Assembly: GCA_022813865.1 (NCBI GenBank) | Contig: JALDZX010000013.1 | Location: forward strand, 434,001-462,478 | Source: Xylographa opegraphella | Lineage: Eukaryota | DNA length: 28,478 bases | Direction: 5' to 3' | Shown: one piece after another, positions 1 through 28,478 of the stretch | Position numbering within the stretch: position 1 is the first letter of the stretch | How the letters are laid out: each line of letters begins with the position of its first letter | The notes under the pieces: model-generated | What the model was told of the DNA's origin: nothing | The model's input: the letters and a program-made list of their open reading frames with translations, nothing else | Database searches by the model: none | Made by a program: the position numbers and the translations under genes

Positions 1-1661
1 CCTGCAGGCGCTGCGATAGTGCGTGCCGAGATCTTAATTGTGCCACCAGTTCCGAAGAGTCGAGCGCGGCGTTGTTGAGGAGCGTGGTGGGGATGACGAG
101 GAGCGCGGCGGCAAAGGCTCCGATGGCGAGCTGCTCACGGGAGCCGACTGTGCCGGCGAATTCTTCAAGATATATATGCAGCGCGGTTTCCACGGCGCCA
201 CCACCAGGAACGATGCTCCCGCTCTCAAGGGTACGTTTAACAGCCGAAAGAGAGTCGTGGACGGAGCGCTCCATCTCGTCAAGCTGGTAGTCGTTGGAGC
301 CGCGGAGAATGATTGAGGCAGAGGTATGGACTTTCGTGCCCTTGACAAGGATACACTCGTCATCGGAGATTTTCTCCTGAGAAACCTCTTCCGCATGCCC
401 GAGGGATGATGCAGCGAAGTTCTCATCGCCGTTAATATCCGAAAGGGAGGCAACAAGGGTGGCACCGGTGGCTTTGGCAATTCGGCGGAGGTCTTCCTTC
501 TTACAGCGACGGACAGCCATGGCCCCTTTTTCTATAAAAAGCTTTAGGACCAGATCATCGATGCCTTTGGTGGTGAAGACGACGTTGGCGCCTGCCTTGA
601 GAATCATTTCCACACGCTCAATGACCATGCCTGCTTCTCTTGCACGAATCTGCTCGAGCTGCTGCGGGTCATCAATGGTGATTTGCACTCCCAGCTTCAT
701 GCGCTCCTTTTGCAGGTTCATGTCCAGGCAAGCGATCTTGGCATCCATGACACGGGTTTTCATGGCCTGCGAGGCCACGGTGCAGTTCAGTGCGTAACCC
801 TTAACTAGGATAGATTCGGTAGAGCTTTTTCCGTGGGCCTTGAGCACGTTGACTGCTTTGACAGGATATCTGATTTCATTACGGTTGTTTGTGGATTTGA
901 CGGATTGCATAGCGTTGACGACCATATTAGCGAAGAATTCAGAGTCGGATCCGATGATCTTGCTAGACATTGAGGTTGTAGCGATGTTTATAAGGGATTC
1001 GCGGCCGAGGTGCTCGACTTTGACACTGATGTTCTCGTTCATGTACTTGACGGCTTCGCGAAGAGCTAACCGGTAGCCAGTAATGATTGTAGTGGGATGA
1101 ATGCGATTCTTGACTAGTTCGTTCGCACGTCGTAAAAGCTCTGCTGCTATCAGAACGACCGAGGTGGTGCCGTCACCAACCTGACCTTCATTAGCCAGCC
1201 CCTTGGATTGCTTGCAAATGCCATACTTCTTTATCTTGTTGTTGCGCCAGATCCACCAGTATCTTCCCAGCAGGGTGCTCTATCTCCAGTAGACTCAAGA
1301 TCGTGGCTCCATCATTTGTCACCGTGACATCCTAGAGCCATCAGCTCTGGTAACAATTTTCCATACACTTCCTTCGCCTACCCCAATATCGTCGACCATC
1401 ATTTTATCCAGTCCAGAGGGTCCGAAGGAGCTTTTAACCACATTTGCTATGGCTTGTGTCGCAAGAACTACCTCTGAGTTAGCCGAAGTCCTTAGAAAGC
1501 GTAGGATACCGGCAAGTACCGTTCTGGTCTCGTACATCTGCTCCACTGATCTTGGTACCTCCAAGAACTACCACGATTATCAGCTTTTGCCGAGATGGGG
1601 GAAAAAATCAGCACTGACACAAAGTACCGGCATTCCGGGGTTGCTCGAAAATATTTGACAT
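1..1661 (-). CDS. TCP1: T-complex protein 1 subunit alpha (CCT-alpha chaperonin); 3' end lies beyond the window
   Basis: ATG at 1661. The spliced N-terminus reads [71 protein letters not shown]...GDGTTSVV, which are CCT-alpha motifs. Four short GT-AG introns (last one 1226..1181), then an open exon 1180..1. Confidence 0.96.
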
Positions 1662-1915
1662 CTTGAGGAGAATTTATTCAGTTGAATCGCTCATACCAAG
1701 CTATTTCCAAGGCGCTCCAGAAATTTTGACAGTCACGATTGAAGCCCAAGCGGGAGACGCGACGCGCTAGCTGATCAGCCCTACCAAAACATCCCTGTCG
1801 TGCTGCTGTTGAACCCCACGCACCCCTCTGACAGAGAGCGAGCTTTTACGACACTTGCTCGCGTACGTCTCACAAGAACCATTGAGCTTTACAAAAACTC
1901 GAGGTAGCCGGGTCC
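1662..1915. promoter_or_regulatory. Putative bidirectional promoter between TCP1 and prolyl-tRNA synthetase
   Basis: Only about 254 bp separate the two divergent start codons. Confidence 0.6.
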
Positions 1916-3857
1916 ATGGCCGACCATAGTGCCTCCGAACTTGAGAGCAGAATGGACTCGACGAAGCTCGCTGATGCTGCTGCCCAGGTAGAACCCCAAG
2001 AGATTTCCAAGAGTGCTGCGAAGAAGGCCGCCAAGCAAGAGAAGCTGGCCGCGGAGAAAGCGAACAAATCTACGACAAACACCACCAAGGAAGCCGGTCG
2101 GGCAGAGGCCAGGAAAGCCGTGAGCAAAACACCAAAGAAGAAAATAGAAGGAGCGGCCTTAATTGGGATCGACGTGTCGAAGGAGGAGGACTTTTCTGGC
2201 TGGTATCAACAGGTCTTGACCAAAGGAGACATGCTAGACTACTACGATGTATCCGGTTGCTACATTCTAAAGGTATAGACCTACTCGCAACTGTTCTTCT
2301 TCTCTAACGGCAGCCCAGCCTCCGTCGTACTTCATCTGGGAAGAAATACAGCAATGGTTCAACCACCGGATAAAAAAGCTTGGCGTCAAAAACTGCTCAT
2401 TTCCAATGTTTGTGTCACAAGATGTTCTGGAGAGGGAGAAAGATCATATCGAGGGCTTCGCGGCAGAGGTCGCATGGGTTACACATGCGTATGTCAATTC
2501 CTCCTAGAGCCTCAGCTATAAGCATGGACTAACTGCATTCGCAGGGGCAACACTCCGCTTGAGAAGAAGATTGCCATTCGTCCCACATCAGAAACTGTCA
2601 TGTACCCTTACTACGCAAAATGGATACGAAGCCACCGTGATCTACCCCTAAGACTAAACCAGTGGAATTCTGTAGTGAGGTGGGAGTTCAAGCATCCACA
2701 GCCGTTCCTCCGTACTCGCGAGTTTCTTTGGCAAGAAGGTCATACTGCTCATCTCACTCAGGAAGGAGCGGGAGAAGAAGTCCTTCAAATACTGGACTAC
2801 TATGCTGGTGTCTACGAAGACTTACTAGCCGTTCCCGTCGTCAAGGGTAGGAAAACGGAGAAAGAAAAGTTTGCGGGAGGGCTATATACCACAACTGTGG
2901 AAGGCTATATCCCTGCAACTGGCCGTGGAATCCAAGGAGGTACTTCGCATTGTCTAGGCCAAAATTTCAGTAAAATGTTTGGGATCACAGTCGAAGATCC
3001 TTCTGCCAAAGAAGGCGAAAAGAAAGCCCCATTGCATGTCTGGCAAAATTCATGGGGTCTGTCGACACGTACTATAGGGGTTATGGTAATGATTCATGGA
3101 GATAATCGAGGCCTAGTGATTCCTCCACGAGTTGCAGAATACCAGGTTGTGATCATTCCGGTCGGTGTTACAGCCAAAATGAGCGACGAAGACAAGAATG
3201 GGCTCTACGACCAAGTCGACGCACTTGCTACGGTTCTCCGGGCATGTGACTTACGTGTCGAAACAGACAAACGTGACGGCTACTCCCCAGGATGGAAATT
3301 CAACGAGTGGGAGCAAAAGGGGGTACCGCTACGCCTCGAGTTCGGACCGGGAGAGTCAGATGGGCATTTTGTCACTACATCCCGACGAGACATTGCTGGA
3401 AAGGAGGGTAAAGGCGCCATTCCCATAACTGAGATTAACACGGAAATCCCAGCCTTGCTTGAGAAGATCCAAGCAGATCTCTACGCCCGAGCTGATGAGA
3501 CTTTCAAGGCTCACCGCAAGGTCGTCACGTCGTGGGACGAGTTTGTACCGGCGCTGAATGCTAAGAATGTAGTTCTGATTCCACATTGTTTAACAGAAAA
3601 GTGTGAAGATGAGATCAAAGAGCTGAGTGCAAGGAAAGAAATCGGTGACGAGACCCCGCAGGACGAGAAAGCGCCGAGTATGGGAGCGAAGAGTTTATGC
3701 ATCCCGTTTGATCAGCCTGAGGGTATTGTGAAGGGAGAGACGAAATGCACGAATCCGCAGTGTAAGAACCTGGCGGAGCAGTGGTGTATGTTTGGAAGTA
3801 AGTACTCATCCTTGTGGTTTTCTAGAGTGATACTAATAATTTACAGGGAGCTACTAG
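1916..3857 (+). CDS. Cytosolic prolyl-tRNA synthetase (eukaryote/archaeal type)
   Basis: Exons 1916-2272, 2319-2488, 2545-3797 and 3847-3857. Motifs [33 protein letters not shown]...[33 protein letters not shown] and C-terminal MFGRSY*. An alternative start is possible at 1952. Confidence 0.96.
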
Positions 3858-5928
3858 CTTCTCCAACGTCGCTTGTCAAGGATCAGCGTGCGGCTATCTC
3901 CTAGGTGGTCAGCTGTTGACAGGCGAATTGTTCGATCTGAGATAACTCGTATACTCGTATATCCGATAACTCGATCTACGAAGAGATACGAAGAAGGAAA
4001 TATGGCACGCGTGTGTTCAGCGAGTCAATGACTACGTCGAGTTTCGGCCCACTCAATGGTCCTGATAGGCCTATAACTAGAGCAGCACGAACCTGAAAGA
4101 TACTCAAGTACCATCCCCGTAACCCTCTCAACTACAGCCTTGAACTGTGACAAGAAAGCTTGGCTGTGTCCTAGATCAGACTCAGGTGTTCTGACCTATA
4201 CGTTAAGTAGTGACCACCCTAGTTGTGGTTGTTAGAATAAGGCCAACTGCATGTAAAATAGGTTGACCAGTCGTGCAGGTCCGGTTTCTGATTCAGCATG
4301 CATATTATTGATTCTTGGCTGGAAGTCCGAAGGTACCACCATCGTTTCAACAATACTTTTCTTTTCTTTCTCTGCCTATCTCTTTCCGTCCAACCATACC
4401 AATGTGCTATAATGGTTTCGTTGAGTGACTTCCAAAAGCGTTTGTTCTCAATTTCCAGTTTTTCAGTAGAGGCGCTGAATGAACTAGTCCTCGATGTATC
4501 CTCCTGAAAAATAAACATAATTCTGATTACTGATGTTGTTTCTCTTCTGTGGCTTATTTGATGGTGTTGCTACTAAAACTTACTTGTGAAGTCGGAAATC
4601 ACAAGTCTGGTCTCTCTACAGATCAGACAAGGCAAGGAGGTGGGCAGGGTAAGACTTGCATTCTTGGAAAAGTTCAAGCTAACTTCACAGGTAAGGCCAT
4701 TCGGGGCTGGTGAGATTGCTTTTAAGTGTTATATCACTGATCGGCGGTGGTGGTTCGTACTTGTTAAGCCGGGACCAGTGGCAGATCTAAGAATAGCGCA
4801 AATGAGTAGAGGACGGCAGGTAGGCGATATTACAATACCCAGCAAAGGGCGAGCATCAACGAAGATGGTGGCTACCCAAGTAACAAATTGACCGTTACGT
4901 GTTTCAGCTTGAAGTGTTGCAGATGGAAGTCGCTTGCAGAGCAGGATGAGTGGATATTGCATGGAAGCCAGACGAAAGCTGTAAGGTGTCGTGCAATCGA
5001 GGCGTCAACCAGGTATCTTGTGGAAAATCGACATCTACGATGCAAGCCGCCGGCAGATTTCACGAAATTACTTGTAAGGTAAATGCATCCCACCAGGAAA
5101 AAGGCCATATCAAATTACACAAGAGACAGCAGGTGAACCTCCTCTATTGTAGGCAAAGTTTCTCAATGGTTTTCAGCCGGAAATACGCATGCACCGTAGC
5201 TCCCGGTACTACCGAGCCAGCTCTGAAGGATATTGAACGGCTCTTGACTCATCGGCAACTGCAAGGTGGCTTTTGGATACATATTACTCTATTCGACAAG
5301 AGCCCTAAGGTATTCAATAAGCTCGCTTGTTTCTGTATCGCATTTGGCTGGTCGAAAGCTGGTCTGGTCAGGGGGCCGCCTGCACTGGTATACTCGATGT
5401 CAGTCAATCTTCTGGCATTTAGCCATAAACACAATACATAGCACGATAGTAACGCAAACGGAAGCCAAAGATTCGTGAATTTGAAGAATGGCGATCCGTA
5501 TACTCTTGTACTACTGATTCTGAGGGTTTCGAATATCGCAAACCCCTCATCTTCCCTTGTAGACAAGCTGTATATGTGCTTGCAGTCAAAGTCAGTCAGC
5601 ACACTGCTAACAAAGTCGAGCAGCAATCCTGGTAGTCATATTGTAGGAAAAGCCGCTGAGCTTGAGGGGCTGTGATAACTTGATAATGAATGGACGGTTC
5701 GATTACCCACCGAACCTGAAAGTTAACTCCCACATGCAATATGCTGCTACCACATTTACAACAATATCTAAGCCACAATAATATGATCAAATGTTTGGAT
5801 GAGACCATATAGCTCGACCCAAACGATACAAAGGTGTTGAAAGCCATCGTTGATTTCCAAAGATTGTTACATAATGATAGATATTAGAATCTGATTTACA
5901 CAGCTAATTCTTCGGTTGTGTAGTGTAG

Positions 5929-5981
5929 GTGGGTTATCGGCGTCCCAACGTTGTATTTCTCCCTGCTAACTGAGGCAAAAG
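5929..5981 (+). other. Spliceosomal-type intron 1 in the tRNA D-loop (between positions 15 and 16), 53 nt
   Basis: Donor GTGGGT, identical to the Ras intron 1 donor at 10416. Branch GCTAAC at 5965-5970, acceptor AAG at 5979-5981. Removal restores the A14-G15-A16-G18-G19 D-loop. Confidence 0.78.
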
Positions 5982-5999
5982 AGGTTATCACATCAGATT

Positions 6000-6050
6000 G
6001 TACGAGTTCGATTGACTGCCACTTTCGCTCAAAATACTAATTCCCCTCAG
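6000..6050 (+). other. Spliceosomal-type intron 2 in the tRNA anticodon loop (between positions 33 and 34), 51 nt
   Basis: Donor GTACGA, branch TACTAAT at 6035-6041, pyrimidine tract TCCCCT and acceptor CAG. Removal joins U33 to the UUG anticodon. Confidence 0.85.
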
Positions 6051-6054
6051 TTGA

Positions 6055-6061
6055 ATGAATC
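6055..6061 (+). other. Canonical 37/38 tRNA intron (ATGAATC, 7 nt)
   Basis: Lies one base 3' of the anticodon. Its antepenultimate A can pair with U32 (anticodon-intron pair). Confidence 0.75.
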
Positions 6062-6108
6062 TTCTGGATACCCCGGTTCGAGTCCGGGCACGACCTTAGT
6101 GCTATTAA

Positions 6109-6114
6109 TTTTTT
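6109..6114 (+). terminator. RNA polymerase III T6 terminator
   Basis: TTTTTT begins 13 nt after the tRNA discriminator base. Confidence 0.7.
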
Positions 6115-6271
6115 GGTGGATCTTTTGGCACTTTCCGCGAAAACAAGATGTGTGACGCTATCCTAAAGTGATTATTTATTAGTTCATCCTAAGATAGGAC
6201 TTAACTTACCTCTACGACCTCAGTTTCAATCCCGTCCATCACACCTAAGACTGCTGTTCGACGACGCAATA

Positions 6272-6956
6272 ATGGTGCGCAATGTCCAAAGCAAGCATAT
6301 CGCGTATCTAATACGTCTCGCAGGCCTCAGAGTCTCGCCTTTACACCTTCTCACCAGCAACAACTGCTGATTTACGCAAATTCCGCCTCGGGACATCTCG
6401 AGCCAAAGATCCTCAAGCGGTGATATGTACGTCTTGAGTAATCATGTTGATGTATGCCGAGCCAGGCCCCTTTCTTATATGTCAGCAAGCAAGTCATTCA
6501 AAGACTCAATGACGTTTTCTTGCAAGCATATGGCCCAGGCTGACTATTGTTCTTCAGATCAAATTGACAAGCACACTCTCGAGATCGCTCAAGCGGACGA
6601 TGTCACATACACGAATATGCAGGAGCTAGCAAACGAGCTTCCAGCTCATTCACCACGCTATGTATTACTTAGTTATCCGTTGACTCTGGTGTGTGCTATT
6701 TTACTTTGTTCTTCACGGATCAAGAAGATGGACTGAAAGAATGGCATATGGATCTAACATGGTGAAGACTTCCGGAAGATTATCAGTACCATACGTGATG
6801 GTATACTATTTACCAGTAACATGCAATGCAGAGCTGCGCATGCTGTACGCCGGAGCAAAGGAGCTGATGCGCAACACCGCGGAGGTCGGGAGGGTCATAG
6901 AAATGGCAGATCCGGAAGATCTAGAGGAGATTGAAAAGAGGCTCGGAGGGGAGTAG
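6272..6956 (+). CDS. Glia maturation factor (GMF/Aim7-like) ADF-homology protein, Arp2/3 regulator
   Basis: Exons 6272-6274 (ATG only), 6324-6426, 6558-6688 and 6768-6956. Product MASESRLYTFS...LRKFRLGTSRAKDPQAVIYQIDK...ELANELPAHSPRYVLLSYPLTL-TSGRLSVPYVMVYYLP...RMLYAGAKELMRN. Confidence 0.92.
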
Positions 6957-7482
6957 TAAGGAGTCATTTTGGATGTCAATGCATTCCGCACACGCCACAT
7001 ACTTGAAGCGCGTATGATTTTGTTGCAAAGGACTACGGGCTGCGCTTCTTGTGAAGGGAGTGCATTTCACATCCATAAATGGGCATATAAGCCACAGAGC
7101 TAGATGCTGACAATTGTTTGAGACATTATCTCCTCAATTAGTAGGATGTGTCGAGACACAACATTGCGGCTGCTTGCCCTACCCGGTTTGCATCATCCAT
7201 TTGGCTCCTCGAACTGAAGTGCTAGGAGTTCACATAGGCATAGACCATCTCTCGGATGGTACACTCTATTCATTAGGAACATTGCGCCAGCCGTCGGTGA
7301 TTCTTTCTGGAGTAGACCGATGATACGTGTGAGAGTAAATGTTTGTGGAAGACTTCGAGCCGTAAAACCAAGGGAAACCCCCCCCTTCGTCATTTCCGAG
7401 GCATCTGATCTAGACCAACCACGTTTTTGGGGTTTGCGCGCTCTTACAACCCATACCCGGTACAGAACAGGCACGGCTTTCA

Positions 7483-8592
7483 ATGTTTGCTAGATTGAGT
7501 CAATTGTCTCGTCACTTATCTCGACCACTTCCCAACTACGCCCATACCTCCGCTTCTGTATCACGTCCATCCTTTGCTGGAAGCATCATGACATCATCAT
7601 CAGAGGCTTCAGCGGAGCGGACGAGACGCATGATACACACGGCAGCAGCATTGATCATCGGAGACGAGATACTGAATGGTAAGGTGGGCAGTTGTCTCAT
7701 ATGTTGATGGCACTCCGAGCAAAGAGCTAACACGCTCCCAGACGGTTGACTCCAATTCGGCCTATTTTGCCAAGTTCTGTTTCTCTCTGGGCATCAATCT
7801 CAAACGAATAGAGGTGATTGCCGATGATGAGAGCGAGATCATCGAGGCGGTCAGACGCATGAGCGACAAGTACGACTTCGTCGTCACAAGCGGAGGGATA
7901 GGCCCCACGTATGCACGACACACATGCGGGTCACACAGGTTTCCTACGCTGACCAGCACCTTAGACATGATGACATTACATACGAATCCATCGCCAAGGC
8001 ATTCAACCTGAAACTAAAGTTACATGACGACGCCTTGCGGCGTATGAAAAGGCTGTCGAAGCCTCATCCATCTCAGCCGAACTTTTCGTATGATGTGCCT
8101 AGTCCTGCATTGGAGGCCAAGTTGCGGATGCTTCGACTACCCATCGATACGGAGAGAGAGGAGGAGAGCCAAGTCCTCTTTGTGGATGAGGGTCTCTGGG
8201 TGCCGATCAGTGTTGTGAATGGAAACATACACATCCTACCCGGTGTTCCTCGATTATTCACGCAACTACTGGATGGCCTGAAACCTCGCCTTGTACCGCG
8301 GCTGACAGATCCAGAAGGGAAGGGGATCTACCGAGTAATGATATCCACACCCATGGCAGAGAGTGCAGTGGCGGCGTATTTGACCAAACTGGCCGCCCAA
8401 GCCGAGCCCCATGGCATCAAGGTCGGAAGTTATCCGCGCTGGGGCAAGGGCAGGAACACGGTGACGCTCGTAGGGAGAGACAAGGCGTACATGGACAGCC
8501 TGATCCCAGAGGTCGAAAAGAATGTGCAGGGCATTCGAGTGGACAAGGAAGACGAGGCGGACCACCTTAACCCCGAAGACCTAGAAAGCTAG
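7483..8592 (+). CDS. Molybdopterin-binding (MoCF_biosynth/CinA-like) domain protein, similar to yeast YMR178W-type FAD diphosphatase
   Basis: Exons 7483-7683, 7742-7908 and 7965-8592. Motifs IIGDEILNGK-TVDSNS, VVTSGGIGPT-HDDITY, ILPGVP and KVGSYP. Confidence 0.88.
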
Positions 8593-9967
8593 ATCCCCAG
8601 CCTGGCATAGACTATAGATTCATTCCCTCCGTTGTTTCGAATGACGTGAGATCCGGGAGATGCCTTGCGGCACTGATAGCAAAAATCGATTCACGATCAG
8701 ACATACTTTCTACGTGCTACGAGTAGATAGACCACAGCTGAGGAGTAAGTAGACCAAGCTGGTGCACGGATTCGGTCGCAGCAGCTAGCGCATGGCCTCT
8801 CGCTCTCACTCCCGATATCTACCTTACGCTTTGGGCTCATCACATCTCCAGTGCCAATCTGGAGTAGAAGAGTAAACTACTGATCCGACGGGGTCTCACG
8901 CGTGGCGAGTCCGGATGACAGGAAGCTCGACGTGCCTCACCGGCCGTGTCAGCTTTTCAAGCTTTTCCCAACCGGCTGGGACTTGGGGCGAGCACACACG
9001 TGTTGGGCTGTTCTTTCTGGGGGCCGACGTCCAAGGAAGATGGCAGCGGGCTAGTGTGCTTGCGGCCATGTGCCACGGGCCGGATCTGGATCATGGGAAG
9101 GATGATTTACCCGCAGCCTCCCCATACGAGGGCTGAGGATGTTTATGGTTTGTGGAGATTCGTGGAGATCGTGGAGATGACAGATTATTACGTAGTTTGT
9201 TATAGTGATACAGAGTGATGCTGATGCTGTCCGTCAAGAGTCCAAAGGCGCCCGTGTTTCGGGGATGGCGCTTCCCCCCGAGTCGCGATCCCCGGTGATG
9301 TTGCTTGTGCGGCAAGTGGGCGATCTATCGTACGGGGCGGGTCAGTGGTTGATCGAGCATTCTCATTATTGACGGGTACAGCACCCAACACACGGCCCCC
9401 CTTTCCTGTGTCTTCGGTAGGGCCAGATAGGTGATTGCACCCATCATACTACGTAACGGTAGTGATAATAATGATATAATAAAAGAATAAAAGAATTATT
9501 GTCAGTGTCGCCGTGCGTGGGCCCATGGCTGCAGAACTGTATCACCCATGACCCGGGCTCCCCTTGATGTGGTGAGTCGTCACCTTTGCTTTTGGTGTCC
9601 AGCCCGAGACCTCTCGCTCAAGTACCCTACGGAATGGGCTTATGATGAGTAGGTCCTCGATACTCCGTATGGTATGGAAACTATGGGCGGTAAGGCAACG
9701 CTCCTGCCTAAACCGCGGAGCTCTGGACGTCCCCCTCTCGCCCCCAGCCTATGGGCCTATCATCCATGCCACGTCTGACATCCTGGGCCCCTTCGGAGCA
9801 GCACCTAGAAGGCAGCTAACGTCGGCACCACGAACGTGTGGACGTCCATACCTTACCGTGGGGTAGGGAGAGAGTCTACCTCGCCTACGGGTTAGTGTGC
9901 ACCACTACCCCATCCCTGCTCGTGATAGCTGCAAGCCAGACCGCAACCTGCAGCTGCTTCCTGCATT

Positions 9968-9999
9968 CCACCACCACCACCACCACCACCCCCCCCCCC
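9968..9999 (+). repeat. (CCA)n microsatellite followed by poly-C, upstream of Ras
   Basis: CCACCACCACCACCACCACCA followed by a C run. Confidence 0.8.
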
Positions 10000-10403
10000 A
10001 GAATCCGTCAATCATCCTCCTCACAACCATCAACCGCTCTCCTCCACACCCAATTCAATCCGGTCCAATCCCACCTCACTGCCATTCCTGCTCGGATTCA
10101 TTGTCGCCCGCCTCCTGCACATCCGCAATCCGCTGCCATCTCCTTTTTGGGCCATCCACGACCTCCTGAATTCATCCCCAACCTCACCTTCGCTGCATAA
10201 CCGAATTCCGGCAACGCCCATCATCAATTCGTGCGCATCTCATTTAGCGACAAGCGCCCTTCGCTCCAATCATCTCGACTGTCGTGCTCTCCGCCTTTCG
10301 CCCAGCCATCCGAGCATCGACATCATAAGGCAATCCCACCGCGGCTCCCAATTCGTGCTGTGGAACCTTTCCGTCTGCCCATACTCCGTACGCTCCCAAC
10401 TCA

Positions 10404-11226
10404 ATGGCTTCAAAGGTGGGTGCTCTGCTGCGCGTTCCCTCGCACCCGATTGCGTTGCATCCATGTCAAGCAGAGCTGATCGTCTGTCGCGTGCTCTCCA
10501 GTTCCTGCGAGAATACAAGCTGGTCGTGGTCGGTGGTGGTGGCGTGGGAAAATCCTGCCTGACGATCCAGTTGATACAAGCTCACTTTGTGGACGAGTAC
10601 GATCCGACGATTGAAGGTGGGGACTTCGTGCGGCTACTATGGCTACAGCTTATCCTTGCAGACTCGTATCGGAAGCAGTGCGTGATCGACGATGAGGTTG
10701 CTCTCCTCGACGTGCTGGACACCGCGGGGCAGGAAGAGTACTCTGCAATGCGAGAACAATACATGCGGACCGGTGAAGGCTTCTTACTCGTCTACTCCAT
10801 TACCTCACGGCAAAGCTTCGAGGAAATCCAAGTCTTTCAACAACAGATACTCCGGGTCAAGGATAGAGACTACTTTCCGATCATAATAGTGGGAAACAAA
10901 TGCGATCTTGATGGAGATCGGGAAGTGTCGACACAAGGTACGGACCCCTCGGTTCGGTGGGATTTATGGTTGCTGACATGATCGCAGAGGGCGAGGCCAT
11001 GGCTCGAGGCTTTGGTTGCAAATTTATCGAAACTTCGGCCAAATCCCGGATCAACGTTGACAACGCTTTCTACGAGATCGTCCGAGAAATACGGAGATAC
11101 AACAAGGAGATGTCCTCGTATACGTCGGGCACGCAGTCCGGTGCAAATGGGCCCATAAAACCCATGGAAATGAGCGATCCAGGCCAATCAAGGGGTTGCT
11201 GTGGCGGGAAGTGCGTGGTCATGTAA
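10404..11226 (+). CDS. ras1: Ras small GTPase (RasA/Ras1 type)
   Basis: Exons 10404-10415, 10502-10616, 10662-10937 and 10988-11226. [22 protein letters not shown], effector loop YDPTIEDSY, DTAGQEE, NKCD, ETSAK, and C-terminal CCGGKCVVM (palmitoylation cysteines plus CaaX). Confidence 0.97.
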
Positions 11227-12068
11227 AGAGGACCGCGGATGGGGTCAAAAAGGAAAGTTGGAGATGGAAATGGAGCGAGGTTGAAGATGCTCTCGATGAA
11301 CGATGAACCTTCATGGCCGAAGCGTTTACCAGAAGGGGTCCTGCATTATCTTGCCACATCATGTCCAGCAGAGTCCTCGCGATATATGCGAACTTTGTTT
11401 ATCAGGTGTTCTTCGGCTCTTCTTGACTATTTGCATGGGGTCTGGTCTTAAAAAGAGTGTGTTTCTGGAAGTTAGAGGGGCGTTAGGTAGCGTTATCTTC
11501 TTGCCAATACTATCCTCCTGTGCATTCATCATGAGGATTGCGACCACGCCTACCACGATCAACCCAAGGTGACCCTTCCTTCAGTTGGCAGCTATGTGTT
11601 TCATGCAATGGCATGGTCATCGCAAAGTCTGGCCCGATGATTGGATCTCAACTTGTTTCTCTGCCGTCCGATAGCTTTGGAGACCAACGTAATGCACGAC
11701 ATCCAACATGCTTGTGCCGTCGGGACTGAGGCCGTCTCGAAAGTCCAATCGGATGCAGAAGATCATTGAGAATCCATTTCTGGACCTTTTGCACTGTCCA
11801 GGAGCCGGTGTAGCCACGGCGTAGTAATGCATTATGACCCATTGCCCCCCCCCAACTGTACTTGTTCCTCCATCTCGGTGCCTTCGTCAGCTATCCTCGA
11901 CATGACCTTCGTCGATGCCTACGGCCGCTCGCACCACCTGGTTTCGGGAATCCAACCCTCCATTCCTCCGGGATTTTCGTCCCACCTCACCGCTCCCCAC
12001 CCACCTCATGTGCTCCCCGCCCCTGATGCCTCAATACCACATGAAACATCGGCGCTTTCTGCTCCTCC

Positions 12069-12083
12069 NNNNNNNNNNNNNNN
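12069..12083. other. Assembly gap (15 N) next to a poly-C tract
   Basis: Run of N in the sequence. Confidence 0.99.
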
Positions 12084-13313
12084 NCCCCCCCCCCCCTCTC
12101 TCGCCGCCAACCCGATCCTCGATGCTCCAGCGCCACCGGTGCCGAAAACCCGCCAGCACTGTCAATCTCAAATCCATCGTCTGCAGCGCCGTTTCATCCT
12201 GCCTGCTCCTCATCGCAGCGGCCCTTCCCTTCCCTCCCGCCCCGTTACGTGGTCGCGATCGCACCTCCCTGCAGGGGGCTGTGCCACGGTGGCGGGGGGG
12301 AAAAACGCTAGCGGCTTACCTCGGGAGCGGCCACTTGCGGCGTTGATAAAAGCAGTGTGGGATAGGCATTAGGTAGACAACAGGAGACTCGAGAGCAGCG
12401 TTGACGACGACGGGTGCCAAGGCGTGCGAATACATACCTCGGGTGTATGATTGCGGTTTCATGCTCACGTACGGAGAAGATACTGTGGAGCAGGGAAATC
12501 GAGGTCCCAGACGCGGACTCGGAAGGCCGGGGATGGGTCCGCTAGTCGGTTAGCCGACGGGGAAGGGTTGCGCTGCTGGAAGCCACCACGTGCAGTATGG
12601 GGATGCATATACGTGTGGGAAATGGGCTTGATCGATGGGTGGAGAGATGCTTCGTACATGTCCGGGGGTTGCAACCCGTCCATGGCAGGCATCGTTATCG
12701 TGCTACTATCCGGAATAGTCATGGTAAGTGCATGGTGGGGGAGACGTGGCGTGGCGTGGTGGGATATCTGATGGAGTGTGGAGTGTAGAACGTGGCGGTA
12801 TGGGAGGCTGCTCGGTGGTGGTGGTTGACGTGCATATACCTACGTAAAGGTGTGGGTGGGATGCATGTTGGTGGACTGGAAGTGAGATTGATATGGAAGG
12901 GCGTCCTTTATTAGTGGTGGAATTGTCGTCGCGGCTGCATTGCCTGATGAGGATTGGCGAAAAAGGCAATCATCACTGGGCCTCTCTCAAATCTTGAATT
13001 GCCGGATTGAGGTCTTCGGCTGAAAGCCACGTGGTCATGCGTGAGGATGGAGGTTCTGAAACATCGTCTACTGTCCATATTGCCCCGATTGGCGGGAATT
13101 CTACGTTTTTCCACTGTGAGCCTCACGTGTAGCCAGCTAGCGTCTGTCGGGGTCTACATTAATCGCAAGTGCGGTTGCAGCTGAGTGGTCGCAGACAGCT
13201 TAGCCTTTATCTGTGAGACTGCTGAACTTCCCGTTGAAGACTCAAATACATCCACGACTTCCAATATGATTATTATTCAGCATGGTGTGGGCGAACTTTC
13301 ACAAGAAGCTGCT

Positions 13314-13435
13314 CGAAACGTCTGGACATCATAACAAGCTTCATCTCGGTATGAACCCGGGCTGAAAGGGACGAAACGTCTGGACATCGTAACCAGCTAT
13401 TTTTTTTTGGAATAGAACTGGGCTAAAAGGGGGGG
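13314..13435. repeat. Imperfect tandem duplication of a ~58-bp unit
   Basis: CGAAACGTCTGGACATC(A/G)TAAC(A/C)AGCT...GGGCT(G/A)AAAGGG occurs at 13314 and 13372. Confidence 0.85.
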
Positions 13436-14189
13436 CATGGGCAGTCATCAGCGTGAGAGACAGCTCTGTCTACCACATCATCCGGGAGTAGGCGTAGGCG
13501 TAACCAAGAAAGTGAACGGAGATGAGATGATGGTACGAACCGCTTTCACGGACGTAGAAGGTTCGTTGGCATCTTGCAGGAAATTCCAGAAATCGCCAGT
13601 GCGAACCAAGACGTGGAGCGAAGACCTGCCGAAACCGTCTACAACACCCGCGGTCGCATGCTTCAGGTACCTCACTGTCGCAAGATGCAGGATGCCAGGG
13701 TGGCACTAGAGGACCAAAACCCATTTCCTGGGACTTATGGTGGATGGGTTGACGGAGACAAATGCCGTTGTAGAATTATGTGGTAGTTCTCATGCGGTAC
13801 CCGCCAGAAAGCACTGGCGCATAAGGCGAACAACAGCACAAACTGATCTGGAGACTGCATAAAGAATGTGGAAACAACGTGCCGCCAGTAAGAAACCGCC
13901 TGTGTGGTAGGGGTGAAATGGCGTGTTCCTCACTTTGTGAGTGCCCAGGAAATTGGTAGGTTGTCGAACAACTGTGAGATGGTATGTATCATCATGTCCA
14001 CAGATTTCACAGTATATTTGCAAAAAGCTCTTTTGGTGTCCCAGCCCTTGTTTTGTGCATCCAGGTGCTTGGCCCGGCGACGGGGGTTCGTTGAAATCTC
14101 TCACAGCGCTAGAAATGTTTTGAATTGTAGATCCTTCTGGTAGAAGTCGCTACACTGACAACAAGAGCAGCTTTAATGTGGACATCTAT

Positions 14190-15438
14190 CTATATTTTGG
14201 CGGGCTTTTTGTATAAGTAGTTGCCAGTACCGGCCTATTGCATTGTCAGTTCCAACCAGTTTTTATATTAAGGAGTAAGCCATTCGAGATAGTCCAGAGG
14301 TTACTCAGTCATGAACTCACTTGGTGGTTTGGGAAGATCAACATATCCTTCATAGATTGTCAGTGGCGCAACCTCCTATACTATTCATGATCACTTACAG
14401 CAACCACAACATTCTCTCTCTGTCCTGCGGCAAATACTATAGACTCTGCTATGTCGTCAGGAGTAAGTGGCTCACAATTTCTAGCTATTCGTCAGTTTGT
14501 TAATATGCGAAAAGACGTGCTGCTCACGCATAGACAGCGTCTGCCTTTGCCTTGTCGCCATAGAATCGAATTACGGAAAATTCCTGAATATGTAAGAGAG
14601 AACCCGCAGGAATTTTTTTCACGGAGTGCCTCACTGTCTCCACCTGACCAGGGTCGACCTCCATGACTCTTATTCTCGTCGATATAAGCTCTCTTCGGAG
14701 GGCATCTGTAAAGGCTCGTATGCATGCTTTGGTAGCACAATATATGCTTCCACCAGGGTATGGCTCCCGTCCTGCAATACTACCAATGTTTATTATATCT
14801 CCTCGACCGCCTTCATCGCGCTTCTTGTATAACTTCAAGACCTCTTGTGTCATGTTGATAAGTCCTAACACATTGGTGTCGAACATGACTTTTATGTCTT
14901 GGCCTATTATTGAGGGGGCTTGTGCATTCCCTTTGACCAATCCTCTATATGTATCATAGTCAGCGTCATTATTCCAAAGGAGTGGAGACTTCATCAATGC
15001 CTACGCGTTGTTGACTAATACATCGATCTCCTTAAATTCCTCTGGTAGATTCTCTACAAAACCTGCAACTTCTTCCTCATTACTCACATCCAGCTTAAGG
15101 GGCAACATCTTCACTCCATCTCCCACCTCCTTCTTGATGTCTTCTGCAATCTGTTTCAATGTGTCAATCCTCCGTGCGGTCAGGATCAGCTTGAGATTCT
15201 TCGGTGACGTCCTTGCAAACTCGAATGCGGTAGAGCGGCCGATGCCGCTAGAGGCTCCCGTTATCACAATTGTTTTGCCCTCGAGGCGCTTTCCCATCGC
15301 CGAAGTCATTATGCCCCTGAAAATATTGCGGCGTGACGACAAATGCCAGAACTGGGATAAGAGCGACTTTTTGAGGTTGAGAGCTCCGGAGGCTGCAGAA
15401 AGGCTTGAAGAGTGTAAGATTCGCTGTAGAGCAAGCAT
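14190..15438 (-). CDS. NADP-dependent short-chain dehydrogenase (YMR226C/YdfG-like 3-hydroxy acid/serine dehydrogenase)
   Basis: Exons 15438-15005, 14944-14635, 14583-14528, 14480-14399, 14347-14321 and 14234-14190. Motifs TGASSGIG, LVNNAG, NIGSIAG, YCATK, DPGQVETEFS and PLTPDDIAE. Alternative starts at 15309 and 15297. Confidence 0.93.
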
Positions 15439-16756
15439 ACGAAGCTCACCTTAGACTCGACGGTTTGGGTCTGGGTCAAATCGAAGGGAGAATGGATGTA
15501 ATGGCTTTGACAGCTTGTGCTTCCTTTCCACCCCGCGAGTTCTGAGTTGCATATGACGTATGTATTTACATTAACCTTAATTACCTTAGTCTTAGCCCCA
15601 TTTTATAGCCTAGTCTATTTCGAGCTAAAGTAATTGCTAGTGGGCCTTATCAGAAACACCGATTTTTGTCGATTGTACTCGTACTGGACATCCAGATGGA
15701 ATCAATGATTCTTGTTTAGATGAGACGAGCATGCTCGAGAACTAAAGTATCCTCGCCTCCACTAACGTTAATCCTCGCAGCTGCTCTCTCACTCCTGTCA
15801 AGCAATAATTATCAGAGCTCGAACAGCCCGGAGGTCTGGTCAAGTCCAACCCACTGGAGTTGGTCTCTCATCCTTCAGATTTGGAAAGTCGTGAATGAAA
15901 TTTCCTACACGTATGGTGATGGCTGCCTTCTGCAGAAAGCCTGAGTTTAGCTTTGCTGTTTTCTGAAATACTTTCTTTGAGTTTGGACCATCTCCACTTC
16001 AGAGGAGGTCTTTTGAAACTCTTATCCCGTATGTGAATCATGGATCGATACATTTATTTCTACCGTGCAAAACATGACAGTATTTTCGTGCTATGTGAAT
16101 CTGGAAGTGAATGTATGAAAATTCACTCTGCTACTGTACTAGCTTATGCGAAGTTTCACAGTCGCGAACCATCAATTTGGGATTTAGAAAGTGTTTAGTC
16201 CCCTTCAGACAGAACAATAACTTAGCATTAAAGGATTATAGCGACTCACGATTTGCCTTATCTTAGGATCACAACCTTCAGTAGTAACAAACCGGAATAG
16301 GGACAGTATATCACGACATTAACCAGATGATATACAGTGCAGAGCCTACTGATCCGAACACAACCTTGCCATTCATACTCGCGGTATCAAGCACCTCTGG
16401 TCATCCTCTCCACACATCCGGAGCTCTTTAATACTTCGGAACGGAAACTCTGACCCTACCTCCAGCGTCAAACCTGCATCGGCAAAGCCAGATGTCAATC
16501 CTGTCATTGTCTTTAGCACCATGCTTGTAAGGTAATTATCCCTATTCTTCAGCGCTGAATGACCGAAAGCCGTAATGTTCACAATTGTCACATCGTCTTT
16601 GTTTGTTTTCTCTAACAATAGTCTTGTGTTAATAAATCTTGGCTACGTACCTGCTCCACAAATGTTTTCTCCTCAAAACAACAATTATCTTCTGTTTTCT
16701 TCCATGACTACCATTACTGTACTGACTAAATTTGCAGCTTTCCGTTCCATCAAGAC

Positions 16757-17797
16757 ATGGACACTCTATGCACTCTTGACCAAAGAATGACTTCAATTCT
16801 GGACGAACGAAAACCCTTACAGTACGCCGAGGACGATGAAATACACGCAACAACACAGGTCTCAGAGTCTTCAGACAGCCTCAGTCTCAGTTCCGAAACT
16901 AGTACTACTTCTTGCAGGACATCTATAGAGTTCCGCTACGGAACTCAAGATTATCCTGCGGCCACAGCCTCCACATCCATCAAAGCCCTCGACCTTGCTC
17001 TACCAGAAGCGATAGAGAAGCGTAATGGGCTTCTAGTAAATAGGTGGCCTCATAGCTGGCTGGAGATCAGACAGCATAACTACCTGGCAGTAGAGATGTA
17101 CATATCAAGATCCAGCAGGATGTCGGAAGACAGTTCTGTCAGTATTGAAGATCTTGAGACTCCCGAAGATCTGAAATGTGCTGATGACCTGGAGTGTGCT
17201 GAAGACCTGGAATGTGCCGAAGACCCGGAGTATGCCGAAGACTTTGAGACCGCTATGAAACTAAGATTCGGGGATCGGCGAACTTACTTTCACCACCTCA
17301 ATTTTCACAATCAACCCGTCTACCATAAGTCATCAACTCCACCGGAGGTATCACTTTGGTTAATCATAACTGAAACAAACCCCAAATCACGATATTCGCT
17401 GTTCTGTCGTGAATTGGTCATAGCTTCTCAGGCAGGAAAGCTTATCGACCCAGTACACTACCAAGGACCCGAGGAACTCCTGGAATTAAAAGGCAATGCA
17501 CTCCGGAATGCCGTCACAGGCTACGTCGACATAGCGTACCGGCCGTTGGGAACATGGGGTCGGGATTATTACAGCTCGGATGAGGTGGTGCCTGTTTGCT
17601 CAACTACAATTTATAACTGGTTCGATGGAGAATATAACAGAGGCCCACCAAAAGGGTATACTATTCGCTCATGCGATGGAGATGTTCTCATTAACGACGA
17701 CGGCCGAGTACACTTAACGCAACAAACCTCGGCAAAGGTCGCAAGCAAATCCAAGCTTTGCATAGTCCAATGTGTGGACGACAATCAAGAGTCGTGA
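16757..17797 (+). CDS. Uncharacterised acidic protein, paralogue of the 19822-23910 locus; possibly a truncated or pseudogenised copy
   Basis: 346-aa ORF. Its C-terminal ~160 aa align by eye with ORF 21033-21728 (HHLNF..QPV, P.VS.W, AGK..DP, ELKG..L...VTG.VDI.Y...GTW, DGD...NDDGRVHL). Confidence 0.65.
   Translation: MDTLCTLDQRMTSILDERKPLQYAEDDEIHATTQVSESSDSLSLSSETSTTSCRTSIEFRYGTQDYPAATASTSIKALDLALPEAIEKRNGLLVNRWPHSWLEIRQHNYLAVEMYISRSSRMSEDSSVSIEDLETPEDLKCADDLECAEDLECAEDPEYAEDFETAMKLRFGDRRTYFHHLNFHNQPVYHKSSTPPEVSLWLIITETNPKSRYSLFCRELVIASQAGKLIDPVHYQGPEELLELKGNALRNAVTGYVDIAYRPLGTWGRDYYSSDEVVPVCSTTIYNWFDGEYNRGPPKGYTIRSCDGDVLINDDGRVHLTQQTSAKVASKSKLCIVQCVDDNQES
17147..17254 (+). repeat. Coding minisatellite, 6 x 18 bp
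   Basis: Encodes EDLETP EDLKCA DDLECA EDLECA EDPEYA EDFETA. Confidence 0.9.
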
Positions 17798-19821
17798 AGG
17801 AAGACCGCTGGTATATAACTATGATATAGGTGAATAGTCTTTTCCTGGACACAACTTCCAAGGAGATTATGGACCAAGAAGACCGTGAAGACACAGTAGG
17901 GATTGTTCAATGGTATTCAAGGATGCCCTGACTGCGATACCTGATTTTGAGACAGAATCGGAGGGGTACATCTCAACGGCACAGCCAAGGTAAACATGCA
18001 CTACGCCACTGCTATCAATGGCAGTAATATGATCTGCAATACCTCTTCTGCAGCGTTCTACGGGCAAAAGTTCACGAAGGGCAACACTCTCCCAGTCTTT
18101 TTCAATAGTGGCTCTGTGACAGATTTTCAAGCAGAAGTTCGGTGGAAGAGCAACAGCAAAGAGCGAGGTCGCTCCAGGTTGCATTGAGAGTCAAGCAGTA
18201 GACTTCTGTCGAAAGGCAATTTTGAGCCATCGGTTGGCTTGGGAGTGACAAATTTGAATCGCTCGCATGATGGGATTGATAAATGAGTCACTGTATCACC
18301 GAAGCATTATTGCTCACGATTAGTACAGCACGATTTCGTTGTGTGGTTTCTTGGGATGAATGAGTCCAGTAGCAGTTTATGGGACGAGTCAATTTGGAGA
18401 TCTGGGTCATCATACAGAAAAATACGATGCAAAAAGATCACACACATAACACCTGTGTGAAATTCAGTAACGTAAGACTAGAATAATACTCGTTATCATG
18501 TCATTGCGAGCCCATGTCCTATTCTACTGTTGTGTGATCAGATGCAAGGATTGACAAGTCTGAAGTAGCCTGTACGGCAACCTCATGCGATTTGAATCAG
18601 GAAAATCAGGCTTTGACCATAGTCTCGGAGCTCTTGAGCACTCTGCTTTCTACGAGATAAGATTTCATCATCCTGTAAAGGCAGTACGGCTGTTGATCCG
18701 CCGCTTGCGTATGCTAATCTGCAATGTTGTGAAATAAGTCGGACATATTGTCACACGTACTGAGAAATTTTTCTTTACTTTTATGTACTTGGGACCTTCG
18801 ATGATCCGAGGTATCACATTTGGTAACTGCGTACATGATGATGTGTGCTTTTTATCGGCTCTCGCGGAAGTTGCTTGGTGTCCATTATGATTCAAGGTTT
18901 GCTCACAGTATGGAGTTTGTTTGTGAAGTAAAATCATCAATTCTATGCGTTAGTCTATTTCGAGTGACGACGGACTTATGACAGGAGCTGCTAAACTTAA
19001 GTATTTATGCTGTCCCGTCCTTTACTGTTGTTTCATTGTTTCTCTTGTAAATACTATTCTAATAGATATTCTTCGGTATCTTCGCTCAGCTTCGCAGTGG
19101 TCTTTGTAAATTGCACACGTTTAGGTGTATTCGAATTGCTTTTGGTATATTCGAAAGCACTTAGCTCATAGAATCTGTATAGTGCAATCGAGTTCGCGTT
19201 CCAAATGAGTTTATATTGGTATATCTGTCACAGTATATATGAGGATATGTATGCTGATGTGTTCTGAACATCTATGTTTTGGCTAGTGTGGTATCATAGC
19301 TGTGGTGAAAACTATTTCTATAACAATGTGTTGATAAGATCGCCAAAGGCACGTGAAGTGTCATGAGTCACCGGTATACTACCGTGGGAACCAGTAGGGA
19401 CTTTGACTGTGGTGAATCGCCGCTTCGAAGGTGAACAGCAACCAGGAAACATGGTGTGTTAATGGTGTCTCTCTTGCCAGTTGTATGACTTCTCTTCTGT
19501 TTTGATCCTTCTTGTTTTCTTCTCCTCCTTTCACACACACACAATATTCAAAACGTTCATGCTCAGCTATCTGAAGTCTGCAAACAACTTCTTACACTTC
19601 ATGGAAGGTTGTCTACTACCATTAGTGTTTCAGTTCCTGCTCAAGCACACAGGTTCTCCTTCCACTCTACTTTTCCACACTCACGTCCACTGCACTTCCT
19701 GGTAGTGATTCTTATCTTGAAGCTAGTAATATTTGGAAGAGTAACACTAAGTTACCTAATCTATCTCTACCTCTACACTTACAACGACCTCTATTGTTTG
19801 TTCTCTCCATCTTCTACCACG

Positions 19822-22800
19822 ATGGCGGCTTCCTGGATTCCCTTCATATTCGCAACTCTTCAATCTCAGGTGAGCATCAACTCCCAGTTCTTCCACGACC
19901 CATATTACGAACCTATAAACTGTATATACATTTGAAACTGACCTCTGTTTCCTAGGCTTACAAACTCGGAAGATATGTTGCTGCCGGTTCGTGGTGTGAA
20001 ATAACCCGAGAAGAGAAGGTATTCATAAAATGTCCTACGTGTAATGATCATGACTAAGCCAAACAGATTGATTTCCAAAACTCGGATGGCCTCAATTTGC
20101 AGCCACTAAGAGAATACTTGCTTGTCGACATTGCTTTGGTAAATTTACGCAGTGCCATGTACGGCTCAGGTCGATTTCTTCTGCCTTCCGAATCACCGAC
20201 ACAAGCAATATCTACGTACTGTGCAATATACAATGAAGCAGCTGGATGGTTCGAGGTTTCGGTACGAGGAAACCTTCGAACACATCACGCCAAGCAAGAA
20301 CTTGGGGTATCAGAGGGTATACTACTCGAACCCAACGATACGGAGGATTGTTTTTTACCACATTCCCAAGCATACCCGCTGAACAACACTACCGCTGCAG
20401 GCGGTATGGAATATTCATCTTCTTCGGAGGCACAAGGCATCATTGGCACTCCGGAGATATCGAAACCTTCTGTGGTTCCTATCCCATCGAAAACTTCTGC
20501 AACGAAGGACAATGTAGCAGCTCCAAACACAGTGGCCCTTGTCCTTAAACATTCCACGGAGTCACTTTCTCTATCCTCTTGTATTTTGGACGCTCCTTCC
20601 GTCCCAGCTTATGCATACTACGAATCGAAATCTGGCTGTGACTGGGCTTCAATGCTAGATGATGAAGATGAGGAAGAGTCCTACGCTTCTCCATATTATC
20701 ATTCGCCCAGTGGAGAGGACTGCGCGATGATTGATGAAGAATACCGGTTCGAACACGATGACAGAGTGGTAACTCCTCCTGTTATGCTGCCTGATACGCC
20801 TGACCACGTTGCAATCGATGGATCTCGAACCTGTGTATCTACTGCTCCAATGGTCGAAACGTCTCCACGGCATACGAGTTCTGTCCTCGTCGCTGTAAAC
20901 AAGAAACATCCTTCGGCCACTAACATTGGTATCGAGTCCCCATTGCCAAACCTTCGGCAGTACATCCCGTAAGATACCACAGCAGCTTTTGAGAAGGTTC
21001 TGGCTGAGCTTGATCCGAAACATCGCCAAACTATGGCTGGTCGCCGATACGCTCAAGGCGTTGTTCACTGGCAGTGGATGTGCGAGGCCTCTGAACAACT
21101 ATTGGCGTCAGGGCGAGGCCGGCGAACTCGCTTGGAGGAATCCGATCGGTCAGTAGGCTGGTTTGGGGTGGACATTCATGAGAATAGATCTGCGAAAGTG
21201 TCTCATAGCCCCGCCTCTGATCCTCGAGTTCCAAAATCTCCGAAGCCCATCCATCACATCAACTTCGCTGGCCAGCCTGTACATGAGAGGACATACACTA
21301 GCCCAGCAGTATCATTTTGGGCAGCCACGAGTGAGGGTTTGAAGAATCGAATTGATCACAATGGGTCACTGCTCCGTTCGGTGATTTCTTCAAACGCCGG
21401 AAAAATGCTTGACCCGTTCATCGGTCCATCAGTTGCACCAGAACTGAAAGGTTCCAAGCTTAAGGAGTGGGTCACCGGAGCCGTCGATATTGTTTACCAG
21501 ACATATGGAACTTGGATAGAGGATGAGCTAGAACCCGATGATGATCGCCGAATTGCTGATGTGCCATGCTGTTTTGCTGGATGTGAGGATATAAACTGTC
21601 CTCCAATTCCATATATCATCGACCTCTCGGACGGAGACATTGTGGTGAATGATGATGGTCGTGTTCATCTGGGACAAAAAAGCCAAAGAGGAAATGTGTT
21701 CGACTGCGCTCGAAGCTTTGCAGGGTGACGAATATTAGCAGGATGAACGCAGAAGACCATACTCCTCTATCTACCTACCCCGAGAACTTCTACACAGTGC
21801 CATCAGATGCTCTCGATGCTCTGTTTATGGAGACTACTCCGGAGGTGTCTATCAATATGCCGGCGCTGATACTTGAGACGATCAGCAGAGACAAACTTGA
21901 GTACCAAGCTACTTCTTCGCCTATACCAAAGGAGACCGCATTCACGACTCAGCAAATGTCAGATCGACTATTCGCTTTATTTTCTGAATTCGACGAAGCC
22001 GATGACATGGCTTCAAGCGAAGCAGAGCCATTAAGTGCCGAAGATGAAAATATATCATCACTGTCTACAATATGGGAGCATACAGAAGATCAGGAGTACG
22101 AAATGTCGACGTGCTTTCGGATCGACCTGGACTTATCGATGAAAGCCACATTACAAATCCCTGTCACTAATTTCAAGGACGCCTCAGAGGATAGAGCTCC
22201 AGCTTTGTTCGGGTTAGATGATACTTTGCTCCTACAAGCTTCTGTAGTCATCTCCAGTGGTACGAGACAATGGAAGTCTTTCACTATACAGACGGAAATG
22301 TTCGATGCCGTGGTACAGGAAAATCCTGAAGTCGAATCAAGCTCACAGTCAAAGACATATTCAGATCCTTCATCCACATATTACTGACAACACTAATATG
22401 TCAAGTGATCGTATGCTACACCAAGCAATTATCTCTATACAGGATCTGGCTATCTTGAAGATGTTCAGCCTCTTCAGTTTTGACCGCGCGACTAATGAAA
22501 GCAATTTATCACTATCCTTCGCTACAAAAAAAAGACGTTTTATATGCTTATATTGCGATGCATGAACCAGGTGTTAGCTCCCGAGCTACATCACTGGTCA
22601 CAGATGCTTACAAGACAAAAACGGTTGATGCGATTACATGGCCACTCGAGGAATTGGGTTACTTTGCTATCAAGGCAAATGAGGAGGAAGCACCCATTAT
22701 TCAGAGCACTCCTATTATTATAACTAACGGGAAAATTCCGTTTCCTACCAACATCGAAGTACAGTCACCAGAATGGGCCGAAGAGTACTGGATAAACCAC

Positions 22801-23910
22801 GAATCCCATATCAATTTCGAGCACAATAGGAGTTCAAGTGGCTCTCTGACCGACTCTGATCTCGAAGGATTCAGTTCTTCCCTTTGTAGCACAGAGTCTA
22901 CTGGATCTGATGCCTCTAATGGCACAAATGAATCAGATGGATCAAAATTTCTCACCCCGGATTCGGTGCCGAACTCTTTCAACTCATTCAAACCACCGAG
23001 AAAATATATAAATGGCCAAGGATTTGATATAAATGATTTACTGGAAACGGATGACACAGTAACTGAATCTGTTTTTGATGCAGGGCAAGGTTCAACTGAG
23101 CGATTTGTACGACCTTGTCAACCAGTGTCTCATATGTCTCATTTTGTGCTAAATGGACTTCTTGTCGCAATGCACCACAAGTTCAAGGACGAGGATAAGT
23201 ACTTCAACTATCATTCTGACGATGAACTGAAGGTTCGAAATGGCGATATCGAGAATTTTTAGTCATCCGATTCTAATGTAAAATCACATAACGACGTATG
23301 TATGCACGGATCAATTAGTGATAGCTTGATCGATTCTGATCCTGTTACCACGACACCTCAAGCTACGAAGGTCTCGACTTATGCAGCACCTCAATTCGGG
23401 AGAAGCTCATTTATTGGCCATGTGATTATTTCCAGAACAAATGATGACGACCAGGCTGTGACAATGAAGGCAGCCGTGGAGGAAAAGCAAATCAAGAACG
23501 GTTCGACACCAGGAATTACTTTAATACGGTCTCCTACAAGCCAAGATTGGGCGAGTCTCAGCCAACCATCCATTTTAATGCTTCCAACTGAAGCACCATC
23601 AATAGGGACGAATGTTTTGGGTTCATCGACTGAAGAGACAAAATTGAGTCTGGGGGAGCGACGGGCAAGAGAACGGGATACTCCCGAAACCCCAGGAATA
23701 CGAACCACTGCTGGAAAAGCCGAAGGTCAAGGCTTCGTACGGTGTCCCAACATCCTGACATCGCGCCTTGAAGATGCAATCGTTGAACCCGTGCCTTTCG
23801 ACTGTGGTGTAGGCTTCTCCCTACCGGTCCCAAACCTCTCCGATTCTTTGCTATATGGTAGTATTGCAGGATATTTGGGGTATCGAATTTTTACTGCATT
23901 ACGACGGTGA
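19822..23910 (+). pseudogene. Large uncharacterised acidic/Ser-rich gene interrupted by in-frame stops and frameshifts
   Basis: Clean 5' exons 19822-19869 and 19956-20018, then 20067 onward (GT-AG introns with branch sites). In-frame TAA at 20970-20972 and TAG at 23260-23262, each followed by open frame. Frameshift near the A6 run at 21676-21681 and further frame changes at about 22380-22535. Confidence 0.72.
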
Positions 23911-24299
23911 TTCCCTGGATGTTTGACGATTTTATCAGGAGTTGCTCGAATGTCGTTCTATTGCAAGGCATTATGATTACACGAAGTTCGGGTGGTACGG
24001 GATGAGGTGTGAAGTCATGGGTTGTTAAATATACGCATAACGCAGTGAAGGTTTATTTGCATTATGAGCCAGATCTTCGAGGGTTAAGAAGTCTGACTTG
24101 GCATCGATAAGTTGGCTGTGGAATGAAATGACGTTGGTCTTAGAGATGATCGTGGATAAGTGTTGGGATGCTTGGCACTTGGCACTTACATAGTAAGGTA
24201 GTCATCATTGTCCAGATCATTGTAGTACTAAATAAGTCATTCGATGATTACGGCACTTTGCCACACCTCTGAAAGTACAAATGTCACGGATCCACCTCG

Positions 24300-26712
24300 C
24301 TAAGCCGCACGCCGCCAGCCGGCCGGTTTCGGCAGTAGGTTCCACCAGCACCACCGTGCGTTGAACCACCAATTAGCTATCTCCTCATCCGATAGGCCAT
24401 CGTCTCTCATTCTCTGTATGAAGAGCTGACCCCTCTTCTCCAACCGTTCCAGGCCTGCTGCCCTGTGGGGTGCTGTGTGTTCGACTACTGTTCCTCTGTT
24501 GACACCTTGGAATAATTCGTCAGGAGATGCTGTCCAACCTCGCCCCAGAAGACCAGAACCGTTCGAATTGTCTCTCAAATTTTGCCGTATTTGTGAAAAG
24601 CTGAGTTTCGCCTGAGTCTCATCCAGATTCGGGTCATAGAATCCTCCTTCATTCCCAGGACGCCTTCCCTCGCGGCCCCTTGGTAGAAACAGTTTGAAGT
24701 CGTCCACACTCTGTTGACCCTTCTCATCCAGAACACCAGAGATACCTCGACTTTCTTCCGGCAGGCCGACAGAGTATGTGAGATCGTGCATGGGACATGT
24801 ACAAGTTAGGCCTTTGTACGTTCTATTGGCTGTATGGTCTGACAATATTGCTTTAGAGCCGTTGGGAATAATTCCGTCGGTTAAGGTGGAGCCCCAAGGA
24901 TCATCGAAATGGGGGCTCAAGTCCAGCAACCTTACATGCGCTTTCCCATCCACTCTAGAAACTCCGGACATCACGATCTGAACACCACTCTGTACGTCAA
25001 TGGCATGTTTGAGGCCAGATCCGGAGCGTTCAATATTGCTCTCGATGTCAAGGTCGGAATTGACCTTGGGGTTAAGGGCAAGTCCTCCGTCGGTATAATC
25101 ATTAGAAGTCCAGATAGATTGATGGAGTTGACGAAGAGGACTTTCCTTGTGCAATCCGCCGAGACCCAGAGGCACTGTGGATATCCTTATCTGCCGGAGA
25201 GCTTGAAGCTTGGTGTGCCGAAGCGAGTCACCAGGTTTTACTTTGTATAGGAAAAGTTCCGCCGGACTTGATGGACACCAAGGATCCACCCAACTGATGA
25301 CCATGCGGAATTTCTGGGGACACCATTGTTTACTAGCGTAGCAAACTGAAAGATTCCGGAACACCATGCGTTTCTTTGGGGCGAAGATCCGGATCGTGGG
25401 ATTCACAGTGTAGGACCGATTTCCCGGGATAGAATCCACACCTCGCACACAGCGTACCATGACAAGGTGTAATTGCTGAGTCGCGATATGTTTCGCGACT
25501 ATGAGCCTTTCAGAGCATCTACAGGGCTGGTCAGTTGAGTATAGCTGATTCATATCAGTGCCTGTGAGAGCCTAGATCAATAATCACACTACTTACCTCA
25601 ATTGTATCCATTTCCCTCAAGAGTACCCATTTACCCGTGTTGGGATCGTTGATAACCCGAGCTCCTGGATCGTCTTGTTTGACAGCAGCCAAGAGTAGGC
25701 TGGTGCCTGACTCGATTTTACTTTGTATAACATCACGAGCTCCGATTGCTTCTATGTGCTCTACACATTGTTCTGTATCTGTGATGGTCTCCCCTTTGAA
25801 TCCGATGCTATCGTCAGCAACTGAAGCTAAGTGGGTATATTCGACCGGCACAACGATCAGCTTCAAGAAAGACTCGGTGTTTGCAAATTGCGCGCGTGGT
25901 TCGACTCTACAGCCTCGAAGCCAAGTATGGCAGGGGGACCTCAGGAGTATTGGGTGATTGAACGAGCGGCTCAATACATCGTGTCCTAGGCCAACGACTT
26001 CGAGCTCGTTCACATACTCTGGACAGCTCACACTTCCGAGATGGCTAGGCCGTCCGCAAGAGTTGAGAGAGTAGAATACTATTCTTTTCTCCCCTTCGGT
26101 CATAGCGATATCGCCCCGGAGGTCCGGAAAAGGCTTGACGAGAAGTATCACGACCCGGACCGGGTTCCAGTATGACATCCATTCGATCGTCTGTTTCCGT
26201 GGTAACTGACTTGACGACAATCCGAACCCAACGTCCACCGCACGAAAATTCTGCTTCCATGAGCGATCGTCATCCAGATGGTGTAGTACCTTCGCCGCTT
26301 TCTGAAATTCCACGTTTAAGCGTTGCAGATCAGAGGTTTCCCTGATGCATTTGTCAAGTCGTGATTGGCGTGGGTTGCATTGACTGTCAGCGGAAAGTAA
26401 GACCGATTGCAAGAGTCCGACGTTCGTCGTAATACAGTTCCACCAGGTCTTACAGGTACATCGAGCGGCGTCGAGATCCATAATGCCAAGGTTTGCAAGC
26501 ATTCGATCTCTGATTTCCTTAGGTAGAGCCGTTACGCGGTCACTCGAACTTCTATCGGCCTGAGATTCGCCAACTTGATCCAAGTATGCATGCGGCGATG
26601 AGGGGTGTGGCTCATGAAAATCAAAACCTTCACCAGGAGGAGGGATGTCATAGTAATACTGTCGACCCCTCTCACCTCCTTGGGGAATGACACGAAAGCT
26701 TCGGTGTGGCAT
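24300..26712 (-). CDS. F-box domain protein (~786 aa)
   Basis: ORFs 25555-26712 and 24300-25553 are joined in frame by intron 25596..25545 (GTAAGT...CTGAT...CAG). F-box-like motif VTALPKEIRDRMLANLGIMDLDAARCTCKTWWNCI. Confidence 0.8.
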
Positions 26713-27380
26713 GATCCCACAACCTACAGTAGATTGTTCTCGATCAGTGGCCCACAGCTTGGAACAGAAGGGAGAATGAAAGGACGAATGCCTTCATGCT
26801 GGCAACGTGCTCATATCAACCAGAGTGCTGCAGATTTGATGTCGTTTCTTCTCAGCACAACATCGCTGCCTACCTTAGGCGGACCAATCGAGACGTGCGC
26901 ACGTGACGATATGGATGGCAAAATTCCCTGAAGGGCACGGTTCGCCCAGCAGCATGTGCCGATCAAGACTTCGGGGGAATTCGGATGGCCAACAGTCAAC
27001 TAATCCAGGGGACTTAAGGGACATGCCCACCGGTGTGTGTACCAAGCGCCAGCTCGCGGCACGCTCGCGTGTGTACGAGATCAGCGCTCCATCATCCTCG
27101 GTAAAAATAAGCAACTACCGAGACGGAAGAGAAAAGCAGAATAGAAGAAATCGGACGTTTCGGCCAAGGACGATCAGGAAGCGTCAGTTCTGGGAAGTGA
27201 GGCCAAGTATCTGCATAGAAGTGGACGCTGGACAGGATATCAACGCAGGCACACTGGATGACGCGAATGCTGAAAATGCTTGCGCTCGGTGGCGCTCTGT
27301 ATATAAATGCAAGGCCGGCCGAGCCAGATGAAGTAACCAGAACTGACGGACGGCGAAGACATGGTGGTGATAAGATACGC

Positions 27381-27416
27381 GTCGTCGTCGTCGTCGTTGT
27401 CGTCGGCGTCATCATC
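27381..27416. repeat. (GTC)n microsatellite
   Basis: GTCGTCGTCGTCGTCGTTGTCGTCGGCGTCATCATC. Confidence 0.8.
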
Positions 27417-27817
27417 ACTATGTATACAGCAGGATCTTGGAGTATGAGAGCACAATCGCACTGAGTAGTCTACCTTTGGGATGATCTGATGTGAAATCAG
27501 ACTCCAAGTCTTCTGGGTCCTAGCCGAGAACAGGGGACATATTGGGCTCGGCGAGACTCCGCGGTTGAATCTCCTTCGGCCAGGGCCCGGGGAGCAGGCG
27601 GGCGCGGGATCATCGATGGGCTCCGCAAGCGGCGCTCCCACGCCTGCGATAGCCGGAGCACATGATGTGCATCAGCCCATCAGGTGCAACTCGCCTAATG
27701 TAAGCTGGCAGCTTTGGCGTCGCAGCGAACCGTGGTTGGAGCACGATCCATGTGCGGCAACAGAAGAGAGGATTCACGGCCAGGTGCGTTAGGCAGTGCT
27801 AGGGTGCAAAAGGATGG

Positions 27818-28430
27818 ATTTTAATTAAAGTGCGAAAAACCTGCCTTTATAGGTTAGGCCCTACTAAGCTCGCTAGCCCTTTTGGGTCAAACCCTATAAT
27901 TACTAATTCTTTATAATAAGTAAATCTCTCAATTTGCAAATGGATTGGCTTACAGGCATTAAAATATATATATAACGATAAAAAATGATTAAGTAAAACG
28001 GTTTAAAATAGTATAAAATTTTTATAAATACTTATAAAATTATATTTAAATTAAATTAAAGTTGCAATAAAAAAGGAATTAATATAAAAAAAATTAAAAT
28101 AACCGTGGGTTTAAAACGTAATTTACGTATATTTTAATAAGCTAAAAATATATCTTTATTAAAAATATAAAATATTTAACTCTAGGGCGAAAAATACGAA
28201 AATAATCTTTATAAAAAAATTAATACGTTTTTTATTAAATTACGCGATAGTATAAAAAGTTTTGTATAAACTTTCATCAGCAAAAAGAATTCTGGCTTAA
28301 ATTTTAAGGTTTTACAAATTGATCAAAAAATATGCTTTTTGCGCGTTCAGCACTTCTAGCGAAAAGTTTTGCGTTTTGCTCTTTTAGTAAATTATTTTTA
28401 ATATTTAAAATACGTATAAAGTTGAAATGA
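27818..28430. mobile_element. AT-rich, RIP-like degraded repeat or transposon relic (family not identifiable)
   Basis: Abrupt switch to very AT-rich sequence with abundant TpA, scarce CpA/TpG, retained CpG and no ORFs. Confidence 0.6.
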
Positions 28431-28478
28431 ATGGGTGGAATCAGTATGGTGGAACCAGTGCTTCATTGAACTACCTGT

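Follow-up and report, generated by a model that had tools for sequence, protein, structure and literature searches.

Can a nuclear tRNA gene be interrupted by introns of the kind that the spliceosome removes from mRNAs? This question is raised by a locus of 183 bp (positions 5914–6096) across which the pieces of a tRNA-Gln are dispersed, located in a window of 28,478 nt of Xylographa opegraphella DNA, the window being the whole stretch that was analyzed. In textbooks and current reviews, spliceosomal and tRNA introns are treated as unrelated classes, and eukaryotic tRNA introns are described only at position 37/38, where they are cut by the tRNA endonuclease (PMC12530127, PMC10275265). Based on the sequence, we give about even odds (roughly 50%) to the locus being a working nuclear gene for tRNA-Gln(UUG) in a Xylographa-like, lichen-forming ascomycete, with two spliceosomal-type GT-AG introns (15/16 and U33/U34) and a 7-nt intron at 37/38. 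With respect to the host, the window belongs to a lichen-forming Lecanoromycete, and one ProRS exon was 96% identical to a record of Xylographa carneopallida.

Standard tRNA finders did not recognize the raw locus. ARAGORN reported no tRNA genes, and Rfam revealed no matches at gathering score and no tRNA match at E ≤ 5; when introns were permitted, the sole ARAGORN parse of this span was a poor one, Gly(ccc) with an intron of 101 nt. The locus was then considered after in-silico processing, i.e., after cutting out both large inserts and the 7 nt following A37 (Table 1). The resulting sequence of 72 nt was identified by ARAGORN as tRNA-Gln(ttg). Cloverleaf pairs were standard in 20/21 cases, the sole non-standard pair, U13.U22, being the same in the tRNA-Gln genes of relatives, and U8, A14, the D-loop GG, U33, TTC, and A58 were all present. 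The earlier description of a 72-nt Gln cloverleaf with all stems and invariant bases therefore stands, and the locus is supported as a putative tRNA-Gln(UUG) gene once its three inserts are removed in silico. Further cloverleaf parses that ARAGORN gave on partly processed forms, namely Gly(ccc), Phe(gaa), Ile(aat), and Leu(caa), were rejected: they depended on weak D stems, on long extra arms, or on a position 37 that is not a purine, and the tRNA body is of the Gln type. The 3' part of the tRNA, exon 3 (6051–6096), includes the anticodon and the 7-nt piece, and the T arm in exon 3b is the only true one in the window, in which no other tRNA-like T arms were found.

Table 1. Features of the interrupted tRNA-Gln locus (positions refer to the window).
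Feature	Position	Strand	Description
tRNA exon 1	5914..5928	+	Acceptor 5' strand, U8 A9, D-stem 5' strand, A14 G15 (tRNA positions 1–15); 15/15 nt match to the tRNA-Gln genes L001–L003; cloverleaf check
Insert 1	5929..5981	+	53 nt, in the D-loop (15/16), spliceosomal-type; GTGGGT donor, GCTAAC, branch A at 5969, 12 nt before the 3' end, terminal AAG
tRNA exon 2	5982..5999	+	18 nt; remaining D-loop, D-stem 3' strand, position 26, anticodon-stem 5' strand, U32 U33
Insert 2	6000..6050	+	51 nt, in the anticodon loop (U33/U34), spliceosomal-type; GTACGA donor, TACTAAT, branch A at 6040, pyrimidine run, terminal CAG, 10 nt from branch A to end
Anticodon UUG and A37	6051..6054	+	ARAGORN Gln(ttg) on the processed sequence
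Mini-intron, 7 nt	6055..6061	+	Canonical position 37/38; excision leaves a 7-nt anticodon loop
tRNA exon 3b	6062..6096	+	U38, anticodon-stem 3' strand, variable loop, T arm, acceptor 3' strand, discriminator U
B-box-type internal promoter element	6075..6085	+	GGTTCGAGTCC; single perfect match in the window
A-box-like stretch	5921..5933	+	In raw DNA; end of exon 1 and opening bases of insert 1
T6 run, Pol III-terminator-like	6109..6114	+	13 nt past the tRNA 3' end

For comparison, we used three related fungal tRNA-Gln genes (L001–L003), all of which are CUG isoacceptors without synteny to the window beyond the tRNA and are not orthologues. The processed product was identical to L001 at 65/72 positions (7 differences) and to L002 and L003 at 66/72 positions (6 differences each). 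All of these differences were located in loops or preserved pairing, including a two-sided exchange (A29-U41 versus G29-C41), so that every stem is kept. With the Rfam tRNA model RF00005, the reference genes scored 58.9 bits (L001) and 52.9 bits (L002 and L003). Both large inserts are absent from all three genes, and L002 and L003, otherwise standard tRNA-Gln(CUG) genes, harbor an 8-nt insert at 37/38. This insert is the counterpart of the 7-nt piece, in agreement with the earlier assignment of the latter as a 37/38 intron. The 7-nt mini-intron is shorter than the tRNA introns of budding yeast, for which PMC10275265 quotes a range of 14–60 nt. Searches for the interrupted-D-arm pattern and the 3' half in genome contigs and for the 3' half in viral contigs, collections with few or no fungi, resulted in 0 matches each.

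The two large inserts were compared with 17 mRNA introns defined within the window. The sequence carries exact GT...AG boundaries where the first-pass annotation had placed them, and the likeness to the mRNA introns of the window that it had noted was confirmed for length, donor, branch motif, and acceptor. While 15/17 mRNA introns had a length of 45–60 nt, the inserts comprised 53 and 51 nt; GT..AG ends were found in 17/17 mRNA introns and both inserts, and G at +5 in 15/17 and again in both inserts. A CT[AGT]A[CT] motif with its branch A 9–15 nt from the 3' end was present in 17/17 mRNA introns, the corresponding distances in the inserts being 12 nt (CTAAC) and 10 nt (CTAAT). Their donors, GTGGGT and GTACGA, are close to GTGGGC, GTGGGG, GTACGT, and GTACGG, all of which occur in mRNA introns. 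At the 3' end, insert 2 displays CAG, as do 10/17 mRNA introns, and insert 1 displays AAG, which is found in 1/17. Furthermore, the mRNA intron of the CCT gene at 1468–1519 bypasses an over-close AG after CTAAC, as insert 1 would have to. Thus, the sequence comparison supports the view that the two large inserts, as candidate U2-type GT-AG introns, are indistinguishable from host mRNA introns in length, donor, branch motif, branch-acceptor distance, and acceptor. Scanning both strands, with the real introns and the inserts counted in, 7 of 56,722 windows of 51 nt and 2 of 56,714 windows of 53 nt carried the intron-derived combination of features, and a coincidence of full splice signals thus amounts to about 1 in 10,000 or less per insert.

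Motif-blind alignment to L001 also resulted in a length of 53 nt for insert 1; four registers tied as optimal, GT..AG being among them, and exon 2 ended at 5999 in every optimal alignment. Around insert 1, a competing donor-like GTAGGT is located at 5925, 4 nt upstream of the donor, and a second AG 2 nt downstream of its end (5983); both passed the same criteria, and splicing at either of them would damage the D arm. With regard to a repeated-element or introner origin, no copies of either insert were detected elsewhere in the 28 kb window, where the best other matches were words of 8–9 nt. A derivation of the inserts from neighboring tRNA sequence, as degenerate copies of it, was rejected, as local alignments were no better than those of shuffles (p = 0.24 and 0.55). 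Separately, the opening of insert 1 is a near copy of the D-loop, with a 7-nt GGTTATC repeat at 5932–5938 and 5984–5990; this in-register repeat was singled out post hoc.

The signals expected of a gene transcribed by RNA polymerase III are intact: the B box is perfect, the unspliced DNA preserves an A-box-like stretch, and a T6 run follows 13 nt downstream, with no internal run of at least four T. The B-box and A-box assignments refer to what we take to be the respective consensus sequences, and any role of the A-box-like stretch, which extends into insert 1, is presumptive. Upstream of the T6 run, 5800–6108 contained 0 runs of at least four T. Accordingly arranged, a gene of this kind might be transcribed by RNA polymerase III from its internal promoter up to the T6 run, and within the nucleus the spliceosome would excise both large introns (53 and 51 nt), as it does in fission yeast for U6 snRNA, likewise a Pol III product. 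Folding into a cloverleaf would be possible only after both large introns are gone. RNase P and RNase Z would trim the ends, and the tRNA splicing endonuclease together with a ligase would probably take out the 7-nt intron, in this presumed order of splicing steps, giving a 72-nt tRNA that reads CAA as the putative end product. The participation of the spliceosome in tRNA maturation that this scheme implies, with a Pol III pre-tRNA-Gln(UUG) losing two mRNA-type introns and then its canonical 7-nt intron and both splicing systems operating on one tRNA, has in our estimation a little less than an even chance. As to their origin, the introns most likely would have entered by reverse splicing into an abundant nuclear pre-tRNA or by local insertion or duplication.

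Could the tRNA splicing endonuclease remove all of the inserts instead, as for the ectopic or multiple introns of Cyanidioschyzon merolae and archaea, with GT-AG ends and branch motifs being coincidental? For C. merolae, nuclear tRNA genes whose introns are ectopic and multiple are indeed described (PMC3728597), and one fold resembling a bulge-helix-bulge (BHB) can be drawn around insert 2. However, this fold, found in 4/2304 arrangements, is a single out-of-register structure using two anticodon-stem pairs, and a cut there would fall inside the anticodon stem, destroying it and leaving no UUG anticodon, while at insert 1 none of the 1600 arrangements tested revealed a BHB. If the cut were made at the canonical 37/38 distance, the Gln body would carry C37 and the anticodon GUA. 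In folding, neither insert surpassed its shuffled versions (z = −0.07 and +1.16), and full splice signals would have to coincide by chance at the rate given above for each insert. No endonuclease-type motif accounts for the two large inserts; the BHB model was rejected for them on the arrangement test, and we regard removal of all inserts by the endonuclease as highly improbable. An artefact, i.e., a mis-assembly or a random sequence that happens to permit the parse, is just as hard to maintain: the window does contain an N gap near 12,070, but the locus itself, in the ProRS–GMF intergenic region, is flanked by two well-formed genes and consists of ordinary unique sequence, and the chance for both inserts jointly is <1e-8 before allowing for a few alternative registers. 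A further possibility, which we consider unlikely, is that the introns are genuine but spliced within an RNA polymerase II transcript, either from a long upstream start of GMF or as part of an unannotated non-coding transcript, and that the tRNA is released by RNase P/RNase Z or is a by-product. The tRNA and GMF are on the same strand, with the tRNA 3' end 176 nt before the GMF ATG (6272), and Pol II transcripts are the normal substrate of the spliceosome, as stated in PMC12530127. Yet a stand-alone Pol III gene is what the perfect B box and the T6 run immediately behind the tRNA fit, no more intron-like segments occur between 6097 and 6272, 0/4 upstream ORFs contain Pfam families, and the pyrimidine-rich stretch just before the GMF ATG seems to resemble a usual fungal start region.

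Closest to the working gene that we favor comes a dead copy, namely a tRNA-Gln(UUG) gene recently invaded by two genuine spliceosomal introns that are removed too poorly or not at all, other intact copies supplying the tRNA; we consider this possible, if on balance doubtful. The introns could have been inserted at the DNA level, or could have reverse-spliced into a pre-tRNA that was then reverse transcribed and recombined. Since an invading intron brings its own GT, branch site, and AG along, the signals described above are no proof of use. The lack of such inserts in the related genes L001–L003 and the competing donor and acceptor sites flanking insert 1 speak for such a copy and were also counted against a working gene, together with the rare AAG of insert 1 (1/17), the middle exon of only 18 nt, the shortness of the 7-nt intron, and the lack of a tRNA precedent in print. 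In addition, the intact 7-nt repeat shared by the starts of insert 1 and exon 2 fits a young event. As argued in the first-pass annotation for function, the exons are intact; this part of the claim held, but taken alone it is a weak argument, since exons would look just as intact if the invasion were recent. Against a dead copy, 0/21 stem pairs are newly broken and all invariant bases are retained, none of the Pol III-type signals (B box, A-box-like stretch, terminator) is damaged, and the branch-acceptor distances fall within the narrow range of 9–15 nt of real introns. Moreover, two independent insertions in the same 72-nt gene would be unlikely if the first had been lethal to the gene, and the presence of two separate introns would be easier to explain if the gene remained in use.

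Spliceosomal introns in non-coding RNA genes are known from several systems. The spliceosome excises the U6 snRNA intron of Schizosaccharomyces pombe (Tani and Ohshima 1989; survey by Canzler et al. 2016, summarised in PMC5855946), and fungal U6 genes carry up to four spliceosomal introns, otherwise unconserved, for which reverse splicing is the proposed origin (PMC5855946). Like these, the tRNA-Gln locus would be a small structured Pol III non-coding RNA gene with short introns and a canonical 5' site, branch site, and 3' site. In contrast to a tRNA, U6 is located in the catalytic centre of the spliceosome, which is why it is hit by introns. The other hosts listed in PMC5855946 are U1, U2, U5, and rRNA genes; a tRNA is missing from this list. 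Spliceosomal introns in ascomycete rDNA (Bhattacharya et al. 2000, cited in PMC5855946) represent a similar case. There, too, short GT-AG introns interrupt an abundant non-mRNA that is not a Pol II product. The host in that case is a Pol I rRNA, whereas the present host is a tRNA of 72 nt that bears a canonical tRNA intron as well, so that two splicing systems would act on one molecule. Lichen-forming fungi are reportedly among the ascomycetes with such rDNA introns, which are said to be frequent there.

Fungal U3 snoRNA genes likewise harbor spliceosomal introns, the presence of which varies among close relatives and paralogues (PMC5832005). They share with the tRNA-Gln locus the interruption of a non-coding RNA gene by normal spliceosomal introns, but U3 belongs to another RNA class with snRNA-type promoters and a cap. 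The tRNA genes of C. merolae and archaea with ectopic and multiple introns were found via the bulge-helix-bulge and recognition by the tRNA-splicing endonuclease (PMC3728597 and PMC3978253). They resemble the present locus in having several introns, some of them non-canonical, and in being overlooked by standard tRNA finders. To our knowledge, their introns have no GT-AG or branch signals. The inserts of the tRNA-Gln locus, in contrast, fail the BHB test and possess complete spliceosomal signals. Canonical eukaryotic tRNA introns are located at position 37/38 (PMC10275265); the 7-nt piece is situated exactly there, as is the 8-nt intron of L002 and L003, unlike the large inserts at 15/16 and 33/34, sites that the eukaryotic endonuclease is not known to cut.

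No report of a spliceosomal intron in any tRNA gene was found in the literature searched, most subscription journals being outside its scope, which together with the reviews listing non-mRNA hosts agrees with the first-pass annotation, where no described tRNA case was known. If the inserts are spliced out, this would be the first such case for any tRNA. A tRNA would then join the short list of non-mRNA hosts (U6, U1, U2, U5, U3, and rRNA), and an abundant RNA far from the spliceosome's active site could gain and keep such introns, which would bear on the reverse-splicing model of intron gain. Moreover, tRNA gene counts in lichen-fungus genomes would be underestimates, and more such genes would likely be hidden in Lecanoromycete genomes, since standard tRNA finders would be blind to them.

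The tRNA-Gln(UUG) gene consists of three blocks separated by two large inserts, with a further 7 nt at the canonical tRNA intron site 37/38. According to the first-pass annotation, excision of both inserts and of the 7 nt leaves a 72-nt tRNA-Gln(UUG) cloverleaf, and this was borne out when the three blocks were joined in silico by their coordinates and freed of the 7 nt: ARAGORN identified the 72-nt product as tRNA-Gln(ttg), with 20/21 standard pairs on the standard cloverleaf, the sole mispair (U13.U22) also occurring in the three reference genes L001–L003 described below. The comparison of spliced and raw sequence that had been proposed there set this Gln(ttg) call against an unprocessed locus in which ARAGORN found no tRNA gene and Rfam gave nothing at gathering score, nor any hit to tRNA at E ≤ 5. 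When introns were permitted, ARAGORN offered for the raw locus nothing but a poor parse as Gly(ccc), which covers precisely this span and includes a 101-nt intron. No other true T arm occurs in the 28-kb window.

Features of the interrupted tRNA-Gln(UUG) gene
Feature	Position	Strand	Remark
tRNA block 1	5914-5928	+	15 nt
A-box-like stretch	5921-5933		in raw DNA
Insert 1	5929-5981	+	53 nt; in the D-loop (15/16)
tRNA block 2	5982-5999	+	18 nt
Insert 2	6000-6050	+	51 nt; in the anticodon loop (U33/U34)
tRNA block 3	6051-6096	+	46 nt, includes the 7 nt after A37 (6055-6061)
B-box-type element	6075-6085		perfect match

The 3' part of the window tRNA (24 nt) was used to scan a metagenome collection and hit three loci, which show no synteny with the window and thus serve as references, not as orthologues. 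L001 is an uninterrupted 72-nt tRNA-Gln(CUG) (58.9 bits on Rfam tRNA), and L002 and L003 are tRNA-Gln(CUG) genes with an 8-nt insert at 37/38 (52.9 bits), so that very short introns at this site are normal for this tRNA-Gln family. A single base of the 37/38 intron distinguishes L002 from L003, their exons being identical; their stretches 1446-1525 were misread by ARAGORN as Trp(cca) and Arg(tct). After processing, the window tRNA departs from L001 at 7/72 positions and from L002/L003 at 6/72, namely at positions 16, 26, 27 or the 29/41 pair (both partners exchanged), wobble 34, 44, and 45. Since these differences are few and break no stem, the exons of the locus are those of a well-kept tRNA-Gln.

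As a yardstick for the inserts, 17 mRNA introns were defined in the window by reading-frame continuity over GT..AG junctions, comprising four from CCT, three each from ProRS, GMF, and a short-chain dehydrogenase, and two each from a FAD-synthase-like gene and Ras. The ProRS junction peptides were consistent with a Xylographa protein (P0001); the junctions of the other genes were judged by frame continuity and by the sequences expected of each family. In length, donor, branch motif, spacing, and acceptor, both inserts match this set, in agreement with the resemblance claimed at first reading. In addition, insert 2 has a pyrimidine run ahead of its CAG, and insert 1 shows the same arrangement as the CCT intron 1468-1519 (minus strand), in which an AG 5 nt past the CTAAC branch A is skipped and the AG at 11 nt is used, only the distal AG giving a protein junction of conserved length. 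Among the 17 introns (window 1181-15004), the spacing from branch A to acceptor is very tight throughout, and donor position +6 is variable (T, C, or G).

Comparison of the inserts with the 17 mRNA introns of the window
Property	mRNA introns	Insert 1	Insert 2
Length	45-60 nt in 15/17, others 79 and 131	53 nt	51 nt
GT..AG	17/17	yes	yes
G at +5	15/17	yes, GTGGGT	yes, GTACGA
CT[AGT]A[CT], branch A to 3' end	9-15 nt, 17/17	CTAAC, 12 nt	CTAAT, 10 nt
Last three bases	CAG 10, TAG 6, AAG 1	AAG	CAG

To estimate chance, a filter was derived solely from the real introns, requiring GT at the start, G at +5, AG at the end, and a branch motif 9-15 nt from the 3' end; 13/17 of these introns pass it and are also 45-60 nt long. 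On both strands of the window, 7 of 56,722 51-mers and 2 of 56,714 53-mers passed, real introns and inserts counted in. Motif-blind alignment to L001 gave 53 nt for insert 1 in four equivalent registers, one of them GT..AG, and made 5999 the last base of exon 2; UUG directly follows U33 only if exactly insert 2 is removed. The joint chance of both inserts stays under one in a million by a wide margin, even with a handful of registers. Based on this low chance and the match to the real introns, both inserts are concluded to be intron sequences of the spliceosomal type.

The best-supported reading, to which we assign a probability of about 50%, is a working gene spliced by the spliceosome and then by the tRNA endonuclease: Pol III would transcribe the locus, the spliceosome would splice the transcript twice, the resulting tRNA would fold and have its ends trimmed, and the 7-nt intron would finally be lost to the tRNA endonuclease and a ligase. 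Against a working gene speak the acceptor of insert 1 (AAG), a rival donor, GTAGGT, at 5925, a further AG at 5983, the shortness of the middle exon, and the three reference genes without large inserts. The main rival, a dead gene copy that was recently invaded, is expected to look identical in a single sequence, and we hold it to be possible, though less probable than the working gene. The B-box-type element is the only perfect match in 28 kb, and the raw DNA is still A-box-like because the opening of insert 1 nearly repeats the D-loop, both elements having been recognized by their general consensus sequences; a T6 run lies 13 nt past the tRNA end, and no run of at least four T occurs within the gene. 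These signals fit a stand-alone Pol III gene; splicing inside a Pol II transcript seems improbable, and that the structure is an artefact is most improbable.

Equally far-fetched is the removal of the large inserts by the tRNA splicing endonuclease. Eukaryotic tRNA introns are described as located between N37 and N38 (PMC10275265), and ectopic tRNA introns of Cyanidioschyzon and archaea are tied to a bulge-helix-bulge (BHB) motif (PMC3728597, PMC3978253). A brute-force search found such a motif in 0/1600 arrangements at insert 1 and one structure, in 4/2304 arrangements, at insert 2, which takes two pairs of the anticodon stem, so that the cut would fall inside the stem. Neither insert folds better than its own shuffles, and excision at the canonical distance would produce a Gln body carrying C37 and the anticodon GUA. 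Lacking a usable BHB and special folding, and given this product, the endonuclease model was rejected for the large inserts and kept for the 7-nt piece.

Spliceosomal introns in rDNA were reportedly described by Bhattacharya et al. in 2000, with lichen-forming fungi among the hosts. In S. pombe, the spliceosome excises an intron from the transcript of the sole U6 gene, fungal U6 genes harbor up to four spliceosomal introns each, and U1, U2, and U5 snRNA genes and rRNA genes are hosts as well (PMC5855946), as are fungal U3 genes (PMC5832005). These cases are precedent for the handling of such transcripts by the spliceosome. The list of non-mRNA hosts in the U6 review (PMC5855946) has no tRNA; the host here is a tRNA, a class that would be new, spliceosomal introns in non-mRNA genes being known. 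The first-pass annotation knew of no described tRNA case, and a full-text literature search, mostly outside the subscription journals, likewise found no report. A text search of a 2023 tRNA review found one mention of the spliceosome, as a contrast to pre-tRNA splicing, and in a 2025 paper the intron classes are termed unrelated (PMC12530127).

Regarding the origin of the inserts, no further copies of either were found within the window, and their likeness to each other, to the tRNA, or to the flanks was not above that of shuffles. The 7-nt sequence GGTTATC, spotted post hoc, occurs at the start of insert 1 (5932-5938) and at the start of exon 2 (5984-5990), nearly in register with both splice sites, which hints at a local or target-site duplication at insert 1, a 5' intron end shaped for A-box retention, or coincidence. 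As the DNA carries no CCA after the discriminator base, the gene was not copied from a mature tRNA, and the kept 37/38 mini-intron fits entry of the inserts into an unspliced nuclear pre-tRNA or straight into DNA.

The tRNA sits in a gap of about 2.4 kb between a prolyl-tRNA synthetase (ProRS) gene (last intron 3798-3846, stop shortly beyond) and, on the same strand as the tRNA, a glia-maturation-factor/ADF-H (GMF) gene with its ATG at 6272; none of four gap ORFs matched a Pfam family. A pyrimidine-rich stretch ahead of the ATG suggests a GMF start region situated downstream of the T6 run. An intron (6275-6323, plus strand) follows the ATG immediately (ATG|GT...), so that GMF exon 1 codes for the initiator codon alone. 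The ProRS exon 2522-3850 shares 96% identity with a Xylographa carneopallida protein, and the next-best named ProRS matches (85-87%) are from other lichen-forming Lecanoromycetes, the class of Xylographa (Ostropomycetidae, Baeomycetales). Judged by this one protein, the window comes from a Xylographa-like lichen fungus. Several lichen-fungus records of a clear ProRS (PF00587, PF03129, PF09180), namely P0001, P0004, P0006, P0020, and others, are named 'ribose-phosphate pyrophosphokinase 1', which looks like a propagated annotation error. A short N run at about 12,070 (six X when translated; ORFs 11770-12372 and 11906-12346) marks an assembly gap in a proline-rich region. Further along, several long ORFs of no evident family follow one another in 16730-23910 (plus strand), and two of these ORFs (16730-17797 and 20973-21728) have a similar C-terminal stretch (…DGD(V/I)…NDDGRVHL…) that suggests a local paralogue family.

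Follow-up and report, generated by a model that had tools for sequence, protein, structure and literature searches.

Can a tRNA gene be interrupted by introns of the mRNA type, and which machinery would free the tRNA from such a precursor? The question is raised by a locus of Xylographa opegraphella, a lichen-forming ascomycete, in a stretch of DNA of 28,478 nt that was analyzed as a whole and is referred to here as the window. Textbooks and recent reviews keep two processes apart: tRNA splicing, which is carried out by an endonuclease and a ligase, and spliceosomal splicing, which acts on Pol II transcripts. According to a 2026 review, the spliceosome plays no part in tRNA splicing (PMC13149111), and a 2025 preprint gives as the standard view that spliceosomal introns belong to Pol II transcripts (10.1101/2025.06.17.660180). 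A full-text literature search, beyond whose coverage other papers could exist, returned no paper in which tRNA genes are described as having spliceosomal introns. At the level of sequence, the locus is almost certainly a tRNA-Gln(UUG) gene that carries two inserts of the mRNA type in addition to a canonical tRNA intron of 7 nt.

The tRNA-Gln(UUG)-like gene spans positions 5914-6096 of the window on the + strand, from the first base of the acceptor stem to the discriminator. The 5' strand of the acceptor stem (5914-5920) pairs with its 3' strand (6089-6095) at seven of seven positions, and the discriminator is the T at 6096. Both strands of the whole window were scanned for a T-arm, defined as a 5-bp stem closed by G53-C61 with a TTYRANN loop, and a single such element was found in the 28 kb, at 6072-6088. 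Within a search range of 450 nt, a complementary acceptor strand followed by T8 occurs only at 5914, which is 182 nt upstream. Because the acceptor pairing, the discriminator, and the sole T-arm with its acceptor partner at 5914 all agree, the boundaries 5914 and 6096, which the original prediction had proposed, are exact. The B-box pattern also has one match in the window, at 6075-6085, and is by itself little proof, since at least one match was obtained in 17 of 100 shuffles.

The gene consists of four pieces with three interruptions, all on the + strand: two mRNA-type inserts and one ordinary tRNA intron. Exon 1 (5914-5928) contains the acceptor 5' strand, U8, the 5' side of the D-stem, A14, and G15. 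Intron 1, of the mRNA type and 53 nt long (5929-5981), lies in the D-loop between nucleotides 15 and 16. Exon 2 (5982-5999) supplies the rest of the D-loop with G18 and G19, the 3' side of the D-stem, nucleotide 26, the 5' strand of the anticodon stem, U32, and U33. Intron 2, also of the mRNA type and 51 nt long (6000-6050), separates nucleotides 33 and 34 directly 5' of the anticodon. Exon 3 (6051-6054) is limited to the anticodon U34 U35 G36 and A37, and is followed by intron 3, the ordinary tRNA-type intron of 7 nt (6055-6061), at the canonical 37/38 site. Exon 4 (6062-6096) comprises nucleotide 38, the 3' strand of the anticodon stem, a 4-nt variable loop, the T-arm with the B-box inside it, the acceptor 3' strand, and U73. 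With the inserts excised, the acceptor stem is paired at 7/7, the T-stem at 5/5, and the anticodon stem at 5/5 positions (one of them G-U), and the conserved U8, A14, G18, G19, U33, A37, and T-loop are all in place. The reading behind the original prediction needs one correction: besides the two long inserts, a third one, at 6055-6061, must be removed as well for the 7-nt anticodon loop to be restored.

Related genes support this arrangement. Metagenome contigs were scanned with 21 nt of the 3' exon as a query, and five loci were obtained (L001-L005). Two of them, L004 and L005, are chance matches of the 21-mer with no surrounding tRNA and were left out. The remaining three are tRNA-Gln(CUG) genes: L001 is uninterrupted, and in L002 and L003 the 37/38 site holds an intron of 8 nt according to ARAGORN, Gln(ctg)i(39,8). 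These three genes agree with the window locus in the acceptor stem, in the first 15 nt, and in the T-arm, so that the 15 nt of exon 1 are the same in all of them, and the 21 nt at 6075-6095 are likewise identical. With 5929-5981 removed, the D-loop has the length found in L001-L003 and differs at one position. Once the inserts are excised, exon 2 is collinear with L002 and L003 and fits the cloverleaf drawn by ARAGORN. In the anticodon stem, a G-C pair of L001 is replaced by A-T, a paired change by which the pair is kept. The 7-nt insert (6055-6061) coincides in position with the 8-nt intron of L002 and L003. In its anatomy, the gene, whose exons form an intact cloverleaf, is collinear with intron-poor fungal tRNA-Gln genes.

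The boundaries of the long inserts were also located by a search that was blind to splice motifs, in which any two segments of 36-70 nt were cut from the locus and the 88,039 resulting combinations were scored against the L002 precursor. In the best 25 of the 88,039 excisions (score 56), insert 1 occupies relative positions 15-67, 16-68, or 17-69. These three slides give one and the same product, and the middle one, 5929-5981, begins with GT and ends with AG. Insert 2 is placed less sharply, with at least ten tied placements among the best 25 excisions, one of which is 6000-6050.

Both inserts carry the signals of U2-type introns. In intron 1, the junctions are TAG/GTGGGT and AAAAG/AG (the slash marks the junction), with GCTAAC at 5965-5970, so that CTAAC stands 11 nt from the end. 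The junctions of intron 2 are ATT/GTACGA and CCTCAG/TTG; TACTAAT lies at 6035-6041, with CTAAT 9 nt from the end, and the branch motif is followed by a pyrimidine run and then CAG. The ends of intron 1 are ambiguous, and lengths of 53, 55, or 51 nt can be drawn. The 55-nt alternative (5929-5983) has a motif-to-end distance of 13 nt, which the local introns do not reach, and the 51-nt alternative (5933-5983) has a poor GTTATC start and leaves a D-loop of 10 nt. This 51-nt version is flanked by a 6-nt direct repeat, GTTATC.

The mRNA introns of the same window provide a local standard for comparison. The FAD synthase and the TCP-1 alpha encoded beside the locus are each 100% identical to a Xylographa opegraphella protein (P0001 and P0241, respectively), which assigns the window to this lichen fungus or to a nearly identical one. 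Exact spliced alignment of these two proteins, together with alignment of a 96%-identical prolyl-tRNA synthetase (P0121), yielded eight reference introns, which are protein-alignment models and not RNA-derived. Four of these protein-guided introns lie on the - strand (1568-1627, 1468-1519, 1332-1381, and 1181-1226) and four on the + strand (7684-7741, 7909-7964, 2273-2318, and 2489-2544). A de novo listing of GT..AG segments that join open reading frames gave 204 rows, which were mostly spurious, and the protein-guided models were used instead.

All eight local introns begin with GT, are 46-60 nt long, and contain CTRAY 8-11 nt before the terminal AG. Their 5' ends read GTGGGC, GTATGC, GTATGT, GTATGG, GTAGGC, GTATAG, and, twice, GTACTT. 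The tRNA inserts, at 53 and 51 nt, fall within this length range, and their branch motifs, at 11 and 9 nt, within the range of distances. Each begins with GT in a hexamer that resembles the consensus and ends with AG (GTGGGT..AG and GTACGA..CAG), and the first five bases of the GTGGGT start of intron 1 are those of the local intron at 7684-7741 (GTGGGC). A combined test, which required a segment of 45-60 nt to start with GT, to end with AG, and to carry CTRAY at 8-14 nt before its end, is passed by all eight local introns and by both tRNA inserts. The background is low: 124 of 909,616 segments of the window pass (1.4e-4), as do about 1e-4 of the segments in five shuffles. By arithmetic on this segment rate, and allowing about ten boundary placements for each, two such inserts would arise by chance at a rate of about 1e-6. 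Both long inserts therefore look like the mRNA introns of the window itself. The relatives, the excision search, and the intron comparison together support what had been claimed for the locus, namely a tRNA gene of the Gln(UUG) type with GT..branch..AG inserts at non-canonical sites. The two inserts are unlike each other, and no other copy of either was found in the 28-kb window; an introner family is thus not seen in what is a small sample.

Standard tRNA finders do not recover the gene, as had been anticipated in the claim that they would miss or miscall it; this holds for ARAGORN and for the Rfam tRNA model. ARAGORN in its default mode reports zero genes in the window. Rfam gives no match in the window at the gathering score, and no tRNA match in 5800-6200 even at E<=10; by Rfam and the T-arm scan, the 28 kb contain no second tRNA, rRNA, or snRNA gene. 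Run with -i on the raw locus, ARAGORN makes a weak call of tRNA-Gly(CCC), Gly(ccc)i(35,101), in which the intron is 101 nt long. After in silico removal of all three inserts, ARAGORN draws a cloverleaf with the conserved nucleotides and calls Gln(ttg), whichever of the three variants of intron 1 is used. Removal of the two long inserts alone leads to mixed calls: the 51-nt variant gives Gln(ttg)i(40,7) with -i and Lys(ttt) without it, and for the 53-nt and 55-nt variants the call is Phe(gaa), the variable loop being 9 nt long and nucleotide 37 a U. The Gln reading is preferred over these mixed calls because of homology and because L002 and L003 have a small intron that matches. The calls made on partly spliced versions, Ile(aat), Leu(caa), Lys(ttt), and Phe(gaa), show G-U stems, long variable regions, and U37 or the lack of U33; they were rejected on account of these poor folds and because the acceptor stem and T-arm are of the Gln type.

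Could the locus be read without mRNA-type introns? The Gly(ccc)i(35,101) call on the raw sequence would turn it into another tRNA, interrupted by a single long intron of the conventional kind, and a Tyr(GUA)-like gene with a 58-nt intron can be drawn by eye in the same spirit. We regard either as scarcely credible. In the Gly(CCC) fold, the D-stem has 2-3 bp with G-U, the anticodon stem contains two G-U pairs, and the variable arm is 16 nt long; Gly tRNAs are not known to have a long variable arm. The Tyr-like drawing, which has C at nucleotide 37 and a Gln-type body, was never called by ARAGORN, and the acceptor stem and T-arm are those of Gln genes. Another reading keeps the Gln identity and takes the long inserts as ectopic introns of the tRNA endonuclease with a bulge-helix-bulge, the splice-like signals being due to chance. 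Ectopic and multiple tRNA introns are indeed known in archaea and in the red alga Cyanidioschyzon (PMC3978253), and insert 1 allows two weak 4-bp helices that are rich in G-U. Against this, 4-bp helices that pair the beginning of an insert with the exon after it were enumerated explicitly, without a positive control; insert 2 has no central helix at its junctions, and for insert 1 the 51-nt version has none either. The precursor folds without a bulge-helix-bulge: its acceptor stem and T-arm are formed, and the inserts fold back on themselves. The long inserts lie at 15/16 and 33/34 and not at 37/38, the site of the 7-nt insert, and no convincing bulge-helix-bulge was found at their junctions; both bear a full GT..CTRAY..AG that would be expected by chance at about 1e-4 each. 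Endonuclease removal of the long inserts is accordingly very improbable.

A weightier objection accepts the inserts and doubts the gene. The locus could be a dead or dying copy of tRNA-Gln into which two intron-like insertions have come, perhaps by reverse splicing or transposition, and which is silent or yields no working tRNA, with conventional Gln-UUG genes elsewhere serving CAA. The precursor would have to be spliced three times, and the GTTATC repeat around the 51-nt version of insert 1 resembles an insertion footprint. Decay of this kind would sit poorly with exons that contain no disabling change in 72 nt, with the anticodon-stem substitution relative to L001 that maintains pairing, and with splice signals, A- and B-box-like stretches, and a T6 run that are all intact; we consider a dead copy unlikely, while giving it real weight. 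The inserts could also be spliced from a Pol II transcript, for instance a non-coding RNA that begins upstream or the 5' leader belonging to the + strand gene that follows, from which the tRNA would be freed by RNase P and RNase Z. The spliceosome usually acts on Pol II transcripts (10.1101/2025.06.17.660180). The locus is flanked by the genes for prolyl-tRNA synthetase and FAD synthase and lies in a gene-poor gap of 2.5 kb, between the end of the prolyl-tRNA synthetase alignment at 3805 and the next + strand open reading frames, which start near 6371, and because both neighbors are on the same strand as the tRNA gene, such a precursor keeps some probability. It is nonetheless quite improbable in our judgment: the T6 run directly past the gene and the internal box-like stretches fit Pol III, and the case of U6 snRNA shows that splicing of Pol III transcripts is possible (PMC5855946).

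The reading that we prefer is that of a nuclear tRNA-Gln(UUG) gene whose precursor would be spliced three times. The transcript would probably be made by Pol III, with the internal A and B boxes as promoter and the T6 run as terminator. The two U2-type GT-AG introns (5929-5981 and 6000-6050) would be excised by the spliceosome, and the 7-nt intron at 37/38 (6055-6061) by the tRNA splicing endonuclease and ligase. That the spliceosome removes both long inserts and that a working tRNA results is somewhat favored by the sequence evidence. What the sequence shows is the anatomy of the gene and the likeness of its long inserts to local mRNA introns; transcription, spliceosomal excision, and a working product are inferred. 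Since the two inserts resemble the fungus's own mRNA introns, this tRNA probably needs the mRNA-splicing machinery.

The proposed transcription is consistent with the signals in and around the gene. An A-box-like stretch, recognized by eye at 5921-5932 against the A-box consensus, is formed in the DNA by exon 1 and the first bases of intron 1. With the B-box, it gives the locus the internal elements of a type 2 Pol III promoter, to which the downstream T-run is added. The A and B boxes are about 150 bp apart, which is longer than usual and speaks against the preferred reading. The T6 run at 6109-6114 (+), 13 nt past the gene, is terminator-like for Pol III, and a second run, T4, follows at 6121-6124 (+). 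No run of four or more T is found inside the gene, and T4 runs occur at a comparable distance downstream of the tRNA-Gln genes in L001-L003.

A need for such a tRNA can be argued from codon usage. In three local coding sequences with 1,202 codons, CAA accounts for 20 of the 40 Gln codons. A CUG anticodon is unable to read CAA under the established decoding rule. Because CAA is in use and a CUG anticodon cannot read it, a UUG isoacceptor is needed, and the original prediction was right on this requirement; sequence alone does not bear out its further claim of a gene that must be functional.

Several known systems resemble the window locus in part. In Schizosaccharomyces pombe, the single U6 gene contains an mRNA-type intron, which the spliceosome excises from a Pol III transcript, and U6 introns with canonical signals have been predicted in many fungi, where their sequence is not conserved and up to four occur per gene (PMC5855946). 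According to the same source, U1, U2, U5, and rRNA genes also carry such introns, those of U1, U2, and U5 being found in Rhodotorula. The tRNA gene is like fungal U6 in that short GT..branch..AG introns interrupt a small, structured, non-coding RNA gene of Pol III (PMC5855946). It differs in that the host RNA is not a component of the spliceosome; the usual account of origin, reverse splicing into an RNA of the catalytic center, is not obviously applicable to a tRNA, and the window gene bears a tRNA-type intron as well.

Lichen mycobionts are also known for ectopic spliceosomal introns in their rDNA (Bhattacharya et al. 2000, cited in PMC8527467). According to PMC8527467, these introns are absent from the mature RNA, and yeast spliced out such an intron when it was placed in its Pol I rDNA. 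The likeness lies in the host, a lichen mycobiont, and in the presence of mRNA-type introns in a gene that is not transcribed by Pol II; the rDNA introns belong to Pol I rRNA, whereas the gene described here is a tRNA gene of the Pol III type. Canonical eukaryotic tRNA introns are matched by the 7-nt insert at 6055-6061, which is situated at 37/38 as are the 8-nt introns of L002 and L003. The long inserts are unlike them in their sites, 15/16 and 33/34, and in having splice-site and branch motifs in place of a structural signal. Archaea and Cyanidioschyzon merolae have multiple and ectopic bulge-helix-bulge introns and permuted tRNA genes, and there, too, tRNA genes are cut at several non-canonical sites and missed by standard finders (PMC3978253). 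Unlike in those systems, no convincing bulge-helix-bulge was found at the window locus, and the inserts have full spliceosomal signals.

If the preferred reading is correct, its consequences reach beyond this locus. As a tentative and rather doubtful extension, lichen-forming and other ascomycetes may have a whole set of tRNA genes, here possibly including the sole source of tRNA-Gln(UUG), that matures only through the action of the spliceosome on Pol III transcripts. In that case translation would rely on the capacity for mRNA splicing, and tRNAs would join U6 snRNA and lichen rDNA as targets of the spliceosome other than mRNA. The tRNA sets of such fungi would be under-counted by tools of the tRNAscan type, which would produce false reports of missing isoacceptors. 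The original prediction extended the case to a lineage-wide class of split tRNA genes, and this class stands as a prediction. The locus would also offer a natural system for the study of spliceosome recruitment to Pol III transcripts and of the origin of new introns. Introns of this kind may even be useful to their host gene, as intron 2 breaks a would-be T4 run (U32-U35) that could stop Pol III early.

In the anticodon stem of the tRNA-Gln(UUG)-like gene (5993-5997 paired with 6063-6067), the 29-41 pair is changed on both sides relative to L001, an uninterrupted fungal tRNA-Gln(CUG) gene from a metagenome, from G-C to A-T, and pairing is retained. A T-G wobble at 27-43 is common to both genes. 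The canonical intron at the 37/38 site is 7 nt long, and the metagenomic fungal tRNA-Gln(CUG) genes L002 and L003 (343-422 of each locus) carry a canonical intron of only 8 nt; such lengths are very short among eukaryotic tRNA introns.

The mRNA-type intron in the D-loop, in its 51-nt version, is flanked by a 6-nt direct repeat, GTTATC (5933-5938 and 5984-5989), and because the repeat stands at both sides, seven equivalent placements of this version are possible. The repeat resembles the footprint that is left when an insertion or break-repair event makes an intron. The second mRNA-type intron splits mid-way a T4 run (5998-5999 and 6051-6052) that the uninterrupted gene would have at U32-U35. 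Since the T4 runs located 3' of the related tRNA-Gln genes in L001-L003 are terminator-like in appearance, this intron is possibly protective against an early stop, and we speculate that it may keep Pol III from stopping prematurely at U32-U35.

Upstream, on the forward strand, lies a gene (1952-3805) with the Pfam domains of prolyl-tRNA synthetase. Several matching protein records, including P0121, P0124, and P0126, are named 'ribose-phosphate pyrophosphokinase 1' by NCBI, a name that is probably wrong given these domains and probably a propagated misannotation. Directly downstream of the tRNA gene, the forward-strand ORFs at 6371-6956 look by eye like a candidate intron-split actin-binding protein of the ADF/cofilin or GMF type. 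No Pfam match was obtained for any of the five long ORFs examined, namely 16757-17797 on the forward strand, 20097-20972 and 22480-23262 from a forward-strand run of five ORFs (20097-23910), and 24300-25553 and 25555-26712 on the reverse strand (24300-26712). The run of five may represent a single large gene, either multi-exon or degraded.

Follow-up and report, generated by a model that had tools for sequence, protein, structure and literature searches.

The closest described counterparts of the locus considered here are genes for structural RNAs that carry introns of the mRNA type, and of these the U6 snRNA genes come first. Their introns were reportedly the subject of papers by Tani and Ohshima (1989, 1991), Frendewey et al. 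(1990) and Canzler et al. (2016), and the 1990 work of Frendewey et al. is said to have drawn attention to a B box in the U6 intron of S. pombe. According to PMC5855946, U6 snRNA, a Pol III transcript, has mRNA-type introns in S. pombe and other fungi, their presence varying by species, and the same paper describes a match to the B box inside the S. pombe intron. Spliceosomal introns also occur in the U1, U2 and U5 snRNAs and the U3 snoRNA of fungi, with a distribution that differs from one close relative to the next and even among paralogues (PMC5832005), and the rDNA of ascomycetes carries them as well (Bhattacharya et al. 2000, as cited in PMC5855946 and PMC6652019). For tRNA genes, PMC4090602 describes non-canonical introns of the endonuclease type in Cyanidioschyzon merolae, in the nucleomorphs of cryptophytes and chlorarachniophytes and in archaea, and gives 6–133 nt as the range of canonical eukaryotic tRNA introns. 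In a 2025 paper (PMC12530127), spliceosomal introns, found in Pol II transcripts, and tRNA introns, removed by an endonuclease, are introduced as unrelated classes. A literature search that did not extend to subscription journals turned up nothing on spliceosomal introns within tRNA genes.

The stretch of DNA analysed here (28,478 nt in all, and referred to below as the window) is eukaryotic, and its protein genes are interrupted by short introns. The host is presumably a fungus, probably a filamentous ascomycete, and the contigs of the source run amount to about 30.6 Mb. Pfam identifies among these genes a TCP-1 chaperonin subunit, a class II prolyl-tRNA synthetase (ProRS), an FAD synthase and a member of the cofilin/ADF-H family; for two long multi-exon genes, at 20097–23910 (+) and 24300–26712 (−), there was no Pfam match in the pieces scanned. 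Between the ProRS gene and the cofilin-like gene, at 5914–6096 on the forward strand, lies a tRNA gene that has a B box, is followed by a T6 terminator and is split by two inserts of mRNA-type appearance. On balance we favour the view, judging by its letters, that this is a nuclear tRNA-Gln(UUG) gene with two spliceosomal-type introns and a further 7-nt piece, whose product would be matured by the full splicing route; the narrower proposition, that the inserts are genuine interruptions, of the intron type, in a live tRNA gene, can be held a good deal more firmly, as probable. The individual parts are as follows.

5914–5928 (+): tRNA exon 1, with the 5' strand of the acceptor stem GGTTGTG (5914–5920), U8 and A9, the D-stem strand GTGT, and A14 and G15, as placed in the ARAGORN cloverleaf after removal of the inserts
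5921–5932 (+): A-box-like 12-mer TAGTGTAGGTGG of the unspliced DNA, a putative promoter element, its first 8 nt in exon 1 and its last 4 (GTGG) in the donor of intron 1
5929–5981 (+): intron 1, 53 nt, GTGGGT ... TGCTAAC ... AAG, in the D-loop at tRNA position 15/16
5932–5938 (+): first copy of the repeat GGTTATC, at positions +4 to +10 of intron 1
5964–5970 (+): putative branch site TGCTAAC of intron 1, assigned by motif, its branch A (5969) lying 12 nt from the 3' end
5982–5999 (+): tRNA exon 2, positions 16–33, with AGGTTA, the D-stem strand TCAC, A26, the anticodon-stem strand TCAGA, and U32 and U33
5983–5989 (+): second copy of GGTTATC, inside exon 2, corresponding to G18 G19 U20 U20a A21 U22 C23
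6000–6050 (+): intron 2, 51 nt, GTACGA ... TACTAAT ... CAG, between U33 and U34, and with a putative branch A, 6040, that precedes the end by 10 nt
6051–6054 (+): anticodon TTG and A37, giving tRNA-Gln(ttg) in ARAGORN once three inserts are removed
6055–6061 (+): seven extra nucleotides ATGAATC (alternative register 6056–6062) at the canonical 37/38 site, a putative mini-intron
6062–6096 (+): 3' exon, with U38, the anticodon-stem strand TCTGG, the variable loop ATAC, the T arm CCCGG TTCGAGT CCGGG, the acceptor strand CACGACC and the discriminator T
6075–6085 (+): B box GGTTCGAGTCC, the sole zero-mismatch match among 12 matches in the window
6109–6114 (+): run of six T, resembling a Pol III terminator, 13 nt past the end of the tRNA

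The A and B boxes are taken here in the sense of their usual consensus motifs, the A box spanning tRNA positions 8–19. With an A-box pattern at 5921–5932, a perfect B box at 6075–6085 and T6 at 6109–6114, the locus would appear to have the complete layout of a type-2 Pol III gene, and nowhere in the unspliced DNA of 5914–6096 is there a run of T longer than TTT. One of the one-mismatch matches to the B box belongs to a hairpin about 200 nt upstream of the tRNA gene (5696–5716), in which GGTTCG and CGAACC enclose a 9-nt loop and which forms no part of a tRNA.

Run in its default mode on the unspliced window, ARAGORN finds no tRNA. When 5929–5981, 6000–6050 and seven further nucleotides are removed, it returns a regular tRNA-Gln(ttg) of 72 nt, with an acceptor stem of 7 bp, anticodon and T stems of 5 bp each, U33, A37 and the T-loop TTCGAGT. 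The anticodon loop then reads TTTTGAT or TTTTGAA, depending on which register of the extra seven (6055–6061 or 6056–6062) is taken out, and the MFE fold of the 72-nt product retains the acceptor, D, anticodon and T helices. What identifies the product as tRNA-Gln(UUG), once the three inserts are out, is the cloverleaf, the anticodon UUG, U33 and a purine at 37; beyond the anticodon, the assignment rests on the type of D arm, the 4-nt variable loop and U73, which we take to be those of eukaryotic tRNA-Gln. Three other calls can be obtained from ARAGORN or from partial removal of the inserts, and each was rejected: tRNA-Gly(ccc) with a 101-nt “intron”, returned under the intron option, is a forced call and an artefact, while two are unnatural: taking out intron 1 alone leads to tRNA-Ile(aat), with C37 and an intron of 58 nt at 33/34, and taking out introns 1 and 2 leads to a “Phe(gaa)” of 79 nt that has U37 and a variable loop 9 nt long. 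To our knowledge there is no described precedent for three interruptions in a tRNA of 72 nt, for an internal exon of 18 nt, or for a 4-nt piece that holds the anticodon.

It must be said that the removal of the seven nucleotides is an ad hoc addition to this scheme, required in order to arrive at a normal anticodon loop. Most simply, and we hold this view loosely, they may be a very short tRNA intron of the endonuclease type, since they lie at position 37/38, their length falls within the range recorded for such introns, and in the register 6055–6061 U32 can pair with the A three nucleotides before the 3' cut, presumably the arrangement expected under the anticodon–intron pair rule. Alternatively, the letters of 6051–6067 (TTGAATGAATCTTCTGG) can be read as two adjacent tandem micro-duplications, TGAA TGAA and TCT TCT. 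The same letters also permit a competing helix, AGATT/AATCT.

The two longer inserts have the form of mRNA introns. Both start with GT and end with AG, both have a branch-like motif (CTAAC in intron 1, CTAAT in intron 2) 10–12 nt from the end, and in both the donor and 3' end agree with the U2-type pattern of a GTRNGN-type donor combined with a 3' AG (GTGGGT..AAG and GTACGA..CAG respectively). Such combinations are uncommon in this DNA. Taking both strands of the window together, 15 of the 56,852 possible 53-mers start with GT, end with AG and have CTRAY 8–20 nt from the end, and if a GTRNGH donor is also demanded the number falls to 2 of 56,852, intron 1 among them; for 51-mers the corresponding figures are 17 of 56,856 and, with the GTRNGH donor, 3 of 56,856, intron 2 among them.

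In their lengths and signals the inserts also resemble the mRNA introns of the host, as represented by nine local candidates of 50–91 nt with CTRAY 6–15 nt from the end, which were hand-picked for consensus-like donors from a list of joins between open reading frames, two being backed by continuity of a Pfam domain and seven by reading frame alone. Thus the protein-gene intron at 7909–7964 (56 nt; GTATGC, GCTGAC, TAG) parts positions 15–68 of the MoCF_biosynth profile from positions 70–142, and that at 6689–6767 (79 nt; GTGTGT, TCTAAC, AAG) parts positions 24–61 of Cofilin_ADF from positions 67–119 and has the same AAG end as intron 1. A candidate at 1468–1535 on the minus strand opens with GTACGA, as does intron 2, and one at 7684–7741 opens with GTGGGC, sharing GTGG with intron 1.

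Other kinds of intron were considered and set aside. Rfam gave no family at gathering score anywhere in the window, and within 5800–6200 just three matches at chance level (E 1.9–7.8), with no group I or group II intron at E up to 10; a group I or group II intron was rejected on this account and because 51–53 nt is too short for a catalytic core. Nor can introns 1 and 2 be canonical tRNA introns of the endonuclease type, since they lie at 15/16 and 33/34 rather than 37/38, where the sole piece present is the 7 nt of 6055–6061. A bulge-helix-bulge, in which two 3-nt bulges frame a helix of 4 bp, appears at neither junction in MFE or constrained folds of 5914–6096. Given the combination of GT, branch motif and AG, with no bulge-helix-bulge and no Rfam family, the inserts are in form ordinary spliceosomal introns of their host, and we infer that both would be removed by splicing. 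Similarity between intron 1 and intron 2, or between either and its flanks, is not above that of shuffled sequences, so that the idea of a shared intron family is not supported. As for other copies, a search of the source run (98,362 contigs) for matches to 5800–6200 at 80% likeness returned the source contig and no other, which does not in itself prove that the gene or intron 1 has no second copy.

Two further observations on the inserts may be recorded at this point. There is a perfect 8-nt inverted repeat, AACTGAGG at 5968–5975 and CCTCAGTT at 6045–6052, the only one reported in 5900–6115, which would pair the branch region of intron 1 (A 5969 included) with CAG|TT, the 3' splice site of intron 2, and which also appears as a helix in the MFE fold; it could set the order of splicing, or it could be chance. 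In addition, intron 2 breaks up (5998–5999 / 6051–6052) what would be a TTTT run, U32–U35, in an intron-free tRNA-Gln(UUG), an interruption that, as pure speculation, could be a side benefit of intron 2 where T4 weakens elongation by Pol III.

The most informative comparison comes from a second organism, referred to here as organism B. A contig of 194 nt from that organism (run X2, from the same study as the source, labelled “DNA?”, depth 2.8) was aligned with the locus at 80% likeness. It matches 5906–5926 with 1 of 21 letters differing and then jumps directly to 5980–6005, where none differs. Position 5926 is in this way joined to 5980 and 53 nt are skipped; if the joint is shifted two places to the right it reads GT..AG, in agreement with the borders 5929–5981 that the preliminary description had given for intron 1. 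Taking exon and leader letters together, 46 of 47 match, and exon 2 is identical. The D-loop of the contig is AGAGGTTA, which is what was predicted for the spliced product and is not what deletion of a 51-nt repeat unit would produce. Two donor-like sites, GTAGGT starting at 5925 and GTGGGT starting at 5929, overlap in the window at this point with an offset of 4 nt, and use of the upstream one would cost part of the D-stem; the register beginning at 5929 (not 5925) is the one that agrees with the intron-free gene of organism B.

Beyond exon 2 the contig keeps the donor of intron 2 (GTACGA, 6 nt) and then diverges, stopping 72 nt into its own intron 2, before the anticodon, which leaves the 3' half of the gene outside the comparison. 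For the 30 letters that follow GTACGA, 1415 of 2000 shuffles score as high against the window as the real sequence, and for the 30 letters upstream of 5906 the figure is 1404 of 2000. The contig does share the leader at 5906–5913 (AATTCTTC), the 8 nt before the 5' end of the tRNA, although further upstream it cannot be aligned; this stretch may be a conserved leader or an element of the start site.

On this evidence, which is that of one low-depth contig, organism B would seem to have a homologous gene lacking exactly intron 1, and the borders of intron 1 are confirmed by it. The retention of exon letters and GTACGA amid diverged surroundings speaks for a functional gene whose donor also functions, and for an intron 2 that is either the older of the two or the less readily lost. 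Intron 1 is found here but is missing from a relative, so that its gain or loss was that of an exact GT..AG unit. Searches elsewhere were negative: in run X3 no contig matched 5800–6200; the exon 2 pattern occurs at two loci among metagenome contigs, both chance matches in unrelated sequence, and at none among viral or genome contigs; a 25-mer of the T arm and acceptor is found in no genome contig and no viral contig; and scans of these collections (metagenome, viral and genome contigs) revealed no orthologous copy of intron 1.

Lying between positions 15 and 16, intron 1 splits the A box, and the preliminary description had drawn attention to the fact that the unspliced DNA still fits the pattern TRGYNNARNNGG. 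This is correct, as are the sequences on which it was based: TAGTGTAGGTGG reads across 5921–5932, its sole occurrence in the window, intron 1 starts GTGGGTTATC, and exon 2 (from 5982) starts AGGTTATC. It had further proposed that the splice donor doubles as the 3' half of the internal promoter. Here the outcome is more mixed, in that the GG of the donor does keep the A-box match, but roughly one local intron in ten would do so by chance. The pattern TRGYNNARNNGG is a loose one: 5.4 matches would be expected in the window, and 5 occur. Of its 12 positions 8 come from exon 1 and the intron adds only GG at +3/+4, which would be found in 1/16 of random sequences and is found, among the nine local introns, in the one at 7684 (GTGGGC), so that it is expected by chance in some 6–11% of cases. 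Where organism B has TAGTGTAGAGG as its A box, the window DNA has TAGTGTAG|GTGG, the donor GG standing where G18 G19 would be, one position further along. The distance from A box to B box is about 142 nt here, as against about 33 in an intron-free tRNA gene; TFIIIC tolerates stretching of this kind.

These considerations permit conclusions of rather different strength. Restoration of the A-box G residues by the donor GTGG may have been a condition for toleration of the intron, and may equally be a one-in-ten coincidence. It is plausible that the need for an A box acts as a filter on which introns survive at this site, while selection for a dual donor/promoter code is unproven. That the donor matters for the A box at all we regard as possible but doubtful.

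The two copies of GGTTATC noted earlier at 5932–5938 and 5983–5989 are indeed there, 51 nt apart, and are the only forward-strand copies in the 28,478 nt of the window. That a 7-mer should recur is in itself nothing rare: an unrelated pair, CTAATTC at 5904–5910 and 6037–6043, falls within the same 216 nt. One copy of the latter lies just upstream of the tRNA and the other over the branch motif of intron 2, and the pair serves as a chance-level control for GGTTATC. What makes GGTTATC unusual is its position, both copies lying 1–3 nt after a splice junction. In a Monte Carlo calculation that set 200,000 random 15-mers starting with GT against the opening 15 nt of exon 2, the probability of a shared word of at least 7 nt was 0.005, and in the nine local protein-gene introns only 2–4 nt are shared at the corresponding place. 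Intron 1 reads GGGTTATC from +3 to +10.

The leading rival to the account that we prefer takes up both observations, and supposes that the donor of intron 1 was selected as the 3' half of the A box and that a local duplication following an exonic AG gave rise to the intron. We consider this unlikely, though more deserving of attention than the rivals that follow. In its favour are the survival of TAGTGTAGGTGG in the unspliced DNA, the 7-nt repeat directly after both junctions (at a probability of about 0.005, against only 2–4 nt in the nine local introns), and the precedent set by the B box of the S. pombe U6 intron for a Pol III element borne on an intron. Its first half is weakened by the occurrence of GG at +3/+4 in one of nine local introns, and also by the extent of the repeat: the A box ends at G19, while the repeat runs on through TTATC, 5 nt past that end, so that over this part the promoter idea leaves the repeat unexplained.

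Its second half, the origin by local duplication suggested in the preliminary description, fares worse and was not sustained. When the whole of intron 1 is locally aligned with the 69 nt downstream, 1209 of 2000 shuffles score as high, and beyond the 7 nt there is no similarity to the downstream sequence (1604 of 2000 shuffles as high). A tandem duplication would leave intron 1 resembling the 51 nt downstream of it, and since it does not, such an event is not supported; a simple target-site duplication predicts an empty site differing by 51 nt, which does not fit the actual difference of 53 nt at GT..AG. As regards an introner or transposon-derived intron, for which many near-identical genomic copies and a target-site duplication would be expected, a 7-nt direct repeat is present, the intron-free homologue differs by 53 nt and not 51, and the search of the source run described above returned only the source contig. 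Either reverse splicing followed by copying back into DNA, or cDNA-mediated loss in organism B, would give the exact GT..AG difference that is seen, and the empty site TAG|A has what we take to be a resemblance to a proto-splice site. As for the repeat, it might be filler templated during repair of a break, it might reflect some constraint on DNA or RNA, or it might be chance at the 0.5% level.

A second rival, which we judge improbable, is that this is a dead or dying tRNA gene containing junk insertions, in which the splice-like signals are irrelevant and from which no functional tRNA is made. It draws on the presence of as many as three interruptions, on the possibility that the 7 extra nucleotides are simply the TGAA TGAA and TCT TCT micro-duplications, and on the failure of both ARAGORN in default mode and Rfam to match a tRNA in the unspliced DNA. 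Against it, all four helices and the invariant loop bases are intact once the inserts are removed, and both inserts fit a pattern seen only about 3–5 times per 100,000 windows. Its terminator is intact and it lacks any internal T4 run, and the gene of organism B keeps its 46 of 47 exon letters and GTACGA while the flanks and the intron interior have diverged.

Still less probable, in our view, is excision of the inserts without the spliceosome, whether by the tRNA endonuclease cutting at sites other than the canonical one, as in C. merolae and in nucleomorphs, or by some unknown activity. Eukaryotic tRNA genes are known in which non-canonical introns lie in the D arm or the anticodon loop and are excised, as described in PMC4090602. 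Against their relevance here stand the folds of the precursor, in which neither junction has a bulge-helix-bulge; the GT, the branch motif at 10–12 nt and the AG, which would be superfluous for an endonuclease and are very unlikely to have come together by chance; and the conservation in organism B of the donor hexamer of intron 2. The weakest proposal is that the tRNA derives from a Pol II transcript, for instance one that extends into the cofilin/GMF-like gene, which begins about 300 nt further downstream, with release by RNase P and RNase Z and with no role for the A box, and although spliceosomal signals do normally act on Pol II transcripts and that gene lies on the same strand (exons ~6530–6953), we give it very little weight, as T6 13 nt past the end of the tRNA, the perfect B box and the absence of an internal T4 fit a self-standing Pol III gene.

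The explanation that we prefer, then, is of a live tRNA-Gln(UUG) gene with spliceosomal-type introns. The host would be a eukaryote with short introns of the fungal type, and the gene a type-2 Pol III gene. Its primary transcript would be spliced twice by the spliceosome, in the manner of the U6 snRNA that fission yeast makes with Pol III, after which the tRNA splicing endonuclease would remove the 7-nt piece to leave the 72-nt tRNA-Gln. A bolder form of this explanation, in which a nuclear tRNA could not mature without the spliceosome and the tRNA endonuclease together, and in which intron 1, recently gained or lost, persists only because its donor GTGG re-creates G18 G19 of the A box, we think unlikely to be right in all its parts.

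If the splicing is real, a tRNA gene with working introns of the mRNA type would blur the divide between spliceosomal and tRNA introns, and the precedent of U6 would be extended to the largest family of Pol III genes. There is also a practical implication, in that standard tRNA finders would pass over such genes, as ARAGORN in default mode and Rfam both did here: some fungal tRNA genes that appear to be “missing” may be hidden in this way. The presence of intron 1 in one organism and its absence from the other provide a small and exactly bounded case of a spliceosomal intron entering or leaving a structural RNA, and its overlap with the A box offers a simple mutational test of whether the needs of a promoter limit where introns can settle.

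When this locus is set beside the systems described at the outset, each of them shares something with it. As in the tRNA genes of C. merolae, nucleomorphs and archaea, there are several introns in one gene, placed in the D arm and at odd sites in the anticodon loop; those introns, however, depend on a bulge-helix-bulge or are 3–24 nt in length and have no GT, branch and AG, whereas here there is no bulge-helix-bulge and the signals are spliceosomal. The introns of fungal snRNA, U3 and rDNA genes are alike in having normal splice signals inside a gene for a structural RNA, but fungal U3 and U1, U2 and U5 are Pol II genes and rDNA is a Pol I gene, unlike the tRNA gene considered here.

It is with the U6 genes that the comparison can be taken furthest. 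There are differences, in that the host gene here is a tRNA gene, it has two introns and a 7-nt piece, the promoter element concerned is an A box that overlaps the donor itself, and the splicing is something that we infer. Moreover, a tRNA, unlike U6, does not lie within the spliceosome's active site, so that the explanation of reverse splicing into a nearby RNA is less natural in this case. In both, nevertheless, a small Pol III gene for a structural RNA has short GT..AG introns that are present or absent between related species, and the B box in the U6 intron of S. pombe is the closest parallel to a donor doubling as part of an A box.

Follow-up and report, generated by a model that had tools for sequence, protein, structure and literature searches.

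Textbooks separate two nuclear splicing systems, the spliceosome for RNA polymerase II (Pol II) transcripts and an endonuclease with a ligase for tRNAs. Among tRNA genes, those of the archaeal and Cyanidioschyzon type have introns in the D loop and the anticodon loop and are missed by standard tRNA finders; an RNA structure defines these introns, and a single endonuclease cuts them all. Transcripts of RNA polymerase III (Pol III) are not normally spliced. A recent review keeps the division between the spliceosome and tRNA splicing (PMC10275265), and in a 2025 paper spliceosomal introns, placed in Pol II transcripts, form a class of their own, unrelated to that of tRNA introns. The multi-intron tRNA genes with non-canonical introns of the bulge-helix-bulge type are described from archaea and the red alga Cyanidioschyzon (PMC3978253). 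On the other side of the division, spliceosomal action on transcripts that are not made by Pol II has fungal precedent in the U6 and lichen rDNA cases. Introns of the mRNA type occur in the U6 snRNA genes of S. pombe and other fungi (Tani and Ohshima, 1989, 1991; Canzler et al., 2016; PMC5855946, PMC5832005), and the rDNA of lichen-forming ascomycetes is reported to contain ectopic spliceosomal introns, one of which yeast excised from Pol I transcripts (Bhattacharya et al., 2000, in PMC8527467). In a literature search that left most subscription journals outside its coverage, no paper was found on spliceosomal introns in tRNA genes.

The locus described here lies in a window of 28,478 nt, the whole stretch of DNA that was analyzed, from Xylographa opegraphella (assembly GCA_022813865.1, contig JALDZX010000013.1, positions 434,001 to 462,478). 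It can be read as a tRNA-Gln(UUG) gene in four exons, with the following features in window positions:

5914..5928, + strand: tRNA exon 1, 15 nt, with the acceptor 5' strand, U8-A9, the D-stem 5' strand, and D-loop bases 1-2
5929..5981, + strand: intron 1, of spliceosomal type, in the D loop, 53 nt, starting with GTGGGT and ending with AAG
5982..5999, + strand: tRNA exon 2, 18 nt, with the remaining D loop, the D-stem 3' strand, and base 26
6000..6050, + strand: intron 2, of spliceosomal type, between U33 and U34, 51 nt, starting with GTACGA and ending with CCTCAG
6051..6054, + strand: tRNA exon 3, TTGA, 4 nt, consisting of the anticodon UUG and A37
6055..6061, + strand: canonical tRNA intron at 37/38, ATGAATC, 7 nt
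6062..6096, + strand: tRNA exon 4, 35 nt, starting with TTCTGG, with base 38, the anticodon-stem 3' strand, the variable loop, and the T arm
6075-6085, + strand: B box GGTTCGAGTCC in the T arm of exon 4
6109..6114, + strand: run of six T that begins 13 nt past the discriminator and is likely to terminate RNA polymerase III

Exon 2 also supplies the anticodon-stem 5' strand together with U32 (T5998) and U33 (T5999) and ends in CAGATT, and the remainder of exon 4 is the acceptor 3' strand and the discriminator T6096. In silico removal of 5929-5981, 6000-6050, and 6055-6061 yields a tRNA-Gln(UUG) of 72 nt, counting the discriminator, which ARAGORN folds into a standard cloverleaf, and each of the partial removals, with any insert left in place, leads to a wrong or odd ARAGORN call. 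For the unspliced locus, a default ARAGORN scan of the window reported no tRNA, and Rfam gave no match at the gathering score across the whole window and none at E values up to 10 in 5850-6150. A reading made earlier from the sequence only had proposed this four-exon anatomy, and it is borne out, as the coordinates can be read directly and removal of the three inserts restores the tRNA. The flanks that it gave for exon 3, a CAG on the 5' side (ending at 6050) and ATGAATC on the 3' side (6055-6061), are likewise present. Its term “micro-exon” for TTGA suits the final product; it does not suit the spliceosome, for which the 3' exon of intron 2 extends over the 7-nt tRNA intron and all of exon 4. 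It is exon 2 (18 nt) that is truly short as an internal exon, and skipping of this exon is a risk because it is flanked by two introns.

The gene resembles the intron-bearing U6 genes in that a short GT..AG intron with a branch site interrupts a small, structured Pol III RNA gene. Removal by the spliceosome is known for U6, whereas here it is suggested by the DNA; moreover, the U6 host is itself a part of the spliceosome, whereas the host here is a tRNA, for which the reverse-splicing origin proposed for U6 offers no obvious route. The present gene also differs from U6 in having two such introns and, 4 nt from the second, a tRNA intron spliced by proteins. With the lichen rDNA introns it shares the same kind of fungus and a host RNA that has a structural role in translation and is transcribed by a polymerase other than Pol II, but there the host is an rRNA transcribed by Pol I, whereas here it is a tRNA, probably transcribed by Pol III, that would also need the tRNA endonuclease. 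Like the archaeal and Cyanidioschyzon genes, it comes in several pieces, has introns in the D loop and the anticodon loop, and is missed by standard finders, although its long inserts are without bulge-helix-bulge structure and carry spliceosomal signals. What is distinctive is the apparent combination of two spliceosomal-type introns and a tRNA intron in one gene, with the anticodon isolated on 4 nt.

The borders of the inserts at 6000-6050 and 6055-6061 cannot be slid without a change in the product, since the flanking bases differ, and they are fixed by the need for a 7-nt anticodon loop, as in the metagenome relative L003 (see below). Because these borders are set by the tRNA loop, the GT and AG of intron 2 were not chosen by eye. 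An alternative anticodon, GUA, made from the first bases of intron 2 was rejected, as it would place a pyrimidine at position 37 on a Gln-type body. The insert at 5929-5981 has three equivalent registers, one of which gives GT..AG. A second GT..AG register for intron 1 (5933-5983), which would produce a D loop of 10 nt versus 8 nt in the relatives, is possible because GGTTATC occurs at both 5932-5938 and 5983-5989. The start of intron 1, GTGGGTTATC (5929-5938), duplicates the GGTTATC of the D loop and stem located 3' of the intron, and owing to this repeat the DNA of 5921-5938 still resembles an intact A box and D loop (TAGTGTAGGTGGGTTATC) despite the split gene. The repeat is absent from the relatives L001-L003 and may be an aid to TFIIIC binding, a trace of the origin of intron 1, or a product of chance.

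The two long inserts were compared with eight mRNA introns of the same window, the joints of which were verified by open reading across them. Four of these are in CCT1, where they match the window's own protein model exactly, two are in ProRS (the second at 2489-2544) and were placed using the Xylographa homologue, and two are in FAD synthase and were placed using representative homologues. Protein-guided joints were chosen, as the GT..AG pairs enumerated between neighboring open frames were too ambiguous, and all eight joints give open frames resembling the homologues. The reference introns are 46-60 nt long, and each of the eight has a purine at +3, a CTRAY motif with 9-12 nt after the branch A, and a YAG end. 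Intron 2, with its CTAAT branch motif (branch A at 6040, 10 nt from the end) followed by a pyrimidine run and CAG, agrees with this set on all counts, including length (51 nt) and 5' site (GTAC..). Intron 1 (53 nt, GTGGGT, and CTAAC with the branch A at 5969, 12 nt from the end) agrees except for its AAG end, and its 5' site is close to the GTGGGC of one FAD synthase intron. When both strands of the window were scanned for the signal set GT[AG]...CTRAY with 9-13 nt after the branch A...AG, it was present in 3 of 56,722 segments of 51 nt and in 4 of 56,714 segments of 53 nt; with so few segments carrying it, a chance origin of the signals in the inserts is unlikely. The agreement with local introns in length, 5' site, branch motif, and spacing upholds the proposal that both GT..AG inserts are of the mRNA-intron kind, and both are probably spliceosomal-type introns that the spliceosome would remove. 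Sizes of 51 and 53 nt are below that needed for a group I or group II core, and Rfam gave no match to such a catalytic core either at the gathering score window-wide or at E values up to 10 in 5850-6150. Repeated intron families of the introner kind have many near-identical copies in a genome; within the 28-kb window, no second copy of either long insert was found, and the two inserts are unlike each other (z 1.1).

The third insert, 6055-6061, sits after UUG-A37 and before U38. U32 lies opposite the antepenultimate A6059 and U33 opposite A6058, and T6060, C6061, and T6062 make a 3-nt bulge at the 3' site. The canonical tRNA intron described in the literature is part of a bulge-helix-loop in which C32 or U32 pairs with an antepenultimate A or G (PMC10275265), and the 7-nt insert shares with the introns cut by SEN/TSEN the 37/38 position, the U32-antepenultimate-A pair, and the 3-nt 3' bulge as that review presents them. 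Its assignment as a canonical tRNA intron therefore holds, by position and by presence of the pair. The proposed capacity of A6059 and A6058 to pair with U32 and U33 also holds in that the bases face each other, though nearest-neighbor energies do not favor the pairs (–16.1 to –17.4 kcal/mol with the pair versus –20.8 kcal/mol without it), so that the U32-A6059 pair is possible but not predicted by energy. The insert differs from the canonical introns of the relatives in length (7 nt versus 16 and 19 nt), and in the primary transcript U32 and U33 would be separated from it by the 51-nt spliceosomal-type intron.

A metagenome search with a pattern for D-loop inserts of 35-65 nt, in which GT and AG were not demanded, returned four loci (L001-L004). 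Three of the four are tRNA-Gln genes, L003 with the anticodon UUG and the nearly identical pair L001 and L002 with CUG, and are probably of fungal origin; L004 is an ordinary tRNA-Val with a chance match to the pattern upstream and was rejected. ARAGORN called no tRNA in L001, L002, or L003. The D-loop inserts of these three genes, 64 nt and 59 nt long, lie directly 3' of GTGTAG at the same site as intron 1, begin with GT, contain CTAAT, and end with AG, and at 37/38 each of the genes also has a tRNA intron, 16 or 19 nt in length. Beyond these signals the D-loop introns are unlike in sequence (z at most 2.2), and no common structure or sequence was found among them; such a pattern, with site and signals constant and the interior free to vary, is expected of a spliceosomal intron on which selection acts. 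In L001 and L002 the D-loop insert ends with two AGs 4 bases apart, CTAG and then GTAG; use of the first would leave a D loop of 12 nt, and use of the second the standard 8 nt. The same D-loop site is filled in both tRNA-Gln(UUG) and tRNA-Gln(CUG) genes, so that the intron is either older than the split between these genes or was copied between them.

The exons of the gene were also compared with these relatives. Exon 1 is identical to that of L003, as is the acceptor stem, and the spliced products of the two genes are identical at 64 of 72 positions (89%). One anticodon-stem pair is altered on both sides relative to L003 (A-U versus G-C), and L001 has a two-sided change in one acceptor pair. 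Selection on the folded tRNA is suggested both by these two-sided changes in stem pairs and by the similarity of the product to that of L003. In blastn and tblastx comparisons, the 3' exon is all that L001-L003 have in common with the window, except for a single short tblastx match well away from the tRNA, and because their flanks are not syntenic they are noted as family members rather than positional orthologues. That short match joins positions 12-107 of L003 to window positions 14399-14494 (approximately 32 residues, 81% identical), in a frame 8 kb from the tRNA in the window, and suggests that L003 comes from a related fungus in which the genes are arranged differently.

The insert at 33/34, on the other hand, is absent from L001-L003, and a strict pattern, requiring GT..AG at this site, found 0 loci in the metagenome and the genome contigs, which is weak evidence given that fungal DNA is scarce there. 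A looser pattern matched two loci among the genome contigs, both in bacterial MAGs and without an ARAGORN tRNA call, where approximately four chance matches were expected, and these were rejected; one of the two, L005, also proved on reading to be ordinary non-tRNA sequence. The assignment of intron 2 is suggested by its own sequence signals. The restricted occurrence of this insert and the weak AAG acceptor of intron 1 would suit a disabled or decaying copy, in which the D-loop intron is old and spliceable, the 33/34 insert is recent and is removed poorly or not at all, and another gene supplies tRNA-Gln(UUG). We regard such decay as rather unlikely, as all exons are intact, the two-sided differences from L003 and L001 leave the stem pairs intact, and the run of T at the terminator is retained. 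Moreover, intron 2 has borders fixed by the tRNA and yet combines GT, CAG, a CTAAT at the local spacing, and a pyrimidine run, whereas only three of the 51-nt segments scanned carry the signal set. A working nuclear tRNA-Gln(UUG) gene, from the transcript of which the spliceosome would remove both long introns before the endonuclease and ligase remove the 7-nt one, is the reading that we consider probable on balance.

The transcription signals are consistent with a Pol III unit. Runs of T follow the relatives' genes as well (T7 at 10 nt in L003, T8 at 5 nt in L001, and T9 at 5 nt in L002). Within the four long introns compared (intron 1, intron 2, and the D-loop inserts of L001 and L003), T runs do not exceed three, a shortness that by estimate is not significant at these lengths, and one local mRNA intron has a run of six T. 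The gene is probably transcribed by Pol III as one precursor of approximately 200 nt. In the proposed pathway, Pol III would transcribe the whole gene as a single precursor, and the nuclear spliceosome would excise both long introns (53 nt and 51 nt). The remaining body of 79 nt, retaining the 7-nt intron at 37/38, would fold into the tRNA shape, upon which the tRNA splicing endonuclease would measure from the mature domain, use U32-A6059, and cut at 6054/6055 and 6061/6062, and tRNA ligase would join the halves.

The order in which the spliceosome precedes the endonuclease is plausible for two reasons. TSEN54 is described as a ruler on the mature tRNA domain (PMC10275265), and a spliceosome-first order fits because the endonuclease depends on the mature body, the ruler of which should be disturbed by inserts of 53 nt in the D loop and 51 nt in the anticodon loop. 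Minimum-free-energy folds of the precursor were uninformative on accessibility. The second reason is location. S. cerevisiae and S. pombe bracket the lineage of the present fungus. In both of these yeasts the tRNA endonuclease is reported on the cytoplasmic face of mitochondria, and if this location holds here, only the order of spliceosome, export, and then endonuclease would be productive, since a precursor exported with intron 2 could never meet the spliceosome again. On a precursor that retains intron 2, the endonuclease would be expected to cut approximately 4 bases into that intron, counting from U33, and a possible cost of mis-ordering is that such a miscut, followed by ligation, would give a Gln-bodied tRNA with GUA, the tyrosine anticodon, and C37.

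With the gene and its intron types as described, the two machines could also act without an obligatory order, or the tRNA could be released from a longer Pol II transcript. In the latter case, splicing would be co-transcriptional and of the mRNA type, with release by RNase P and RNase Z, for example from read-through to the cofilin-like gene, a same-strand gene matching Cofilin_ADF that starts approximately 450 nt downstream. The spliceosome needs just a 5' site, a branch site, and a 3' site, and before the endonuclease has cut, the 3' exon available to it is longer than 4 nt. Vertebrate tRNA splicing is described as nuclear (PMC10275265), so compartments need not set the order everywhere. These alternatives are unlikely in our view: the mitochondrial endonuclease of both ascomycete yeasts studied argues for an order, as does the 51-nt insert ahead of the 5' cut, which should upset a ruler that measures the body, and the run of six T 13 nt after the tRNA, like the runs of T7-T9 at 5-10 nt in the relatives, fits Pol III units rather than read-through by Pol II.

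The working gene, as preferred above, has also been seen as a possible control point linking Gln(CAA) decoding to spliceosome activity; this part of the sequence-only reading is speculation and overstates the case. It is distinctly doubtful whether the gene is, in full, a working CAA decoder with an anticodon loop that can be assembled only by two unrelated machines, in two compartments, and in a fixed order. If it were, then together with the lichen rDNA introns tRNA introns of this sort would link the supply of parts for translation to spliceosome capacity, and that link would be part of the lifestyle of lichen fungi, for which a slow-growing, stress-tolerant way of life has been proposed (PMC8527467).

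A single protein endonuclease could in principle excise both long inserts in the bulge-helix-bulge manner, without any spliceosome, and multi-intron tRNA genes with non-canonical introns exist in archaea and in the alga Cyanidioschyzon (PMC3978253). However, when each long insert was put through a simple purpose-made test for a bulge-helix-bulge, none of its 16 registers gave more than three of the four base pairs of the central helix. Both inserts also carry the full set of local mRNA-intron signals, and those of the relatives keep just GT, the branch motif, and AG, without a common structure or sequence, which makes removal by the endonuclease alone very improbable.

A misparse of the locus, finally, can hardly be the answer: ARAGORN with the -i option calls a tRNA-Gly(CCC) with a single 101-nt intron at 5914-6096 of the unspliced locus, but this parse, which was rejected, has a poor D stem and depends on two G-U pairs in the anticodon stem and an extra arm of 17 nt, whereas the Gln parse is a standard cloverleaf closely similar to the tRNA-Gln(UUG) of L003.

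A tRNA that needs both machines would break the division between the spliceosome and tRNA splicing. Such a gene would also be a natural substrate for studying recruitment of the spliceosome to a Pol III transcript that is short, lacks a cap, and is highly structured, and its architecture makes the order of the pathway testable through precursor intermediates. Moreover, genes of this kind would explain tRNA genes that are missed by standard tools in some fungal genomes.

The tRNA locus is intergenic, between ProRS, which ends near 3805, and a small gene of the Cofilin_ADF type from about 6560. The latter is represented by two open frames (6371-6956, + strand) approximately 450 nt downstream of the tRNA and on the same strand. 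Further along the window there are 16 N at 12069-12084, an assembly gap or masked stretch. At 20097-23910 (+ strand), five long open frames stand in a chain that represents either a rapidly evolving gene or no gene at all; the three frames tested gave no Pfam match, and the open frame at 22480-23262 had no homologue at E 1e-20 among longer proteins. At the protein level, ProRS matches Lecanoromycetes with 96% identity and CCT1 with up to 98%, the best named matches being in Xylographa, Lambiella, and Trapelia, and the genes of the window have short GT..AG introns; the window accordingly belongs to a lichen-forming ascomycete near Xylographa. Several NCBI records of close homologues of the ProRS gene (1952-3805) are named “ribose-phosphate pyrophosphokinase 1”, although the Pfam domains are those of ProRS, and this naming looks like a propagated misannotation.
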